Shown: positions 1 to 64,000 of the stretch, piece after piece
Layout of the letters: each line of letters opens with the position of its first letter
Numbering within the stretch: the stretch's first letter is position 1
NCBI GenBank assembly: GCA_016190375.1
Contig: JACPQR010000213.1
Span: forward strand, 3,340 to 67,339
Direction: 5' to 3'
Source of the DNA: Deltaproteobacteria bacterium
GTDB taxonomy: Bacteria; Myxococcota_A; Polyangia; JACPQR01
Length of the DNA stretch: 64,000 nucleotides
Made by a program: the position numbers and the translations under genes
The notes under the pieces: model-generated
What the model saw: the letters and a program-made list of their open reading frames with translations, nothing else
Told to the model about the DNA's origin: nothing
Databases searched by the model: none

Positions 1-498
1 CACCCTCGGCGGCAGGTTGAGGACCGCACGACGGACATGGGAGACGACCCACTCGACGACCCCGCGAACCGAGATCACGCCGAGCGGGTGTGACTGCAGG
101 TCGACGATCGGCACGTGGCGGAAGCCGCCGTCGACCATTCTGTTCAGCAGGAACACCAGCGGGTCGTTCGGTCCGAGGACCGCCGGGTCCGGGGTCATGG
201 CGTCGGTGATTGGACGGTCCTGGGCGATTCCGTTGTGGACGACGCGCGTCATCACGTCCCGCTCGGTGAAGATGCCGACGAGCGTCTTGCCATCGACCAC
301 CAGCACGCAACCCACGCGGTTCTGCACCATCACGTCGATGGCCTCGCGGATCGTGGCCGTGTGCGGCACCGTCAATGCATCGTGGATGCCGACCCCGCCG
401 CACTTCTCGCGGAGGATCGACTCGCCCAGACGCTGCGCGTCCCTGTTCCTCTGGCTCTCGTCGGCGCCGTAGGCCTCCTCGAACTCGCTCGCCCCCAT
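1..498 (-). CDS. CBS domain pair protein (5'-partial at window edge; start ATG at complement 496-498)
   Basis: Minus-strand translation MGASEFEEAYGADESQRNRDAQRLGESILREK..VGIHDALTVPHTATIREAIDVMVQNRVGCVLVVDGKTLVGIFTERDVMTRVV..RHVPIVDL has tandem CBS motifs. AGGAGG lies about 5 nt upstream of the ATG. Absent from the ORF track because there is no stop inside the window. Confidence 0.6.
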   Translation of the reverse strand, partial: MGASEFEEAYGADESQRNRDAQRLGESILREKCGGVGIHDALTVPHTATIREAIDVMVQNRVGCVLVVDGKTLVGIFTERDVMTRVVHNGIAQDRPITDAMTPDPAVLGPNDPLVFLLNRMVDGGFRHVPIVDLQSHPLGVISVRGVVEWVVSHVRRAVLNLPPRV

Positions 499-599
499 GA
501 GCCCTCCTTCGGCTGGAAAAAGAAGGCAGCTTAGCATGGCGGCCATCCCCGCGTGACGGCGCTTGCAAACGAATCGAGGCGGCCGCTAAGGTCCTTGCC

Positions 600-1001
600 G
601 TGCTCAAGGATCTTTCTCGCATCTTCGGAGCGGTGAACCTCGCGTACGGTGTGGCTCTCGGTGTGATCATCCTCGAGGTGCTCCCCGCGCGACACATGGT
701 CGTCGATGTGCTGGGAACGGTGAGCTCGCTCGTGCTCCTGGCGTCGGGACTCGCGCTCTTGGCCCGGGCACCCTGGGCTCGGCGCGCGGGTCAGGCGGCG
801 GCCGGAGTGCTCCTCGCGTTCGGGATGATCGTCCTCGTCGGGATCATCCTGTCGATCGGATTCCTGCACGGCATCTACGGAGCGGTCGGGGAGGGCGGCA
901 CCGCGGTTCTCTCGCTTCTGGTCGCGCTCCTCGTCCCGTACCTCCTCGTCCTGCCGATCGTCGAGCTGGCCCACTTTCGGCGCCTGGCATCCGGCACGTG
1001 A
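600..1001 (+). CDS. small polytopic membrane protein (4 predicted TM helices), GTG start
   Basis: Hydrophobic L/V/A/G-rich 133 aa. Stop overlaps the GTG start of the next gene (GTGA at 998-1001). Confidence 0.45.
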   Translation: MLKDLSRIFGAVNLAYGVALGVIILEVLPARHMVVDVLGTVSSLVLLASGLALLARAPWARRAGQAAAGVLLAFGMIVLVGIILSIGFLHGIYGAVGEGGTAVLSLLVALLVPYLLVLPIVELAHFRRLASGT

Positions 1002-2782
1002 CGCGCAGGACCTCGAGCGCGCTCCTCGCGGTCGTCGCGACCGCCGCGGTGGGGTCGATCGTGATCGGGCGCTCGCTGCGCCTGGAGGCGGGGCCTCCCG
1101 TTCCGGCCGTGGTCGAGCGCTGGGTGGTCGCCCATCTCCGATCGGTGCTCGAAGGCCGCCCGCCACCCGCCAGGCCCAGCCATCGGGCGCTCGACGCCGA
1201 GCTCCCCGCGCCGCTGGTGGCGAGCGTCTTCCTGCGTGGACGCCAGGAGCTCCGCGTCTTCGAGGGTGGGACGCTGGGAAGAGCCGTCGAGCGTGCAGGT
1301 CGGGCGCTCGCGAAGAAGGGAGGCCTCGACCCCGCGGCCCGGATCCGGGTCGAGGTCCCGACCGCGCGCTCCCCGCTCATCGACCAGCGCGACCTCCTGG
1401 CGCTCTCGCTGGTCGCGGGCGAGGACGGGCTCGGAGCGGAGCGCCGCGGCAAGGTCGCGGTGGTGACGAAGTGGGAGCTCATCGGCCGTCACCTGTACGA
1501 CCGCCAGTGGGTGAACGAGCGACTCCAGTTCGAGATGGGCGTCGGAATCGCCAGGGCGCTCGCGCTCCTCGCGGCCGACCTCGGGGTCGACGAGGATCGC
1601 TTCGACGACGAGCCGCGAGGCCTCTTCCGGTTCCGCTCCCACACGATCCTGGAGGGCGATCCCGGCGTTCCTCTTCAGGAGCCCGACACCGCGCGTCTGA
1701 CCCGTCCCAAGCTGGTCGAGGCCGCGAGGCAGGCAGCGCGCTGGTGCCAGGCCGTCCTCGGCCCCACGGGCAAGTACACGTACCTGTATGATCCGATCGA
1801 GGACCGCGAGGACGAGGGCGCGCGCTACAGCCTGCCGCGGCACGCCGGCACGACCTACTACCTGGCCCAGTTCTACCGCCACGCCCGCGAGCCGGGCTTC
1901 GACCAGTCCGTTCGTCGAGCGCTCGACTGGATCGTGGACCACACCCTTCGCCGATGCGGACCTGGGCCGCGCCGCTGCGTGCGCGACGAGCAGAGGGCCT
2001 CGCTCGGATCGGCGGCGCTCGCCGTCGTGGCCATGGCCGAGTACCGGCATGGCACGGGCGACGACCGCTACGACCACGAGATGCGCGCGATCGGCCAGTT
2101 CATCCGTGACATGCAGAAGCCGAACGGCGACTTCCACCACCGATACTCGCGGCGGAGCGAGAGCGTGCAGCCCGGGCAGCTCCTGTACTACACGGGCGAG
2201 GCCATCCTGGCGCTCCTCAAGCTGCACGAGGAGCTCGGGGATCGCAGGGACCTGGAGGCGGCGAGGCGGGGCCTGGACTTCCTGACCGGCCCTGGCTGGG
2301 ACTTCCCCCTGTCCCCGTACTTCTTCAGCGAGGAGCACTGGACCTGCATCGCCGCGAACGAGGCCTACCCTAGGCTTCGCAACCGCCGCTACCTCGAGTT
2401 CTGCGACGGCTTCGCGCGGTTCAGGCGCGACTCCCAGTACGGGCGTGGCGCCACGGTCTTCGACAGCGAGGGCAGCTACGGCTTCGGAACCTTCGTGACG
2501 CCGCGCACCACGCCCACCGCCAGCACGACCGAGGCGATGGTGTCGACGGCGCTCCTGCACCGGAAGTGGGGCCGCCGTTCGCCGGTGATCGAGCGGCAGG
2601 TCTTCTCCGCCGTGCGTTTCCTGCTCAGGCGACAGCTCGGTCCCCAGACCGAGCACCTCTGTCCCGATCCGCGCCGCGCGCGCGGGGGCTTCCCCGCGAG
2701 CGCGGTCGATCTGACCATCCGCATCGACTACACGCAGCACGCGGGCTCCGCGATCCTGCGTTCGGCGGAGCTTCTGCCGTGA
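998..2782 (+). CDS. hypothetical protein with N-terminal signal/TM segment and alpha/alpha-toroid-like C-terminal region
   Basis: 594-aa ORF with protein-like composition (Y/W/F/D/E-rich C-terminal half, WDFPLSPYFFSEEHWTCIAANEAY). Coupled to the upstream membrane protein. Fold assignment is only inferred. Confidence 0.55.
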   Translation: MTRRTSSALLAVVATAAVGSIVIGRSLRLEAGPPVPAVVERWVVAHLRSVLEGRPPPARPSHRALDAELPAPLVASVFLRGRQELRVFEGGTLGRAVERAGRALAKKGGLDPAARIRVEVPTARSPLIDQRDLLALSLVAGEDGLGAERRGKVAVVTKWELIGRHLYDRQWVNERLQFEMGVGIARALALLAADLGVDEDRFDDEPRGLFRFRSHTILEGDPGVPLQEPDTARLTRPKLVEAARQAARWCQAVLGPTGKYTYLYDPIEDREDEGARYSLPRHAGTTYYLAQFYRHAREPGFDQSVRRALDWIVDHTLRRCGPGPRRCVRDEQRASLGSAALAVVAMAEYRHGTGDDRYDHEMRAIGQFIRDMQKPNGDFHHRYSRRSESVQPGQLLYYTGEAILALLKLHEELGDRRDLEAARRGLDFLTGPGWDFPLSPYFFSEEHWTCIAANEAYPRLRNRRYLEFCDGFARFRRDSQYGRGATVFDSEGSYGFGTFVTPRTTPTASTTEAMVSTALLHRKWGRRSPVIERQVFSAVRFLLRRQLGPQTEHLCPDPRRARGGFPASAVDLTIRIDYTQHAGSAILRSAELLP

Positions 2783-2834
2783 TGGACAGTCCGCGCGATC
2801 CGTCGAGTGCGCGCGCCTCGGCCTTCGGCTACGC

Positions 2835-3314
2835 TTGCCGGTCATGAGAAACGCGATCGTCGCCGCCGCTCTCCTGGGCCTCTTCCCAGCCTCGCTCGCG
2901 CTCGCCGACGACCCGCCTCCCGACCCGGGCGCGATCACGGCCCGTTCGGATGTGCACCTGGACCTTCAGAGCCTTCCCGGCACGCGGATGGAGGCGCTGC
3001 AGGCGCTCGGCGCCGCCGTTCAGCGCAAGATGCCCGACCTCCGCACGTGCTACGACCGCGCGGTCGCGGCGACACCCGCCCTCGCGGGCGACCTCAGGAT
3101 GCTCCTCGAGACCACCCCCCGCGGCACCGTCAAGCAGGTGACCGTCGCCGAGGACCACTTGCACAGCGCTGTCGTCGCGCGTTGCATCGTACGCGTCCTG
3201 CGGAGCCTGCCCCGCGGCCTGCCTCCGAGCGCCCGTGGCCACATCGTCCTCACCTTCACCAACACGATGGCCAGAGGAATCAGGAACGGGGCCACGACCC
3301 AGCCGAGCCGCTGA
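2835..3314 (+). CDS. secreted AgmX/PglI-C-terminal-like (TonB-C-like) domain protein
   Basis: Signal peptide MRNAIVAAALLGLFPASLALA. C-terminal ~90 aa (TCYDRAV..GTVKQVTV..ARCIVRVLRSLPRGLPPSARGHIVLTF) resembles the myxobacterial AgmX/PglI C-terminal domain. Confidence 0.45.
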   Translation: MPVMRNAIVAAALLGLFPASLALADDPPPDPGAITARSDVHLDLQSLPGTRMEALQALGAAVQRKMPDLRTCYDRAVAATPALAGDLRMLLETTPRGTVKQVTVAEDHLHSAVVARCIVRVLRSLPRGLPPSARGHIVLTFTNTMARGIRNGATTQPSR

Positions 3315-3320
3315 GCCCGG

Positions 3321-5081
3321 TTACTCGCGCTCCAGCCTGTCGGTGTCGATCGTCTCGCGGGTCACGTCGATCTGAAACGGCTCGGCCTCGCCTTCGCGCT
3401 GGACGAGCATCCGCACGCCCGATCCCTCGGTGCCGCGGATCCGGCCGACGACGTCGTCGAGGTCGAGGCCGTCGACCCGCTCGCCGTCGACCTCGAGGAT
3501 GAGATCGCCGGACTGAAGGCCGGCGCGGGATGCCGGCGTCTCCTGGAACAGGCCGAGCACCTTCACGCGGCCGTCGCGGACCGACAGCGTCATTCCCACA
3601 CCACCGAACACCCGCGGCTCGAGGGCGATCTCGCCCAGGTCCAGGTCCTGTCCCGTCGGGGCGAGCGCGACCGTCTCGGCGCGATGCCCTGGAGCGCGGA
3701 TCTCCAGCTCGGCGACGTCGAGCGGCAAGCCCGCGAGCACGAAGGCGCCTTCGGCGTCGGTGAGGACCGATGACGGGGCGCGACCGCCGCTGCCGCGAAG
3801 GAGTCGCGGTCGGACTCGGGCGCCTGGCACCGGCCCACCGGTGAACCGAGTGACTACCGTGCCGGTGGCCGCGAAGGGACCCGCCAGCCTGACCTCGACC
3901 CGCGCCAGGTCCTGACCGGCCTCGAGCGTGATTGCGACGCGACCCGCGTCCTCGTCCAGACGCGCGACGATCTCGTACTCGCCCGCGGACACGCCCGTCA
4001 GCGCGAACGCACCCGACTCGTCGGTGGAAGTGCCGGCCTCGCTCCGTCCGCCTTCCGCGAGCGCGATCGACGCGCCCGCCGCCGGCGAGCCGTCGCGCCC
4101 GCGCACCCATCCGGAGACCGACGAGGGGGCGGTGAGGACGAGCTCCACCCAGCGGGCTCCCGGCTCGGCGATCGCGGGCTGGCTATCCGCGAAGTCGGGG
4201 TGCGCCGCGACGAGCGAGAGCGCCTCGTCGGGCAGATCGGTCAGCGCGAACTCCCCGGCGGCGTCGGTGGTCGCCGTGGCGGCCGCCCCGGAGCGCGCGT
4301 GCGGGTTCGCGAGCGCTCGCACGGTCGCGCCGGCCACGAGACGCCGGCCGGGATCCAGTACGCGACCCCGAAGCTCGCGACCCACCGAGAGCTCCAGCAC
4401 GACGGAGGTGGTCCTGCCGGGCGAGAGCCGCGCCCGCTCCGTCGCCGGGGCGTAGCCGGGACAGGTCGCGGTCACGCCGACCCTCTCCTCGGGTCGCAGC
4501 GCGCCCCACAGCGCCTCGCCGCGCGCATCGGTCTCGAGCCCCTCCGCGAGGCCCGTCAGGCTGACGGTCGCGCCGGGCAGCCCGGCGCCACGCAGGTCGA
4601 CCACGCGCACCGCGAGCGCCGCGGCGCTCCCGAGCACGACGACCACGAGGCTCTCCGGGCCCTGGCCGTTCCTCACGACCAGCGGCCCCGCCGCCCCGCC
4701 CGGCGTGAACCTGGGATGCTCGGCCAGGACGAACCAGCGCCCGTCCTGGGGGACCTCGAACCGGAAGCCCCCGTCGGGTCCGCTGGTCGTGACGACCTCT
4801 TGCCCCGCTTCCCCACGCAAGACGACCCTCGCGCTTCCGACGCGCCGGTGCGTGGGATCCTCGACGCGACCGTCGACGAAGGCCGGGGAAGCGAGGATCG
4901 GGTCCTCGATCGGCTCCGCCGGCTGTGGACGAGGGCGCGCGCGGGGAAGCCTGAGATCGATCCTCCGCCGAGCGGCGGCCGCCGTAGCCTCGTGGCCCTC
5001 GGACGGCCAGACCGCGAAGCCGACCGCGACCGCGACGACCGCGGCGGCAACGAGCGCGATGGCGAGCCTACGGCGCGTCAC
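3321..5081 (-). CDS. carboxypeptidase-regulatory-like repeat protein with C-terminal PDZ domain
   Basis: Four repeats of the pattern ..VRGRVLD..G.P.AGA.V.L....T..DGAF.L..L..G.Y.L.A, then GMTLSVRDGRVKVLGLFQETPASRAGLQSGDLILEVDG (PDZ). N-terminal TM/signal. Confidence 0.75.
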   Translation of the reverse strand: MTRRRLAIALVAAAVVAVAVGFAVWPSEGHEATAAAARRRIDLRLPRARPRPQPAEPIEDPILASPAFVDGRVEDPTHRRVGSARVVLRGEAGQEVVTTSGPDGGFRFEVPQDGRWFVLAEHPRFTPGGAAGPLVVRNGQGPESLVVVVLGSAAALAVRVVDLRGAGLPGATVSLTGLAEGLETDARGEALWGALRPEERVGVTATCPGYAPATERARLSPGRTTSVVLELSVGRELRGRVLDPGRRLVAGATVRALANPHARSGAAATATTDAAGEFALTDLPDEALSLVAAHPDFADSQPAIAEPGARWVELVLTAPSSVSGWVRGRDGSPAAGASIALAEGGRSEAGTSTDESGAFALTGVSAGEYEIVARLDEDAGRVAITLEAGQDLARVEVRLAGPFAATGTVVTRFTGGPVPGARVRPRLLRGSGGRAPSSVLTDAEGAFVLAGLPLDVAELEIRAPGHRAETVALAPTGQDLDLGEIALEPRVFGGVGMTLSVRDGRVKVLGLFQETPASRAGLQSGDLILEVDGERVDGLDLDDVVGRIRGTEGSGVRMLVQREGEAEPFQIDVTRETIDTDRLERE

Positions 5082-5191
5082 GGGCGTAGAGGATAGCCGC
5101 GGACGATTGCGCGTCCAGCCCGGCCGCCCATCGTAGGGTAGGATGCTGCTCTCATGAGCATCCCCACCGTCGCCGTTCGCGAGCCCCTCTG

Positions 5192-6436
5192 ATGCGGCCC
5201 TTGCCCGAGGCCCAACGGAGGCGGAGGCGGCCGCTCGTCGGCGTCGTCGAGACCGCCGGTCGTGGAACGCGTGCGCGCGGAGACCCGCGGGTCGCGGCGC
5301 TCCTGCGCGCTGCGCTCGAGCGTGGATCCGAGCCCGAGACCCGCTCGCTGACGCACGGCTTCCACGCCTATCCGGCCCGGATGCATCCGGCGATCGCGCG
5401 GCACCTGGTCGCGACGACCCCGGCGGACGCCATCATCCTCGACCCGTTCGCGGGCAGCGGAACGGTGCTCGTGGAGGCGGCCGCCCACGGACGCCGCGCC
5501 ATCGGCGTCGACGCGAACCCGCTCGCGGTCCGCCTCGCTCGCCTGAAGACGTCGCGCTGGTCCCACGGCGACCTGGAACGGCTGATCGCGCATGCACGGG
5601 CGCTCGCGCGGCGCGCGTCCGGACGCGCGGCGGCGCAGAGGGGCACGCGGCTGCCCGGCTTCGATCCGCGCACGTTCGCTCCGCACGTCTTCCGCGAGCT
5701 CCACTTCCTCAGGGCGGAGATCGAGCGCGGGCCGGACCCCGCGATCCGCGAGGCTCTCTGGCTCGTCCTGTCGGCGATCGCGGTCAAGGTCTCGCTGAGG
5801 GTCGCCGACACGTCGGAGCTCGAGGCCCCGAAGCGGCTCGCGGCGGGGTTCGTGTCCCGGCACTTCGCCCGCAAGGCCGAGGAGCTCGCGCGGGGCCTGG
5901 GCGACCTCGCCCGAGCGATCCCCGAAGGCACGCCTGGGCCCGAGGTGATCGAAGGCGACGCGCGCGATCTCCCGCTGCCGCCCAGGGCCCGGATCGGACG
6001 CGTCATCACGTCTCCTCCCTACCCGGGCATCTACGACTACGTCGCCCACCACGCGCTGAGGATCGAGCTGCTCGGGATCGACGCGCGCCGCTTCAGCGAG
6101 GTGGAGATCGGGGCGCGCCGCCGGAGCCAGGCCTCCGGCGCCCTGGAGACGTGGCGGAACGATCTGGGGCGAGTGGCGAGATCGCTCGAGCGCCACCTCG
6201 AGCCGGGCGGCCTGGCGATATTCCTGATCGGCGACGGCATCGCGGGAGGCCAGCGCGTGCGCGGTGACGAGTCCCTGACGAACGCGTGCTCCGGCACCGG
6301 ACTCGAGGTTCGCGCGGTCGCCTGGCAGTCGCGGCCCTCGCGCTCGCGCCTGGAGCGCGCCGTCCACGGACCGACGAAGAACGAGTACCTGATTGCCCTC
6401 AGCGCCCGCGCCCGACCATCGGGAGGAAGTACCTGA
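5192..6436 (+). CDS. SAM-dependent amino-methyltransferase (DNA/RNA N6-A/N4-C/N2-G class; motif I DPFAGSGT, motif IV SPPY)
   Basis: HGFHAYPARMHP, DPFAGSGTVLVEAA and RVITSPPYPGIYDY motifs in gamma-class order. No restriction-enzyme partner nearby. Confidence 0.75.
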   Translation: MRPLPEAQRRRRRPLVGVVETAGRGTRARGDPRVAALLRAALERGSEPETRSLTHGFHAYPARMHPAIARHLVATTPADAIILDPFAGSGTVLVEAAAHGRRAIGVDANPLAVRLARLKTSRWSHGDLERLIAHARALARRASGRAAAQRGTRLPGFDPRTFAPHVFRELHFLRAEIERGPDPAIREALWLVLSAIAVKVSLRVADTSELEAPKRLAAGFVSRHFARKAEELARGLGDLARAIPEGTPGPEVIEGDARDLPLPPRARIGRVITSPPYPGIYDYVAHHALRIELLGIDARRFSEVEIGARRRSQASGALETWRNDLGRVARSLERHLEPGGLAIFLIGDGIAGGQRVRGDESLTNACSGTGLEVRAVAWQSRPSRSRLERAVHGPTKNEYLIALSARARPSGGST

Positions 6437-7199
6437 CGCCCGTGAGCTCGTTGACGCCGACGTAGACGTCGGTGCCGAACGTCTCGCGGACCCGGCCGTA
6501 CGTCAGAACCTCTTCCACCGTGCCGAGCCCCGCCACGCGGCCGCCGCAAACGAGGAGCACCCGGTCGCACACCTGCGCGGCGAGGTTCAGGTCGTGCATC
6601 GCGGCCACGACCGAGAAGCGGCCGCTCCGGGCTCCGGAGCGGAGCAGCTCGTGCAGCTCGACCTGATGTCGGATGTCGAGGAAGGCGGCCGGCTCGTCGA
6701 GGACCAGGATGGAAGGCTCCTGGCACAGCGCGCGGGCGATCACGACCCGCTGCCGCTCGCCGCCCGACAACGCAGGGAAGGGTCGGTCGCGGAGCTCCCA
6801 CGCGTCGACCTCTCGCAGCGCCGTCTCGGCGATCCGCCTGTCCGTCTCGGACTCGATGGTCATGGAGCCGAGGTGCGGCGCCCTTCCCATCAGCACGACC
6901 TCGAGGACCGTGAACGCGAAGGTGACCTCGGTCCTCTGGGGTACGAAGGCGAGCTTGCGGGCAATCTCGCGGCGCGCGAGCCCGGCAAGGGTGCTCGAGC
7001 CCATCGCCACCCGGCCCGCGTCCGGAGCGTGAAGCCCGGCCGCGACCCGGAGGAGCGTGCTCTTGCCCGCGCCGTTCGGGCCGAGCACTCCGAGGAGCTC
7101 CCGCTCGCCCAGCTCGAAGCCGACGCCGTCGAGCACCTTCCTGGCGCCGTAGGAGGCATGGACGGATTCGACACGCAGCGATGGCTGACCGACTCCCAT
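6399..7199 (-). CDS. ABC transporter ATP-binding protein, FecE/FepC/HmuV-like (iron-siderophore/heme/B12 type)
   Basis: Walker A GPNGAGKST, signature LSGGERQRV, Walker B LVLDEP, H-loop AAMHDL. Start placed at M80 (MGVGQPSLRV) because the upstream extension of the ORF is R/S/G-rich noise. Confidence 0.85.
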   Translation of the reverse strand: MGVGQPSLRVESVHASYGARKVLDGVGFELGERELLGVLGPNGAGKSTLLRVAAGLHAPDAGRVAMGSSTLAGLARREIARKLAFVPQRTEVTFAFTVLEVVLMGRAPHLGSMTIESETDRRIAETALREVDAWELRDRPFPALSGGERQRVVIARALCQEPSILVLDEPAAFLDIRHQVELHELLRSGARSGRFSVVAAMHDLNLAAQVCDRVLLVCGGRVAGLGTVEEVLTYGRVRETFGTDVYVGVNELTGVRYFLPMVGRGR

Positions 7200-7230
7200 C
7201 GGAGCGCCAGAGCATGACACACTCGGGGAG

Positions 7231-7908
7231 GTGCCACGCATCGACGCCCCTACGGCGCTCGCAGTCGCGCTTCTCACTCTGACGGCCGAGGCCCAGGAGT
7301 TTCCGCTGCCTGGCATGCTCCCCGGCTTCGGCACCGTCTCGAGCCCCGCCGCGTCGCCGGCGCCGGCCGCGCCCGCGCTCGAGGTCGGCCAGTGGGTGGA
7401 GTACCGCTTCCGGCGGGGCCGCGAGCGTCCCGTCACGGTCCGTTACGCGCTCGTCGAGCGCGAGACCGGCGGCGACTGGCTCGAGACCCGCTACACGCGG
7501 GCCGACGGTGGCCGCCTGCTCATCCGCGTCCTCGTCGAGGGCCGGCTCGACCGCCCGGGCCGGATACGGCGAGTGATCGTCCAGGAGGGCCACGGACAGG
7601 CGCTCGAGCTGCCCGCGGAGCGGGGCGCCGGAGCGCTGCCCCCGCCGGTTCCCACGTCCTCGAACGCCCGCGTGCTCGGTGAGGAGACGGTGCAGGTCGC
7701 CGGGCACAGCCTCCGCGCGCGCCACGTTCGCGCGACCGAGGGTCCGGGCGCGACGGACGCCTGGGTCTCGACCGCCGTGCCCCTCTGGGGGCTGGTCCGG
7801 TTCTCCTCGTCCCGCTACGAGCTCGACCTCCTCGGCTTCGGGACCGGGGCGCGCACATCGCTCGTCGGCGAGGCCGTGCGCTTCGACCCCTCGGCCGCGG
7901 GGCGGTGA
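7231..7908 (+). CDS. secreted hypothetical protein
   Basis: Signal peptide MPRIDAPTALAVALLTLTAEA. 225 aa with moderately protein-like composition. Confidence 0.45.
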   Translation: MPRIDAPTALAVALLTLTAEAQEFPLPGMLPGFGTVSSPAASPAPAAPALEVGQWVEYRFRRGRERPVTVRYALVERETGGDWLETRYTRADGGRLLIRVLVEGRLDRPGRIRRVIVQEGHGQALELPAERGAGALPPPVPTSSNARVLGEETVQVAGHSLRARHVRATEGPGATDAWVSTAVPLWGLVRFSSSRYELDLLGFGTGARTSLVGEAVRFDPSAAGR

Positions 7909-7956
7909 ACCTCTCGAAAAGTTGACGGATCCACCCCGCCCGCCTCAGATGGGGCC

Positions 7957-9300
7957 ATGAGGATCGGGACATCGCCCGCTCGTCTCGTGGCAGTCCGCGG
8001 ACGGTTCGTCACGATCGCTGCCACTCTCTCGGTGGCCCTCGCGATCGGAACGCCGATCGCCCTGCAGCTCCGCGCCTCGCACCGGGCCCGCACCCTGTCC
8101 GCGCGCGCGATCGATCTGCTGGAGGTCGGGCCGGGATCGCTCGGGCCGGAGATGCTGCCCGACACGGGCGCGGCGCTGCGTCTCGCCGTGCGCGCCCGGG
8201 CGATCGATCCCGAGCTCGGCGCGGCACGGTACGCGCTGCACCTGGGCACGGGCATCCGCGACCTGGCGCGTCACGACCTCTTTCTCGCGGAGGGCGAGCT
8301 CGGAGCGGCCTCGAGCGATCGGCCCGGCGCCGCCGCCCCGCGCCGGTACCTCGGGATGGCCTTGCTCGAGGCGGGCCGGCTCGGCGAGGCCAGGGTGGCC
8401 TTCGATGCCGCGCTCTCGCGAGACTCCCACGACGTGCACGCGCTGGTCGGCCTCGGCGACGTCGAGCTGGAGCGCGGGGATCACGAGGCCGCGCTGCCCA
8501 GGTACGAGGCCGCGCTGGAGCTCGAGCCGCGGCTCGCCTCGGTGCACGATCGGGTCGGGCTGGCGCTCGCCCGGTCCGGCAGGCTCGAGGAAGCCGAGCG
8601 CGCGCTGAGACGGGGAGTGGCGCTGGACGGCAGGCTCCCCGAGCCGAGGGTGAGCCTCGGCAACCTCCTGCTCCGCCAGGGGCGGATCGACGAGGCGGAG
8701 GCCGCCTACAGGGGCGCGCTGTCGGTCTCGGGGACGAACGCCACCGCCCACCTCGACCTGGGGATCCTGCTCTTCGAGAGTGGCCGTTCCGCCGAGGCCG
8801 AGCGGCACCTCGCGAGGGCCGCCGAGCTCGACCTCGACGATCCCACAGCGCGAGGCGCGCTCGGCGATCTGTACGCGGCGAGCGGAAGTCTCCCGTCCGC
8901 GATCGCCAGCTACAACGAGGCGATCGAGCGCGATCCGGCGAGCCCGGCGTTGCAGAACAACCTTGGAAATGCGCTCGAGCGCGCCGGGCGCCTCGACGAC
9001 GCGGAGCGGGCGTTCCGGCGCGCGATCGAGCTCGACCCCGTGCTCGCGTTCCCTCACAACGGCCTGGGCAGCGTGCTTCTGGCGCGCGGCGACGGGCCCG
9101 GAGCGATCGCCGAGCTGGAGCGAGCCGTTTCGCTCGCGCCGGATGTGCCGCACGCCTACTTCAACCTCGGCCTCGCCCTGACGCGGGTCGGCCGTGGCGA
9201 CGCGGCGCGCACGGCCTTCGACAGAGCCTGCGAGCTCGGCACGGCCGCGGCCTGCGGCGTCACCTCGACTTCCCGGGGAACCACTCGAGGGCGGCGATGA
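7957..9300 (+). CDS. tetratricopeptide repeat (TPR) protein
   Basis: Many 34-aa repeats with A..Y..A....G.....A...F..AL..DP pattern. N-terminal TM. Confidence 0.7.
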   Translation: MRIGTSPARLVAVRGRFVTIAATLSVALAIGTPIALQLRASHRARTLSARAIDLLEVGPGSLGPEMLPDTGAALRLAVRARAIDPELGAARYALHLGTGIRDLARHDLFLAEGELGAASSDRPGAAAPRRYLGMALLEAGRLGEARVAFDAALSRDSHDVHALVGLGDVELERGDHEAALPRYEAALELEPRLASVHDRVGLALARSGRLEEAERALRRGVALDGRLPEPRVSLGNLLLRQGRIDEAEAAYRGALSVSGTNATAHLDLGILLFESGRSAEAERHLARAAELDLDDPTARGALGDLYAASGSLPSAIASYNEAIERDPASPALQNNLGNALERAGRLDDAERAFRRAIELDPVLAFPHNGLGSVLLARGDGPGAIAELERAVSLAPDVPHAYFNLGLALTRVGRGDAARTAFDRACELGTAAACGVTSTSRGTTRGRR

Positions 9301-10129
9301 ACTGGTTGGGATCGCCGTGCGAGCCGGAGCCGGCGCCGTCGTACGGGGCTGGCTCCTCGATCTGGTAGCCCGCGTCACGCATCGCGCCGACGATCGCCTC
9401 CGCGTCGGGCCAGTCGCCGCCGGGACCGGCGTTCCCCCACGGAGCGAAGCCGAGAAGGGCGGCGTTCGCCTCGGGCGCGTCCGACGCGTTGACGTCGTTC
9501 GCCCAGAAGGCCGCGAAGTACGACTGGCGGAGGTGGAAGCCGAGCTGTAGCCCTCCGCGCGTCCCCGCCGACTCCGAGAGGAGGTACGTGCGGTCGTTGT
9601 CGACGTCGTATTGCGCTCGGACCTCGTCGAGGACGCTCGCTCCGACCGAGCCGTCGCCGAAGTAGTCCGCTCCGTCGAGCACGGCGAAGATGAGGTCGCC
9701 GTTGCCCGTCATGCCGGCCAGGCTCTGCAGGTTGGAGGTCATCGTCGCGCCGCCCTCGGTCCCGGAGAAGACGATCATGAGGCCGTTCGGGCTGCCTTCC
9801 CGGTACGAGCCGGGCACGATCAGTCGGTACTCGACCAAGTCTCCCGTCTGCCTGGCCTCACCGTTCGCCGCACCGCCTCCGGCGCCACCCGAGGAGCCGC
9901 CGAGCGGCGGATCGATCTCGGCGTCGCCGTCGCCGTCCCCGTCGCCGTCGCCGTCGGCGTCCGCATCGGCGTCCGAGTCGGCGTCGGTGTCCGAATCTCC
10001 GTCGCCGTCGGAGTCGCCGTCGGCATCGGCGTCGCCGTCTGCGTCGGCGTCGTCGTCGGCGCCCAGGCGGCCCGAGTCGCACCCCCACGCAACGAGGAGG
10101 ACCAGCGCGAAGATCCAGGTCCGTCGCAC
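9260..10129 (-). CDS. lipoprotein: acidic Asp-rich (TSP3-like, calcium-binding-type) repeat + esterase/PHB-depolymerase-like alpha/beta-hydrolase domain
   Basis: Lipobox LLVAWGC. DDDADADGDADADGDSDGDGDSDTDADSDADADADGDGDGDGDGD tract. C-terminal region with LLSESAG nucleophile-elbow-like motif. Confidence 0.6.
   Translation of the reverse strand: MRRTWIFALVLLVAWGCDSGRLGADDDADADGDADADGDSDGDGDSDTDADSDADADADGDGDGDGDGDAEIDPPLGGSSGGAGGGAANGEARQTGDLVEYRLIVPGSYREGSPNGLMIVFSGTEGGATMTSNLQSLAGMTGNGDLIFAVLDGADYFGDGSVGASVLDEVRAQYDVDNDRTYLLSESAGTRGGLQLGFHLRQSYFAAFWANDVNASDAPEANAALLGFAPWGNAGPGGDWPDAEAIVGAMRDAGYQIEEPAPYDGAGSGSHGDPNQFIAALEWFPGKSR
9921..10060. repeat. coding low-complexity (GTCGCC/GTCGGC)n tract encoding the poly-Asp-Ala/Gly/Ser linker
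   Basis: gtcgccgtcgccgtccccgtcgccgtcgccgtcggcgtccgcatcggcgtccgagtcggcgtcggtgtc... is visible directly. Confidence 0.6.
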
Positions 10130-10163
10130 CCAGCGACAGTATCACGCTACCATCCGGCCGCCC

Positions 10164-10907
10164 ATGCGCCACGCGATCGAGATCGGCTCGGGCGCCCTCG
10201 CGACGGCGCTCGTGTCGGGGGACGTCGCGGCGATCGGCTGCGCCGCGACCGCCCTGGCCGGGGCGGTGGGGCTGGGCGTCGCGTTCCCGTCTCTCGGCGT
10301 CTTCGGCCCGGTCGAGTCGCGCATCGCCGGCGAACCGGGGACGATCGCGCTCACGTTCGACGACGGGCCGGACCCGCGGTTCACGCCGCGCGTCCTCGAG
10401 GCGCTCGCCCGCGCCGGACATCTGGCGACGTTCTTTCTCGTGGGCCGGTCCCTCGAGCGTCACGCCGATCAAGCCCGAGCCATCCGGGACGCGGGCCACT
10501 CCCTCGGCGTCCACTCCTTCGCCCACTCGAGCTACAACGCGTTCTTCGGCAAGCCCCGCCTGCGCGCGGACTTCGAGGCCGCCGAGCGCGTCTGGGAAAC
10601 AGCTCTCGGCGGGCGGCCAGCTCTCTACCGCCCGCCCGTCGGGCTCGTGAACCCGAACGTGATGGCCGTCGCGCGGGAGCGCGGCTACCGGGTCGTCGCG
10701 TGGAGCCTGAGGGCGCTCGACGGAGTCCTCCTCTACGAGCCCGGCGCGATCCGCGCTCGAGTCAGGCGCGTGACGGAAGGCGACATCGTGCTCATGCACG
10801 ACGCCCTCCTCGGGGACAGCGACGCCGTCCCTCCGGGCGTCCTCGCCCTGCCCGGGATCCTCGACGACCTGGCCGCCCGCGGTCTCAGGAGCGTCGCGCT
10901 GGGCTGA
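10164..10907 (+). CDS. polysaccharide deacetylase (NodB homology domain)
   Basis: TFDDGPDPRFTPRVLEALARAGHLATFFLVG, HSFAH and RPP motifs. Start ATG 10164 chosen because the upstream ORF extension overlaps the divergent lipoprotein gene. Confidence 0.8.
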   Translation: MRHAIEIGSGALATALVSGDVAAIGCAATALAGAVGLGVAFPSLGVFGPVESRIAGEPGTIALTFDDGPDPRFTPRVLEALARAGHLATFFLVGRSLERHADQARAIRDAGHSLGVHSFAHSSYNAFFGKPRLRADFEAAERVWETALGGRPALYRPPVGLVNPNVMAVARERGYRVVAWSLRALDGVLLYEPGAIRARVRRVTEGDIVLMHDALLGDSDAVPPGVLALPGILDDLAARGLRSVALG

Positions 10908-11634
10908 CGATCACCCGCGCCTCGCCCCCTCCGAGCGGGCAGCGAGCGGCGAATGTCCGCGGCTCCTTCAGGCCCGACCGGATCGCGCGGACGAGCTCCA
11001 TCGCCGCTGCGGGCGCGAGAGATACGCAGGGGCCGGTCGCCGGCACGGCGGGCTCGAACGGCGCCTCGGAGATCGAGCACAGCGCGCCACGGGCGCCGTC
11101 CGGCTCGAGGAGCAACGCGGCCGCGCCCTCTGCCGGACCTTGGGCGACGAGGCCCGCGCCGGACAGCCACCGCGCCGACTCCTCCGAGGCCGCGTCGGCC
11201 ACGACCGCGAGGGCGGCGGGCGCCCGCCCACTCGCCACGAGCCGCCGGGCGGTGAGCACCGCGTCCAGCCCCGCGTGGAACCCCGACGTGAGCGCGAGGT
11301 TCGGCCCGGTCAGCCCGAAGGCGATCGCGACCTCTCCGGCGGCGGCGTTGGGCGAGGTGTAGGGGAAGCGCTTGGGATCCGCGAGCCGGGCGCCCCGCCG
11401 CATGATCTTCTCGTAGAAGCGGACGTTCGTCGTGAGCGAGGCGAGGGCGCTGCCGTAAACGACCGCGACGGGACGCTCGCGCCCCGCGGGCGCTCCGAGC
11501 GCCCTGTACGCGGCGAGGAGCGCGAGGTGACACACGCGGTCCGTTCGCGCGAGCCGCTCCGGAGCATCCGGCCACTCGGCGCGCACGTCGATCGCGCCGG
11601 GCTCCACGAGACCTGCGGCGGTGACGGCGGTCAC
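10885..11634 (-). CDS. ketosynthase-like chain-length-factor/beta subunit (KS fold lacking active-site Cys), GTG start overlapping KS stop (GTGA)
   Basis: Last 249 aa of the 1191-aa ORF (VTAVTAAGLVEPGAIDV..RFPYTSPNAAAGEVAIAFGLTGPNLALTSG..) has a thiolase-like fold but no Cys-His-His triad. It sits immediately 3' of the KS and is coupled to it. Confidence 0.6.
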   Translation of the reverse strand: MTAVTAAGLVEPGAIDVRAEWPDAPERLARTDRVCHLALLAAYRALGAPAGRERPVAVVYGSALASLTTNVRFYEKIMRRGARLADPKRFPYTSPNAAAGEVAIAFGLTGPNLALTSGFHAGLDAVLTARRLVASGRAPAALAVVADAASEESARWLSGAGLVAQGPAEGAAALLLEPDGARGALCSISEAPFEPAVPATGPCVSLAPAAAMELVRAIRSGLKEPRTFAARCPLGGGEARVIVSPARRS

Positions 11635-12791
11635 GGCGCTTCCAGGACGAGCGCGGCGTTCGAGCCACCGAAGCCGCTCGAGAGCTTCAGCGCCGTCCGG
11701 GCCCTCGGGAGCTCGATCGGCTCGCCCGTCGTGTAGTCGAGGTCGCAGTCCGGATCGACAGCATCGGACGTCAGGGTCGGGGGACCGACTCGCCGGCTCA
11801 TTGCCGCGAGCGTGACGACCGCCTCGATCAGACCCGCAGCGCCCAGCGTGTGGCCGACGATGGGCTTGATCGTGTGGATCGGGATCTCGCGCGCCCGCTC
11901 GCCCAGAGCGTCCTTGATCCCCCGCGACTCCATCGCGTCGTTGTGCACCGTGCCGGTGCCGTGCGCGCTGACGAGATCGATGTCGCGCGCCGTCCGGCCC
12001 GAGTCCGCGAGCGCCGCCCGGATCGCGCGTGACACGCCCGCTCCTTCGCGGTCCGGAGCCGTGATGTGCCGGGCGTCGCCGCTCATCCCGGCGCCGAGCA
12101 GCCGCCCGCGCCGGCCCGCCGATCGCCTCAGGACCACGGCCGCCGCGCCTTCCCCGAGCACCAGACCCGAGCGATCTGCCCTGAAGGGAGTCGGGATCCG
12201 AGGCGAGAGCGCCCCGAGCGCGTCGAAGCCCGCGTGCACGAAGTCGCACCACGCGTCGTAGCCGACCGCGATCGCGAGATCGACGGAGCCGCAGGCGACG
12301 AGATCCGCGGCGAGGCAGAGGGCGATCGCGCCCGAGGCGCAGGCCGAGCTGACGGTCTGGACTGGCCCGGCGATCCCCAGCGCGCGCGCCGCGAAGGCCA
12401 TCGGCGCGAAGTAGCTCGCCTCGCGCGAGCCGGCGTGCTCGGGATCGCGGAGGTGACCCACGAGCTCGGTCATCGCTCCCGACGAGGTCCCCACGACCAG
12501 CGCCGAGTTCGCTCCCCGCGCCGAGCCCAGCCCCGCGTCCTCGATCGCCATCCTCGCGGCGCAGAGGACCATCCTGTGAGGCCGGGGCGCCGCCAGCTCC
12601 TCGCCAGACAGCCAGCGCTCCTCGGCGAACGCCTCCACTCGCGCGACCAGGGCCGACTTGAAGCCCAGCGCGGCGAGCTCCGGCGACTCGCGGATCGCGC
12701 TCCGCTTCGCCAGCACCTCCTCGAGGATCGCAGCCGCCCCGACCCCCGCGGCCGAGATCGCCGACACGCCCTCGATTCCAACCGGCTCCAA
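11631..12791 (-). CDS. beta-ketoacyl-ACP synthase (KAS I/II family); start tentatively TTG at 12791
   Basis: Active-site motifs SSACASG (Cys), HGTGT (His), GHTLGAAG (His), SSGFGGSNAALVLE C-terminus. Upstream part of the ORF (G/A/R low complexity) judged non-coding. No ATG near the N-terminus. Confidence 0.75.
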   Translation of the reverse strand: MEPVGIEGVSAISAAGVGAAAILEEVLAKRSAIRESPELAALGFKSALVARVEAFAEERWLSGEELAAPRPHRMVLCAARMAIEDAGLGSARGANSALVVGTSSGAMTELVGHLRDPEHAGSREASYFAPMAFAARALGIAGPVQTVSSACASGAIALCLAADLVACGSVDLAIAVGYDAWCDFVHAGFDALGALSPRIPTPFRADRSGLVLGEGAAAVVLRRSAGRRGRLLGAGMSGDARHITAPDREGAGVSRAIRAALADSGRTARDIDLVSAHGTGTVHNDAMESRGIKDALGERAREIPIHTIKPIVGHTLGAAGLIEAVVTLAAMSRRVGPPTLTSDAVDPDCDLDYTTGEPIELPRARTALKLSSGFGGSNAALVLEAP

Positions 12792-12864
12792 CGGCCCCGC
12801 ATTGTTCAGCCCCGCGGGGCCGGGGGTCAAGGCTCGACTTCGCCATGATAAGCTCACCGGCGCG

Positions 12865-14409
12865 ATGCAGCCGCGCCCGCCTGCGGCGAGGGAACGCCGC
12901 CGAGTGCTCGTGGTCGCAGCCGTGTTGCTGGGCTGCTGCAGCGGCGGGGCACCGCAGAGCGAGCGCGTCGCGAGGGTCAGGCGCGTCGAGCTGCCGCCGC
13001 CGGCGCCGCCGGCGCCGCCCGCTCCGGCTCCCGCTCGACCGCCGGCGCCGCCCGCCCCCGCGGAGCTCCTGCACCTCGTTCCTTCCCAGGTCGTCGTGTC
13101 CTCGATCGCGGGAGCGGTCCTGCACACGGCCGAGCTGGTCGACGGCAACCTCGAGACCGCATGGAACTCCGCACAGGACGACGTGACGCGCTCGTGGATC
13201 GCGTTTCGCGTCCCGCGCGACGCTCGCGTGACCTCCCTTCGGCTCACGGCCGGGTTCGTGAAGGTGGACGGGCCGCGCGACTTCTTCACCGGGAACTACC
13301 GCGTTCGCAAGGTGCGCGTCAGCCGCGACGGCGAAGCGCTCGGGGAGCATGCCCTCGACCCGGACGACCGAGGCCTGCAGACGATCGCCGTCGCCGGCCC
13401 CGGCGGCGAGTACCGGATCGACTTCGTCGATCTCGTCGCAGGAACGAGCGAACGCTGGCGCCAGACGTGCGTCTCCGAGCTGGAAGTCCTCGGCGTGCCT
13501 GGCGCCGAGCGGCACGCGGCCCCGGCGCCTCCGCTCGTGCGGATTGGCTCGTTCGCCGGCATTCCGGCGGCCGACGGCCGGGTCACGCCGCTCGTGAGCG
13601 CCAGGGGCATGGTCGTCCAGAAACGTCCGGCGATCGACCGGCAGGACCTCGCCCGCATCCTGCAGGGGGCCTGGCTCACCCCGGCCGAGCCGCGCGCCTG
13701 GACGGTGCTGGGCGGCGACGGCGGTGACCGGGTCGCCCTCGTCTGGCTCACGCACCGGTCCGGCAGCGAGCGGGCGGCGGAGAGGAGACGGGCTCGGCGA
13801 GGTCTCCGACGGCTGCCCGCCGGCTCGGAGGGCTGCTCCTCGGAGGGCGCGTGCCCGGAGCTCCACGCCGCCAGGGTCTCCTTGCCCGCGCGGGGAGTCC
13901 CCCAGGTGGAGCGCCTGGTGGAGATCGGGGAGGACATGTGCGGCCCGGACACGTACCTGGAGCAGTCGATAGGGCATGCCGACCCCGCCTTCGGCGCCAA
14001 CTTCGCCGGTCGGATCGACCTGGAGGAGCTCGACGCCGACGGATCCGTCGAGGCGAGCTTTCGGGTCCGGTGGCAGACTACCCCTCAGTGCGCCGTGGGC
14101 TACAACGAGCTCCGGAGGCTTCTGATCCTCGATGTCGAGTCGTCGCAGGTCCAGCTCGAGGTCACGCTCTTCGAGCACCCGCAGGCCTCGAGCCTGCCGC
14201 GGGTGGACACTCGCCTCTCGCCGCGCGATCTCGATGGCGACGGCCATCCGGATTTCGAGATGAGGACGACCGAGCTCCTCCAGTGCTTCGGGGAAGAGCG
14301 GGGACCAGACTGCGGCTACCGTACGCAGGACAAGACCCTCCTCTACGATCCAGCGTCGGACCGCTGGATCGAGCGACCGCTCGCTCCTTCCCCAGCCTCC
14401 TCGCCCTGA
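12865..14409 (+). CDS. lipoprotein with discoidin/F5-8 type C-like (galactose-binding-like) domain
   Basis: Start MQPRPPAARERRRVLVVAAVLLGCCSGG (lipobox). Pro-Ala-rich linker, then GNLETAWNS..WIAFRVP discoidin-like signature. C-terminal D/E/Y-rich globular region. Confidence 0.6.
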   Translation: MQPRPPAARERRRVLVVAAVLLGCCSGGAPQSERVARVRRVELPPPAPPAPPAPAPARPPAPPAPAELLHLVPSQVVVSSIAGAVLHTAELVDGNLETAWNSAQDDVTRSWIAFRVPRDARVTSLRLTAGFVKVDGPRDFFTGNYRVRKVRVSRDGEALGEHALDPDDRGLQTIAVAGPGGEYRIDFVDLVAGTSERWRQTCVSELEVLGVPGAERHAAPAPPLVRIGSFAGIPAADGRVTPLVSARGMVVQKRPAIDRQDLARILQGAWLTPAEPRAWTVLGGDGGDRVALVWLTHRSGSERAAERRRARRGLRRLPAGSEGCSSEGACPELHAARVSLPARGVPQVERLVEIGEDMCGPDTYLEQSIGHADPAFGANFAGRIDLEELDADGSVEASFRVRWQTTPQCAVGYNELRRLLILDVESSQVQLEVTLFEHPQASSLPRVDTRLSPRDLDGDGHPDFEMRTTELLQCFGEERGPDCGYRTQDKTLLYDPASDRWIERPLAPSPASSP

Positions 14410-14512
14410 TCGGAAAGGCGCAATGTACTTCGTGAGCTGAACGGATGAGGCCACCGGCATCTCCGGCTCACGCCTGTTCGAGCTGATCGCCGATGGGCGG
14501 CTCGAGCTGCGC

Positions 14513-14679
14513 TAGGAGACTGGTGCAGAACTCCGGACCGAGCCGGGCGGTCGAGGCGGCCCCGGATCCTAGGCGCACCGACGACGCATATCCTTCGATA
14601 TTCGGAGGAGGCGCAACGACGGAGACGGGGGCGGATCGGCCGATCCGGCGACGGGAGCGAGTTCTGCACCAGTCTCCTA
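14513..14679. repeat. 167-bp palindromic element with perfect 21-bp terminal inverted repeats (taggagactggtgcagaactc ... gagttctgcaccagtctccta); candidate MITE/REP-like element or large structured RNA
   Basis: The arms at 14513-14533 and 14659-14679 are exact reverse complements. The interior carries nested palindromes (ggatcggccgatcc, cctagg, ggatcc, atatc-gaag-gatat). The right arm ends exactly on the OYE stop codon. Confidence 0.7.
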
Positions 14680-15882
14680 ACCGCCTTCAGCCCTCCTCCA
14701 CATCGTCCTGGCCGCGCTCATCAGCGTACGGACCCGGCTCAGCTTCGCGTCCGGCTCGAGCCCCCGCCCCATCCGGTGGAGCTGCTCGTGGTACCACCCG
14801 CCCTCCGTCGCCGCGGCGAGCACCGCGAGCCTCCCGCTCGGCGGCGTGGCCGCGGACGCCCGGGTCCTTCCGGCGAGGATCTGCATGGGGAGATCGGGCT
14901 CGAGCGCGATCGGCCGCGCGAGCCCGACGACGTCGGCGCTCCCTTCGAGGAGGACCTCTTCGATCACCCGAGGCGTGCGCAGCCCGCCGGTGAGCATCAG
15001 CGGGCAGCCCACCGCTCCCCTGATCTGCCGCGCGTAGTCCAGGAAGTGCGCCTCCCGCTCCCGCGTCGAGTCTCTGGGGGCCACGAACATCGCCGGTCGC
15101 TCGTAGGTGCCGCCGGAGATCTCCAGGAGCTCGACGCCCTCCTGGTCGAGCGTGCGCGCCACGACCGTCGCCTCCTCGTCGCCGAAGCCGCCGCGCAGGA
15201 AGTCCGACGAGTTCAGCTTCACCGACACGGCGAACCGGGGACCGACCGCCCTCCGCACGGCCCGGAGGCTCTCGACGAGGAAGCGCATCCGGTTCTCCAG
15301 AGGCCCGCCCCAGGCGTCGGTGCGGAGGTTCGTGAGAGGCGAGAGGAACTGGCTGAACAGGTAGCCGTGCGCCGCGTGGAGCTGCACGCCCGAGAAGCCG
15401 GCCTCCTGGGCCAGCCGGGCCGCGCCCGCGAAGTGGCCGACCAGCGCGGAGATCTCCTCACCCGTGAGGGCGCGCGGGGCCACGAACATCCCGCCCAGGC
15501 GCAGAGGCACCGCCGAGGGCGCTACCGGAGCGCCGTTGACCGACCGAGGGCTTTGACGGCCGGCGTGGTTGAGCTGGACGAAGGCGACGCCTGGCCCGGA
15601 GGCCGCGGCCGCCGCCCAGCGTCGGAACGCCTCGAGCGGCGGCCCCTTTCGCGGGCGCACGAGGACGTTCCCGGGCTCTCCGGCCCCGCCCGGCTCGACC
15701 ATGACGTTGCCAGTGATGAAGAGCCCCGCGCCGCCGCGCGCGAGCCTGCGATACAGCACCTCGAGCTCGGGCGACGGCTCACCCCCGGGTGTGGCCATCG
15801 TCTCGCTCATCGCCGCCTTGGCGATGCGGTTGGGCAGCGTGAGCCCCGAGCGGAGCGACAGCGGCCGGGCAAGCACGCTCAC
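14677..15882 (-). CDS. Old Yellow Enzyme family NADH:flavin oxidoreductase (FMN-dependent ene-reductase); GTG start overlapping upstream stop (GTGA)
   Basis: LTLPNRIAKAAMSE, HAAHGYLFSQFLSPLTNLRTDAWGG, LEISGGTYE and a TIM-barrel OYE pattern. The N-terminal 337 aa of the ORF-track ORF is an antisense artefact. Confidence 0.8.
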   Translation of the reverse strand: MSVLARPLSLRSGLTLPNRIAKAAMSETMATPGGEPSPELEVLYRRLARGGAGLFITGNVMVEPGGAGEPGNVLVRPRKGPPLEAFRRWAAAAASGPGVAFVQLNHAGRQSPRSVNGAPVAPSAVPLRLGGMFVAPRALTGEEISALVGHFAGAARLAQEAGFSGVQLHAAHGYLFSQFLSPLTNLRTDAWGGPLENRMRFLVESLRAVRRAVGPRFAVSVKLNSSDFLRGGFGDEEATVVARTLDQEGVELLEISGGTYERPAMFVAPRDSTREREAHFLDYARQIRGAVGCPLMLTGGLRTPRVIEEVLLEGSADVVGLARPIALEPDLPMQILAGRTRASAATPPSGRLAVLAAATEGGWYHEQLHRMGRGLEPDAKLSRVRTLMSAARTMWRRAEGG

Positions 15883-16559
15883 CGAGCGGTCTCCAGCGCC
15901 GGTCGCACCGCCCGAAGCACCTCCGAGGCGACCCCGAGCTGGCTCACGACGTCGCGGGTCAGGTCCTTCAGGCCCGCGGCCTCGAGCACCGGCGAGAGCC
16001 GCACAGCGCGGCAACCTCCAAACAACGAAGGCTCGAGCTCGAAGAGCGCGCCGGCCGCCCTGGCGATGGGCCCCTTGCCGTGCGTCATGTTGACGAGCAC
16101 GAGCCGGCCCCCGGGCCTGAGCACCCGCACGAGCTCGCCCACCACCGCCGGGAAGTCTGCTTCGGGGAGCAGGTCGAACATGTAGTTGTTGAACACCACG
16201 TCGAAGCTCGCATCGGGGAAGTCCAGCGCATAGGCGTCGCCCACGGCCAGCTCCCAGCTCCCGCCCGGAGCGACGCGCGCGGCCCGTCTCCGCGCTCGCG
16301 CGAGCATCGCCGGGGTGAGATCCACGCCCACGTTCCGGCCGCGGGGGTTGGCACGCAGGGTCTGGGCGAACAGGAGCCCCGTGCCCACCGCAACCTCGAG
16401 CACGGCCTCGCCATCCTGCAGGGCTGCACGCTCGAGCGCCAATCGCCGGGCGCGACCCTCGGCGAGCCCGGCCCAGAGATCGTACACGCTCGCCAGTCGG
16501 GTATAGACGCCAGGCACCTCGGGCCGGCCGAGGGTCTTCTCGAGAATCGCTTCGTTCAT
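15879..16559 (-). CDS. class I SAM-dependent methyltransferase (UbiE/COQ5-like)
   Basis: Motif I VLEVAVGTGLL, post-I acidic residue VGVDLTPAML, motif LRPGGRLVL. Start at M179 of the ORF, ATG overlapping the ArsR stop (ATGA). Confidence 0.8.
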   Translation of the reverse strand: MNEAILEKTLGRPEVPGVYTRLASVYDLWAGLAEGRARRLALERAALQDGEAVLEVAVGTGLLFAQTLRANPRGRNVGVDLTPAMLARARRRAARVAPGGSWELAVGDAYALDFPDASFDVVFNNYMFDLLPEADFPAVVGELVRVLRPGGRLVLVNMTHGKGPIARAAGALFELEPSLFGGCRAVRLSPVLEAAGLKDLTRDVVSQLGVASEVLRAVRPALETAR

Positions 16560-16930
16560 CGGGTCCTTCCTTTCGGTTCGTGTTTCGAGACCGGGCAGCA
16601 GGCCTCGATGGAGTCCGCGAGCTGTCGCAGCGTGCCGACCAGCGCGGCGTTGCGCACGCGGTACAGGAGCTCCTTGCCGCGGCGCTCTCCCTCCACCACC
16701 CCCGCGTCGCGCAGGGTCGCGAGGTGGCGCGACACGACCGAGAGGTCCACCCGGCAGCAGCCCGACTGCGCGATCTCGGAGACGCTCCGAGGGGAGCGCT
16801 GCGCCATGAGCCAGCCGAGGATGGCGACGCGCGTCGGGTCGCACAGCGCGCGCCAGAAGCCCGGGTCGAGGAGAGAGAGACCGGCGCGCCCACGTTTGTA
16901 CGCTTGCGTCACGGTGCAAATGAGTAGCAA
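16556..16930 (-). CDS. ArsR/SmtB family metalloregulator (multiple Cys pairs)
   Basis: ALCDPTRVAILGWL winged-HTH signature. Cys pairs CC at mid-protein and C-terminus (SGCCRVDL, EACCPV) suggest thiol-based metal(loid) sensing. Confidence 0.75.
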   Translation of the reverse strand: MLLICTVTQAYKRGRAGLSLLDPGFWRALCDPTRVAILGWLMAQRSPRSVSEIAQSGCCRVDLSVVSRHLATLRDAGVVEGERRGKELLYRVRNAALVGTLRQLADSIEACCPVSKHEPKGRTR

Positions 16931-17064
16931 CGCGCGGACGGCCTGTCAACCCCCACCTCGCGGTCCCGCGGATTCGAGGTCGGACCCGACCGCAGACCCC
17001 GAGGCTCGAGGGACCCATCGGGAAAGCTGCCCCGGGCGCCCTGACGTGATAGGGATCGGCTCCG

Positions 17065-17700
17065 ATGGAGACGCTTCTCGAGCTGTATCGCAATCCCGCG
17101 GAGCTGATCGCGTGGGGCGGCTACACCGCGCTCGCCGTGATCATCTTCTCGGAGACGGGCCTCCTCGTCGGCTTCTTCCTGCCGGGCGACTCGCTTCTGG
17201 TCACGGCCGGCCTGATCGCCGCCACCCAGCCCGACGTCCTCGACATCCTCGCCCTGAACGCGCTGCTCATGCCGATGGCCATCGGGGGGGATGCCTGCGG
17301 CTACTGGATCGGCTACCGCTCGGGAAAGAGGATCTACGACCGTCCGGACTCCCGCTTCTTCAAGCGCAAGCACCTCATCGCCACGCAGGCCTTCTACGAG
17401 AAGCACGGCGGCAAGACCATCATCATCGCGCGGTTCATGCCGTTCGCCCGCACCTTCGCCCCGGTCGTGGCCGGCGTCGCCCGCATGGGCTACCCGCGGT
17501 TCGCCACGTTCAACGTCATCGGGGGGATCGGCTGGATCGGGTCGATGACGATGACCGGCTACTTGCTCGGCAACATCCCGAACGCCGACAAGTACGTCCA
17601 CGTCATCATCGCGGCCGTGATCTTCCTCTCGATCTCGCCGGGCATCTACGCCTTCGTCAGGGCGAAGCTCGCGGCGCGCCGAAGCCAGCCCGCCGCATGA
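17065..17700 (+). CDS. DedA/SNARE-associated family membrane protein
   Basis: ETGLLVGFFLPGDSLLVTAGL..GKTIIIARFMPFARTFAPVVAGVARM is canonical DedA. Confidence 0.85.
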   Translation: METLLELYRNPAELIAWGGYTALAVIIFSETGLLVGFFLPGDSLLVTAGLIAATQPDVLDILALNALLMPMAIGGDACGYWIGYRSGKRIYDRPDSRFFKRKHLIATQAFYEKHGGKTIIIARFMPFARTFAPVVAGVARMGYPRFATFNVIGGIGWIGSMTMTGYLLGNIPNADKYVHVIIAAVIFLSISPGIYAFVRAKLAARRSQPAA

Positions 17701-18506
17701 CCTCCAGAACGCGAGCCCTGACGGTCGTCCTCGCGGCGACCACGGTCTTCAGCGCGACGGCGAGCGCCAACGAGCTGCGGCTCGATCCGGTAACGGACTC
17801 GGTCACGATCGCGACCGGCGCACTGTTCACGCTCTCCATCGAAGCGCTGTCCAGGGGCAAGGAGCTGCGTCCCCAGGAGCCCGGAGACGAGGACGACCTC
17901 TTCTTCCTGGACCGATCCGTGGTTCGCGGGTCGAGCGCCGACCTCACCGGCGACCGCTTCCTCTCGGACGCGCTCTACGTCGCCGCGTTCGCCGCGGGCA
18001 TCTTCAAGCCGGTCCTCACGGGGCTCGAGGAAGGCGCGGAACAGGGCTGGATCGACCTCGCCCTGTACGCGGAGTCGGCCGCGATCAACGGCGCGATCAC
18101 CGAGCTCGTGAAGATCGCGGTGCGCCGGCCTCGACCCATCGCCTACATCCGGGTGAGGGAAGGGACCTACGATCCGGAGACGAACACCGCCCTCTCCTTC
18201 TGGTCGGGCCACACGTCCTCGGTCGCCGCGATCGGCGCGACGATGACCTACCTCGAGTTCTACCGGAACCGCTGCACCGCTCGTCCGTGGATCTCGCTGG
18301 CCGCCTGGGCCCTCGCCACGGCCGTCACGGGCGTCGCGCGGGTCACCTCGCGCAATCACTTCATCACCGACGTGATCGCGGGCGCGGCTTTCGGGACGGG
18401 CGTGGGGCTCCTGGTCCCGCACCTGCATCGCCGCGCCTCGCGCATCCGGCCGACCGCGGCCGTTCTCGATCGCGGCGCCACGCTGGGAGTCGCGGGCGAG
18501 CTGTGA
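17697..18506 (+). CDS. PAP2 superfamily phosphatase (membrane)
   Basis: Signal peptide. KIAVRRPRP, SFWSGHTS and SRNHFITDV correspond to PAP2 motifs 1-3. ATG overlaps the DedA stop (ATGA). Confidence 0.8.
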   Translation: MTSRTRALTVVLAATTVFSATASANELRLDPVTDSVTIATGALFTLSIEALSRGKELRPQEPGDEDDLFFLDRSVVRGSSADLTGDRFLSDALYVAAFAAGIFKPVLTGLEEGAEQGWIDLALYAESAAINGAITELVKIAVRRPRPIAYIRVREGTYDPETNTALSFWSGHTSSVAAIGATMTYLEFYRNRCTARPWISLAAWALATAVTGVARVTSRNHFITDVIAGAAFGTGVGLLVPHLHRRASRIRPTAAVLDRGATLGVAGEL

Positions 18507-18507
18507 C

Positions 18508-19242
18508 ATGCGCGGCGAGCGTCTCGACGAGGCGTTGGTGCGCCTCGGCCTCGCGCCTTCGCGAGAGCGGGCGCGGGCGCTGATCCTGGCCGGCAAGGTG
18601 CTGATCGACGCGTCCGTCGCCGACAAGCCTGGCACGCGAGTGCCCGTCGGCGCCTCGGTCGAGCTGCTCGTGCCCGATCACCCGTTCGTCTCGCGCGGCG
18701 GCGTCAAGCTCGAAGGAGCCCTCGAGGCCTTCGGGATCGATCCGCAGGGCGCCGTCTGCGCCGACATCGGCGCGTCGACCGGGGGCTTCACGCACGTCCT
18801 CCTCAAGCGGGGTGCGCGCAGGGTGTTCGCGGTCGATGTCGGCTACGGCCAGCTCGCCGACAGCCTGCGCCGCGACCCGCGTGTGGTGCCGATGGAGCGA
18901 ACCAACGTCCGCTACCTCGCACCCGGCGCGTTCGACGAGCCGCCGTCGCTGGTCGTGATCGACGTCTCGTTCATCAGCGTCTCGAAGATCCTGCCCGCGC
19001 TCGTGCCGCTCTCTGCCCCCGGCGCCACGTTCGTCGTGCTTGTCAAGCCGCAGTTCGAGGTCGGTCGCGAGAAGGTCGGCAAGGGCGGCGTGGTCCGCGA
19101 CGACGCGCTGCGCATGGCCGCCGTCGACTCCGTCTCGGCCGCCGCCCGCGCGCTCGGGCTCGTGGAGGTGAGCCGCGCCGACAGCGTACTGCCCGGACCC
19201 AAGGGCAACCGCGAGGTCTTCCTTCACCTCCGGCGGGTCTGA
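18508..19242 (+). CDS. tlyA: TlyA family rRNA (cytidine-2'-O)-methyltransferase / hemolysin A
   Basis: S4 domain N-terminus (RLDEALVRLGLAPSRERARALILAGKVL), FtsJ-like GASTGGFTHVLLKRGARRVFAVDVGYGQL, K-D-K motif. Confidence 0.9.
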   Translation: MRGERLDEALVRLGLAPSRERARALILAGKVLIDASVADKPGTRVPVGASVELLVPDHPFVSRGGVKLEGALEAFGIDPQGAVCADIGASTGGFTHVLLKRGARRVFAVDVGYGQLADSLRRDPRVVPMERTNVRYLAPGAFDEPPSLVVIDVSFISVSKILPALVPLSAPGATFVVLVKPQFEVGREKVGKGGVVRDDALRMAAVDSVSAAARALGLVEVSRADSVLPGPKGNREVFLHLRRV

Positions 19243-19718
19243 TCGCCTCGCACCCAGGCCCCGGACTTGCCACCACGCTTGGAGACGAGGGCCAGCGAAT
19301 CGATGGTGACGCTCCTCTCGATCGCCTTGACCATGTCGTAGACGGTGAGGGCCGCCACCGAGGCGGCGACGAGCGCTTCCATCTCGACGCCGGTCCGGTC
19401 CGTGGCGCGAGCGACGGTCTCGATCCCGAGCACGCCGGTCTCGGGCGAGGGCTCGAACCTCACCTCGCAGGAGGACAGCGCGATCGCGTGACACAGGGGA
19501 ATCAGCTCGGGCGTTCGCTTGGCCGCCTGGATGCCCGCGATCCGCGCCACCGCGAGGACGTCGCCTTTCGGGACCTCTCCCGAGGTGATGGCACCGAGCG
19601 TCGCGGGCGTCATCCGCACGAGGACGCGGGCCCGCGCCTCGCGCGCCGTCACGGCCTTCGAGGCGACGTCGACCATCCGGGCCTCGCCGCGGGCGTTCGT
19701 GTGGGTCAGTCTGGCCAT
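19224..19718 (-). CDS. moaC: cyclic pyranopterin monophosphate synthase MoaC
   Basis: MARLTHTNARGEARMVDVS...GDVLAVARIAGIQAAKRTPELIPLCH..GVEMEALVAASVAALTVYDM matches MoaC across its length. Start moved to M5. Confidence 0.9.
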   Translation of the reverse strand: MARLTHTNARGEARMVDVASKAVTAREARARVLVRMTPATLGAITSGEVPKGDVLAVARIAGIQAAKRTPELIPLCHAIALSSCEVRFEPSPETGVLGIETVARATDRTGVEMEALVAASVAALTVYDMVKAIERSVTIDSLALVSKRGGKSGAWVRGDQTRRR

Positions 19719-19747
19719 CGAACGGACCATATGCTAGACGCCTGGCC

Positions 19748-20674
19748 ATGCGGAAGATCGTGATCATCGGTGCGGGTCCGGCCGGGCTCACGGCCGCGAT
19801 CTACGCGGCGCGGGCGAACATGGCCCCCCTGTGCATCGAGGGCGTCGCGGCAGGCGGCCAGCTCATGACCACGAGCGACATCGAGAACTACCCGGGCTTC
19901 CCCAGGCCGGTGACCGGGCCCGAGCTGATGCAGCTCTTCCGCGACCAGGCCTCGCGCTTCGGGACCGAGTTCATCACGGACGACGTGACGCGGGTCGATT
20001 TCACGCACTGGCCGTTCAAGGTGTGGATCGAGGATCGCTCGATCGACGCCGCGACCATCGTGATCTCGACCGGCGCCAGCGCCCGCTGGCTGGGAATAGA
20101 GTCCGAGCAGGCCTTGCGCTCGCACGGGGTCAGCGCCTGCGCCACCTGCGACGGCTTCTTCTTCCGCGGGCAGGACGTCGCGGTCGTGGGCGGAGGCGAC
20201 ACGGCGATGGAGGAGGCGCTGTACCTGTCGAAGCTCTGTTCGACGGTGACGGTGATCCACCGCCGCGACAAGCTCCGCGCGTCGAAGATCATGCAGGAAC
20301 GGGCGGCCGGAACGCCGAACATGAAGTTCGTGTGGAACAGCAAGGTGCTGCAGGTCGAGGACGTCGACCAGAAGACCGTCACCGGTGTCGTGGTCGAGGA
20401 CGTCGCCACCGGCGAGAAGAAGACCGTCGCGGTCCAGGGCCTCTTCGTCGCGATCGGTCACGAGCCGAACACGGCGCTGTTCCGCGGCCTTCTGGAGGTG
20501 GACGAGAACGGCTACCTGCGCACGAAGCCTGGGACGACTCAGACCAGCATCGCAGGCGTCTTCGCGTGCGGCGACGTCCAGGATCACGCCTACCGGCAGG
20601 CGGTCACCGCCGCGGGGACGGGCTGCATGGCCGCGCTCGAAGCGGAGCGCTGGCTCGGGGCGAAGGGCGTCTGA
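19748..20674 (+). CDS. trxB: thioredoxin-disulfide reductase
   Basis: FAD site IIGAGPAGLTAAIYAAR, redox CATCDG, NADPH site VAVVGGGDTAMEEALYL, GVFACGD. Confidence 0.95.
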   Translation: MRKIVIIGAGPAGLTAAIYAARANMAPLCIEGVAAGGQLMTTSDIENYPGFPRPVTGPELMQLFRDQASRFGTEFITDDVTRVDFTHWPFKVWIEDRSIDAATIVISTGASARWLGIESEQALRSHGVSACATCDGFFFRGQDVAVVGGGDTAMEEALYLSKLCSTVTVIHRRDKLRASKIMQERAAGTPNMKFVWNSKVLQVEDVDQKTVTGVVVEDVATGEKKTVAVQGLFVAIGHEPNTALFRGLLEVDENGYLRTKPGTTQTSIAGVFACGDVQDHAYRQAVTAAGTGCMAALEAERWLGAKGV

Positions 20675-20677
20675 GCC

Positions 20678-21142
20678 TTGAGCGATCGCGCCAAGGCCCT
20701 CGCCGGCATCAACATCTTCTCCGGGCTCGGCGAGCCGGCCCTGGAGCAGCTCGCGAGCATCGCCAGCGAGGAGGCCCACAAGCTGGGCGGGTTCGTGTTC
20801 CACGAGGGCAGCCCGGGCGATGGGCTCTACCTGATCCTGTCGGGCAAGGTGCGGATCAGCCGCGAGGTCGCGGGGATGGGCGAGGAGGCCCTGGCGATCC
20901 TCCAGGCCGGCGAGACCTTCGGCGAGATGTCGATCATCGACGGATCGCCGCGATCGGCCGACGCCCGCGTCCACGAGAGCTGCATGCTCCTGGTGATCAA
21001 GAAGGCGGACATGGAGGACCTGCTCTTCCTCCACAAGGACCTCGCGTACGAGATCCTCTGGAGCTGGGTGAGGACCCTGTCGAGCCGGCTTCGCGAGACG
21101 AACGACAAGATGACGTTCCTCTCCGTGTCGGGGAAGTTTTGA
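20678..21142 (+). CDS. stand-alone cyclic-nucleotide-binding (cNMP/CAP effector) domain protein, TTG start
   Basis: LGGFVFHEGSPGDGLYLILSGKVRIS...GETFGEMSIIDGSPRSADARV shows the canonical beta-roll and phosphate-binding cassette (GE..GE...RSA). 154 aa with no output domain. Confidence 0.75.
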   Translation: MSDRAKALAGINIFSGLGEPALEQLASIASEEAHKLGGFVFHEGSPGDGLYLILSGKVRISREVAGMGEEALAILQAGETFGEMSIIDGSPRSADARVHESCMLLVIKKADMEDLLFLHKDLAYEILWSWVRTLSSRLRETNDKMTFLSVSGKF

Positions 21143-22158
21143 GCTTCGCGCTCGGCCTCGGCCTGACGAACGAGTGCAACCTCTCCTGCCCGCACTGCTA
21201 CCGCGCTCCGGAGCGGCTGGAGCGGCTCGAGCTGGGTGAGGTGCGCCGCGTGTGCGAGGCGGTCCCGCTGCGCTCGGTCAACCTCGGAACGGGCGAGAAC
21301 GGCCTGCACCCCGGCCTCCGCTCGGTCCTCGGATATCTGCGCGACAGGAGCATCCCGACGAGCATCAGCTCGAACGGGCTGACGATCGAGCTCCTCTCCG
21401 ACGAGGAGCTCCGTGCGCTTCGCGAGGTCGAGGTCTCGATCGACTTCCCTGACGAAGAGCGGCAGGACGAGTGGCGCGGACGAGGAAGCTTCGGGACCGC
21501 GCTCGCGGCGCTCGAACGGGTGCGCCGGCTCGGAATCGACGCCTCGATCGTCGCCGTGATGATGCGCGCGAACCACGACCGCCTCGCCCCGATCGCGCAC
21601 CTCGCCGCGCGGTACGGCGCAACCCTTCGCGTCAACGTCTACGTCCCTGTCCGGACCGCGGTCTACGCGCCGACCTACGCCGAGCACTGGGCGGCCTGGC
21701 GGATGCTCCTCGCCGAGACCTCCCTCGTGGCCTGCACCGAGCCGATCCTCGGCGTCGTGCTGGGCCGCCCCGTCTCGACCGGGTGCGGACGATCGACGTT
21801 GCGCGTGACGCCCGCCGGCCGCGTGCTGCCCTGCGTCTACTGGCCCGAGGCCGGGGCCGCAATCGACGTCCTCGAGACGCAGGGCGCCCGCATCCTCGAG
21901 CATCCGGCGTTCCGCGACAGCCACCAGATCCCCCGCGCCTGCACGGGCTGCAACTTCGTCGACGCCTGCCGCGGCGGCTGCGCCAGCAGGCGCCTGCTCG
22001 CCGGCCGCCTCGACCAACCCGACGAGTACTGCCCGGTCGCCCGTGGCGACCACCTCCAGCTCCCCTGCACCCTCGCTCCACCCCGCCAGCCCCTCAAGTC
22101 CTCGAGCGCCTGCACGACCATCCTGACGGGGACACGCACTACCCCCGCAACCCACTGA
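21139..22158 (+). CDS. radical SAM enzyme with C-terminal SPASM domain (peptide/protein-maturase class); TTG start overlapping upstream stop (TTGA)
   Basis: CNLSCPHCY (CxxxCxxC) at residues 14-21. SPASM Cys array C..x..CTGCNFVDACRGGC (Cx2Cx5Cx3C) plus a distal Cys. Confidence 0.8.
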   Translation: MSFALGLGLTNECNLSCPHCYRAPERLERLELGEVRRVCEAVPLRSVNLGTGENGLHPGLRSVLGYLRDRSIPTSISSNGLTIELLSDEELRALREVEVSIDFPDEERQDEWRGRGSFGTALAALERVRRLGIDASIVAVMMRANHDRLAPIAHLAARYGATLRVNVYVPVRTAVYAPTYAEHWAAWRMLLAETSLVACTEPILGVVLGRPVSTGCGRSTLRVTPAGRVLPCVYWPEAGAAIDVLETQGARILEHPAFRDSHQIPRACTGCNFVDACRGGCASRRLLAGRLDQPDEYCPVARGDHLQLPCTLAPPRQPLKSSSACTTILTGTRTTPATH

Positions 22159-22258
22159 GATCACGTTCGATTCAAGGCATACCGCGCGTTTCGTGAAGGC
22201 CGCCGCGGAATCGCCGACACGGGCCGCTCGTTCCATGCTCATACCCCGCATGTCGCCG

Positions 22259-23197
22259 ATGGCTCGATTCAAGAACGTCTTCGATTCCCCGCCGGTCCCC
22301 GGCGTCAAGCAGCTCCTGAAGTGGACCGTGGTCGATTCGGTCAGCGGGCGGAGGAGACGGGCTCCGCGAAGGGCGCCCGTGCCCGTCGTCGCCAACGACG
22401 GACGTCGCCTCCGCGAGGCAGTGGGCCTCGAGGCAGCGACGTGGGTCGGCCACGCGACGTTCCTGATCCAGACCGGCGGGCTCGCGATCCTGACGGACCC
22501 CATCTTCTCGACTCGCATCGCGACCATTCGGCGGAACGTGCCGCCTGGTCTGCGCATCGAGGACCTTCCGGCGATCGACGTGATCTTGATCTCGCACAAC
22601 CATCGCGATCACCTCGATCTCCCCACGCTGCGCCGCCTCGGCCCACGGCCCCTCGCGCTCGTGCCCTCCGGCGTTGGCCGCACGATGCGCAGGGCCGGGC
22701 TCGAGCGCGTCATCGAGCTCGAGTGGTGGCAGTCCCACGACGTCGCCGACGTTCGATTCACGTTCGTCCCGTCACATCACTGGTCGGGGCGAAGCATCGC
22801 CGATCGCAACGCCTCGCTCTGGGGCGGATGGGGGATCCTCTCGCCGCGTCGCCGGCTCTACTTCGCCGGCGACACCGGCTACTTCCCTGGGTTCCGCGAG
22901 ATCGGCGAGCGCCTCGGCCCGCTCGACGCCGCGCTCCTACCGGTCGGATCGTACGACCCGCGCTGGTTCATGCGAGCGCAGCACATGGATCCGTCCGATG
23001 CCGTACGGGCCTTCGTCGACCTCGGCGCCGACCGGCTGATCGCGATGCACTGGGGGACCTTCAAGCTCACCGACGAGCCGCTCGACGAGCCCCCTCGGCT
23101 CCTCGACGAGGAGCGCCGGCGCGCAAACCTCGATCCCCGTCACATCGTGGTCCCCGCGATTGGACAGACCATCGAGCTCGGAGCTCCTGCGGGCTGA
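22259..23197 (+). CDS. MBL-fold metallo-hydrolase (NAPE-PLD-like)
   Basis: HATFLIQTGG..ILTDPIF, ISHNHRDHLD (HxHxDH), later His/Asp ligands. Start uncertain: alternatives are GTG 22193 and ATG 22235. Confidence 0.75.
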   Translation: MARFKNVFDSPPVPGVKQLLKWTVVDSVSGRRRRAPRRAPVPVVANDGRRLREAVGLEAATWVGHATFLIQTGGLAILTDPIFSTRIATIRRNVPPGLRIEDLPAIDVILISHNHRDHLDLPTLRRLGPRPLALVPSGVGRTMRRAGLERVIELEWWQSHDVADVRFTFVPSHHWSGRSIADRNASLWGGWGILSPRRRLYFAGDTGYFPGFREIGERLGPLDAALLPVGSYDPRWFMRAQHMDPSDAVRAFVDLGADRLIAMHWGTFKLTDEPLDEPPRLLDEERRRANLDPRHIVVPAIGQTIELGAPAG

Positions 23198-23303
23198 ACC
23201 CCACAAGCGGAACCGCGCCGGCTCCCACGGGGCCGTCCATTCGCCGAGGATCCTGGCGAACGACCGCGGCACGTGGCTTGCTCGAACCTCGGTCGAGGTT
23301 CCG

Positions 23304-23837
23304 ATGCGTCCCTCGAGCCACCAGGACGACGTGACCAGGCGCGCCAGGGAATCACCTCCTGCCCGTCCGCCCTCGCTCATCCGTGCGCGAGCCCTCGCGG
23401 CCGTTCTGGAGAGGATCTGCCGCTTCCTTGCCGTCACGGAAGACAAGTGCGCCCTGCACGAGGCCGCGCGGCGCGCCGAGGCCCGACGGCTCGACCTGGC
23501 CAGCCCCACGCCGGAGGTGCGCGAGTTCGCGCGGATCGAGGCGCGCGGTCTGGCGGAGTTCGCCCCTTCGAGGCCGAGGACGAGGGCCGGCCGGTCCCGC
23601 GGGCGTGCGGAGCCCGAGTCCTTCCGCGTCGGGCGCCTCGTGGACGTGGGTGCCGGCGGTCTCGGTATCTCGACGGTGCACCCGCTCGAGGCCGGTGCCT
23701 CGACCCGCGTGCGCGTGACGGAGCCCTCGACGGGCCGCGTCTACGCCTTCGGATGCGTCGTGGTCTGGAGCCGGACGGGCGACGAGTCCGCCATGGGCGT
23801 GCGCTTCGTGGGTCCGGCCGCGCTACTCGAAGACTGA
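23304..23837 (+). CDS. PilZ domain protein (putative c-di-GMP receptor)
   Basis: C-terminal FRVGRLVDVGAGGLGISTVHPLEAGASTRVRVTEP..GCVVVWSR..MGVRFV fits the PilZ beta-barrel pattern. Start could instead be 23160. Confidence 0.5.
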   Translation: MRPSSHQDDVTRRARESPPARPPSLIRARALAAVLERICRFLAVTEDKCALHEAARRAEARRLDLASPTPEVREFARIEARGLAEFAPSRPRTRAGRSRGRAEPESFRVGRLVDVGAGGLGISTVHPLEAGASTRVRVTEPSTGRVYAFGCVVVWSRTGDESAMGVRFVGPAALLED

Positions 23838-23845
23838 GGTAGCGA

Positions 23846-24376
23846 CTACTCGCTGACCTCGCAGGCATCGAGCGACAGGCTCGCCGACAGCCCGACCGTT
23901 CCGGCCGACGCCGAACCGTCCTGGACGGCCAGGCCCTGACAGTCGAGACCGATGTCGACCGACCCGGCGTACTCGTCGTACCCGCCGAAGACGACCGTAC
24001 AGCTCCCCGCCAGATCCTCGAAGGCCGCCCCGGACGCCTCCGCCGACACGGTGGCCGTCCCCGGCTCGACCGCCGGCTCGATGGGCGAGACGATCCCGAA
24101 CGCCTCGAGCCCGAACGGATCCGGCTCGGTCCGCTCGATCCAGAGCGAGAGGGTGTCGCCCTCGGGCGCACGCTGGATCTTGCACGCCCCGGTGAACGGT
24201 CCCGCGTCGAGGAGAGTGTCCTCGGGAAACACGAAGCCGGTCTGACCGGTCTGGGCCCCGTCCGAGCGAGTCATGTTGACGGTGCCCGACAGGATCGTCC
24301 CGTCGTGCTCGGCCGTGCACGCCACCATTCGCAACGCCGCGACCGCGACCAGGAGGAGATGCTGGAGCTTCTGCAT
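23846..24376 (-). CDS. lipoprotein, hypothetical
   Basis: MQKLQHLLLVAVAALRMVACTAEHDG lipobox. D/E/T/F-rich mature part. Confidence 0.55.
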   Translation of the reverse strand: MQKLQHLLLVAVAALRMVACTAEHDGTILSGTVNMTRSDGAQTGQTGFVFPEDTLLDAGPFTGACKIQRAPEGDTLSLWIERTEPDPFGLEAFGIVSPIEPAVEPGTATVSAEASGAAFEDLAGSCTVVFGGYDEYAGSVDIGLDCQGLAVQDGSASAGTVGLSASLSLDACEVSE

Positions 24377-24466
24377 TACCCTCGTAGGAGCAACCGCCGT
24401 GCCCGCGTTTTCCACGAGTTTCCCGCCTCCCGCACGCTGACGGCCGTTCACGCCGTCAAGCATGGT

Positions 24467-25288
24467 TCACAGATCGGGGATCATCCAGTTGTCCCCCCAG
24501 AGGCTCGCGCCGCCGTCGATGTAGAAGGTGATCCCGGTCACGAAGTCGGCGGCACTGGAGCCCAGGAAGCAGATCGCGTGCGCGACCTCGTCCACGGTCC
24601 CTATCCGCTTCAGCGGCGTCCTGCGGCGACCCGCCTCGATCAGCTCGGGCGGGTACTTGTCCGTGCCGCTCGACTTGATGACACCCGGGGCTATCGCCAC
24701 CGCGCGGATGCCGAACTGCGCCCATTCCACCGCGAGGGTCCGCGTCATGTTCTCGACGCCGGCGCGCGCTGCACCGGTGTGCACCATCCCCGGGAAGCCG
24801 CGCGCGATGTTGGCGATCACGTTGACGATCCGCCCTCGCCTCACGGGGATCATCGCCCGCGTCGCCACCGCCTGGGTCACGTACCAGGTGCCGGACAAGT
24901 TGTTCCGGATGACGGCATCCCATCCCTTGGGCTTTAGCGACTCGGCCGTCGTCGGGAATTGCCCGCCCGCATTGTTCACGAGGAGGTCCACGCGACCGAA
25001 GCGCGACAGGCTCTCGCCCACGAGCGCTTCGACCTGTTCGACCTCGCGGATGTCACAGACCACCGCGAGGCACTCCGCCCCCGTCTCGCGGATCCGGCCG
25101 GCCGCCTCCTCGAGGACCTCCGCACGACGACCGGCGATCACGACACGAGCCCCGAGCGACCCGAGCTCGAGCGCCGTGCCGAGGCCGATGCCCGTTCCTC
25201 CTCCCGTGACGATCGCCACCTCGCCCGCGAACAGCCCGGCCTTGAAGGGAGACTCCACGAGACCGCGACTGTAGCACGCCGATCCCAA
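24467..25288 (-). CDS. SDR family short-chain dehydrogenase/reductase (trans-2-enoyl-CoA reductase-like)
   Basis: TGGGTGIGLG Rossmann motif, NNAG, catalytic tetrad region. 273 aa. Confidence 0.85.
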   Translation of the reverse strand: MGSACYSRGLVESPFKAGLFAGEVAIVTGGGTGIGLGTALELGSLGARVVIAGRRAEVLEEAAGRIRETGAECLAVVCDIREVEQVEALVGESLSRFGRVDLLVNNAGGQFPTTAESLKPKGWDAVIRNNLSGTWYVTQAVATRAMIPVRRGRIVNVIANIARGFPGMVHTGAARAGVENMTRTLAVEWAQFGIRAVAIAPGVIKSSGTDKYPPELIEAGRRRTPLKRIGTVDEVAHAICFLGSSAADFVTGITFYIDGGASLWGDNWMIPDL

Positions 25289-25292
25289 CCGA

Positions 25293-27887
<2,595 letters not shown>

Positions 27888-27917
27888 GCCCGGAAGCTAA
27901 TCACACATGGCCCTCCG

Positions 27918-28775
27918 TCAACGGCAGCGGAATCGTGCGAGGAGGGCGGCCCCGAACACGAGGGCCAGGAGCCCGATTCCGCCGACCCTGCCCGAGCGGG
28001 GGACCGGGGCGGCCCCGCACCCTCCGTCGAGGACGGTCTCCGGACAGACCCTCTGATCCCAGTCGTTGACCATCGTGCACTCGCCCGCCGTGTACGTCTC
28101 GCAGAGGATCTCCACGTCGTCCTGCGCCAGCTCCCTCCGGGTCGCCGCGTCGCCCCAGCTCGCGTAGGGCCACATCACGGCCGACTCGATCTGGGTGTGG
28201 TTGAAGCCGATCATGTGGCCGACCTCGTGAGTCAGGACGCTCTGAAGGTCGAAGGCCATGGAGCCAGGGATCGGATCGAGGACGAACTCGTGGTCGGCGC
28301 CGTTCAGGTCGATGTCCGCGTCGAGGATCTCGCCCGCGGCGCGGCGCGTGACGACCGTCGTGCAGGCGATGGCGTCCTGGCATTCGGTCCCGTCCCAGTC
28401 CTCGTAGCGGAAGATGATCGAGTTCTTCCCGTTGATGTCCTCGGAGGTCATGTTCGAGCCGCGGTCGGCGGTGAACCCCGCGAAGTAGAACTGCATGTCG
28501 GTGCAGGGCTGCGAAGCCCAGGCGGAGAAGGACCGCCCGGCGGCATCCCGGATGCTCTCGCCGTCCAGGAGCGCGCCGGGCCCGACGTTCAGCCCCGACG
28601 AACCGGTCGTCTGGATGTTGTAATAGACGAATCTGTTCGGCCAGTAGTACCAGAGGCTCTGGTGAACCTCGCTGCGCAGGTGCTCCCCCGCGAGTACCGG
28701 CGGCGCCACGACGGTGAGGACCGCCGTCACCAGCGGCAGGGCGACCGCCACGCCTTTCAGGTGTTCCCGGAACAT
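27918..28775 (-). CDS. secreted M10 (matrixin-like) zinc metalloprotease with MYXO-CTERM sorting tail
   Basis: Signal peptide. HEVGHMIGFNHT (HExxHxxGxxH). C-terminal GGCGAAPVPRSGRVGGIGLLALVFGAALLARFRCR (Cys-rich + TM + basic) fits MYXO-CTERM. Confidence 0.75.
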   Translation of the reverse strand: MFREHLKGVAVALPLVTAVLTVVAPPVLAGEHLRSEVHQSLWYYWPNRFVYYNIQTTGSSGLNVGPGALLDGESIRDAAGRSFSAWASQPCTDMQFYFAGFTADRGSNMTSEDINGKNSIIFRYEDWDGTECQDAIACTTVVTRRAAGEILDADIDLNGADHEFVLDPIPGSMAFDLQSVLTHEVGHMIGFNHTQIESAVMWPYASWGDAATRRELAQDDVEILCETYTAGECTMVNDWDQRVCPETVLDGGCGAAPVPRSGRVGGIGLLALVFGAALLARFRCR

Positions 28776-28883
28776 CGCGAACAGCGTATCAGCAAGTGCC
28801 GTACCGGCGTAGGGCCCCCCCGTGGCCGGCGTCCGGCTACCGACAATCGGGACGGCCGGTACCCTGGCCGGCTCGGGCGCCTG

Positions 28884-29327
28884 TCAGAACTGACACTTGC
28901 CAGCCGTGTACTGGCAGGCGACGTCGCAGTCCTCGGCCCAGCGGTCCGGCGCGGACATGCAAACGCAGACCGCGCGGAGCCCGTCGACCGGCACGGGCTC
29001 CAGGGTGGAGCCGATGAGGATCCGGCTGTCGTCGTCGATGGCGCCCGGGGGCTCGCTGAACCCCTCGGCCAGCACCTGGAGGTCCGCCCCGGACTCGACG
29101 ACGTCGGTGGTCACGAAGCCGTCGACCTCGTCGACCTCGACGGACTGCGACACCACCGTTCCGTCCTCGACCTGCGAGTACGTCATTCGCAGGCTCCGCA
29201 CTCCGGCGAGGAACCCCGTCTCGTTGGCGATCGGAGGCGCGGGACACAGCGCGACCTGGAACGTGTCGCCCGAGCAACCGGCGAGAGCGACGAGGACCGC
29301 GAGCCTCGTCAAGGCTGCCGCTCCCAT
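28884..29327 (-). CDS. lipoprotein, hypothetical (Cys-rich C-terminus)
   Basis: MGAAALTRLAVLVALAGCSG lipobox. Protein-like composition (D/E/V/Q/T/F). It is the last 147 aa of a longer noisy ORF. Confidence 0.5.
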   Translation of the reverse strand: MGAAALTRLAVLVALAGCSGDTFQVALCPAPPIANETGFLAGVRSLRMTYSQVEDGTVVSQSVEVDEVDGFVTTDVVESGADLQVLAEGFSEPPGAIDDDSRILIGSTLEPVPVDGLRAVCVCMSAPDRWAEDCDVACQYTAGKCQF

Positions 29328-30235
29328 ACCGCGACGACCTCGGCGTCGTCCCTGGGCGCCGGCAGCGCGAAGAAGAGCGCCACACCGCCGGCGATCGCCG
29401 CGGCACCGAGCACGGGCCCGAGCCAGAGCCACGTGCTCGTGCCGCCGCCACCGGGCGTACGGCCGCCACCGGGATCGCTCGCCCCCCGCGGCGCCTGGCG
29501 CGCGAGCCCGAGCGCCGTCAGCCGTTCCTGGAGCCGCGCGTCGAACCGGGCGCCACGCTCGACGACGGCACGAAGCGTGGCCTGACCGTCGGAGGAGCTC
29601 AGTATGAAGACCTCGACGCGGCCGGACGCGACCGCCCGCGCGATCACTAGAGTGTCGACGCCCAGCGCCTCGCCGAGGGCCCTCGTTCGCCCGACGGGCA
29701 GCGGCGGCAGGGGCGAGTCGGGCGGAGGGCGGACCTCGTCGGCGAGGCTCACGATCGCCGGTGGATGAACCTGCGGGTCGCATGCGAGCCGCGGATCCAG
29801 ACGGGCCCCGAGCGCCAGCGCCTCGCCCGCACCGTCGCGATCCTCGATCGTCAGCCGGACGGTGGCGAGGTCGAAGGCCAGCCGCACGGGCACCGCGAGG
29901 TCGTCGAGCCATGGCAACGCGTCGTAGGCGGCCGCGAGCGCGACGGCCACGGCGCTCTCGGCCCGCTCGAGCTCCGTGAACGACTCCATCTGCGCCCGTG
30001 CCTCGCCCGCCGCGCGCTCGAACGCCGCGAGCGCCTCGGCCCGCGGCATGAGGCCCTCCAGGCGCTCGAGCGACGATCGCGCGTTGGTCTGCGCGAGCGA
30101 GGGCAACAGCTCGAGCGCGGCCGCGCGATTGCCGCCAGGCCCGGCGATCGTCACGACGGCCGCCGACTGGGCGGCCGCGAGGCGAGTCGCGCACACGAGC
30201 GCCAGGACGAGGCCAGTCCGCACGCGCCCGAGCAT
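29309..30235 (-). CDS. hypothetical protein with signal peptide and C-terminal TM anchor
   Basis: MLGRVRTGLVLALVCATRLAAAQSA signal. C-terminal WLWLGPVLGAAAIAGGVALFFAL TM segment. Confidence 0.45.
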   Translation of the reverse strand: MLGRVRTGLVLALVCATRLAAAQSAAVVTIAGPGGNRAAALELLPSLAQTNARSSLERLEGLMPRAEALAAFERAAGEARAQMESFTELERAESAVAVALAAAYDALPWLDDLAVPVRLAFDLATVRLTIEDRDGAGEALALGARLDPRLACDPQVHPPAIVSLADEVRPPPDSPLPPLPVGRTRALGEALGVDTLVIARAVASGRVEVFILSSSDGQATLRAVVERGARFDARLQERLTALGLARQAPRGASDPGGGRTPGGGGTSTWLWLGPVLGAAAIAGGVALFFALPAPRDDAEVVAVWERQP

Positions 30236-30251
30236 AGCAAACTGCTACACT

Positions 30252-31960
30252 GTGAGCCTCGCTGTGCCCTCCTCACGGGAGTCACAGGGGCGCTTCCAGG
30301 TGCTCCACCGGATCGCGTCCGGCGGAATGGCCGAGGTGTTCCTCTCGCGCTTCGTCGGGCCCCAGGGCTTCGAGCGGCTGGTGGCGCTCAAGAAGGTCCG
30401 TGCGCGATTCACCGAGGACCCGAGGTTCGTCGAGCGGCTGGTGTCCGAGGCGAGGATCATGGTCCGGCTGTCCCACGGGAACATCTGCCAGGTCCTCGAT
30501 TTCGGGATCATGGACGGGCAGTACTTCCTCGCGATGGAGCACGTCGCGGGCTGCGACCTGGGCATGCTCATGCACGGCCTCGCCCGGCTGGACGAGGCCT
30601 TCCCGCCCGTGCTCGCCGCCTACGTCGTCGCCGAGATCTGCCGAGGGCTCGACTACGCCCACCGCCGGACCGACGAGGCCGGCAGGCCCCTCGGGATCGT
30701 CCACCGGGACGTCACGCCCGAGAACGTCCTCATCAGCTACGACGGCGAGGTCAAGCTCACCGACTTCGGGATCTCGCAGGCACGCGGAGTCGAGATGCCC
30801 GCCGAGCGCGAGGGCGTCGTCCTCGGAAAGGCCGCGTACCTCGCGCCGGAGCAGCTCGCGGGCGGAAGGGGCGACGCCCGCACGGACGTCTTCTCCGTCG
30901 GGATCCTCCTCTGGGAGATGCTCGTCGGCCTGCCGCTCTTCCGCCGCTCGACCGACCGCGAGACGATCGAGGCGGTCGGGCGCCTGCAGATCCAGCCGCC
31001 CTCACGGCTGAGGCCGGGGATCCCGCCGGAGCTCGACGCCATCACGCTGCGGGCCCTCGCGCGACGGCCCGGGGATCGGCATCCGGCGGCGGCAGCGCTG
31101 CTGGAGGACCTCTCGCGCTTCGTGGCGCTGCGAGCGCCGGGCATGACCGGCGCGACGCTCGCCGAGCTGGTCGCGCGGCAGATGCCGAGGCGCGGCAACA
31201 CCGACGAGACCCTGGCGACCGCGCAGGTCACCGTCCCCCGCGAGGTCGTCTCGCTCGCCGTCGACCCGACGCCCGCCCCCGAGCCAGGCATGCCGCCGGC
31301 GCTGCCTGCGCTCCCACAGCGGCCGAGCACGGTCCCCTTCGAGGCACCGCTCAGACAGCGCACCGGCCGCGCGCGGGCCGTCGCGGTCGGGGTCGCGACC
31401 TTCGCCGTGGTCGCGGTCGGAATGGCCATCGCGCTCACACGCCAGCCCAGCCGCTCCCTGACGGCGGTGCAGCTCGGCGCCCCCGCGGCGACGTCACCCG
31501 ATGCGGGAGGGACGGCTCATCCGGCCGAGATCGGGCCCGTCGACCCGCCGCGCGCCCAGGATGCCGCTCCTCGTCCGGGCGCGGTGCCCGGCGCACCGCC
31601 GCCCTCCTCGGCGCCGGTCGCTGTCGAGGGCGCCGAGCCGCCAGGCGCCCCGACGAAGGCTCCGGCGAGGGGACCCGACGAGCCGCGGGTGCGTCGAACC
31701 GGCGTCGAGCGCCCCGAACCTCCGCCGGGCCGACCGCCGGCGGCTGGAGGGTTCATCAACGTCAACGCCACTCCCTGGGGCAAGGTCTACGTGGACGGAC
31801 GGATCATGGCGAACGAGACCCCGGCGAGGCTGCCTGTGAGCGCGGGGCCTCATTCGGTGAAGGTCTACTTCGTGACGGCGGCGAGGTACTCTCCCGCCAG
31901 GCAGGTCGTGATAGAGGCTGGTCAGACGAGGGGTATGATGTTCGTGCTCTCGGAGTCGCC

Positions 31961-31964
<4 letters not shown>
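30252..31964 (+). CDS. Ser/Thr protein kinase (Hanks type) with TM segment and C-terminal PEGA domain; tentative GTG start
   Basis: GGMAEVF...VALKKV (subdomains I-II), HRDVTPENVL, DFG, APE. C-terminal FINVNATPWGKVYVDGR..TPARLPVSAGPHSVKV is a PEGA domain. Confidence 0.85.
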
Positions 31965-33304
<1,340 letters not shown>

Positions 33305-33319
33305 TCATACTTCCCTGGG

Positions 33320-34783
33320 TTGTCGGTCCCGAGGAATGCTCACGTCACGGGTCCGTTGCGGCACGGCGAGATGCTTGGCCGCTACCGAATACTCGGTCAC
33401 ATCGCAGACGGAGGGATGGCCTCGGTCTACCTCGCCGAGCTCGAAGGGCCGGGTACGTTTCACAAGCACGTCGCCCTCAAGGTGATCCATCCGCACCTCA
33501 GAAGGGATCCGACCTTCGTCAGGATGTTCGGCGACGAGGCGCTCATTGCGGCGCGCCTGCACCATCCGAACATCGTGCAGACGTTCGACCTCGTCGAGTC
33601 CAACGGGCACCTCGCGATCGCGATGGAGTACGCGCCGGGCCTGCCGGTGAGCGCGCTCCGAAACGGCCACCTGATCGATCCCGGGGCCGAGCTGGTCGCG
33701 TACATCGGTGCCGAGGCGGCGGCCGCGCTCGACCATGCGCACAACCTGACCGACGCGCTCGGCCATCCGCTCCACATCGTGCACCGCGACGTCTCGTCGT
33801 CGAACGTGCAGATCGGGCTCGACGGGCGAGTCCGTCTGGTGGACTTCGGTATCGCGCGAGCGAGCGACTGCGCCGTCATGACCACGGCCGGCATGATCAA
33901 GGGGACGCTCGCGTACATCGCCCCCGAGCGATTCACGACCGGAGCGGCCACGCCGCAAACGGACGTGTGGTCCCTCGGCGTGGTTCTCTGGGAGGTCCTC
34001 GCGAGACGCCGGCTCTTCAGACGCCCGACCGACGCCGACACCGCCGCGGCCGTCCTGATGGACGAGGTTCCGCCGCTCCTGCAGATCCGACCGGAGATCC
34101 CGGCCAAGGTGTCCGCGGTCGTCCACCGTGCGATCGAGCGGGACCCGGCCAGGCGGTTCGCCAGCGCCGCCGAGCTCGAGAGCGCCTTGCGCCAGCACCA
34201 CCCGGCCAAGATCGAAGAGGTCCTCGAGCCGCTCCGCGCCGCGCTCGCGCCGTTCCGGCAGGATCAGCTCGGCAGGGTGCGCCGCCTCCTCGGGCGCGGC
34301 GAGCCGGAGGCCGGGACGGTGACGGCCAGCCCTTCGCCCGGCCTCGCGCCCGCCGCGGAGGAGCCCTCGTGGACGCCGGCGCCTGCCCGATGGAATGGAA
34401 AGCGCCGCTTCGTCGCGCTCGCGCTCGTCCTCGTCGCCGTGACCGCGGCCTGGCTTCTGGTTCGAGCGACGCGCACCGACCCGGAGCGGGCGACAGCGCA
34501 GGGCGCCCCGGCGGCGGATTCGAGCTCCGACCCGGGTCGCCGCAAGAGCGCTCGTGAGCGCGCGCCCGACTCGCCTTTGGTCGAATCGACGGCAACCGAG
34601 CCGGGGGCCGACCGACCGACCGCGCCGCCGACCGACCGCGCCGCTCCCCCTCCGGCGACCTCGGTCTCGAGACGGGCCGGCTGGCCGCGCCCCGCCGGGT
34701 TGACCTACGACCACGACGTCTACCGGCGTCGCTCGAAGAACCGGTCGTCAAGGACGGCGGGCCCGGCGACCCCGCGCCCATGA
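33320..34783 (+). CDS. Ser/Thr protein kinase (Hanks type) with C-terminal TM and low-complexity tail
   Basis: GGMASVYLA..VALKV, HRDVSSSNV, DFGIAR, APE. Start may instead be M18 (33371). Confidence 0.8.
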   Translation: MSVPRNAHVTGPLRHGEMLGRYRILGHIADGGMASVYLAELEGPGTFHKHVALKVIHPHLRRDPTFVRMFGDEALIAARLHHPNIVQTFDLVESNGHLAIAMEYAPGLPVSALRNGHLIDPGAELVAYIGAEAAAALDHAHNLTDALGHPLHIVHRDVSSSNVQIGLDGRVRLVDFGIARASDCAVMTTAGMIKGTLAYIAPERFTTGAATPQTDVWSLGVVLWEVLARRRLFRRPTDADTAAAVLMDEVPPLLQIRPEIPAKVSAVVHRAIERDPARRFASAAELESALRQHHPAKIEEVLEPLRAALAPFRQDQLGRVRRLLGRGEPEAGTVTASPSPGLAPAAEEPSWTPAPARWNGKRRFVALALVLVAVTAAWLLVRATRTDPERATAQGAPAADSSSDPGRRKSARERAPDSPLVESTATEPGADRPTAPPTDRAAPPPATSVSRRAGWPRPAGLTYDHDVYRRRSKNRSSRTAGPATPRP

Positions 34784-34789
34784 CATGGA

Positions 34790-35524
34790 TTGCAGCCTGC
34801 TGGCTCCCCGCGGTACCTTCGACGCGTGCGCTGGGCGCTCGCGTGCGCGTTCGTGGGCTGGGTCGCGTCCTGCGGGGGAGGCGGTGTCGAGCCGGCGACG
34901 CTCGAAGTCTTGTCGGTCGAGCCTCGATCGCTGCCGCCCGAGGGCAGTGGGGTCACGATCCTGTACCGCGCGACCCGAAGCGGCTCGGTGCGGGTCGTGT
35001 CGGACGATCTGCCTGGCGAAGAGCCCGTCCTCGTCGAGCAGTCCCGGCCGTACGAGGCGGGAACGATGGGGGGCGTCGAGGTCCCGCGCGCGGGGCTGGC
35101 ACCGGGACCACACCTCGTCTCCGTCGTCCTGAGGCCGGCGGGCGGACGGCCCGACCTCGAGGACACGGCCATCTTCTACATCGGCCCTGCCCAGGACGAC
35201 GCGGACGCGGGCGCCGACGCGGGACCGTCCCCGGGGATCGACGGCGGGGATCCGACCTGCACCGAAGAGTGCGCCGACCAGGGCTTTTCGCAGGTCTGCG
35301 GAGACGACGGTCGCACCTACGACAACCTCTGCCTCATGACCTGCGCGGGCGCGAACCTCGCCTCGACCGGAGCCTGCCAGGCCGAGGTCGACTGCTTCGA
35401 GCAATGCATGAACGACGGTCTGAACCCCGTGTGTGGCGAAGACGGCGTCACCTACGTGAACCAGTGCCACATCGATTGCGAGGGCGTGGCGAAGGACCGC
35501 GACGGTCCCTGCTTCAACTTCTGA
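34790..35524 (+). CDS. lipoprotein with two Kazal-type serine-protease-inhibitor domains
   Basis: Lipobox WVASCGGG. CADQGFSQVCGDDGRTYDNLCLMTCAG and CMNDGLNPVCGEDGVTYVNQCHIDCEG match the Kazal consensus C-x6-VCG-DG-TY-N-C. Confidence 0.75.
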   Translation: MQPAGSPRYLRRVRWALACAFVGWVASCGGGGVEPATLEVLSVEPRSLPPEGSGVTILYRATRSGSVRVVSDDLPGEEPVLVEQSRPYEAGTMGGVEVPRAGLAPGPHLVSVVLRPAGGRPDLEDTAIFYIGPAQDDADAGADAGPSPGIDGGDPTCTEECADQGFSQVCGDDGRTYDNLCLMTCAGANLASTGACQAEVDCFEQCMNDGLNPVCGEDGVTYVNQCHIDCEGVAKDRDGPCFNF

Positions 35525-35530
35525 CCGGCT

Positions 35531-36127
35531 CTACCGATCGGGCACGTCGAGGATCGCGGGGTAGCGCCTCATCCTGAGCTGAAGCGTGCCGGAAGGCGCC
35601 AGGACCAGGACGTACTCCTGACCCGACTTGCGGACGTGCACCTCGAGGGTCGCGCTCCCGCCCGCGGTGCGCTTGAAGGCGTCGGTGACCGTATAGTCGT
35701 CGTGGAAGATCCCCTCGACGGTGCGGGCCGCCGCCGCGGGGAGCGACGCGGGATCGATCGCTTCGTCGACTCGCACGACCATTCCGCTCCGTCTCGCGGT
35801 GACGGCGCAGAACCGCGGCCCCTCGCCGACGTAGACCGCGTAGGCGTCGGCGCCGTCGACCTCGAGCCGCGAGTAGCGGACGCTCCCGTCGCGGTTCGGG
35901 CAGCCCGAACCGCGCAGCGCCCTCACGGCACTCGGCACGCTGTCCATCTCCACCGAGACCTCGGTTTCGGCGAAGTGGACGCCGTCGGTCGACCGAAGGA
36001 CGACCGGGCGACCGGGAACGGCGCCTCCCGTCGCATCCACGAGGCGGGCGGGGAGACGACCCGTCGCGCTGGTGGACGCGCAGGCGACCAGGCCGCCAGA
36101 GACCAGGCACAACACGAGCTCGCGCAT
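35531..36127 (-). CDS. lipoprotein, hypothetical
   Basis: MRELVLCLVSGGLVACAST lipobox. 198 aa with protein-like composition. The rest of the 613-aa ORF is noise. Confidence 0.5.
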   Translation of the reverse strand: MRELVLCLVSGGLVACASTSATGRLPARLVDATGGAVPGRPVVLRSTDGVHFAETEVSVEMDSVPSAVRALRGSGCPNRDGSVRYSRLEVDGADAYAVYVGEGPRFCAVTARRSGMVVRVDEAIDPASLPAAAARTVEGIFHDDYTVTDAFKRTAGGSATLEVHVRKSGQEYVLVLAPSGTLQLRMRRYPAILDVPDR

Positions 36128-36180
36128 GACCGCCCATTTCCACGAAAGGCAGGCAGTCGTCAAGCTTCGAGAAGGCCCAC

Positions 36181-38157
36181 CTACCTTCCGTGCGGCCGGC
36201 GGGCGCGGTGCCTCCTGCGGGAGATGGCCCGCTGCAGCTCGAAGACCGACGTCCCCGTGATCACCTCGACCTCGCGCTCCATCGCCTGGTAGTTCGTCTT
36301 GTGAACGCGAACGGTCACGAAGTCCGCCACGTCCTCGGGAAGCTCGATGGTCGCCGGCGTCACCGCCTCCTGCAGCGCGCCGTCGATCCATATCGTCGCT
36401 CCTGGCGGGGTCGACTGGATGAGGAGGGTCTTGCGCTCGGGCAGCGCGGGCGCCGGCGGCGGTGGGAGCGGAGGATCGACCACGAGCGGCAGAGCGGCGG
36501 GGGCAATCGAGATGCTGGGAAAGACGGGCAGTGGCGGCGGTGGCGACTTCGCGAGGACCGAGCCTTGCGGCGGAGCGACAGGGGCCAAGGGCTCGGCGGG
36601 GGCGGGCTGGGCGACCGCCGCAGACTGCCCGTCGTTCGTCACCACGGCCACGCCGAGGGCCGCGAGCAGAGCTCCGCCGGCGGCGGCCAGGGCGACGAGC
36701 GCGATGCCTCGCGCCGTGGGCGAGCGCCAGAATCGCGGGATGCGAGTCTCCATCGTCGGCCCGAGCCGCCCCAGGTTCGAGGGCGGCGGGACGTCGATCG
36801 AGCCCGACGAAGAGCCGCGTTGCTTCTTCCCGAGCACCGTGAGAACGGATACGGAGGACTCCTCCGTGCGCTGGGTGGTCGATTGCGTGAGGCCATCGAC
36901 GACGAGGGGCGCGGCCAGGACCGCTCCTGGCAGGGGGGCCATCGGCAACGGCGCCGGCGACGGGGTCAGGGCGTAACCCTGAGCCGTCGCCCCCGCGCCG
37001 CTCGCGGGCTCCGGCGAGTCGACGAAACCCGTCGAGTCCTCCTCGTACGATGGGAAGACAGGAACGCCGAAGTCGTCGTCGTCCTCCGCCCTCGGCTGCG
37101 GCCTGCTCTCGCCGGCCAGCGCCGCGACGACCGAGTCCTCCGGGACCGGGAACTGCAGGTTCGGAGGGGTCGGACCGTCCACGACGATGCGCCTGCCCGC
37201 GGACGGCGCCCGGGCCGATTCGGTGGGAACGGGCTCGGGCACGACGTCGCGGACGAAGTCGCCGAGCCGCGCCATGCTGACGACGAGGTGGTTCGCCGCC
37301 ATGAACTCCTCGAGGTGGAGCTGCACGGTCCTCGCGTCGGGGATGCGTTGCTCGGGCCTCGGCGCGAGGCACCCGAGCACGACGCGCTCGAGCTCTTCCG
37401 GAAAGTCGGCCCGAACGGCGCGCGGGCGCCGGAAGTCGCCGCGAACGATGTGGCCGAGCAGCGAGACCTCGTCGCTCGCCTCGAAGGGATGCACGCCCAG
37501 CACGGCCTCGTAGAGCAGGACTCCGAGCGCGAACACGTCGGAGCGGCGATCGATCGGCGCTTTCCGCGTGAGCTGCTCCGGCGCCATGTAGCCGTACGTG
37601 CCCTTGATGACGCCGGTGCGGGTCTCGTAGACCTTGGTCTTTGCCTTGGCGATCCCGAAGTCGATCAGCTTGACCGCGCCTTCGTACGAGACCACCACGT
37701 TCTGCGGGTTGATGTCGCGGTGGACGATCCCGAGAGGTGTGCCATGCTCATCCCTCTTCTCGTGGATGTAGTGAAGCGCCTCGCAGACGCCGATGAGGAT
37801 CGGAAGGGCGATCCGGAGGGGCAGGCCGCGGCCGCCGCTCTCGTAGATCGTGTCGAGGAGCTTCCCGAGATCGGGTCCCCGCACGTACTCCATCACCAGG
37901 AAGAAGCAGTCGTCTTCCTTCCCGAGCTCGTAGATCTGGGCGATGTTCGGATGAACGAGCGTCGCCACGATCCGGGCCTCGTCGAGGAACATCGTGACGA
38001 ACTCGGCGTCTCTTGCTCGGTGCTGCAGGATGCGCTTGATGACGACCGTTCGCTCGACGCCCTCCATGCCCTCTTGGCGCGCCAGGAAGATCTCCGCCAT
38101 GCCCCCGGTGGCGAGCTTGCGGAGAATCTGGTACCGCCCGACCTGGGAGGACGACAT
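36181..38157 (-). CDS. Ser/Thr protein kinase with Pro-rich linker, TM and C-terminal PEGA domain
   Basis: GGMAEIFLA..VVIKRI, HRDINPQNVV, DFGIAK, APE. C-terminal TPPGATIWIDG..TPATIEL..VTVRVHK is a PEGA domain. Confidence 0.9.
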   Translation of the reverse strand: MSSSQVGRYQILRKLATGGMAEIFLARQEGMEGVERTVVIKRILQHRARDAEFVTMFLDEARIVATLVHPNIAQIYELGKEDDCFFLVMEYVRGPDLGKLLDTIYESGGRGLPLRIALPILIGVCEALHYIHEKRDEHGTPLGIVHRDINPQNVVVSYEGAVKLIDFGIAKAKTKVYETRTGVIKGTYGYMAPEQLTRKAPIDRRSDVFALGVLLYEAVLGVHPFEASDEVSLLGHIVRGDFRRPRAVRADFPEELERVVLGCLAPRPEQRIPDARTVQLHLEEFMAANHLVVSMARLGDFVRDVVPEPVPTESARAPSAGRRIVVDGPTPPNLQFPVPEDSVVAALAGESRPQPRAEDDDDFGVPVFPSYEEDSTGFVDSPEPASGAGATAQGYALTPSPAPLPMAPLPGAVLAAPLVVDGLTQSTTQRTEESSVSVLTVLGKKQRGSSSGSIDVPPPSNLGRLGPTMETRIPRFWRSPTARGIALVALAAAGGALLAALGVAVVTNDGQSAAVAQPAPAEPLAPVAPPQGSVLAKSPPPPLPVFPSISIAPAALPLVVDPPLPPPPAPALPERKTLLIQSTPPGATIWIDGALQEAVTPATIELPEDVADFVTVRVHKTNYQAMEREVEVITGTSVFELQRAISRRRHRARRPHGR

Positions 38158-38168
38158 CGCTATTCTCG

Positions 38169-38193
38169 CCGGATGTTACCGAAGAACATCCGG
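38169..38193. promoter_or_regulatory. perfect 9-bp inverted repeat CCGGATGTT-N7-AACATCCGG in divergent promoter region (candidate operator or 5'-UTR hairpin)
   Basis: Palindrome lies 12 nt upstream of the kinase ATG (minus strand) and about 50 nt upstream of the 38245 gene, in a locally AT-richer intergenic region. Confidence 0.4.
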
Positions 38194-38244
38194 GCGCCAC
38201 AAACGTATAACCTGCTGACGTCTGCACGGAAGGAGAGTTCCACG

Positions 38245-38997
38245 ATGCTTCTTCGCTCCGCCATCGTCGCCGTCGGGGTTCTCGGGTTCGCGGGAGTCGC
38301 GCAAGCCCGCTCGGTTCCTCTGGATCGCGCCCGCGACGCCAACGTCTCCGTGGACCTCGTCTCTCCCGGCGGTTACCACGAGGTCACCGTGACCCTCCGT
38401 AACCGGGGCGAGGACCCGGTCACGATCACCGGGCTTCCGGGGATGGTCCTCGAAAACCGCAACCAGTCCGAGCAGGATCTGACCTTCTCCGGCCCCCTCA
38501 ACCTCGCGGTGGGGCCTGGGCAGTCGGTCACCAACACCGTGGGAGTCTACTGCATCCGGCCCGACCGGTCCTCCCCGAGCGCGGGAGCCCGCTTCGACGT
38601 CGGTCAATTCGACAGTGGTCTCGCGGACATGATGCGCGGCAGGAGCTCGGCCAGGGCCGACGGGTCCACCCAGTCGGCGGTCTGGGATTTCATGCGCAAT
38701 CGAAACGTGGTCCAGCCTCGACCCGCCCAGCTCCAGTGCGTCGGGCCCGATGGCGGCCTCCGCATCTGCGTGAACCCGAATGCGACACCGGTCCAGAATG
38801 CGCCGAATGTCGCACCCATGCCCCCCACTCCCACTCAGATTCCGATCATCCAGCTCCCCGAGCCGGTCCCGACCCCGCCCCCCGCTGCCCCGATCGTCCG
38901 GCGCCAGAGGCCGCGGCACCACCCCCAGCGGCCTCAGGCTCCCATCGGTCAGCCCGATCCCCGGACGCCGCAGGGCCTGGTGATCGAGGACGACTGA
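38245..38997 (+). CDS. secreted hypothetical protein (Pro-rich C-terminus)
   Basis: RBS GGAAGGAGAG 7 nt upstream of the ATG. Signal peptide MLLRSAIVAVGVLGFAGVAQA. N/Q/D/V/S-rich mature part. Confidence 0.65.
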   Translation: MLLRSAIVAVGVLGFAGVAQARSVPLDRARDANVSVDLVSPGGYHEVTVTLRNRGEDPVTITGLPGMVLENRNQSEQDLTFSGPLNLAVGPGQSVTNTVGVYCIRPDRSSPSAGARFDVGQFDSGLADMMRGRSSARADGSTQSAVWDFMRNRNVVQPRPAQLQCVGPDGGLRICVNPNATPVQNAPNVAPMPPTPTQIPIIQLPEPVPTPPPAAPIVRRQRPRHHPQRPQAPIGQPDPRTPQGLVIEDD

Positions 38998-40551
38998 TCA
39001 GCGGCCCGACGGCGCCAGATCTCGAGCAATCTCCCGCGCAACGCGCAGCCCGCTGCGAACCGCTCCTTCGGAGTGAGCGTTGAGCGTGTAGTCTCCGGCG
39101 AGCCAGAGCCCCATCTCGGGAGCGCGAAGCGCATCTCCCCCTTCGTCGATCGGCGAGCGACCGGGCGGCCAGATGGGAATCGCGGCGGGGTGATGGGAGT
39201 AGGCGTGGGTCTCGCGCACGTGGCCAGAGAAGCCGGGCCACAGCCGGTCGAGCTCGGCGAGCGCCTCGCGCACCTTCTGCTCGCGCGGCGCCATGTGCCA
39301 GGCGTTCGCCGCCATCCCGTACACGAGGAGGCTGAAGACCTGCAGGGGCTGCGAGTCCGGCGTCGTCTCGTTGATGCCGTAGATCACACCGAGGGGCCCG
39401 CGCGACAGGACCGGGAAGGGGTTGCCTCCGTCTCCGCCCCATAGCGAGTCGATCTGCTTGTCGACGAGGAAGTGGACGACGGTGTACTGACCGCGCATCA
39501 ACGTGCGGATCGCCTGCCACTTCTCCTCGGACAGCGGAGGCTCCGTCAGGATCTGGTGCAGGCGCACGAAGGGAACGGCGAGCACGACGCGCTCGCCCTC
39601 GACCGAGCTCAGCACGTGGTCCTTGACGTATTGCACGCGCACCCGGGTCGCGCCGTCGGAGCCCCGGGTCCGCAGGGCCTGCGTCACCGTCGCGCCGAGG
39701 GTCTTTTCGCCACGGATCGCGCCGACGAGCGCATCGATGACTCGCTGGTTGCCCCCCTGCACGTGATAGTTCGGCGCGCCGTCGCCGAAGAACACCTCGA
39801 ATTCGAGCAGTCCGATGAGCGCGCTGAACTGCTCCCAGTCCGCGGCGAGCTCGCACTCGATGGTGAGACGCAGGAACTCGGCGACGCGCGGTGGGACGCC
39901 CGACTGGTCGATCCAGGTCTTGAAGGAGATGCCCTCGAGATCGCGCACGTAGCCGTCGCGCAAACCTGCCGTCTTCGCGAGGTGGTGAAGTCGCTCGGCG
40001 TTCCCGAGCCAGTCGCGAAGCGCCTGCCTCTCGTCCGGCCGGAGGAACGACGCGAAGTACTCGTCGGGCGTGTCTTGCAGGAAGGGCACGACGCGGCCGT
40101 CGAGGATGATGCTGGAGAAGGCCGGCTCGGCCTCGCCTTCGATCGGGACGTGGAGCTCGCGGGCGACCTCGAGCAGCGGGTTCGTCGCCCAGACCTCCTG
40201 CATCCCGAACTCGGCGTGAAGGTCCGGCGCGTAGTACGCGGTCGTCACCCGGCCTCCCCAGACGTCCGTCGCCTCGAGGACATGCGTCTCGATTCCCGAC
40301 TTCTCGAGCTCGTACGCCGTGACCAGGCCCGCGAGGCCCCCGCCGACCACCACGACCCGCGCGTGCGACACGCTGCCCGCGGGCCTCGCAGGAAGCTGGC
40401 GAACGACCTTGGCCGACCCGGGCCCGGCCTCGGGCATCGGGCGCTCGCTCTCGCGCCGGGTCTCCGGGTGCCCGCATGCGAGAGCGAGCAGGAGCGAGAA
40501 CGCAGGTGCGGTGAAAAAGGATGACCGGACCGCAGCCGTCAGGCTGGACAT
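38998..40551 (-). CDS. flavin-containing amine oxidase family protein (FAD/NAD(P)-binding), lipoprotein-type signal
   Basis: Start MSSLTAAVRSSFFTAPAFSLLLALACG. Dinucleotide-binding VVVVGGGLAGLVTAYELEKSG. Amine-oxidase C-terminal GLWLAGDYT pattern. Confidence 0.75.
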   Translation of the reverse strand: MSSLTAAVRSSFFTAPAFSLLLALACGHPETRRESERPMPEAGPGSAKVVRQLPARPAGSVSHARVVVVGGGLAGLVTAYELEKSGIETHVLEATDVWGGRVTTAYYAPDLHAEFGMQEVWATNPLLEVARELHVPIEGEAEPAFSSIILDGRVVPFLQDTPDEYFASFLRPDERQALRDWLGNAERLHHLAKTAGLRDGYVRDLEGISFKTWIDQSGVPPRVAEFLRLTIECELAADWEQFSALIGLLEFEVFFGDGAPNYHVQGGNQRVIDALVGAIRGEKTLGATVTQALRTRGSDGATRVRVQYVKDHVLSSVEGERVVLAVPFVRLHQILTEPPLSEEKWQAIRTLMRGQYTVVHFLVDKQIDSLWGGDGGNPFPVLSRGPLGVIYGINETTPDSQPLQVFSLLVYGMAANAWHMAPREQKVREALAELDRLWPGFSGHVRETHAYSHHPAAIPIWPPGRSPIDEGGDALRAPEMGLWLAGDYTLNAHSEGAVRSGLRVAREIARDLAPSGR

Positions 40552-40682
40552 GCCGTGACGTTCGCGTGCGGCGGGATCCGGTGTCAAGCGACGGCCGGCA
40601 GGCGGCGCCGCGCGGGGCGTTCTGCCCCACGGCGACATCGGCGCCACAGCTCGGCCATCACGCTCGCGCCGGCGACAGGCCG

Positions 40683-41333
40683 TCAGCGTTCGCGCAAGAT
40701 GCCCTCCTCGAACGGCGCGGTCTTGCGCAACTCGCCCTCGAGCGCGCGGAGCCATGGTGCGGCGCCCTGCCTGTCCATGCCCGGTCTGTTCTTCAGCGCC
40801 GCCCCGAGGGCGCCCGCGGATGCGGCGAGGACGCCCGCGCAGAGCGAGGTGAGGGCCGCGGCCGGACCGCCCCAGAAGACCCAGCCGACCAGCGCTCCTG
40901 CGGCGGCCGCGATCGCGCCCCAGCGAATGGCACCGCGAAGGACGTCCGCGTCGGCGATCTCGCACGAAGCGTCAGCCAACCGGAGCCCGCCGGCTCTCCT
41001 CGCCTCGCCGGGAATCTCCGCGTCGCCCGTGAAGTCGGGCTGCGTCCGAAGCTCGCTGTGCGACCAGCCGATGACGATCGCCGGATTCCGTCCTCTCTCC
41101 AGGCTCCAGACGACCGGCAAGGGGACGAGCACTCGCTTTCGCGAAGCTCGTCCCGTCTCGTGGACCCGGACGACGAAGAAGGTCACGCTGCCGTGCTCGT
41201 CCACGATCGCACCTTCGACGCGTCCGAGCACCTGCCTGCGCGGACCGCGCGAATCGACGACGGGGGCCGTGAGCGGCCTCAGGGCCGCAGGCAGCACGCT
41301 GGCGATCCGCGTGATCGTCCTCAGGCGCCTCAT
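40683..41333 (-). CDS. PRC-barrel-like domain protein with C-terminal Gly/Ala-rich TM segments
   Basis: GRVEGAIVDEHGSVTFFVVRV..VLVPLPVV resembles a PRC barrel. Start at M34. Weakly supported. Confidence 0.45.
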   Translation of the reverse strand: MRRLRTITRIASVLPAALRPLTAPVVDSRGPRRQVLGRVEGAIVDEHGSVTFFVVRVHETGRASRKRVLVPLPVVWSLERGRNPAIVIGWSHSELRTQPDFTGDAEIPGEARRAGGLRLADASCEIADADVLRGAIRWGAIAAAAGALVGWVFWGGPAAALTSLCAGVLAASAGALGAALKNRPGMDRQGAAPWLRALEGELRKTAPFEEGILRER

Positions 41334-41806
41334 GGACCCAGGAGGCTGCGCAGCGAAGCACACGCTTGTAGTGTGTCGAACTGCTCGGGCAGGAGCTGAC
41401 GTCGGATGAGCTCGCGCACCCTGGGCTCGCATCGCTCGAGGTTCTCCGAGTAGAGCCTCGTGCTCCGGTCCTCACCTTCGACCAGCGCGGTAACGGCCTC
41501 GCGAGCAGCCAGGAGATTCGTTCCCGAGCGCTCCACACTCCCGACCGCGTCCCAGGCCCGCACGCTCCGCGGTGGATCCCCGCCGGCCGCGACGAGCTCG
41601 CTCCAGACCATGATGGCCCGCCGCTCGTGGCTGTCGTGCATCATGCGGAGCAGGCTCGCCAGCTCCACGTCCCGAGTTCGTCGGAGCGCGATCTCGTAGC
41701 TCTCCGCCGCCGCGAGCTCGGCCTCGAGGCACTCTCGCAGCTTGGCGATCGAGCCCTCCCTGCAGCCATCGTGATCCGCTTGCTCGTTTGGCTGCACTCC
41801 TCCCAC
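41330..41806 (-). CDS. four-helix-bundle hypothetical protein (DUF2383/PA2169-like)
   Basis: Helical E/R/L-rich 158 aa. Stop overlaps the downstream start (ATGA). Confidence 0.45.
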   Translation of the reverse strand: MGGVQPNEQADHDGCREGSIAKLRECLEAELAAAESYEIALRRTRDVELASLLRMMHDSHERRAIMVWSELVAAGGDPPRSVRAWDAVGSVERSGTNLLAAREAVTALVEGEDRSTRLYSENLERCEPRVRELIRRQLLPEQFDTLQACASLRSLLGP

Positions 41807-41881
41807 CTCCGCCGCCTCGAAGGTGCAAGAAGTCGGCCGATCCGCCCCTGGCGCAACGCTCGGGGAGGACGCGTAACGCGT

Positions 41882-43159
41882 CTACTGCGCGCCAAGTGAG
41901 CGCAATCGCGCCCTGACCGCCGCGGCGTCCAGCGCTGTCGGGTTCGCCACGAGATACGTGCGATAGGCGCGGATGGCCGCCTTGGTGTTGCGAAGGGCCA
42001 TGTTGGCGTCGCCCAGACCGCGGTACGCGGCGGGGATCGTCGGAACGAGGTGGTTGGCCTCGCTGAAGAGCTCGAGCGCCTCGGCGTGCCGGCCCGCCCG
42101 CAGCGCGGCGCGTGCCCTCGCGATCGCGTCGAGCGCACGCTCGCGCGGTGGGCGCTCGTCCCTGACGGCGCGAGCGCCCTGCCCGGCGTCCGGGACCGCC
42201 GCCGCCTCTTCGGGCTCCGATCCGCTCGCCTCCGAGGTCGACGACGCGACCGCGCCGACACCCGCGTCCGCTGCGGCGTCGGGCTGGTTGTCCCCGCCGT
42301 CCGGAGCCGCGACCGCGACGGGCGGCTCGCCGGCGGCGCCTCCGTCGGGAGGCTCGCCAATCGCGCGGTAGACGAGGTCGATCCGCGCGGTGCGGCCGGC
42401 GACGACCCGGACGTCCGTGAACATCTTCCTCTGCGTCGGATGCCACGCCTGAACACGGTAGCCGCCCGAAGGAACGCCTTCGATCCGGAAGCGTCCGCGG
42501 GCGTCCGTAACGGCGTGATACGGGTGTCGCGAGACGAGCAGATGCCCGACCAGCCACGGGTGACCCAGCGAGCAGTCGATCCGGCGGCCGCCGGGACGAT
42601 CGAGACGGAACTCGGCCGTCTGACCGGCCAGCAGGCGCTGCTTCGCGGTCGCGGGCTTGTCGCCGTCACCCAGCCCGCAGAAGTACGCGTGGGAATCGGC
42701 GTTGCGGATCCTGAGCGTGTCGCCCGCTGTCGCATCGTTGACGTAGGGATGCAGCACGCAACCCTCGATCACCGCGTCGCGCGTTCGTTGCGGAGCCTGG
42801 CTCGACGCCGCGGCGCCTTCGACCATGACGAAGACGTCCGCCATGCCGCCCTCGGCTGCTCGCGCCACCGAGACCTCGTAGGCGGCCTCTGCGGCCCGAC
42901 ATTCGTTGGCGCGCGGCCCGGTGAGCTTGACCGCCAGGGGCGGCGGAGGTTGTCCCTCGAAGCGCACGATCCCATCGATCGAGCCAGGACCCTTGCTGGG
43001 CGCGGGGGCCGGCCTTCGCTTCGTGGGCCGTGGCGCAGGCGCCGCCGCCTCTGGAGCCGAGCAGCTCGCGGCGAGCACGGCGAAGAGGCACAGCGAGATC
43101 CTGGCGGCGGCCGAGCGGCCCGGAGAAGCGGTCGGGCAGCGGATCCTGGCGATTTCCAT
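41882..43159 (-). CDS. lipoprotein with carboxypeptidase-regulatory-like domain and C-terminal TPR
   Basis: Lipobox VLAASCS. DARGRFRIEGVPSGGYRVQAW pattern. C-terminal AYRGLGDANMALRNTKAAIRAYRTYL is TPR-like. Confidence 0.6.
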   Translation of the reverse strand: MEIARIRCPTASPGRSAAARISLCLFAVLAASCSAPEAAAPAPRPTKRRPAPAPSKGPGSIDGIVRFEGQPPPPLAVKLTGPRANECRAAEAAYEVSVARAAEGGMADVFVMVEGAAASSQAPQRTRDAVIEGCVLHPYVNDATAGDTLRIRNADSHAYFCGLGDGDKPATAKQRLLAGQTAEFRLDRPGGRRIDCSLGHPWLVGHLLVSRHPYHAVTDARGRFRIEGVPSGGYRVQAWHPTQRKMFTDVRVVAGRTARIDLVYRAIGEPPDGGAAGEPPVAVAAPDGGDNQPDAAADAGVGAVASSTSEASGSEPEEAAAVPDAGQGARAVRDERPPRERALDAIARARAALRAGRHAEALELFSEANHLVPTIPAAYRGLGDANMALRNTKAAIRAYRTYLVANPTALDAAAVRARLRSLGAQ

Positions 43160-43190
43160 CGAGACGGCGTTCGGGTTCGCGCCGGAGATT

Positions 43191-43502
43191 CTAGATCATC
43201 GCGAGCCCGAGGGCCCGGCACTCCGAGGCCAGGACGCCTGGCGAGGGCAGCGGGACCGTGCGTCCCGTGCGCCCGGCGATCTCGCTGGCGGCGGCGTGGA
43301 CCTCGCGCGCGTTCGGCACGTCGGTCGAGATGGCCGACACCTGGCACCGGGCCTTCGCCAGAGTGTGGGCGGCGACCGCCAGGCTCCCGGTCTCGTCCAG
43401 GAGGATCAGGTAACGGCTACGGTTTTCCAGGAGCCACTCGAGCCATTCACTTGCTGCCATCTGCGCCAGTCTCCATTCTTCTATTCGGTCACCGGCTGCC
43501 AC
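43191..43502 (-). CDS. small hypothetical protein
   Basis: 103 aa with moderately protein-like composition (W/E/L-rich N-terminus). No recognisable motif. Confidence 0.35.
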   Translation of the reverse strand: MAAGDRIEEWRLAQMAASEWLEWLLENRSRYLILLDETGSLAVAAHTLAKARCQVSAISTDVPNAREVHAAASEIAGRTGRTVPLPSPGVLASECRALGLAMI

Positions 43503-43564
43503 GGCTTGACCTCGGAGCCGCTCCGTCCAACAAGCGCGAATCGTCGAGCCCGGTCAACAAATCG

Positions 43565-44656
43565 TCAGAAAGCTCCTGGCTCGAACCCAACGAGAGTCGG
43601 CTCTACCTCGAGGGTCACACCGAAGACCTCCCGGACCCTTGCGCGGACGAGCCGGGCCAGATCGAGCATCTCCCCGGCCGTGGCACCCCCACGGTTCACC
43701 AGCGACAGCGGGTGGTTCCTGGAGATGCCGGCGCGACCGAGCGCCTGTCCCTTGCTCAGCCCCGAGCGCTCGATCAACCAGGCCGCGGGAAGCTTCACCT
43801 TGCCATGTCCCGCGTCGAAGCACGGCGGCGCCTCGTCCGGTCCGAGGATTCCCGCGGACCGCCCGCTCTGCGTCGCGCACGCGGCCGAGTCGGAGTCGAG
43901 GATGGGGTTCAGGAAGAAGGATCCCGCGCTCCTCGAGTCGGGGTCCGCGGGATCGATCACCATCGACTTCGACCTTCTGAGGGCGAGAACGGTCTCGCGG
44001 ACGGTCTTCAGACCGGGCCGGGTCGCTCCCCGCTCGGCCAGCGCCCGGACGAGCTCGGGATACCGGACGCAGGGCTCGCCACCGCTCCTCACCTCGAAGG
44101 TCACGGCCACGATGACGTGGCGGCGCGAGGCGTCGATCTTGAAGCAGCTCGTACGATAGGCGAACCCGCAGTCGTCTCGACCGAGCTCGACGGCGCGATT
44201 CGCGATCCGATCCCAGGCACGCACCGACACGATCGTGCGTGACACCTCCTGCCCGTAGGCCCCGACGTTCTGGATCGGAGTCGCCCCGACGCGGCCGGGA
44301 ATGCCCGACAGACATTCGAGCCCCTCGAGGTCACGCGCGACCGCCCATTCGACGAGACCGTCCCAGCTCTCACCCGCTCCGGCGGTCACGAGAACGCGGT
44401 CGCCATCGAGCGGTTCGCTGGTGACGCCCGCGATCGAAACTTGCAGCGCCAACCCATCGAACCCGCGGTCGGCGACGAGCAGGTTGGATCCGCCTCCGAG
44501 GACGAGAAGCTCCAGCTTCGCCTGGTCGGCATGAGCAGTCGCCCGAGCGACGTCCTCCTCGCTGGTGGCCTCGAAGAAGAGCCGAGCCGGCCCGCCGATT
44601 CCGAGCGTGGTGAGGGGCGCGAGCGGAACGCTCTGGCGGAGACGTCCTCCTATCAC
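43565..44656 (-). CDS. murB: UDP-N-acetylenolpyruvoylglucosamine reductase
   Basis: LAPLTTLGIGGPARLFFE..LVLGGGSNLL FAD-binding domain. GTG start in GTGGTGA overlap with the upstream stop. Confidence 0.85.
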   Translation of the reverse strand: MIGGRLRQSVPLAPLTTLGIGGPARLFFEATSEEDVARATAHADQAKLELLVLGGGSNLLVADRGFDGLALQVSIAGVTSEPLDGDRVLVTAGAGESWDGLVEWAVARDLEGLECLSGIPGRVGATPIQNVGAYGQEVSRTIVSVRAWDRIANRAVELGRDDCGFAYRTSCFKIDASRRHVIVAVTFEVRSGGEPCVRYPELVRALAERGATRPGLKTVRETVLALRRSKSMVIDPADPDSRSAGSFFLNPILDSDSAACATQSGRSAGILGPDEAPPCFDAGHGKVKLPAAWLIERSGLSKGQALGRAGISRNHPLSLVNRGGATAGEMLDLARLVRARVREVFGVTLEVEPTLVGFEPGAF

Positions 44657-45585
44657 CACAAGGTGCCCGGATTGAGCCCCTGGACCTTGCGCGCGTAGCG
44701 CACCGCGTTGAGGAGCCTGCCGACGGTGGCGCGGTCGCCGTGGATGCCGCCGGGGACGGTCACGCGGATCGGGGGGTCGCCCTCGATCCTCACCTCGTCG
44801 AACTCCTCGCGAGGGCTCATCTCCATCCGCAGGACGAGCTCGATCACGGTCCCCTCGCAGTGCGCCCTCCGGATCTCCTCGGCGCCCACGACGGCGCCGT
44901 CGCGGACGATCGGCTCGATCCCTCTCTGCTCGGTGTCGAGCTCGAGGTCGAGCGCTCGGGCGATCGCCTCCATGGACTGCGAGAGGCCCACGTGGCCGAG
45001 GTCCCGGCCGCCGGAATGATTGGCAGCCAGCGTGCGGAAAGCCGCCGGGTCCATTCCGACTCCCAGCTTGCGCTGGAGCTGGGGTCGGCGGCGCGCCAGG
45101 TCGACCACGCGCTCGACGCGGATCGAGTCGACGCGCACGCAGGCCGTCGCCGCGAGGACCGGGAGCGCCTCCATCACGAGTCCGGGGTTGACGCCCGCCG
45201 CTATGATGGCGACGCCCTTCTCCACGGCCCTTGCGTCGAGCTGCCGGGCGAGCGCGGGATCGACCGCCGAGGGGACGCAGAGCTCCTCGCACGACGAGAC
45301 CACCGACAGGCCCGCGTCGGCTATCTCGATGAGCTGCGGCGCGATCTGGGCGAGGCGGGAGCCGGTCGCGTGAATGGCGCAATCGGCGCCGGCGCGTGCC
45401 AGCGCCTCACCCAGCGAAGCGCAGATTCGTACTCCGGTCCAGGCGCCCGACACGGCGCCGAGGTCGCGACCGGCGAGCCCGGGGTCGACCGCGGCCGTCA
45501 CGGAGACGTCGCGCCGGGTTGCAGCCGCCTGGGCGACCGCCTGACCGATCGCGCCCACACCGTACAGGAGAATCCGGGAGGTCAT
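44653..45585 (-). CDS. NAD(P)-binding DapB-like/amine-dehydrogenase family oxidoreductase
   Basis: N-terminal Rossmann ILLYGVGAIGQAV. Overall resembles the dihydrodipicolinate reductase N-terminal family. Confidence 0.6.
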   Translation of the reverse strand: MTSRILLYGVGAIGQAVAQAAATRRDVSVTAAVDPGLAGRDLGAVSGAWTGVRICASLGEALARAGADCAIHATGSRLAQIAPQLIEIADAGLSVVSSCEELCVPSAVDPALARQLDARAVEKGVAIIAAGVNPGLVMEALPVLAATACVRVDSIRVERVVDLARRRPQLQRKLGVGMDPAAFRTLAANHSGGRDLGHVGLSQSMEAIARALDLELDTEQRGIEPIVRDGAVVGAEEIRRAHCEGTVIELVLRMEMSPREEFDEVRIEGDPPIRVTVPGGIHGDRATVGRLLNAVRYARKVQGLNPGTLW

Positions 45586-45621
45586 GATTGGAACCGGAGC
45601 GTATCGCACCCGGAGCCGTCT

Positions 45622-46497
45622 TCAAATGCTCCCGACATCCTTGCGGGGCAACCAGCCCTCTCGCCCCTCGGGCCCTCGCACCAGGACCCACGTTCCCTCC
45701 CGGCCCAGGACGCGAACGCGCGTGCCCTCTACGAGCGAGAACGACTCCTCGAAGTCCGCCCCCGGGCCGGTCGAGCCGTGCGCCTCCTCGGCCACGATGA
45801 TCGCCTCGTGCGCGCCATGGTCGGTCCACACCTTCGTGGCGAAGAGCGCGCCGGACGCGACGGTCATGAGCGCCATGACGGCCAGGGCGATCCCGACCGC
45901 TAGCCGCGAGACCTCCTGGTGCGCCATGCGCCTTGCAAAGACGAGCGAGAAGAAGGCCAGGTACGAGAACAGGAACGTGACGGCGACCGCGTCGGAGGTC
46001 AGGCCGTCCGCAAGCGCCCTGAAGAAGGGCGGGCGCTCCTCGACGCTCGCCTCGAGGTGGCTCGCGACGAGCTTGCGCGCTAGCTGGGAACGAACGAGCC
46101 GCAGGTTGTGTCGCACATCCTCGTCGTCCGGCCGCTGGCGCAGCGCCCTCTCGTAGAACTGGATCGCGCGGCCATGACGACCGAGGCGAGCGTATGCGGT
46201 GCCGAGGTCGTACGAGACGTCGGGATCGTCGACGCCGCTCTCGACGAGCTCTCGGTAGCCCTGAATCGCGCGTTCGACGTCGTGTGAGTAGAAGGCCTGG
46301 CTCGCTCGAAGGAACTGGTCCTGGAGCGTGTCTGCCTCGGCCGGCTGCCCGAGCGCAAGGAGCGAGAACAAAAGGACCCCACCCCAGACGAGCTTCGCTC
46401 GCTGGGGACCCCGGGCCGCGCGGCTCAAGGTCCTGGCTCCGCGGAGGGCGTCACGCGGTCGAGCGTCGCGAGCAGGCGCCTCGCGCGATCGAGGCAC
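45622..46497 (-). CDS. batE: BatE-like protein (TPR + C-terminal SH3b domain)
   Basis: TPR repeats, central TM helices, C-terminal GTRVRVLGREGTWVLVRGPEGREGWLPRKDV (SH3b). Last gene of the bat operon. N-terminus overlaps the batD 3' end by 72 nt, so the start is uncertain. Confidence 0.65.
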   Translation of the reverse strand: MPRSREAPARDARPRDALRGARTLSRAARGPQRAKLVWGGVLLFSLLALGQPAEADTLQDQFLRASQAFYSHDVERAIQGYRELVESGVDDPDVSYDLGTAYARLGRHGRAIQFYERALRQRPDDEDVRHNLRLVRSQLARKLVASHLEASVEERPPFFRALADGLTSDAVAVTFLFSYLAFFSLVFARRMAHQEVSRLAVGIALAVMALMTVASGALFATKVWTDHGAHEAIIVAEEAHGSTGPGADFEESFSLVEGTRVRVLGREGTWVLVRGPEGREGWLPRKDVGSI

Positions 46498-48326
46498 TCG
46501 GACATCTCGCGGGCCCGAGTCCCCTCGGGGGTGAAGCGGGCGAAGTCGCAGTTCTCGAGCTCCCGGATCAACTCCTCGACGAGATTCTCGGGGTAGCCGC
46601 GTGACTCGAGGTGCTGGCGCAGCGCCTCCATCGTCATTCCTCCGATGGGGCGTGACAGCCTCTCCTCGAGGTACGTCGTGAGCGTCCGCGAGACGCCGGC
46701 GAAGAAGGCGGTCGCGTCGCCGGCCCTTCGCCGGCTCGCCGCGTCCCTGAGCACCCGAAGCGCCGTCGCATGAGCCCGTCGAGGTCTCGCGCGCTCCCGC
46801 GCGCCGCGCCGCCGGTCCCTGAGGGCCGTGCCCGCTACGAGCCCGAGGAGCGCCAGAGGCGGAACCGCGACCGCCGCGGCGAACCAGGGCGTCTCGTACA
46901 GACGGGACGATCTCCTCCCGAGCTCGCTCTGCAGGCGGATCGGCCGGAGCTGCGCCTCCGAGTCAGCCCGCGTGGGGCTCTCGGCGGCGACGGCGGGAGT
47001 CCCGGTCACGAGGATCGTGATCGCCGGCGCGGTCCGTGTGCGGTAGGTCCGTCGCGTCGGATCGAAGAACGACAGCGCCGGCCTCGGCAGCTCGATCCGG
47101 CCGGCCTCGCCGGGCATCATCAAGTACTCGTAGACTCGCTGGCCGGCGATGGTGTCGCCGTGCGGCGCGATGGTGTCGCGGACCTGGGGGTCGTAGACGC
47201 GGACCATGCGCGACGACGCGAGCGCAGGGAGGCGGAGATTGCGGAGGTTCCCCTCCCCGCTCACGGTCACCGTCAGGGTCACGGCCTCGCCCGCATTCAC
47301 CTGATTCCGGTCGACCCTCGCGTCGAGCTCGTAGCGGCCGACGTTCGACGCCTCGAACCGTGGCGGCTGCCCCTCGGCCGGCAGGGGTAGCACGTCGACC
47401 GAGACCGGCACGCCGGATCGCCGAAGCTGACCGCTTCCGAAGAAACCGCCGACCGAGCTCGTCGCCAGGACCTCCATCGGCGAGATCGTCAGCTCGCCCG
47501 CGCGGATCGGAAACAGCGCCATCTTCCTGACGACCGCGACCTCGAAGCGCGTCGAGCCCACGTACTGGTCCTGGAAGTCGAGGCGCCGGACCGGGCCCAA
47601 AAGGTCCTCGACCCAGAAGCCTTCTGTTCCCGGCTCCTGGGGGACATCCAGGTCGCGGATACCGACCCGCGTGTAGAGGTAGACCGTGAGGGTCACCTGC
47701 TCGCCGATGAACGCGCGCTCCTTGTCGAGGACGGCCCTGACGAAGAGCTCGTCGTCGTACTGGGCGCCGCTGAGCCCTTCGGGCGGCGGCCCTCCCGTCG
47801 GACCCGGGTGTTGCGGCTGCTGGTCGAGCGGCTGGATGGGGATGAGCGGAGTGAGCGGATTGCGGCCCCATGGATCGAACGGTCGCCCCGGAACGAGGGG
47901 AGCTGGCTGAAGCCCGCCCCCCCCTTGCGTGACGGTGATCGTGAGGGGCTGGCCGCGGTAGGTGATCCCCCCGACTCGAGCCTCGACGGCTGGAAGGGTG
48001 AAAGAGCCAACCTGACGGGGTCGCAGGTCGAAGGTGTAGACGGTCGTCTGCTGGACGACCGGGCCCTGCCCGAAGCCGAACGAGAACTGCATCGGGCGCG
48101 AGACCGACCGCCCCTCGACCACGAAGGCGTCGAGCGCGGGAAGCTGGATGTGCTCGGCTGCAACCCCGCCCCTCGTGGCGACCCTGACCTGGAGCTGGAA
48201 TCGGTCGGACAGACCCACGGTCGTGCGGTCCGCGGTCATCTCGATCTCCGGAGCCTGGGCTCTGGCCACCGCCCCGAGACCCAGGAACGCGAGCCCTACC
48301 GCGAGAGAAACCGATCCGCGAGTCAT
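46425..48326 (-). CDS. batD: BatD-like oxygen-tolerance protein
   Basis: Signal peptide MTRGSVSLAVGLAFLGLGAVARAQA, a large beta-rich ectodomain, a single TM (WFAAAVAVPPLALLGLVAG), a cytoplasmic helical tail. Operon position. Confidence 0.7.
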   Translation of the reverse strand: MTRGSVSLAVGLAFLGLGAVARAQAPEIEMTADRTTVGLSDRFQLQVRVATRGGVAAEHIQLPALDAFVVEGRSVSRPMQFSFGFGQGPVVQQTTVYTFDLRPRQVGSFTLPAVEARVGGITYRGQPLTITVTQGGGGLQPAPLVPGRPFDPWGRNPLTPLIPIQPLDQQPQHPGPTGGPPPEGLSGAQYDDELFVRAVLDKERAFIGEQVTLTVYLYTRVGIRDLDVPQEPGTEGFWVEDLLGPVRRLDFQDQYVGSTRFEVAVVRKMALFPIRAGELTISPMEVLATSSVGGFFGSGQLRRSGVPVSVDVLPLPAEGQPPRFEASNVGRYELDARVDRNQVNAGEAVTLTVTVSGEGNLRNLRLPALASSRMVRVYDPQVRDTIAPHGDTIAGQRVYEYLMMPGEAGRIELPRPALSFFDPTRRTYRTRTAPAITILVTGTPAVAAESPTRADSEAQLRPIRLQSELGRRSSRLYETPWFAAAVAVPPLALLGLVAGTALRDRRRGARERARPRRAHATALRVLRDAASRRRAGDATAFFAGVSRTLTTYLEERLSRPIGGMTMEALRQHLESRGYPENLVEELIRELENCDFARFTPEGTRAREMSECLDRARRLLATLDRVTPSAEPGP

Positions 48327-49189
48327 CACCAGTCCTTCTCGACGTTGCGGCGGATGGCCCGCGCGCGAGCACGGGCCCGCTCCCGCTCGAGGTTCTGCTC
48401 CCCTTGCTGCAGGGCGTCCAGCAAGGCCTCGATGTCCTGCCGTTGCCGCGCCTCCGCCGGCTGATCCGTCTCCGGGGCATCGTGCGGCTCCTGGCCGCTT
48501 TGCTGCTCTTGCCGCTGCTCTTGGTCCTGCTGCTGCTCCTGCTGCTCTTGCTGCTCCTGCTGGTCCTGCTGCTGCTGTGGATCCTGCTGTCGCTCTTGAT
48601 CCTGACCTTGCCCTTGCTGCTGTTGCTGCTGCTGTTGCTGCTGCTCTTGCTGCTCTTGCTGTTGCTGTTGCTGCTCTTGTTGCTGCTGCTGCTCTTGCTG
48701 CTGCTGCTCTTCTTGCTCCTTCATTCGCATCGCCAGCTCGAGATTCCATTGCGTATCGGTGTTGCCGGGTCGGAGCCGCAGGCTGCGCCGGTACGCGTCG
48801 ATTGCGGCGTCCCATTTCCGATCGGACAACGCGAGGTTTCCGAGGTTGTGGTAGGCGGTGCCTCGCAGCGGGCGATCGCGCCCCGGCGTCGTGGCCAGGA
48901 GCAACGCCTGTCGAGCCGCCGCGCCGAGGCGCTCGCGCGTTTCCGCATCCTCGGCCTGCGCCGCCTGTGCCATGAGAACGAGCCCTCGGTCCAGATGGAC
49001 TCCGGGCTCGCTCGGCAGCGCGCGGGCCGCCCGATCGTATGCGGCCAGCGCTTCGGCCAACCTGCCCGCACGGTAGGCGGCGTTGCCGGCCTCGATGTCG
49101 TCGTTCTCCGCTCTGAGGAGCTCCCAGGCGGAGGCGTTCGCCGGCAGGAGGGCAAGCATGAACAGAAACCGAAGGCTTCGCACCGTCAT
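48326..49189 (-). CDS. batC: BatC-like TPR protein with ~75-residue Gln/Glu-rich low-complexity insert
   Basis: Signal peptide MTVRSLRFLFMLALLPANASA. TPR repeats. EQEEQQQQEQQQQQEQQQQQQEQQ... tract. Confidence 0.7.
   Translation of the reverse strand: MTVRSLRFLFMLALLPANASAWELLRAENDDIEAGNAAYRAGRLAEALAAYDRAARALPSEPGVHLDRGLVLMAQAAQAEDAETRERLGAAARQALLLATTPGRDRPLRGTAYHNLGNLALSDRKWDAAIDAYRRSLRLRPGNTDTQWNLELAMRMKEQEEQQQQEQQQQQEQQQQQQEQQEQQQQQQQQQQGQGQDQERQQDPQQQQDQQEQQEQQEQQQDQEQRQEQQSGQEPHDAPETDQPAEARQRQDIEALLDALQQGEQNLERERARARARAIRRNVEKDW
48490..48720. repeat. coding trinucleotide microsatellite (CTG/CTC/TTG on + strand = CAG/GAG/CAA in batC) encoding polyQ/E
   Basis: ctgctgctcctgctgctcttgctgctcctgctggtcctgctgctgctg... 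continues for about 230 bp. Confidence 0.8.
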
Positions 49190-49194
49190 CCCCT

Positions 49195-49299
49195 GAGCCT
49201 CCCGAGCGCCTTCGAGCGCTTCCTCCTGACCGCTTCTCCGAGCACCGCGTCCGCGAGGATCAGGAGGAGCGCGGGAAGAAGGAAGACTTGGTACTTCTC
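49195..49299. repeat. 105-bp perfect direct repeat, copy 1 (duplicated batB 3' end; in-frame remnant ending in TGA that overlaps batC ATG)
   Basis: gagcctcccgagcgccttcgagcgcttcctcctgaccgcttctccgagcaccgcgtccgcgaggatcaggaggagcgcgggaagaaggaagacttggtacttctc is identical to 49431-49535. Confidence 0.85.
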
Positions 49300-49421
49300 G
49301 CCATCTCCGCGGTGGGGCTGCGCCCCCCCGCACCCCCCGCTCTCGCGCGATGACGGCGCTTGGTCGCTACGGCGGAGTGAATCCACCTTCGCTCCCTCCT
49401 GCTCCGCTCGTGCGCGCACCC

Positions 49422-50471
49422 TCATCTCCCGAGCCTCCCGAGCGCCTTCGAGCGCTTCCTCCTGACCGCTTCTCCGAGCACCGCGTCCGCGAGGATCAGG
49501 AGGAGCGCGGGAAGAAGGAAGACTTGGTACTTCTCTTCGTAGATGGTCACCTTGCGGGCCCGGAGCTCGCGTTGCTTGAGGTGGGATAGCTCCTCGCGGA
49601 TCTGCTGCAAGCCGACCTGCCCCCTCGCGGCCCGGAGGTACTTGCCGCGGGAGACCCGGGCGATCGCCCGGAGCTGCTCCTCGTTGTCGGTCGTGAGCTG
49701 GGTCGTCACGACCGCGCCGCTGGAGTCCCGCATGTATCCGAGCCAGCTCCCGTCGTCGGCGTACTGCGGGATCGGCTCGGCTGCCCCGGACCCGATTCCC
49801 AGGACGTAGGTTCGGATCCCCGCCTCTGCTGCCTCCTGCGCGGCAGCTACGGGGTTGCCCTCGTGGTCCTCCCCATCCGTCATCAGGACGATCACGCGAG
49901 TACGGCGGGCCGAGGTCCTGTCGTTCTCGAACAGCCGGACGGCCGCGCGGATCGCCTGGCCGAGCGCGGTCCCGCCCACCGGCATGTCGTTCGGCACGAG
50001 ATCGCGCAAGAACAGGCCTGCCGCCTCGTAGTCGGTCGTCAGCGGGTACTGCATGGTCTCGCCCGCGAACGCGATCATGCCGACGCGATCCCCGCCGAGC
50101 TCGGAGAGCATCGTGGTGAGCTCGCGCTTGGCGAGCTCGATCCGCGACGGGTGTGCATCCCGCGCCAGCATGGACTTCGAGAAGTCGAGCGCGACGACGA
50201 TGTCGATCCCGCGTTTGCGGAGCAGCCGCGTCGAGCCGCCGTACTGTGGCCGCGCCAGGGCGACGATGGTCAGCGCCAGCCCGGCGAGCAGGAACGAAGC
50301 CTTCAGGGCCCTGAGGAATGGGCTCCTTCCGGTGATCATCTTGCGGATCAGCCGCTCGTCTCCGAATCGCCGCGCGGTGGATCGGCGCCGGAAGTACCCG
50401 GCGACGAGCCCGCTTGCGATCGCCGGGATCGCCACCAGGAACCACAGGACCTCGGGGCTCTGGAACCTCAC
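49422..50471 (-). CDS. batB: BatB-like von Willebrand factor A domain membrane protein
   Basis: N-terminal TM helices. VWA MIDAS DIVVALDFSKSM ... TALG ... LMTDGEDH. C-terminal TM. ATGA overlap with batA. Confidence 0.8.
   Translation of the reverse strand: MRFQSPEVLWFLVAIPAIASGLVAGYFRRRSTARRFGDERLIRKMITGRSPFLRALKASFLLAGLALTIVALARPQYGGSTRLLRKRGIDIVVALDFSKSMLARDAHPSRIELAKRELTTMLSELGGDRVGMIAFAGETMQYPLTTDYEAAGLFLRDLVPNDMPVGGTALGQAIRAAVRLFENDRTSARRTRVIVLMTDGEDHEGNPVAAAQEAAEAGIRTYVLGIGSGAAEPIPQYADDGSWLGYMRDSSGAVVTTQLTTDNEEQLRAIARVSRGKYLRAARGQVGLQQIREELSHLKQRELRARKVTIYEEKYQVFLLPALLLILADAVLGEAVRRKRSKALGRLGR
49431..49535. repeat. 105-bp perfect direct repeat, copy 2 (forms the actual 3' end of batB)
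   Basis: Identical to 49195-49299, period 236 bp. The ORF track shows two ORFs ending in the same ..KYQVFLLPALLLILADAVLGEAVRRKRSKALGRL peptide. Confidence 0.85.
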
Positions 50472-51565
50472 GGGAACTTCCTCCAGATCGTCAGCCGCAT
50501 GAGGATCTCCAGGAGGAGCAGCGCGAGGGCGCCGATGACGAACGGCCCGAAGACCTCCCCGTAGAGGACGCCCGCATCCGCGATCTTCGAGCGGTCGAGC
50601 TGGTTCAGGATGGCGTGAAACGACATCTGCAGGCCGCGCGTGTCGCCCACCTGGTAGAACTGCCCTCCCGTCTTGCGCGAGACCTCCCGGAGCAGCTCCG
50701 GCCTCACGGGATAGCGCTCGTCGCCGGGAACGGGGCGCCCGAAGATGTCGGTCCGCGGCGCGGGAGCGTTCTCGGGGGGCATCCCCATGAGCACCGAGTA
50801 GACCTTGATCCTCAGCGTCTTCGCGAACTCGGCGGCCTGCTCGGGCGACATGTTCCCGCTGTTGTTGTCACCGTCCGTGAGCAGGATCACGACCTTGCTC
50901 TTCGCGTTCGAGCGCCTGAGCCGGTTGATGGCGGTGCCAATCCCGTTGCCGATCGCCGTGCCCCGACCGTCGAGGACACCGAGCTGCAGCGAGGCGAACA
51001 TCCCGCGCAACGCCGAGTAGTCCAGCGTCAGCGGGCAGAGCGTGAACGCCTCGCGCCCGAACACGACGGCGCCGATGCGGTCGGTCTGCCGCCGCAGGAT
51101 GAAGTCGTCGATCACCGCCTTGGCCGCGACCAGTCTGTTTGGCTGCAGGTCCGTGGCCCGCATCGAGTTCGAGAGGTCGAGCACGAGCACGATGTCGATC
51201 CCCTCGAGCTCCGCCTCCTCCTTGCCGCTGACCGTCTGGGGCCGGGCCAGGGCGACGGCGACGAGCGCGAGCGCGAGGGAGCGCACGACGTGCGGAAGCG
51301 CCCAGAGCCGCGCCAGCGCTCCCGCCGGGAGGACGGTGAGGTCCATACCGCGCGAGAAGCGGATCCGCGGCGTCCGTCGCCACTCGAGGAAGAGCCCCGT
51401 GAACAGCGCGAACGGCGCCGCCACGAGGAGAAGGAGGGCCGCCGGCCGCTCGAACCTGAGGCCCGCCGCCTGCGCCTCCAGCCAGAGCAGCCAGCCCGCG
51501 GGCACCGAGACCGCGATCGTGACGAGGATCGTGACTGCGATCCGCGCCGGGCTCCACCTCCTCAT
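50468..51565 (-). CDS. batA: BatA-like von Willebrand factor A domain membrane protein
   Basis: IVLVLDLSNSM..TAIGNG..LLTDGDNN MIDAS motifs, TM helices at both ends. Start at M166 of the ORF, ATGA overlap with the upstream gene. Confidence 0.8.
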   Translation of the reverse strand: MRRWSPARIAVTILVTIAVSVPAGWLLWLEAQAAGLRFERPAALLLLVAAPFALFTGLFLEWRRTPRIRFSRGMDLTVLPAGALARLWALPHVVRSLALALVAVALARPQTVSGKEEAELEGIDIVLVLDLSNSMRATDLQPNRLVAAKAVIDDFILRRQTDRIGAVVFGREAFTLCPLTLDYSALRGMFASLQLGVLDGRGTAIGNGIGTAINRLRRSNAKSKVVILLTDGDNNSGNMSPEQAAEFAKTLRIKVYSVLMGMPPENAPAPRTDIFGRPVPGDERYPVRPELLREVSRKTGGQFYQVGDTRGLQMSFHAILNQLDRSKIADAGVLYGEVFGPFVIGALALLLLEILMRLTIWRKFP

Positions 51566-52518
51566 GGCCGCGCCTCGGCTCCGACTGCTGCGGGCGTCGA
51601 GATGACGGCCGCGCGAGTTCGCTGAACCACGTCGACAGCCGCCTGACAGAGCGCGCTGGCCTGCTCGGGCGTGGCGGCCTGGCGTGCGAACTTGACGAGA
51701 TCGCACTCGGCGAAGAAGCCCAGGAGCTGCGGGTACGAGACCCCGGACGGAACGCGGTCCCTGAAGCGCGAGAGGATCTCCTCCGTCGTCATCTCGAGAC
51801 CGTCGAAGCCGTCGAGCGCTCCGAGGTACTCGCGGATCACGTCGGACACCGCGTCGTAGTGCTCCTTTGCCAGGCCCTTCTCCGCCATTCCCGACCGCTC
51901 GATCCCTCCGAGCTTCGTCAGCGCGATCTCCCAGGGAGGCAGCGGCGGCGGAGCCGGCGCGGCGACCGCCCTGAGCTTCATCCGCCGCTTCATGATCGCC
52001 CTGACGACGAGGAGCTGCAGGATCGCGAGCACCACGGCGAGGGCAGCCCACAGCGGCCACAGCCTCTCCTGCGTCACCTGGACCGGACCGTGGTTGCCCT
52101 TCGGCTCCGCGGTCTCGACACCGTCGAGCCGGCCCGCGATCGTCACGCGCGCCGGATCGGTCCTGAGAGTCTCGACCTGCCCGGAAGGGTGCACCAGACG
52201 CAGATCGATCGACGGCACTACGAGCTCGCCCATCTCGAATGCCAGGAGCTCGATGCGGACGACCTGGCGGACCCGGTCGCCGCCTCCCGGCGCGTCCGTC
52301 GTGTGGGTCCTGCGCCGCAGCACCTCGAACGGTCGCATCTTGAGCCCGCGCGGGACCGACACGCGGTCGTCGGGGTCGCGGTCGACGGCGACCTCGAGGG
52401 TGATCACGTCGCCCATGAAACCCCGGAGCGGCGACACCTTGGTGTGGAGCTGCCGCGTCTGAGCCAGCCCGCTCGCGGGAGCCAGGAGGACGAAGAGCGC
52501 GATCAGCCGATGTGACAT
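51562..52518 (-). CDS. DUF4381-like membrane protein of MoxR/Bat operons
   Basis: Signal peptide and a central TM (LWPLWAALAVVLAILQLLVV). Sits between the DUF58 and batA genes. Confidence 0.55.
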   Translation of the reverse strand: MSHRLIALFVLLAPASGLAQTRQLHTKVSPLRGFMGDVITLEVAVDRDPDDRVSVPRGLKMRPFEVLRRRTHTTDAPGGGDRVRQVVRIELLAFEMGELVVPSIDLRLVHPSGQVETLRTDPARVTIAGRLDGVETAEPKGNHGPVQVTQERLWPLWAALAVVLAILQLLVVRAIMKRRMKLRAVAAPAPPPLPPWEIALTKLGGIERSGMAEKGLAKEHYDAVSDVIREYLGALDGFDGLEMTTEEILSRFRDRVPSGVSYPQLLGFFAECDLVKFARQAATPEQASALCQAAVDVVQRTRAAVISTPAAVGAEARP

Positions 52519-53401
52519 CAGGCGAACCTCAGCCGGCGCGCACGCTCGGCGAAGAAGTCGACCAGCGCCTTCACGTAGGGCTGGTCGGTCCGCACCGTCA
52601 CGCTGTCCATTCGCATCCGCCGGAACATCGTCTCTCGCGCCGCGCGCTGCCGGGCGACGTGGAGGCGGTAGGCCTCGCGCACCTTGCTGCTGCCCGTGTC
52701 GACCGGCAAGACGGCGCCCGTCTCGAGGTCCTCGAACCAGACGACGCCCGCCGCCGGCAGCTCCAGCTCGCGTGGATCGACGATCACGACCGGCACGACG
52801 TCGTGCCGTTGATTGGCCACGCGCAGGGCGTGCTCGTAGCCGGAGGCCACGAAATCCGAGATCAGGAACGCGATGGATCGCCGCCGGGCGATCTTCCCCA
52901 GGAACTCCAGACCGACCTCGAGATCCGTCCCGGGATGCTCGGGCTGGAAGTTCAGGATCTCGCTGATCACGCGGAGGACGTGCTTCTTGCCCTTCTTCGG
53001 AGGCACGAAGCGCTCGACGCGGTCCGACACGATGATGAGCCCCACCCTGTCGTTGTTCTTGATCGCGGAGAACGCGATGAGCGCGGCGACCTCGGCCACG
53101 AGCTCGTTCTTCGGCTGACCCACGGATCCGAACTGCTCGGAGGCAGAGACGTCCACGACGAGCATCACGGTCATCTCGCGCTCTTCGGTGAAGAGCTTGA
53201 CGTAGACTTCCTGCATCCTGGCCGAGACGTTCCAGTCGATGAACCGGACGTCGTCGCCCATCTGGTACTGGCGGACCTCGGAGAAGGCCATGCCCCGGCC
53301 CTTGAAGACCGACTGGTACTGCCCGGCGATCTGGTCGTTCGCCATCCGAGACGTGTAGATCTCGATCTGCCGGACCTTCTTGATGAGGTCCTTGGTCAGC
53401 A

Positions 53402-53402
<1 letters not shown>
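52518..53402 (-). CDS. DUF58 domain protein (MoxR-associated, VWA-like)
   Basis: GQYQSVFKGRGMAFSEVRQYQMGDDVRFIDWNVSAR..VMLVVDVSASEQFGS is typical DUF58. GTG start overlapping the moxR stop. Confidence 0.85.
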
Positions 53403-54397
<995 letters not shown>

Positions 54398-54521
54398 CCT
54401 GTGTCCTCGCGCCCTTTCCGCTGGCGCTAGCTGGCTTTCCACGACAAAGCTCCTTCGCGTATCACGGCGGTACCCTGGTTTCAACCTCACGGACTGAAAC
54501 GCTATTCCTGCGCGCCAGGTC

Positions 54522-55502
54522 GTGGGCTTCGGTCATGGCGTCCCCTGTGGAGGCGGCGCCGGGTGGTACAGTGACGAGACTGACGTGAAATCCTCTGACG
54601 TCCGCCCCTCCCCCTTGGTTTCGATCCCGACGATCCGGTTCGGTACGCCCCGAAAGCTCCCCAAGGCCGAGACGCTGCCCGGAAGGGTCGCCGTCCTGGA
54701 CATCGCGTTTGCCGCCGACCAGATGGGGTCCCCCTGGGAGAAGGTCACGGGAGCGTTTCTTGCGGGGCTGGGCGACCGCCTGGCCGTCTGGGTGGACCAC
54801 CACGACCACGAGAAACACGCGGATTTTCGCGGCGATCCCCGTTTCGTCCTCGCATCCAAGGCCCAGCACGGGGGCTGCCCCGAGATGATCACGCCCGAGC
54901 TGATCGGGCGCGTGGGCCCGGTCGACACGATCCTCTGCCATCTCGACCTCGACGGTCTGTACGCTGCCGCGAAGTGGTGCCTCGGGGGCCGGGAGCCCTA
55001 CGCCGGCGCAGACGACGATGCCCGGGCGGTCGACACGCGCATGGGTCGACCCGGGCCGGAGGCCGAGCGCATCGATCGCGCCATCCGGGGTAGACCTTCC
55101 GATGACGGCCTTCGCCTCGCCGTCGTTCGCTACCTCGTGACGGGCCTGCACGATGCGAACTTGCGGGCGCAGATGAACCTCGCGGCCGAGCAGCTCACCG
55201 GGATCGAGGAGGCCACCCGACACCTCGCGGAGGCGTACCGAATCGAGGGCAAGGTCGCCATCGTCGAGCTGCGCCCGAATCCGCCCCGCTACGACAAGAC
55301 GCTGCTCTTGCTCCTCGGCCAACAGCTCGCGCCCGTCTCGATCGTACGCGATCGTGGGAACATCACCGTGGCCGCCGCCTTCGACTCGGGCTACGACTTC
55401 GTCGACCTGCTCGGCATCGAGGGAGGCATGCCGACCCGCATCTCGGTCCCCGACAAACGCCTGCCCGAGATCCTGCGCGCGATCAACCGGCCCTCGCCAT
55501 GA
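54522..55502 (+). CDS. hypothetical protein (possible DHH-like phosphoesterase; WVDHHDHEKH motif)
   Basis: 326-aa ORF diverging from moxR. VAVLDIAFAADQ..LAVWVDHHDHE resembles DHH motifs I-III but is unverified. Start uncertain. Confidence 0.4.
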   Translation: MGFGHGVPCGGGAGWYSDETDVKSSDVRPSPLVSIPTIRFGTPRKLPKAETLPGRVAVLDIAFAADQMGSPWEKVTGAFLAGLGDRLAVWVDHHDHEKHADFRGDPRFVLASKAQHGGCPEMITPELIGRVGPVDTILCHLDLDGLYAAAKWCLGGREPYAGADDDARAVDTRMGRPGPEAERIDRAIRGRPSDDGLRLAVVRYLVTGLHDANLRAQMNLAAEQLTGIEEATRHLAEAYRIEGKVAIVELRPNPPRYDKTLLLLLGQQLAPVSIVRDRGNITVAAAFDSGYDFVDLLGIEGGMPTRISVPDKRLPEILRAINRPSP

Positions 55503-55762
55503 ACTTGGACGTCCTGGCCGCGCAGCTCGCCCAGCTCCTGACCACGAGCGACAAGGGCGAGCTCGAGGAGATCGTACGCCGCTGGCGGCAGACCGCCGCC
55601 TCGCCCGGGCAGCGAGAGCTGATGGAGAAGATGGGCGACCAGGTCCTCGCGCTCAAGAGCGCCTTCGACCTCGCCTCCGAGCCGCCGAGCCGCGAGGAGC
55701 TGGAGGTCGCCCTGGGAATGATGCTGAGGCTCGCCGCGAGCGGCGGCGACGCGGTCCGCTGA
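55499..55762 (+). CDS. small acidic hypothetical protein, translationally coupled (ATGA) to upstream gene
   Basis: 87 aa, helical, E/L/K-containing composition. Confidence 0.45.
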   Translation: MNLDVLAAQLAQLLTTSDKGELEEIVRRWRQTAASPGQRELMEKMGDQVLALKSAFDLASEPPSREELEVALGMMLRLAASGGDAVR

Positions 55763-55847
55763 CCTCGAAGACCGCCGGCGCTTGCCTGTGGCGGATGCCG
55801 GGGCAAGCTGCCAGTATCGGCAGGCTGAGGAGGCCCGAAGCCCGGCG

Positions 55848-57815
55848 ATGCGCGAAGACAGGCTCACGTTCCGACCCAGGATCCTCTACCTGACCGAAGA
55901 TCCCGCGCTCTTGCGCAGGCAGCTCGACGGCGAGCAGCTCCCCTGGGACCCCGATCTTCCGCTCCTCGACTCCATCTCGACCGACGAGCTGACTCCCGGC
56001 TGGGTCTGTTACTACTACGACGAGAAGCTCGGGGAGTACTGCCTCGTCGGCCTTCGCGGCGGCGTCGTTCGCAGGCACGACATCGCCAGGGCCCGGCCCG
56101 ACGTCATCGTCTCGGGCAGGTCGAAGGGGTGCGGATCTTCGCGCGAGACCGCGCCTTTCGCCGAGAAGTGCGCCGGCGTGCGTCTGGTGATCGCTCGATC
56201 GATCGAGAAGATCTACGGCCAGAACTGCCACAACATCGGTCTACTGACGTCGACCGACATGGGCCTCGTCGGGCGAATCGAGCGGGGCGAGCCGATAGCG
56301 ATCGAGGAGTTCACCCGCGATCTCGACCCGATCAGCGCCGACATCGTGCGGTACGGCGGACTGTTCGAGTACTCGAAAGCGCGCCTCGAGGGCCGCGCCA
56401 GCGCGCCGCCCATCCAGACGCCGGCCCGACCGATGAACGTGGTCGAGAAGATCCTCGCCCGTCACGCGGTCACCGATCTGCAGAACGACGCCCGCGGCCT
56501 GCCGGCAGTTCGGCCCGGAGACGCTCTGTTCGCTCGCGCCGACGTTCGCTTCAGCCACGAGTACGTGACGCCGATGGCAGAGGCGCTCTTTCGCCAGGCC
56601 TTCGGTCCCGACGCGCGCGTGGCCGAGCCGTCGAGCGTCTTCACGTTCCGCGACCACCTCACGTTCCTCGAGAAGGTGATGTCGGAGGAGCACAGGCAGA
56701 TGGGCCTGCTCGAGGCGGCGAAGGGCCTCGCCGACACGCAGGAGGAGTTCGCGAGGACGCAGGGCCTGAAGCTCTACGGCGAGGCCGCCGCCGGCGGCTC
56801 GGAGGCGATCTGCCACAACGCCGTCATCGAGGACCTCGCGGAGCCGGGCCAGGTGGTGGCCGGCACCGACTCGCACACCTGCATGGCGGGCGTCCTCGGC
56901 TGCTTCGCGTTCGGCGTCGGATCGACCGACATGGCCAACGCCTGGTTCACACGGGACGTCAGGGTCCGGGTGCCCGAGACGGTTCGGTTCGCGCTCCATG
57001 GACGGCTGGGCGACGACGTCTGCGCCAAGGACGTGATCCTGCACATCCTGTCACGACCGTTCTTCAAGGAGGGCAAGGGAATCGGCAAGGTCCTGGAGAT
57101 CGGCGGCGAGGCAATCCGCGCGATGCCGCTCGACGAGCGCGCGACGCTCACCAACATGGCGGTCGAGGCCGGCGGCTTCACGGGCATCGTGGTGGCCGAC
57201 GACCTCGTGGTCGAGCAGCTCGTCCGCTCACGGGGCCTCGATCCGGTGCGCCTGCGCTCGCAGATCGTCCGACCGGATCCCGACGCCGAGTACTTCGCGA
57301 CCTTCGAGATCGACCTGGGCCGGATCGTGCCGATGGTCGCGCTTCCCGGCGATCCGCGAAACGGCGTCCCGCTCTCCGAGCTCGGCGGCGACGTCGCCAT
57401 CGACATCGCGTACGGCGGCTCTTGCACCGGCGGCAAGATGGCCGACATGGACATGTACTCGCGTGTCTTCGCCAGGGCGCTCCAGAAGGGTCTGAAGGTC
57501 CCGCCATCGGTGCAGTGCATCGTCCAGTTCGGTTCGCAGAAGATCCGCCGCTACGCGGAGTCGAAGGGCTACGTCGAGATCTTCGAGGGCGTGGGCGCGC
57601 AGGTCATCGACCCGTCGTGCGGCGCCTGCATCAAGGCGGGCCCCGGGGCCTCCTCGCGAGCCGAGCAGATCACGGTGAGCGCGCAGAACCGCAACTTCCC
57701 CGGGAGGAGCGGCCCCGGCCGGGTCTTCCTGGCGAGCCCCCTCGTCGTCGCCGCGAGCGCCATCGCCGGCCGCATCGTCTCTCCCGAGACCTTGCTGGGC
57801 CGGGCCGGACCTTGA
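55848..57815 (+). CDS. aconitase-family hydro-lyase with swivel (LeuD-like) domain N-terminal to catalytic (LeuC-like) domains
   Basis: N-terminal GVRLVIARSIEKIYGQNCHNIGLL (swivel domain). Then MNVVEKILARHAV, GTDSHT, and Cys ligands in SCGACIKAG/GGSCTGG. Confidence 0.75.
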   Translation: MREDRLTFRPRILYLTEDPALLRRQLDGEQLPWDPDLPLLDSISTDELTPGWVCYYYDEKLGEYCLVGLRGGVVRRHDIARARPDVIVSGRSKGCGSSRETAPFAEKCAGVRLVIARSIEKIYGQNCHNIGLLTSTDMGLVGRIERGEPIAIEEFTRDLDPISADIVRYGGLFEYSKARLEGRASAPPIQTPARPMNVVEKILARHAVTDLQNDARGLPAVRPGDALFARADVRFSHEYVTPMAEALFRQAFGPDARVAEPSSVFTFRDHLTFLEKVMSEEHRQMGLLEAAKGLADTQEEFARTQGLKLYGEAAAGGSEAICHNAVIEDLAEPGQVVAGTDSHTCMAGVLGCFAFGVGSTDMANAWFTRDVRVRVPETVRFALHGRLGDDVCAKDVILHILSRPFFKEGKGIGKVLEIGGEAIRAMPLDERATLTNMAVEAGGFTGIVVADDLVVEQLVRSRGLDPVRLRSQIVRPDPDAEYFATFEIDLGRIVPMVALPGDPRNGVPLSELGGDVAIDIAYGGSCTGGKMADMDMYSRVFARALQKGLKVPPSVQCIVQFGSQKIRRYAESKGYVEIFEGVGAQVIDPSCGACIKAGPGASSRAEQITVSAQNRNFPGRSGPGRVFLASPLVVAASAIAGRIVSPETLLGRAGP

Positions 57816-57898
57816 CACCTTCGAGCCCGCTGCCTATTGTGCGCCGCGTTTCATCGGCCTTTTTCGCTCCCGCAGTCTGAAGCAAGGGGATCCCCACC

Positions 57899-58069
57899 AT
57901 GGAGTGGCAGTTCGACAAGCGTGTGCTAGACCGCAACGTTCAGAAGGGCGTCGTCAGCGCCAAGGACGTCGAGAAGAGGCTCAAGGGCCTTCCCGACCTG
58001 CAGGACCAGATCCTGGTCGAGACCGAAGAGGAAAGGGCATCGGAGCAGGGCGCGCCAGAGAAGGAGTAG
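57899..58069 (+). CDS. unlisted 56-aa ORF MEWQFDKRVLDRNVQKGVVSAKDVEKRLKGLPDLQDQILVETEEERASEQGAPEKE (below ORF-track size cutoff)
   Basis: AAGGGGA lies 8 nt upstream of the ATG. K/E/Q/D/V-rich composition, atypical for GC-rich noise. Stop is 8 nt before the DUF1844 start. Confidence 0.45.
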   Translation: MEWQFDKRVLDRNVQKGVVSAKDVEKRLKGLPDLQDQILVETEEERASEQGAPEKE

Positions 58070-58077
58070 CCGCGGCG

Positions 58078-58482
58078 ATGGCAGTCGAGGACAAGGGCTA
58101 CAAGGTCACCGATCGGAGGGCGTTCACGCCGGACGGTGAGCTGCGTGAGGAGACGGCCGAGCCCGCTCCCGGGCCCGTGGCCGAGCCGCCCGAGGAGAGG
58201 CCCGAGGCCGAGCCGACCGGCCCCCACGGACCGTTGCCGGAGATCGACTTCGCCACGTTCCTTTTGTCGCTCGCGTCGAGCGCGATGTTCCAGATGGGCG
58301 CGGCTTCGGTCGAAGGGCAGCCCGCGGAGGTCGATCTGCCCCTGGCGCGGCAGACCATCGACATCCTCGGGATGCTCCAGCAGAAGACGAAGGGAAATTT
58401 GACCGGCGAGGAGGAACGACTCCTCGACCACGTCCTGTACGACCTCAGGATCCAGTTCGTCGCGGCCACGAAGCGGAAGTAG
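58078..58482 (+). CDS. DUF1844 domain protein
   Basis: IDFATFLLSLASSAMFQMG...LPLARQTIDILGMLQQKTKGNLTGEEERLLDHVLYDLRIQFV conserved core. Start at M59 of the ORF. Confidence 0.65.
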   Translation: MAVEDKGYKVTDRRAFTPDGELREETAEPAPGPVAEPPEERPEAEPTGPHGPLPEIDFATFLLSLASSAMFQMGAASVEGQPAEVDLPLARQTIDILGMLQQKTKGNLTGEEERLLDHVLYDLRIQFVAATKRK

Positions 58483-58486
58483 GCGC

Positions 58487-59620
58487 ATGGCCCGCCCGCC
58501 GCGCTCAGTCGCCATGCTCGCGCTGCTGTGCTCGAGCTGCCCGTCGACGAGGGCGCCGACCATCGTGGAGCAGCCGGCCGCGCAACCCGAGCCCGCGGTC
58601 GCCCCGTCGGGGACGACCGGGCCGAGCGCACCCCCGCTGGTCGCTCCCATGGTTCCGACGTCGTTCGTCGACCTCGTCCAGCACGTCAAGGGCGCGGTGG
58701 TGAACGTCTTCGCCGCTCAGGTGGTGCGCGGCGGCTTGCCGAACCCGTTCGGCGGACCGTGGGGAGCCGTCCCCGATCGGATCCAGCGGAGCCTGGGAAC
58801 CGGCTTCGTGATCGACTCGGAGGGCTACGTCATCACGAACAACCACGTCATCGAGCACGCATCCGACATCCGGGTCCAGACCTCGTCGAACGAGGAGGTC
58901 TCGGCGTCCGTCGTGGGGCTCGACGACCGCACGGACGTGGCGCTCTTGAGGATCAGCGCGCGAAACCTCGTCGCGCCGCCGCTCGGTGACTCGGACGCCC
59001 TGCAGGTCGGGGAGTGGGTCGTCGCGATAGGGAACCCATTCGGGTTGTCCCAGACCGTGACCGCGGGCATCGTGAGCGCCAAGGGTCGCACGGGCCGCGA
59101 CGTGCCGATCGACCCCGCGGGCTACTACAACTTCATCCAGACCGACGCATCGATCAACCCCGGCAACTCGGGCGGGCCGCTCTTCAACATGCGGGGCGAG
59201 ATCGTCGGCATCAACACCGCCATCAACGCGGCCGGTCAGGGGATCGGGTTCGCGATACCCATCAACATGGTCAAGCAGATCCTCCCCCAGCTCCGCACGA
59301 GCGGTCGCGTGACGCGAAGCTGGCTCGGGATCAGTATCCAGAGCGTCACTCGCGACGCAGCGACCCAGCTCGGCCTGCCGGAGCCGAAGGGGGCTCTGGT
59401 CGTGGAGGTCTTCCCGGGCGGGCCGGCCGCCTCGGCGGGACTGCGGTCCGGCGACGTGATCCTCGAGTTCGACGGCCAGGCGATACGCGACTCCTCCGAG
59501 CTGCCGTGGCTCGCGTCGACCGCGGGTGTCGGTCACATCGCCCGGCTCGACGTCTTCCGCGGCGGGTCGCAGCGCCAGATCCAGCTCCGGCTCGTCGAGA
59601 TGCCCCCCCAGCGCAGGTGA
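58487..59620 (+). CDS. HtrA/DegP family serine endoprotease (trypsin-like + PDZ), lipoprotein signal
   Basis: Catalytic His (ITNNHVIEHA), Asp (DVALLRI), Ser (GNSGGPLFN). PDZ ALVVEVFPGGPAASAGLRSGDVILEFDGQ. Confidence 0.9.
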   Translation: MARPPRSVAMLALLCSSCPSTRAPTIVEQPAAQPEPAVAPSGTTGPSAPPLVAPMVPTSFVDLVQHVKGAVVNVFAAQVVRGGLPNPFGGPWGAVPDRIQRSLGTGFVIDSEGYVITNNHVIEHASDIRVQTSSNEEVSASVVGLDDRTDVALLRISARNLVAPPLGDSDALQVGEWVVAIGNPFGLSQTVTAGIVSAKGRTGRDVPIDPAGYYNFIQTDASINPGNSGGPLFNMRGEIVGINTAINAAGQGIGFAIPINMVKQILPQLRTSGRVTRSWLGISIQSVTRDAATQLGLPEPKGALVVEVFPGGPAASAGLRSGDVILEFDGQAIRDSSELPWLASTAGVGHIARLDVFRGGSQRQIQLRLVEMPPQRR

Positions 59621-59644
59621 GCCCGAACGCCCGAGCGACATCCA

Positions 59645-62227
59645 ATGGCAAGAACACTCCGACTCGAGTCGTACACACCGGAAGCGAAGAGCGCCGTGGC
59701 TTCGGCGCAGCAGCTCGCCGACGACCGCGATCATCCCGAGGTCGAGGCGATCCACCTGCTCCACAAGCTGGCGGAGCGCGACCTCGGGACCGCGGCGGCC
59801 CTGAAGAAGATGGCCGTGGCCCCGACCGACGTCGTCGCCGAGGCGGAGGTCGTGCTCCGCAAGCTGCCGGTGGTGCGAGGGTCGGTCGCGTTCCTGTCGC
59901 CGCGCCTGCAGGAGCTGCTCGGACGCGCGGAGGTGGAGGCGGCGCGTGACTCGGGTGGCAAGGTCCAGACGAGGCACCTTCTGCTCGCCATCGGCCAGGA
60001 GGCGCGCGGCCCGGCGGCCGACCTCCTCCGGTCCTTCGACCTGAACGTGCAGCAGATCCGCGAGGCCCTGGGTCAAGCGCCCGCAGGCTCTTCGGAGGCG
60101 GGCGGCTCGGTAGATCCGCTCGAGCGCTTCGGTCGCGACCTCACCCGGATGGCCGCGGACGGACGCTTCGACCCGATCGTCGGGCGGGACGCCGAGCTTC
60201 GACGGGTGATGCAGGTTCTTTCTCGTCGCTTCAAGAACAACCCGATCCTCATCGGCGGACCGGGCGTGGGGAAGACGGCCATCGTCGAGGCACTCGCTCA
60301 GAGGCTCGTCTCGGGCGACGTGCCGGCCGGGCTGAAGGGCAAGCGGCTGGTCTCCCTGGACCTCGGAGCAATCCTCGCGGGCGCGAAGCTCCGAGGGGAG
60401 CTCGAGGACAGGATCAAGTCCATGCTCACCGCGATCCGCGACTCGGGCGGTGAGGTCCTGCTCTTCATCGACGAGATCCACACGCTGGTCGGCGCCGGCG
60501 GCGGCTCGGGGTCCGTCGGGGCGGCGGACCTGCTCAAGCCCGCGCTCGCGAGGGGCGAGCTCCGGTGCATCGGAGTCACCACGCCCGACGAGCACCGGAG
60601 GTACTTCGAGAAGGACGCCGCGCTGGCGCGCCGATTCCAGCCCATAAACGTCGACGAGCCCAGCGTCACCGAGGCGATCCAGATCCTGCGGGGAGTCGTC
60701 GAGAAGTACGAGATCCATCACGGCATCAAGATCTCGGACCCGGCCGTGGTGGCCGCTGTCTCCCTCTCTTCGAGGTATCTGACCGATCGGCACCTGCCCG
60801 ACAAGGCGATCGACCTCATGGACGAGGCCGCCTCCAAGGTGCGGATCGAGATCGACAGCGTGCCGGAGGAAATCGACGCGCTGGAGCGACGAGTCCTCAT
60901 GATCCAGATGGAGCTTCGCTCGCTGGTCGACGAGGAAGACCGCGAGAGCAAGGCCACCGTCGCGCGCCTCGAGGCGGAGCTGGCCGACATCAAGCCCAAG
61001 GCCGAGGGCCGTCGCGCGGCATGGGAGAAGGAGCTCGGGGGCCTGGCGCTGGTGCAAGAGGCCCGGGCGGAGCTCGATGCCGCTCGGCGCGAGCAGCAAG
61101 TCGCCGAGCGCGAAGGCGACCTCGGCAGGGCCAGCGAGCTGAGGTTCGGTGTTCTGCCCGAGCTCGAAGAGCGAGTCGCCCGGCTCGGCGCCGAGGCGCA
61201 CGCGCCCGGGACCAAGCCGATCCTGCGAGAGAGCGTGAGCGAACAGGACGTCGCCAAGGTCGTCGAGGAGTGGACCGGCATTCCGGCGGCCAAGATGATG
61301 CAGCGGGAGGCCGAGAAGCTCCTGGCGATGGAGGACAAGCTCCGGGAGCGAGTGGTCGGCCAGGACGACGCTCTGAAGGCCGTCGGGAAGGCGGTTCGCC
61401 GCGGCCGGGTGGGCCTGCGCGATCCCGGCAAGCCCATCGGCTCGTTCCTCTTCCTGGGCCCGACGGGCGTGGGCAAGACCGAGCTGGCGAAGGCCCTCGC
61501 GGAGTTCATGTTCGACGACGAGGCGTCGCTCACGCGGCTCGACATGAGCGAGTTCATGGAGCGGCACATGGCCGCCCGCCTCGTCGGCGCGCCACCCGGC
61601 TACGTCGACAGCGACGAAGGTGGCTACCTCACGGAGGCGGTGCGACGCCGGCCCTACTCCGTCGTGCTCTTCGACGAGGTCGAGAAGGGACACAACGACG
61701 TCTTCAACCTGCTACTTCAGGTGCTCGACGACGGCCGGCTGACGGACGGACGAGGCCGGCTGGTCAACTTCTCGAACACGGTCATCATCATGACCTCGAA
61801 CATCGGCGGGCAGATGATCCTCGACTTCGAGGGCGACATGGAGGCCCTCCGGGAGAGGATGGACGGTGAGCTGCGCAAGCACTTCCGCCCGGAGTTCCTC
61901 AACCGGATCGACGATGTCATCGTCTTCAACCGCCTGCGCAAGGAAGACCTGCACGGCATCGTGAACATCCAGCTCGAGCGGCTGGGGCGGCTGCTCGCCG
62001 AGCGCGACCTCGGCCTCGACCTGACCGAAAAAGCGCGCAAGAGGCTCGTGGAGCGTGGCTACGATCCGGCCTTCGGCGCGCGTCCGCTCAAGCGCGTCCT
62101 CCTCAAGGAGGTGCAGGACCCGCTCGCCGAGGAGATCCTGCGCGGGGGATACGCGGCGGGCGACGTGGTCCGCATCGACGAAGGACCGGACGGCTTCCGC
62201 TTCGAGCGACGAATCCGCACCGGATGA
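59645..62227 (+). CDS. clpB: ATP-dependent chaperone ClpB (paralog 2)
   Basis: GGPGVGKT and GPTGVGKT Walker A motifs, M-domain coiled coil. 860 aa. Confidence 0.95.
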
Positions 62228-62230
62228 GAT

Positions 62231-63325
62231 TCACTGACCCGTCTGGTAGCCCTGCATCGCGAAGGCGCCGTTGCCGGCGTACATGAGGACCCTGATGGTG
62301 TAGGTGCCGGGATAGCTCGGGCAGTGGTTGACGTCCGGCTCGGCGTCGGTCCGCTCGTCCCGCGAGACCTGGTTGCCCGCGGGTGCGACGAGGAAGATGT
62401 CGAGGTCCGAGACACCCGAACCGCCGAAGCCGGCGATCGTGTAGCAGCGCCCCGTCTCCAGGTTCGCGGTGAAGTTCTGGGTCATCCTCGTCGAGAGCGT
62501 TCCCGAGCCGGCGATTGCAGGCGCCGGGCGGTAGCCCTTGGCGAGCCGGCGAGCCGTGAAGAGGTCCATCCGCCGCCGGACGACGGGGTCGATGCCCGCC
62601 AGGCCCGACGCCTGCACCGCCGCACCCGCGGAGCGGTAGACCTGGTAGGTATAGGGTCCGGCTCCCGAGTACATGTGGAAGCGCACCCTGTACTGTCCCG
62701 TCTCCGTCGCGCAGGACCGCACGATCGGGCGCGAGTCCGTGGCGAAGTCACGGACGAGCTGCCGGCCGGCCGGGTTGTACAGGTAGGCGTCGAGGTCCCG
62801 CACCCCGGCCCCGCCGAAGCCGGCGATCGTGTAGCAGTCACCTCCGTTGAGCGTGATCTGGAAGTTGTCGGACTGGCTCGGTCCCAGTGTGTCGGCACCC
62901 GGATCGCCGTGGGGCATGTACCCGGTAGCGATCATCTGCACGGTGTACTCCCGCATCCGTTCGGCGGCGCGGGGGTCGGCACCGGGCGGAGGCGGCGGTA
63001 TCTGCGGCACGCCCTGCGAGACCTGCCCGGGAACCACCGCCACCGGGCTCGTCGGGACCAGCGAGGTGGCTGGCCCGCCGACCTGACCGGGGACGAGAGC
63101 CGTCTGCGGCGTGGTAGGCATGATGGCGACCGGCTGCTGAGGTACGATCGGCGCGACTGGCAGCACCGGGGCGACCGGCATCCCTGGAACGGGTTGCGCG
63201 AGCGGCTGACCGGGGAACGGCATGGCCGGCTGACCGGGAACCGGCTGCACCGGGATTGGCTGCGGCGCGTTCTGCCCACAACCGAGCAGTATGACGAGGA
63301 CGAGAGAGCCCGAAGAACGAAGCAT
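62231..63325 (-). CDS. lipoprotein with Pro-rich linker and two tandem ~100-aa Cys-containing repeat domains
   Basis: Lipobox ILLGCG. P/Q/V-rich 130-aa linker. Repeats DCYTIAGFGGAGVRDLDAYLYNPAG..YRVRFHMYSGAGPY and RCYTIAGFGGSGVSDLDIFLVAPAG..YTIRVLMYAGNGAF. RBS GGAGGGG 5 nt upstream. Confidence 0.65.
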   Translation of the reverse strand: MLRSSGSLVLVILLGCGQNAPQPIPVQPVPGQPAMPFPGQPLAQPVPGMPVAPVLPVAPIVPQQPVAIMPTTPQTALVPGQVGGPATSLVPTSPVAVVPGQVSQGVPQIPPPPPGADPRAAERMREYTVQMIATGYMPHGDPGADTLGPSQSDNFQITLNGGDCYTIAGFGGAGVRDLDAYLYNPAGRQLVRDFATDSRPIVRSCATETGQYRVRFHMYSGAGPYTYQVYRSAGAAVQASGLAGIDPVVRRRMDLFTARRLAKGYRPAPAIAGSGTLSTRMTQNFTANLETGRCYTIAGFGGSGVSDLDIFLVAPAGNQVSRDERTDAEPDVNHCPSYPGTYTIRVLMYAGNGAFAMQGYQTGQ

Positions 63326-63379
63326 GACCCCTCCTGGATGGGCGTCGAGTGGCGGCTCGGCTCGCGGCCGGGCCCGACC

Positions 63380-63385
63380 ATTATA
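63380..63385 (-). promoter_or_regulatory. consensus -10 hexamer TATAAT (minus strand) ~50 nt upstream of the 63325 start; with GGAGG RBS at 63329-63334
   Basis: Minus-strand read ccgaccgTATAATggtcgggcccggccgcgagccgagccgccactcgacgcccatccaGGAGGggtcATG. Confidence 0.4.
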
Positions 63386-63738
63386 CGGTCGGCCGCACCG
63401 GTTTTTTCACGATGATTCGAATGACTACCGGCGACGCGGGATGGGAACGCGGACGGGAGCCGCCTCGGGCTCGGCAGAAGGGACGAGAACGTCCTGCAGC
63501 CGCTCGATCGCCTCCTCGATCTTGCGGCGAATCCTGTCGAGGAGGCTGTCTTGCCTGGAGGGTTTGCTCAATGCCGGCTCGACCCCGTCGCGTTACTTTA
63601 TGGGAGCCGCCCCGGGCTGTCAATCGGGGGCCCACAACGAGCAAAGCACGTCGGGGGTCCCTTGATGATGGAGATGATAGAGTACGGGAAGTGGAAGGAC
63701 AGCACTCGAGCGGCGCCCACCTCGGTCTACAAGCCGAG

Positions 63739-64000
63739 ATGGAAACCCTCATCAGGAATTCGCACCTGTTCAAGTCGCTCGACGACGAGGGCCGGATGCG
63801 GGCTCTGTTGGAGAGCTCGCTCGCGCGATTCGCCGCCGGAGCGGTGATCCTTCGCGAAGGAGAGCCTGGCGACGACTTCTACCTCATCGCCGACGGAACG
63901 GTGCGCGTCGAGACGCGCCGCGGCGAGGGCACCGACGACAGCGTCGAGCTCGCGACTCTGGGGCGCGGCGCCTTCTTCGGGGAGGTCGCCGTGCTCACGG
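63739..64000 (+). CDS. cyclic-nucleotide-binding domain protein (3'-partial at window end)
   Basis: METLIRNSHLFKSLDDEGRMRALLESSLARFAAGAVILREGEPGDDFYLIADGTVRVE..LGRGAFFGEVAVL has canonical cNMP-binding motifs. Confidence 0.7.
   Translation, partial: METLIRNSHLFKSLDDEGRMRALLESSLARFAAGAVILREGEPGDDFYLIADGTVRVETRRGEGTDDSVELATLGRGAFFGEVAVLT

What the first reader, a model, noticed from the sequence alone, without database searches (positions are those of the whole stretch)
14513..14679. 167-bp element with perfect 21-bp terminal inverted repeats abutting a stop codon
taggagactggtgcagaactc (14513-14533) and its exact reverse complement (14659-14679) flank 125 nt that is itself full of short perfect palindromes (ggatcggccgatcc, cctagg, ggatcc, atatc-gaag-gatat). 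It sits in the 3' region between convergent genes, and the right arm ends exactly on the OYE TAG. The architecture resembles a MITE/REP-BIME-type element or a large bidirectional terminator or structured RNA. It does not fit a simple rho-independent terminator because the loop is far too long.
Basis: seen in the sequence. Interest (0 to 1): 0.55.

Follow-up and report, generated by a model that had tools for sequence, protein, structure and literature searches.

The report
Small palindromic mobile element (MITE-like)
The 167-bp hairpin-shaped sequence at the end of the OYE gene is most likely a small non-autonomous mobile DNA element, because a near-identical copy sits in frame inside an unrelated gene elsewhere; this is an ordinary kind of bacterial repeat, seen here in an uncultured myxobacterium-like genome.

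Summary
There is a perfect 21-bp inverted repeat at 14513-14533 and 14659-14679. The 125 nt between the arms is an imperfect palindrome. The right arm ends on the OYE stop codon, between convergent genes.

It is not a locus-specific terminator. A six-frame translation search found a second copy, 49/55 residues identical. It lies in frame inside a FecR/TPR anti-sigma-like gene (P0121) on another contig from the same NCBI accession block. Six homologues of that protein all lack the 55 residues. Similarity starts and stops exactly at the repeat ends. A third, diverged copy appears in a soil-metagenome protein fragment.

Both insertion sites read C-TA-R, and the net insertion is 165 bp (55 codons). 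That fits a TA or YTAR target duplication, as in IS630- or IS5-type elements. Such sites are very rare in this 70% GC window, which may explain landing on a TAG stop codon. The two copies differ by a compensatory A-T to G-C change in the arms.

Best reading: a low-copy palindromic MITE-like element, a new member of a known kind. The mobilising enzyme is unknown. No DNA of other copies could be retrieved. Any terminator or RNA-stability effect is inferred only.

The parts
14513..14679 (.). The whole 167-bp palindromic element. It has no start-to-stop gene of its own, and four of its six frames are free of stop codons.
   Evidence: Homology to the P0121 insert runs from nt 14514 to 14678, that is from end to end.
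14513..14533 (+). Left terminal inverted repeat, TAGGAGACTGGTGCAGAACTC. It is 52% GC in a 70% GC window.
14659..14679 (-). Right terminal inverted repeat, the exact reverse complement of the left arm. Its last 3 nt (14677-14679, CTA) are the OYE TAG stop on the - strand.
14513..14514 (.). Left TA, a candidate target-site duplication. With its flanks it reads CTAG (14512-14515).
   Evidence: Read from the sequence; YTAR census. The inference rests on the TA and YTAR duplications of IS630 and IS5 (PMC2170065, PMC5009759).
14678..14679 (.). Right TA, a candidate target-site duplication. With its flanks it reads CTAA (14677-14680), which is TTAG on the OYE strand.
14534..14658 (.). Interior of 125 nt, an imperfect palindrome. 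It includes the central hairpin ATATCCTTCGATAT (14588-14601) and the palindrome GGATCGGCCGATCC (14633-14646). It also includes the direct repeats AGGCGCACCGACG (14571-14583) and AGGCGCAACGACG (14609-14621).
14677..15882 (-). Context: the OYE-family NADH:flavin oxidoreductase gene (P0001, 401 aa). It is the last gene of an arsR-HTH / SAM-methyltransferase / OYE gene string. The element begins at its stop codon.
12658..14409 (+). Context: the convergent upstream gene. Its product is proline-rich and appears secreted, with no Pfam match. Its true start is uncertain, probably after about 12850. Its stop lies 103 nt before the element.

Best explanation
The 167-bp sequence is one copy of a small, non-coding, palindromic mobile element of the MITE type.

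Proposed mechanism (inferred): a transposase encoded elsewhere in the genome recognises the 19-21-bp terminal inverted repeats. It inserts the element into a TA that lies within a YTAR tetranucleotide (CTAG or CTAA) and duplicates the target. The most likely enzyme is a DDE transposase of the IS630/Tc1-mariner or IS5 type.

Why it sits on the stop codon (inferred): TA is three-fold under-represented in this 70% GC genome, and YTAR occurs only about once per 4-5 kb. TAG and TAA stop codons are therefore among the few available targets. The element starts TA-G, so it rebuilt the OYE TAG stop and left the protein unchanged.

Why it can live inside genes: the net insertion is 165 bp, which is 55 codons. 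Four frames carry no stop codon. The element can therefore sit in frame inside a gene, as its second copy does in a FecR/TPR gene.

Shown here:
- The anatomy of the element.
- A second copy at an unrelated locus, with homology that ends exactly at the repeat ends.
- Absence of the insert from homologues of the host protein.
- A compensatory change in the arms between the two copies.

Inferred, not shown:
- The target duplication.
- The class of enzyme.
- Any activity today.
- Any effect of the roughly 80-bp hairpin on the 3' ends or stability of the OYE-operon transcript and the convergent transcript.
For: (1) The repeat is perfect and far beyond chance.

(2) A concatenated six-frame translation of the element found P0121 at E = 4.6e-21. 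phmmer of the frame +1 peptide against 1.84 billion representative proteins gave P0121 at E = 4.3e-22, matching query 1-55 to protein residues 231-285 at 89% identity.

(3) P0121 is a 413-aa protein with a FecR domain at 86-145 and a TPR region at 301-347. It comes from a 20-kb contig. The window's OYE protein comes from a 90-kb contig. The accessions are MBI2893709.1 and MBI2897734.1, and both are labelled 'MAG: Deltaproteobacteria bacterium'.

(4) All six full-length homologues of P0121 (336-364 aa, 53-62% identity) lack exactly these residues. They align well on both sides of the gap.

(5) Similarity between the window and P0121 begins at RRLVQ and ends at HQSP, which are the repeat ends. 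The flanks are unrelated.

(6) The flanks read gcgC|TA...TA|Acc in the window. From the flanking Pro and Arg codons of P0121 they would read cC|TA...TA|Gr. Both are CTAR, and the net gain is 55 codons.

(7) This matches published targets. IS630 and ISY100 insert into TA and duplicate it, and IS630 prefers the TA in CTAG (PMC2170065). IS5 duplicates YTAR (PMC5009759). The IS5-derived MITEPsy1 targets CTAG or YTAA (PMC3189936).

(8) These sites are scarce in the window. There are 497 TA dinucleotides against 1398 expected. Only 15 YTAR sites occur in 64 kb, and 3 of them are in or at the element.

(9) The N-to-S and V-to-A differences between the copies map to nt 14530 (A to G) and 14662 (T to C). 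These two positions pair with each other in the stem. The chance of such a compensatory pair among six random substitutions is 0.022.

(10) A third, diverged copy is seen in P0141. It is 70% identical over 41 residues, with E = 4.8e-7, and comes from a protein-level assembly of soil run SRR6185503.

(11) The OYE C-terminus is not truncated relative to its homologues.
Against: - No DNA of any other copy could be retrieved. Copies 2 and 3 are known only from translations.
- The outermost bases of copy 2 (T before AGG, A before G) are inferred from Pro and Arg codons, not read.
- TA is itself palindromic, so a TA duplication cannot be told apart from a 2-bp longer inverted repeat. Under a 4-bp model the window's flanks (CTAG and CTAA) differ at one base.
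- The exact 18-mer of the arm gave only chance hits in 185,579 species-representative genomes and 241 million metagenome contigs. The family is therefore rare or narrow. The host MAG is in neither collection, so its copy number is untested.
- No transposase with matching ends was found. None of 50 predicted window proteins is a transposase, RAYT or integrase.
- A compensatory change in both arms is not what a plain DDE-transposase binding site predicts. It points to selection on the hairpin, or to conversion within it.
- It is not proven that the two contigs belong to one genome.
Confidence: 0.75

Rival explanations
1. REP/BIME or REPIN-type element. The two arms would be a REP and an inverted REP, each a small hairpin preceded by a tetranucleotide, joined by a hairpin-forming spacer. 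The unit would move as single-stranded DNA through a RAYT (TnpA-REP, HUH tyrosine transposase), not a DDE transposase.
For: - The architecture matches that described for REPINs: two highly conserved inverted ends, a less conserved spacer that still pairs, and common compensatory changes across the hairpin (PMC3116915).
- A compensatory change is seen between the two copies here.
- Four of the six inferred differences add a pair to, or keep one in, copy 2's predicted hairpin; one more (nt 119) only forms a G-U wobble there, in a refolded stretch that no longer pairs nt 51.
- Each arm reads YTAG followed by a small bulged hairpin, GGAG-A-CTG-GTG-CAG-AA-CTCC. This recalls the GTAG-plus-palindrome form of REPs (PMC8266576).
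Against: - The tetranucleotide is CTAG on one side and TTAG on the other, not GTAG. It also differs between the two ends of the same copy.
- The arm hairpin is weak: -3.9 kcal/mol, z = -2.5, and 4 of 200 shuffles fold as well.
- REPs are typically extragenic and present in hundreds of copies. Here there is one copy in 64 kb, one copy inside a gene, and no relatives in large DNA scans.
- No RAYT (Y1 transposase) was found among 50 window proteins.
Confidence: 0.13
2. A locus-specific functional hairpin. It would act as a bidirectional transcription terminator, a barrier, or an RNA-stability element for the convergent OYE operon and the upstream gene, having evolved in place.
For: - It lies between convergent 3' ends.
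- It forms a very stable hairpin on both strands.
- No other terminator-like site is found in 12000-17000.
- Reviews note that MITE and REP hairpins can act on transcripts (PMC10969869, PMC8266576).
Against: - The same sequence sits in frame inside a coding region elsewhere, where it cannot be a terminator.
- No T or U run follows the stem on either strand.
- No Rfam family matches.
- The perfect part of the stem is at the base, where the terminating ribosome would open it. It is also the least GC-rich part.
- As a consequence of the insertion, such an effect remains possible.
Confidence: 0.05
3. Not an element at all. The 55-residue segment would be native coding sequence of a FecR-like gene, and the window holds a decayed fragment of such a gene. 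Alternatively, the palindrome would be an assembly artefact.
For: - The only other near-identical copy known is inside a coding sequence.
- The window comes from a metagenome-assembled genome.
Against: - The segment is absent from all six homologues of P0121.
- Homology stops exactly at the inverted-repeat ends.
- A native coding segment is not expected to be a 167-nt palindrome with 21-bp perfect ends.
- The palindrome is internal to a 90-kb contig and is imperfect inside, unlike fold-back assembly artefacts.
- Two independent contigs carry it with six differences between them.
Confidence: 0.03

Closest known systems
MITEs derived from IS630/Tc1-mariner-family insertion sequences (TA target, TA duplication; IS630 itself prefers the TA in CTAG; PMC2170065)
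   Same: - Small size and no transposase gene.
- Roughly 20-bp terminal inverted repeats.
- TA at both ends.
- Both insertion sites read C-TA-R.
- Net gain equals the element plus 2 bp.
   Different: - No IS630-family element with these ends has been found.
- The TA duplication cannot be separated from the repeat itself.
- The arms co-vary between copies, which a protein-binding site alone does not explain.
MITEPsy1 of Pseudomonas syringae (IS5-family derived, 100 nt, 18-nt inverted repeats, inserts in CTAG or YTAA with a 4-nt duplication; PMC3189936) and the IS5 YTAR target (PMC5009759)
   Same: - The same target motif. Flanks are CTAG and CTAA in the window, and CTAG and CTAG are inferred for copy 2.
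- The ends begin GAG/GGAG, as in the IS5-family ends listed in that paper.
- The net length arithmetic is the same (161 + 4 = 165).
   Different: - The window's two 4-mers differ at one base.
- There is no sequence similarity to MITEPsy1.
- The element is longer and palindromic throughout.
Rickettsia palindromic elements (RPEs; review PMC10969869)
   Same: - A palindromic repeat of about 150 bp.
- It can sit in frame inside protein-coding genes and add a peptide segment without destroying the reading frame.
- No transposase is known.
   Different: - The host lineage is unrelated (GC-rich and myxobacterium-like, against AT-rich Rickettsia).
- Sequence similarity was not tested.
- Only one intragenic copy is known here, against dozens for RPEs.
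- This element has clear terminal repeats and a recognisable target motif.
REPINs / BIMEs (PMC3116915, PMC8266576)
   Same: - Two conserved inverted ends joined by a hairpin-forming spacer.
- Compensatory changes across the hairpin.
- Typical position at gene 3' ends.
   Different: - No GTAG tetranucleotide.
- Weak self-pairing of each arm.
- Low copy number.
- One copy inside a gene.
- No RAYT seen in the window.

Membership tests
Prokaryotic MITE | Small size (tens to a few hundred bp) with no transposase gene | tested here: met
   The element is 167 bp. Translations of ORFs overlapping it (14343-14669 on the - strand, 14441-14515 on the + strand) have no Pfam match.
Prokaryotic MITE | Terminal inverted repeats | tested here: met
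   The arms match at 21 of 21 positions. In simulations the longest perfect repeat was 12-18.
Prokaryotic MITE | Target-site duplication flanking the element | tested here: inconclusive
   TA is present at both ends, but TA is palindromic and could be part of the repeat. The 4-mers CTAG and CTAA match at 3 of 4 positions. The in-frame gain of 55 codons in P0121 fits the element plus a duplicated TA or YTAR.
Prokaryotic MITE | Several copies at unrelated loci | tested here: met
   A second copy lies inside P0121, on a different contig with different flanks. A third, diverged copy is in P0141. All of this is seen only at the protein level. The copy number in the host genome is unknown.
Prokaryotic MITE | Presence/absence difference (an empty site) between related sequences | tested here: met
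   Six homologues of P0121 lack residues 231-285. These are distant homologues (53-62% identity), not strains of one species.
Prokaryotic MITE | A cognate autonomous IS with the same terminal repeats | not testable with these tools
   The host MAG is in none of the DNA collections. No transposase was found among 50 window proteins.
IS630/Tc1-mariner-derived MITE | Insertion into TA with a 2-bp TA duplication | tested here: inconclusive
   Two of two sites are compatible, CTAA and CTAG. The criterion is taken from PMC2170065. The flanks of copy 2 are inferred from codons.
IS5-derived MITE | A 4-bp YTAR duplication | tested here: inconclusive
   The window has CTAG on the left and CTAA on the right. 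Both are YTAR but they are not identical. The criterion is taken from PMC5009759 and PMC3189936.
REP/BIME/REPIN | A conserved GTAG tetranucleotide 5' of each REP | tested here: not met
   The tetranucleotides are CTAG (left) and TTAG (right, on the - strand). The criterion is taken from PMC8266576.
REP/BIME/REPIN | Each arm is itself a stable 20-50 nt palindrome | tested here: inconclusive
   Each arm forms a bulged 7-bp hairpin of -3.9 and -3.1 kcal/mol, with z = -2.5 and -1.8.
REP/BIME/REPIN | High copy number, extragenic location and an associated RAYT gene | tested here: not met
   There is one copy in 64 kb and one copy inside a coding sequence. No Y1-transposase match was found in the window. 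The whole genome could not be tested.
Rickettsia palindromic elements | In-frame insertion into protein-coding genes | tested here: met
   The P0121 insert is 55 residues long, and the downstream TPR region stays in frame. This shows a shared behaviour only.
Rickettsia palindromic elements | Sequence membership in one of the RPE families | not tested
   No RPE library was available. Host lineage and base composition make membership implausible.
Intrinsic (rho-independent) terminator | A short GC-rich hairpin followed by a T run | tested here: not met
   There are 0 terminator-like sites in 12000-17000. No T run follows either end of the element.
Any Rfam RNA family | A covariance-model match | tested here: not met
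   There are 0 matches at E <= 1 in 13500-15700.
Integron attC site | RYYYAAC at the 5' end and GTTRRRY at the 3' end, with an integrase nearby | tested here: not met
   By inspection, the GTTAGGA-like motif lies at the 5' end and the complementary motif at the 3' end on either strand. That is the reverse of the attC order. No integrase is present in the window.

The most novel reading that the evidence does not exclude
The element could be a myxobacterial counterpart of the Rickettsia palindromic elements. It would be a coding-compatible selfish hairpin: a 165-nt net insertion with four stop-free frames. It would colonise the very rare TA/YTAR sites of a GC-rich genome, namely stop codons and tolerant protein linkers. 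Its two arms would co-evolve through compensatory change. That would mean the hairpin itself, as single-stranded DNA or RNA, is the unit that is selected or mobilised, rather than a pair of transposase-binding sites.
Probability: 0.2. Interest if true: 0.5.

Novelty: new member of a known kind. Interest (0 to 1): 0.3.

Why it matters
The finding mainly affects how this locus should be read. The hairpin after the OYE gene should be annotated as a mobile repeat. It should not be treated as a dedicated regulatory RNA or terminator.

Three smaller points may interest people who work on mobile DNA:
- In a roughly 70% GC genome, a TA/YTAR-targeting element has few landing sites. Stop codons become natural targets, which explains the striking "ends exactly on the TAG" observation.
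- The element is tolerated in frame inside a FecR/TPR anti-sigma-like protein. It adds 55 residues at the boundary between the linker and the C-terminal domain. This behaviour is best known from Rickettsia.
- The two copies differ by a compensatory change in the terminal repeats, which hints that pairing of the arms matters.

I found no paper in the held library describing MITEs in myxobacteria; one search combining the two terms returned a single paper with one passing mention of each term, which was not opened.

Tried and rejected
**DNA searches for more copies**
- Exact-pattern scans with the 18-mer GGAGACTGGTGCAGAACT returned 5 single hits in genome contigs and 22 in metagenome contigs. 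All were in unrelated contigs, nearly all of them low-GC. None extended convincingly beyond the seed, so they are chance matches. With hindsight, copy 2 carries AGCTC rather than AACTC in the arm, so this 18-mer would have missed it anyway.
- Two viral-contig scans found nothing.
- blastn and tblastn against plasmids found nothing.
- An Rfam scan found nothing.

**Attempts to retrieve contig DNA**
- The look-up of encoding contigs has no record for P0001, P0121 or P0141. No DNA of other copies could be read.
- Loci of the P0121 homologues P0122 and P0126 (L028-L030, 28 kb in total) contain no element-like sequence.

**Readings and hits set aside**
- P0140, a hit, is a translated tandem repeat and was discarded.
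- A strand bias from G-U pairs, which would point to an RNA function, was checked. Both strands use 2 G-U pairs, so there is no signal.
- Truncation of the OYE gene by the insertion was checked and not found.
- The attC reading was rejected on motif order.
- The 24-codon frame that runs into the left TAG (14441-14515) looks loosely like the end of an excisionase-type helix-turn-helix. It has no Pfam match and no start codon, so it was not pursued.
- A hand alignment suggests that P0141 also covers the left arm in another frame after a 1-nt deletion. tblastn did not report this, so I do not rely on it.

Full report
**Observation**

The sequence read and the repeat finder confirm a perfect 21-bp inverted repeat. 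Its arms are at 14513-14533 and 14659-14679, separated by 125 nt.
- The 21-mer is found nowhere else in the window, even allowing three mismatches. None is expected by chance.
- The longest perfect inverted repeat within 300 nt is 21 here. In 30 composition-matched simulations it was 12-18.

The whole element is an imperfect palindrome that folds into one long hairpin. The energy is -114.6 kcal/mol with z = -8.5 on the + strand and z = -6.9 on the - strand. The arms are 52% GC, the interior 72% and the window 70%.

**Context**

A GC3 frame plot and Pfam scans define the neighbourhood.
- A + strand gene of unknown function ends at 14409.
- On the - strand lies a string of three genes: an arsR-type regulator (16556-16930), a SAM methyltransferase (15879-16487) and an OYE-family oxidoreductase (14677-15882).
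- The OYE protein is 100% identical to P0001, a 401-aa protein from an NCBI metagenome-assembled "Deltaproteobacteria bacterium", on a 90-kb contig.
- The OYE C-terminus is not shortened relative to 14 homologues.
- The best other OYE homologue is only 63% identical. No close relative of this genome is in the protein collection.

**Is it repeated?**

DNA scans with an exact 18-mer of the arm gave only chance matches in 185,579 species-representative genomes and 241 million metagenome contigs. The host MAG itself is not in those collections, so they say nothing about copy number in the host.

I then translated the element in six frames; four of them are open. I searched the concatenated peptides against 5.8 billion protein clusters.
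- One protein matched at E = 4.6e-21. This is P0121, a 413-aa FecR-domain protein from a 20-kb contig of an NCBI "Deltaproteobacteria bacterium" MAG.
- A search of the 55-residue frame +1 peptide against 1.84 billion representatives, made without a word index, confirmed the match. It scored E = 4.3e-22 at 89% identity, aligning query 1-55 with protein 231-285.
- The accessions of P0121 and the OYE protein are 4025 apart in one NCBI block. They belong to the same submission and possibly the same genome.

**The second copy is an insertion**

- P0121 has a FecR domain at 86-145 and a TPR region at 301-347.
- Six full-length homologues (336-364 aa, 53-62% identity) align well on both sides. All lack residues 231-285.
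- The similarity between P0121 and the window starts at RRLVQ and ends at HQSP. These are the two ends of the inverted repeat, and the flanks are unrelated.

A discrete 165-nt unit bounded by the repeat is therefore present at two unrelated places. One is a stop codon and the other is in frame inside a gene. This rules out a locus-specific terminator or RNA as the element's identity.

A third, more diverged copy appears in P0141. It is 70% identical over 41 residues at E = 4.8e-7. It comes from a protein-level assembly of soil run SRR6185503, and no DNA is available.

**Insertion sites**

- In the window the flanks read gcgC-TA[...]TA-Acc.
- In P0121 the flanking Pro and Arg codons imply cC-TA[...]TA-Gr. 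The outer T and A are inferred, not read.
- Both sites are CTAR.
- The element with both TAs is 167 bp, so one duplicated TA gives a net gain of 165 bp. A 161-bp core plus a duplicated 4-mer gives the same figure. This equals the 55 codons gained in P0121.

This fits published targets. IS630-family elements insert into TA and duplicate it, and IS630 prefers the TA in CTAG (PMC2170065). IS5 duplicates YTAR (PMC5009759). The IS5-derived MITEPsy1 targets CTAG or YTAA (PMC3189936).

Such sites are scarce here. TA occurs 497 times against 1398 expected. There are only 15 YTAR sites in 64 kb, three of them in or at the element. A TAG stop codon preceded by T is one of the few targets on offer. Because the element begins TA-G, it restores the stop. 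That is my explanation for the "ends exactly on the TAG" observation. It is an inference.

**Differences between the copies**

Six amino-acid differences separate the two copies, and each maps to a single nucleotide change.
- Two of them (N to S and V to A) fall at 14530 (A to G) and 14662 (T to C). These positions pair with each other in the stem, so both copies keep a perfect 21-bp repeat. The chance of such a compensatory pair among six random substitutions is 0.022, or 0.007 for a pair within the arms.
- Two others create Watson-Crick pairs in copy 2, one creates a G-U pair and one breaks a pair.
- The most parsimonious reconstruction of copy 2 folds better than the window copy, at -120.0 against -110.5 kcal/mol.

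The family consensus therefore looks like a better palindrome than the window copy, and pairing of the arms appears to be maintained. A simple pair of transposase-binding sites does not predict this. It is a known feature of REPINs (PMC3116915), which I keep as the main rival.

Several points count against the REPIN reading:
- The tetranucleotide is CTAG or TTAG rather than GTAG (PMC8266576).
- The arm's own hairpin is weak.
- The copy number is low.
- One copy lies inside a gene.
- No RAYT is present in the window.

**What was not found**

- No Rfam family matches.
- There is no terminator-like site and no T run after the stem.
- None of 50 predicted window proteins is a transposase, RAYT or integrase.
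- Nothing was found in plasmids or viral contigs.
- Contig DNA for P0001, P0121 and P0141 is not on record.

**Verdict**

The best explanation is a low-copy palindromic MITE-like element, with confidence about 0.75. It probably targets TA within YTAR and is mobilised by an unidentified IS630- or IS5-type transposase. A REPIN-like single-strand mechanism is the main alternative.

An effect of the roughly 80-bp hairpin on the 3' ends of the convergent transcripts is plausible by analogy with other bacterial repeats (PMC10969869). It has not been tested.

This is a new member of a known kind and its interest is modest. The points worth following are the in-frame intragenic copy, which behaves like the Rickettsia palindromic elements, and the compensatory change in the arms.

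Noticed in passing
window 14621-14635: A third, partial copy of the arm lies inside the element: GGAGACGGGGGCGGA, 12 of 15 identical to 14515-14529 and in direct orientation. It can pair with the right arm to form an alternative local hairpin around GGATCGGCCGATCC (D4 and I10). It may be chance in GC-rich DNA.
   Followed up: no
window 14441-14515 (+): A 24-codon open frame, TDEATGISGSRLFELIADGRLELR, runs into the TAG of the left arm. It loosely resembles the end of an excisionase/AlpA-type helix-turn-helix. It has no start codon and no Pfam match. It could be a relic or chance.
   Followed up: partly
window 13900-14700: GC content dips to 0.65-0.69, against 0.73-0.79 on either side. The dip covers the last roughly 500 bp of the upstream gene, the spacer and the element.
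   Followed up: no
window 10885-12860 (-): Two adjacent beta-ketoacyl-synthase-like ORFs. One is complete, with both N- and C-terminal domains. The other matches only part of the N-terminal domain. They lie divergent from the unknown secreted protein gene.
   Followed up: no
window 25293-27887 (-) and 59645-62227 (+): Two ClpB-type AAA+ chaperone paralogues lie within 35 kb of each other.
   Followed up: no
window 46425-54442 (-): A BatD / VWA / VWA / unknown / DUF58 / MoxR-AAA gene string, resembling a Bat-type aerotolerance operon. Three Ser/Thr protein kinase genes lie at 30252-31964, 33416-34783 and 36181-38157. This is typical of Myxococcota.
   Followed up: no
window 5381-6436 (+): This ORF matches only the last roughly 50 positions of the N6_N4 DNA-methylase profile, at its own N-terminus. 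My start call may be wrong, or the gene may be truncated or fused.
   Followed up: no
window 4670-4693 / 4772-4795: A 24-nt inverted repeat, 88% complementary, lies inside the gene for a protein with four CarboxypepD_reg repeats. It probably reflects the repeated domains.
   Followed up: no
P0140 (ENA, 606-kb contig): A 649-aa "protein" made of a roughly 50-residue tandem repeat matched the element peptide weakly in six stretches. I judged it a translated tandem DNA repeat unrelated to the element.
   Followed up: partly

Follow-up and report, generated by a model that had tools for sequence, protein, structure and literature searches.

A radical SAM/SPASM gene in a variable slot downstream of a conserved trxB and cyclic-nucleotide-binding gene pair in Polyangia

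Gene layout of the locus

The window, the whole 64-kb stretch of Polyangia DNA analyzed here, carries on its forward strand the five genes described in an initial annotation: a thioredoxin reductase, a stand-alone cyclic-nucleotide-binding (CNB) protein, a radical SAM (rSAM) enzyme with a SPASM domain, a metallo-beta-lactamase-fold (MBL) hydrolase and a PilZ-domain protein (Table 1). The genes are closely packed, with 3 nt between trxB and the cNMP gene, -4 nt between the cNMP gene and the rSAM, 34 nt between the rSAM and the MBL gene, and overlapping MBL and PilZ open reading frames. As first reported, the rSAM begins with a TTG (21139-21141) that overlaps the TGA stop of the cNMP gene (21140-21142), the sequence reading TTTTGA. 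This start is supported by six homologues in a 27-sequence alignment whose first residue falls in the same column (M-x-F-x-x-G-L-G-L-T-N-x-C). Two further absences noted at the outset also held: no sulfatase was present among the scanned neighbor genes, and the intergenic gaps from trxB through PilZ leave no space for a precursor peptide gene.

Table 1. Features at the locus, with positions counted from the first nucleotide of the window
Feature	Position	Strand	Evidence
MoaC, divergent from trxB	19224..19730	-	Pfam MoaC 175.9 bits; ancestral neighborhood
trxB, thioredoxin-disulfide reductase TrxB	19748..20674	+	TIGR01292 399 bits (cut-off 343)
Stand-alone CNB protein, 154 aa, TTG start	20678..21142	+	Pfam cNMP_binding 74.5 bits (cut-off 27.5)
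rSAM/SPASM enzyme, 339 aa, TTG start	21139..22158	+	Pfam Radical_SAM, SPASM TIGR04085
TTGA start/stop overlap, CNB/rSAM	21139..21142	+	Sequence read directly
NAPE-PLD-type MBL hydrolase	22193..23197	+	Lactamase_B_2 159.7 bits; ancestral synteny
PilZ-domain protein	23160..23837	+	Pfam PilZ 31.7 bits (cut-off 22.5), residues 156-218
Putative lipoprotein	23846..24463	-	Without Pfam or NCBIfam match; syntenic with L004
Short-chain dehydrogenase (SDR)	24467..25288	-	adh_short_C2 175 bits; syntenic with L004

The TrxB translation shows a CATC redox motif, and the hydrolase matches human NAPE-PLD (PDB 4qn9) at E = 7e-71, in keeping with its earlier description. The domain match in the PilZ reading frame covers residues 156-218 only, leaving its 5' end and N-terminal extent uncertain, and this gene has no homologue at the corresponding position of the related locus L004 and is not syntenic. 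The putative lipoprotein is 49% identical to a 176-aa gene of L004, and the dehydrogenase is 73% identical to its counterpart there.

The trxB and cNMP gene pair and its downstream slot

The 154-aa protein is a cyclic-nucleotide-binding domain and nothing more, as had been proposed; a Pfam search found no second domain, and the FGEMSIIDGSPRSA cassette is intact (FGE...PRSA type). It matches a stand-alone CNB protein of 149 aa from Streptomyces coelicolor (PDB 2pqq, E = 5e-17), with which it shares the CNB beta-roll. CRP/FNR regulators have the same beta-roll and cassette, but the window protein lacks their helix-turn-helix and therefore cannot be a classical transcription factor. It differs from both groups in having a conserved genomic partner, trxB, which 33 of the 53 informative loci carry immediately 5' of the cNMP gene; we found no description of this association in the literature. 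Orthologues are 59-91% identical across Polyangia and Myxococcota, the gene is under purifying selection (dN/dS 0.11-0.13), and the order MoaC (reverse strand), trxB, cNMP is also found in L005, L006 and L171. The conserved unit in these bacteria is MoaC, trxB and the cNMP protein, without the rSAM.

We observed the cNMP-rSAM pairing only in the window genome and its two nearest relatives, the metagenome contigs L169 and L170, a clade of three sequences, two of them on truncated contigs. Identity of the relatives to the window is 89-90% for the cNMP protein, 86-90% for trxB and 82.5-82.7% for the rSAM, and the junction in both reads TGA-CGCC-TTG, a 4-nt spacer, versus -4 nt in the window. Outside the clade the rSAM was absent at all 67 cNMP-orthologue loci (59-84% identity) that had at least 700 nt downstream. 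The coupling described in the initial annotation is physically real and recurs in both relatives, but it is not conserved in related genomes beyond the three, the outcome that the annotation had itself named in advance as counting against the pairing.

L171 (cNMP 84% identical) and L004 (81%) share the surrounding synteny yet have no rSAM; in L171 the slot after the cNMP gene is occupied by a lipoprotein-like gene, and in L004 by opposite-strand Thiamine_BP and MFS genes, after which come the MBL, lipoprotein and SDR genes known from the window. The L004 MBL orthologue (70% identical) is found farther downstream, and no rSAM separates it from the cNMP gene. L005 and L006 have an unrelated 193-aa gene in this place, which in L005 also abuts the cNMP gene. 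The slot that the rSAM occupies, between the cNMP and hydrolase genes, is variable. Within the clade, the tight spacing (-4 or +4 nt) has been kept across a dS of about 0.4-0.5, as would be expected if expression together with trxB and the CNB gene were selected for, and may reflect a functional link within the clade. All three genes appear to be co-transcribed in these genomes, and the rSAM is probably translationally coupled to the two preceding genes.

The rSAM enzyme, its family and its likeness to known systems

The rSAM scores above cut-off for Pfam Radical_SAM (56.6 bits, cut-off 29.5) and for the NCBIfam SPASM model TIGR04085 (35.3, cut-off 27). The CNLSCPHC motif reported earlier is present, although at residues 13-20 rather than 14-21, and the protein is 339 and not 340 aa long. 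The auxiliary-cluster array reads C268-x2-C271-x5-C277-x3-C281, in agreement with the Cx2Cx5Cx3C first described; other cysteines are C216, C232, C298 and C325. An AlphaFold2 model (pLDDT 91.9) has the SPASM fold and no N-terminal domain, the protein beginning 12 residues before its first Cys. All 76 invariant columns of the 27-sequence alignment, including every Cys, are kept, a count made with the window sequence included as the first row. Its dN/dS is 0.18-0.23, dS is similar to that of trxB and the cNMP gene, GC3 is 0.91 and codon usage is native. Because all cluster ligands are kept and selection is purifying, the window-clade protein is predicted to be an active enzyme still.

At the same time, about ten positions with at least 90% family-wide conservation, among them seven with at least 96%, are replaced in the window copy. 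Nine of ten replacements tested occur in every member of the three-sequence clade, which shares T77S, N117S, W118F, Q169V, D174A, L178P and F187W, whereas none of 199 other family sequences has more than two of the ten sites in common with the window rSAM. The substituted residues were placed relative to the active site by secondary-structure position, not by coordinates. Together with the loss of neighboring partner genes, these changes suggest that the substrate of the enzyme has been altered.

The family is large, with 6,590 homologues (best non-self match 56% identity), 582 of the matches coming from GTDB species genomes, and it spans Binataceae, Acidobacteriota, Rokubacteria, Alphaproteobacteria and Myxococcota. 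Among the 80 species loci kept for neighborhood counts, 79 have at least one canonical partner (DoxX, GT2, DUF2064/TIGR04282 or a GT-C-like membrane protein) within 10 kb: DoxX in 68; GT2, DUF2064 or the GT-C-like gene in 62; and all three in 47. The cassette sometimes adds a second SPASM enzyme, a methyltransferase, a SelD fusion or a putative selenate ABC transporter, and a SelD fusion or a TIGR04553 substrate-binding protein occurs near the rSAM in 23 loci. The two nearest homologues are likewise neighbors of GT-C-type genes: one (P0044) lies with a second rSAM, GT2, PMT_2 and rhodanese genes, and the other (P0002) has a weak PMT_2-type reading frame on the edge of the contig, about 5.7 kb upstream. 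None of the canonical partners, including SelD and the selenate transporter, is found in the 64-kb window. This stretch is the part of the genome examined, and if partner genes are encoded elsewhere, the rSAM might still work in the ancestral pathway. Conversely, a cNMP-domain gene lies within 10 kb in only one of the 80 loci (34% identical, about 6 kb away, opposite strand), and a trxB-type match also in only one (25% identical).

The initial absence of an assignment to a characterized subfamily survived a profile check. The best NCBIfam equivalog is MftC (TIGR03962), whose match spans almost the whole protein but reaches 97 bits where 265 are required; PqqE (43 vs. 381) and ArsS TIGR04167 (32 vs. 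300) score lower, and the anSME structure sequence obtains only 24 bits with the family profile. The rSAM is a member of no characterized subfamily but of a large unnamed SPASM family. A CxxxCxxC motif and a SPASM domain that holds two auxiliary clusters are common to it and MftC, and in the usual family cassette the rSAM has as neighbors a GT2 resembling MftF and a transferase resembling CofC; however, the window has no MftA peptide, MftB chaperone, MftD or MftE, nor any glycosyltransferase near the rSAM. The model superposes on SuiB (5v1s), CteB (5why), anSME (4k37-39), SkfB (6efn) and BlsE (7vob) with TM of 0.6-0.68, having the same partial TIM barrel and C-terminal auxiliary-cluster domain, at a sequence identity of only 14-22%. 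Unlike SuiB and CteB it has no N-terminal RRE, unlike anSME it has no sulfatase substrate, and the family differs from the solved SPASM/twitch enzymes by an extra conserved C-terminal motif, K-x2-S-A-C-T-T.

A second point of comparison is the ArsS/TIGR04282/TIGR04283 system, the 'rSAM/selenodomain' system of Haft, for which the present annotation is arsenosugar biosynthesis. The family cassette has a true TIGR04282 member (165 bits, cut-off 134) and likewise a GT2, often with a methyltransferase, SelD and the putative selenate transporter. Its rSAM is a SPASM enzyme and not ArsS, its GT2 is not TIGR04283 (38 vs. 182), and the window carries none of these cassette-type genes.

Possible roles of the relocated gene

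The initial annotation suggested that the CNB protein might regulate the rSAM, serve as its scaffold or be its substrate; neither the loci nor the CNB sequence gives comparative support to any of these roles. That it is a dedicated cyclic-nucleotide-gated regulator or scaffold, at least within the clade, is unlikely, even though the rSAM start overlaps the CNB stop, the two genes remain neighbors in L169 and L170, purifying selection acts on each of the three genes, and the clade-specific rSAM substitutions could reflect adaptation to a new partner. The rSAM is missing from every CNB-orthologue locus outside the clade, and the single CNB gene near a family rSAM is distant and on the opposite strand. 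Moreover, no CNB position with at least 85% conservation among orthologues is changed specifically in the clade, the conserved neighbor of the CNB gene is trxB, and unrelated genes fill the slot elsewhere, one of them equally close. A role for TrxB as the partner, passing electrons on, with or without thioredoxin as carrier, to the clusters of the rSAM or a substrate disulfide, is in keeping with the one apparent operon in all three genomes, but we judge it very improbable: TrxB is of the ordinary housekeeping type, trxB accompanies the CNB gene in many genomes without the rSAM and is almost never found beside family members, and the usual reductants of radical-SAM clusters are flavodoxin or ferredoxin systems.

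It is also quite unlikely that the gene was merely rearranged neutrally and still works, unchanged, in a DoxX/GT2/DUF2064/GT-C pathway encoded elsewhere. Myxococcota gene order is fluid, every invariant family residue is kept and the partner search covered 64 kb of the genome; against this stand the replaced conserved positions, nearly all fixed in the clade, and a separation that is unusual because 79 of 80 other species keep at least one partner within 10 kb. It is improbable as well that the rSAM matures a peptide or protein in the manner of anSME, MftC or a sactisynthase, acting on a substrate that is encoded elsewhere or on the CNB protein or TrxB. MftC is the nearest curated model and peptide-modifying SuiB, CteB, SkfB and anSME are among the nearest structures (TM about 0.65), but the small-molecule enzymes BlsE, viperin and DesII match the fold about equally well, and all equivalogs fall far under cut-off. 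There is no MftB- or PqqD-like gene, no precursor or sulfatase gene occurs in the window or the canonical cassettes, and the clade CNB proteins have no new Cys or Ser motif.

The reading that we consider reasonably probable is that the rSAM is a relocated and remodeled orphan enzyme that shares a transcript with trxB and the cNMP gene, rather than a peptide maturase or part of a conserved cNMP-gated system. The base state would be a Polyangia operon of trxB and a stand-alone CNB gene with a variable slot just downstream, which in one shallow clade, the window genome and its two metagenome relatives, would have been taken by a copy from the cassette of rSAM, DoxX, GT2, DUF2064/TIGR04282 and GT-C-like protein. 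This copy would have lost its neighboring partner genes and diverged at about ten conserved positions. The family cassette context and the lack of an RRE domain and of a precursor gene point to a non-peptide substrate, which would most likely be a glycosyl-, lipid- or nucleotide-linked small molecule.

The trxB-CNB gene pair and its surroundings

We identified five closely packed genes on the plus strand between 19.7 and 23.9 kb, encoding a thioredoxin reductase (TrxB), a stand-alone cyclic-nucleotide-binding-domain protein (the CNB protein), a radical SAM/SPASM enzyme (rSAM), a NAPE-PLD-type metallo-beta-lactamase-fold (MBL) hydrolase and a PilZ-domain protein. The initial annotation had proposed this gene set, and profile searches support every assignment. 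It had also placed the rSAM start inside the CNB stop codon, and the TTG at 21139-21141 does overlap the TGA at 21140-21142. This start is credible because six homologues in a 27-sequence family alignment begin at the equivalent position (M-x-F-x-x-GLGLTNEC); the reading frame is open from 19831 onwards and was fixed by direct GC3 (0.91) and homology. With spacings of 3, -4 and 34 nt between the trxB, CNB, rSAM and MBL genes and with the MBL and PilZ genes overlapping, there is no space for a precursor-peptide gene. The earlier view that the locus lacks a precursor peptide is thus upheld, as is the lack of a sulfatase among the neighbours scanned.

Coordinates of the genes at the locus and of features in related loci
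Feature	Position	Strand	Evidence or remark
trxB	window 19748-20674	+	TrxB TIGR01292, 399 against a cut-off of 343
CNB protein, 154 aa	window 20678-21142	+	TTG start 3 nt past the trxB stop; cNMP_binding (PF00027), 74.5 bits against 27.5
rSAM, radical SAM/SPASM, 339 aa	window 21139-22158	+	Radical_SAM (PF04055), 56.6 bits against 29.5; TIGR04085 (SPASM), 35.3 against 27
MBL-fold hydrolase	window 22193-23197	+	Lactamase_B_2, 159.7; human NAPE-PLD, E = 7e-71
PilZ-domain ORF	window 23160-23837	+	PilZ, 31.7; match at residues 156-218 only; first 38 nt within the MBL gene; start putative
UbiE/Methyltransf_25-type methyltransferase	window 15879-16499	-	~5 kb upstream of rSAM
ClpB	window 25293-27887	-	
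Matrixin-type peptidase	window 27918-28775	-	
Two Ser/Thr protein kinases	window 29976-31964 and 33320-34783		~6-10 kb downstream of the five genes
trxB, then CNB gene within a few to ~100 nt	window 19748-21142; L005, L094, L104-L168, others		
Slot after the CNB gene	window 21142-22193; L004:962-2707; L171:4510-5287; L005:6465-7046		Differing contents
Canonical rSAM cassette, examples	L012:9974-14131; L020:8697-14985		From rSAM-family loci L009-L088
Selenium-linked genes	L021, L033, L046, L048, L050, L051, L056, L060, L084, others		e.g. L050:3144-6224, L076:5643-6551
~192-aa gene	L074:9107-9682	-	No Pfam or NCBIfam match; equivalents in 25 loci
~410-aa gene	L073:10891-12120	-	No Pfam or NCBIfam match; 6 loci

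Scanning 19.0-25.5 kb of this high-GC genome returned no sigma-70-like promoter and, on the minus strand, a single weak terminator-like site, a yield not above that of shuffled sequences, and Rfam and tRNA scans of the entire window gave no matches. Farther downstream, the genes for ClpB and the matrixin-type peptidase separate the five genes from those for the two kinases, all of which belong to the usual gene content of myxobacteria.

The CNB protein carries a phosphate-binding cassette with its Glu and Arg, read from the translation as FGEMSIIDGSPRSA, and no further domains, in keeping with its initial description as a CNB-only protein. Its homologues run to thousands, the best being 59-91% identical and 154-160 aa long, in Polyangiaceae, Myxococcales and other Myxococcota. 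A helix-turn-helix of the CRP/FNR type is absent, the protein stopping at residue 154 after the C-helix, and the CRP, FtrB and NtcA models align to it by the N-terminal sensor part only, far under their cut-offs. With the C-terminal DNA-binding domain missing, a CRP/FNR transcription factor identity is ruled out. Within the trxB-CNB pair the protein is highly conserved, as is its C-terminal tail, RLRETNDKMTF.

We assembled 88 loci with orthologues of the CNB gene (five contig look-ups, 80 from a metagenome scan and the three nearest relatives), of which 53 offered at least 700 nt of sequence upstream and 67 at least 700 nt downstream. trxB lies directly upstream on the same strand in 33 of the 53, frequently with a divergent MoaC gene beyond it, and not one of the 67 carries the rSAM gene downstream. 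The conserved unit is therefore trxB followed by the CNB gene, with MoaC divergent from it; what comes after the CNB gene varies, and rSAM fills this slot in a single shallow clade, known from three sequences. Our literature search found no published description of the trxB-CNB pair.

The two other members of that clade, the metagenome contigs L169 and L170, are the nearest relatives of the window genome (CNB 89-90% and trxB 86-90% identical), and they alone share the arrangement; their rSAM is 82.5-82.7% identical to the window copy and starts with a TTG 4 nt past the CNB stop. L171 (CNB 84%) has the PAP2, TlyA, MoaC (minus strand), trxB and CNB genes in the same order as the window, followed by a lipoprotein-like gene. 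In L004 (CNB 81%), trxB and CNB precede oppositely oriented Thiamine_BP and MFS genes, beyond which the MBL (70%), lipoprotein (49%) and SDR (73%) genes of the window have orthologues; the PilZ gene is missing at the syntenic position. An unrelated 193-aa gene abuts the CNB stop in L005 and L006 (CNB 72%). The initial annotation had asked whether the cNMP-rSAM pairing is conserved across related genomes, naming its absence there as grounds for refutation. The pairing is real yet lineage-restricted, and as a conserved system it is largely refuted.

An uncharacterised SPASM family

The radical SAM cysteines fall at C13-x3-C17-x2-C20, so the motif reported initially is present, at residues 13-20 rather than 14-21. 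We compared the auxiliary-cluster region with a seven-cysteine SPASM pattern (C-x9-15-G-x4-C ... C-x2-C-x5-C-x3-C ... C), and C216, C232, C268, C271, C277, C281 and C298 are invariant in the family alignment. The full Cx2Cx5Cx3C array that had been read from the sequence (C268, C271, C277, C281) is among them. An AlphaFold2 model (pLDDT 91.9) has a SPASM/twitch fold. An N-terminal RRE domain is absent: 12 residues precede the first Cys, and beta-strand 1 opens the model.

Among the candidates scored were 6,590 rSAM homologues, the best-listed of them almost all about 50% identical and the nearest 56%; GTDB species genomes yielded 582 matches, spread over Binataceae, Acidobacteriota, Rokubacteria/Methylomirabilota, several alphaproteobacterial families, Myxococcota and Planctomycetota. 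Identity between the window rSAM and 199 family members is 47-56%. It keeps all 76 columns that are invariant in the 27-sequence alignment (itself included), including every one of the eight C-terminal cysteines and the distinctive tail K-x2-S-A-C-T-T. Judged by this full-length similarity, we assign the enzyme to an unnamed 'GLGLTNEC...SACTT' SPASM family, for which, as for its cassette, there is no curated name and our literature search found no paper. The superfamily is known, the family itself uncharacterised, and the window gene is a new and diverged member.

The rSAM lies outside every curated equivalog family, with best scores far below the cut-offs: 97 against 265 for MftC (TIGR03962), 81 against 400 for GeoRSP, 43 against 381 for PqqE and 32 against 300 for ArsS (TIGR04167). 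ArsS was rejected by this score and by a match limited to the N-terminal core, membership being defined by the cut-off together with a DUF3641 C-terminal domain. A mycofactocin identity was likewise rejected, since no small ORF or RRE gene of the mftA or mftB type is present and the gaps measure 34 nt at most. As for anSME, its equivalog is not among the best 25 of 43 NCBIfam matches, the anSME structure sequence scores only 24 bits with the rSAM family profile, and no sulfatase substrate lies among the window neighbours scanned; the weak profile match and the missing sulfatase rule this identity out. The predicted structure resembles SuiB, BlsE, CteB, SkfB and anSME at TM 0.6-0.68, with only 14-22% identity. 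We also considered an anti-phage role, taking as criteria a cyclase with a CNB domain joined to a TIR or TM effector (Pycsar) or a viperin-type rSAM. The PADLOC matches are at domain level only (42 bits for the CNB part of PycTIR, 40 bits for the pVip core), no cyclase or effector domain occurs at the locus, and this reading was rejected.

The usual home of the rSAM family

We sampled the family's genomic context at 80 species loci, taking in as much as 10 kb on either side. Clustering of stop-to-stop ORFs contained high-GC shadow ORFs, and was used only to choose representatives that were then checked by profile. A DoxX/DoxD membrane protein is present in 68 of the 80 loci, a GT2 glycosyltransferase of the polyprenyl-phosphate-sugar-synthase type in 57, a GT-C-like, MptB-like membrane protein in 54 and a DUF2064 protein in 51 (a Rokubacteria example scores 165 bits with TIGR04282, cut-off 134). 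The last three occur jointly in 47 loci, and all but one of the 80 have at least one of these canonical partners within 10 kb. In the Binataceae-type loci listed and some Acidobacteriota, rSAM is followed in turn by DoxX, GT2, DUF2064 and the GT-C-like gene. Eighteen loci also contain a second SPASM enzyme, and a methyltransferase is sometimes added.

Selenium-linked genes of one or both of two kinds accompany the family in 23 of the 80 loci. One is an oxidoreductase-SelD fusion (TIGR03169, 455 against 310; selD TIGR00476, 295 against 125); the second kind, a substrate-binding protein, barely passes the cut-off for a 'putative selenate ABC transporter' (TIGR04553, 252 against 250) and is accompanied by an ATPase, a permease and a UbiE-like methyltransferase. 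The UbiE-type methyltransferase of the window gave no tblastn match to the family-cassette methyltransferases at 1e-3. The selenium-linked genes, together with a rhodanese gene at the end of one family cluster, suggest a selenium- or sulfur-linked pathway for a small molecule or glycoconjugate. We also observed two recurrent genes beside the family rSAM, the ~192-aa gene, divergent and immediately upstream in many Acidobacteriota, and the ~410-aa gene, convergent and downstream in others.

The window rSAM's two closest homologues both lie near GT-C-type genes. One (P0044) is followed by a second rSAM, a 178-aa gene, GT2, PMT_2 and a rhodanese gene at the cluster end; the other (P0002) has a weak PMT_2-type ORF ~5.7 kb upstream, where the contig ends. 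Around the window rSAM, from -21 kb to +42 kb in the 64-kb window, there are no canonical partners. Conversely, the window's neighbours are rare among the 80 family loci: one has a cNMP-domain gene within 10 kb (34% identical, ~6 kb off, on the opposite strand), one a trxB-like gene (25% identity), and none an MBL or PilZ homologue.

Origin and probable role of the window rSAM

Retention of the invariant residues, native codon usage (GC3 0.91), a dN/dS of 0.18-0.23 against L169 and L170, and a dS (0.37-0.46) like that of CNB and trxB argue that the window rSAM is a functional gene, vertically inherited within its clade. The corresponding dN/dS values are 0.11-0.13 for CNB and 0.11-0.12 for trxB. 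Recent horizontal transfer was rejected on the native codon usage and a dS in line with that of the flanking genes.

At about ten sites with a family conservation of 90% or more, the window rSAM carries a different residue. Seven of these, the most strongly conserved among them (T77S, N117S, W118F, Q169V, D174A, L178P, F187W), are replaced in L169 and L170 too, and at ten tested sites none of the 199 other family members shares more than two residues with the window copy. Radical SAM enzymes usually bind substrate at the C-terminal ends of the barrel strands and in the following loops; in the model, several of the substituted residues are placed at such strand ends or in the adjacent loops, and would probably line the active site. 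The CNB protein shows no clade-specific change at positions at least 85% conserved across 119 orthologues.

The reading we favour, with a probability moderately better than even, is that in a recent Polyangia ancestor an orphan family copy was relocated to the variable position after trxB-CNB; there it would be co-expressed with the trxB and CNB genes, and its substrate has probably shifted. A plain relocation that left function unchanged is unlikely, given the remodelled sites. Equally, we think a dedicated CNB-rSAM module unlikely; the one observation in its favour is adjacency within the clade, set against the 67 CNB loci with at least 700 nt downstream that have no rSAM. Being a local operon accident or a recent recruitment, the pairing does not amount to a new type of system. 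That TrxB serves as electron donor to the rSAM is very improbable, a trxB-like gene being nearly absent from the family's loci.

For a protein or peptide maturase, resemblance at the superfamily level is the sole argument, and we regard this role as rather improbable; the RiPP-maturing type was rejected, there being no RRE/PqqD-like domain and no precursor ORF in the window locus or the canonical cassettes. From the family context, the missing RRE and the missing precursor, the substrate would be a non-peptide, probably glycosyl-, lipid- or nucleotide-linked. Beyond the relocation and substrate shift that we favour, one could speculate that the enzyme was drawn from an ancestral, possibly selenium-linked, glycosyltransferase cassette, remodelled at about ten sites and recruited to the trxB-CNB operon. 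Its activity or substrate would then be coupled to signalling by cyclic nucleotides or thiol redox state, for instance through gating by the CNB protein or action on it; we hold this fuller scenario to be unlikely.

The trxB-CNB pair, conserved in myxobacteria, may point to a connection between thiol-redox control and signalling by cyclic nucleotides. Of greater interest is the canonical, multi-phylum and partly selenium-linked cassette of the rSAM family, located outside the window, which suggests that soil bacteria have an uncharacterised pathway for a glycoconjugate or an organo-chalcogen compound. The window copy may serve as a natural orphan variant for comparison with the cassette members.
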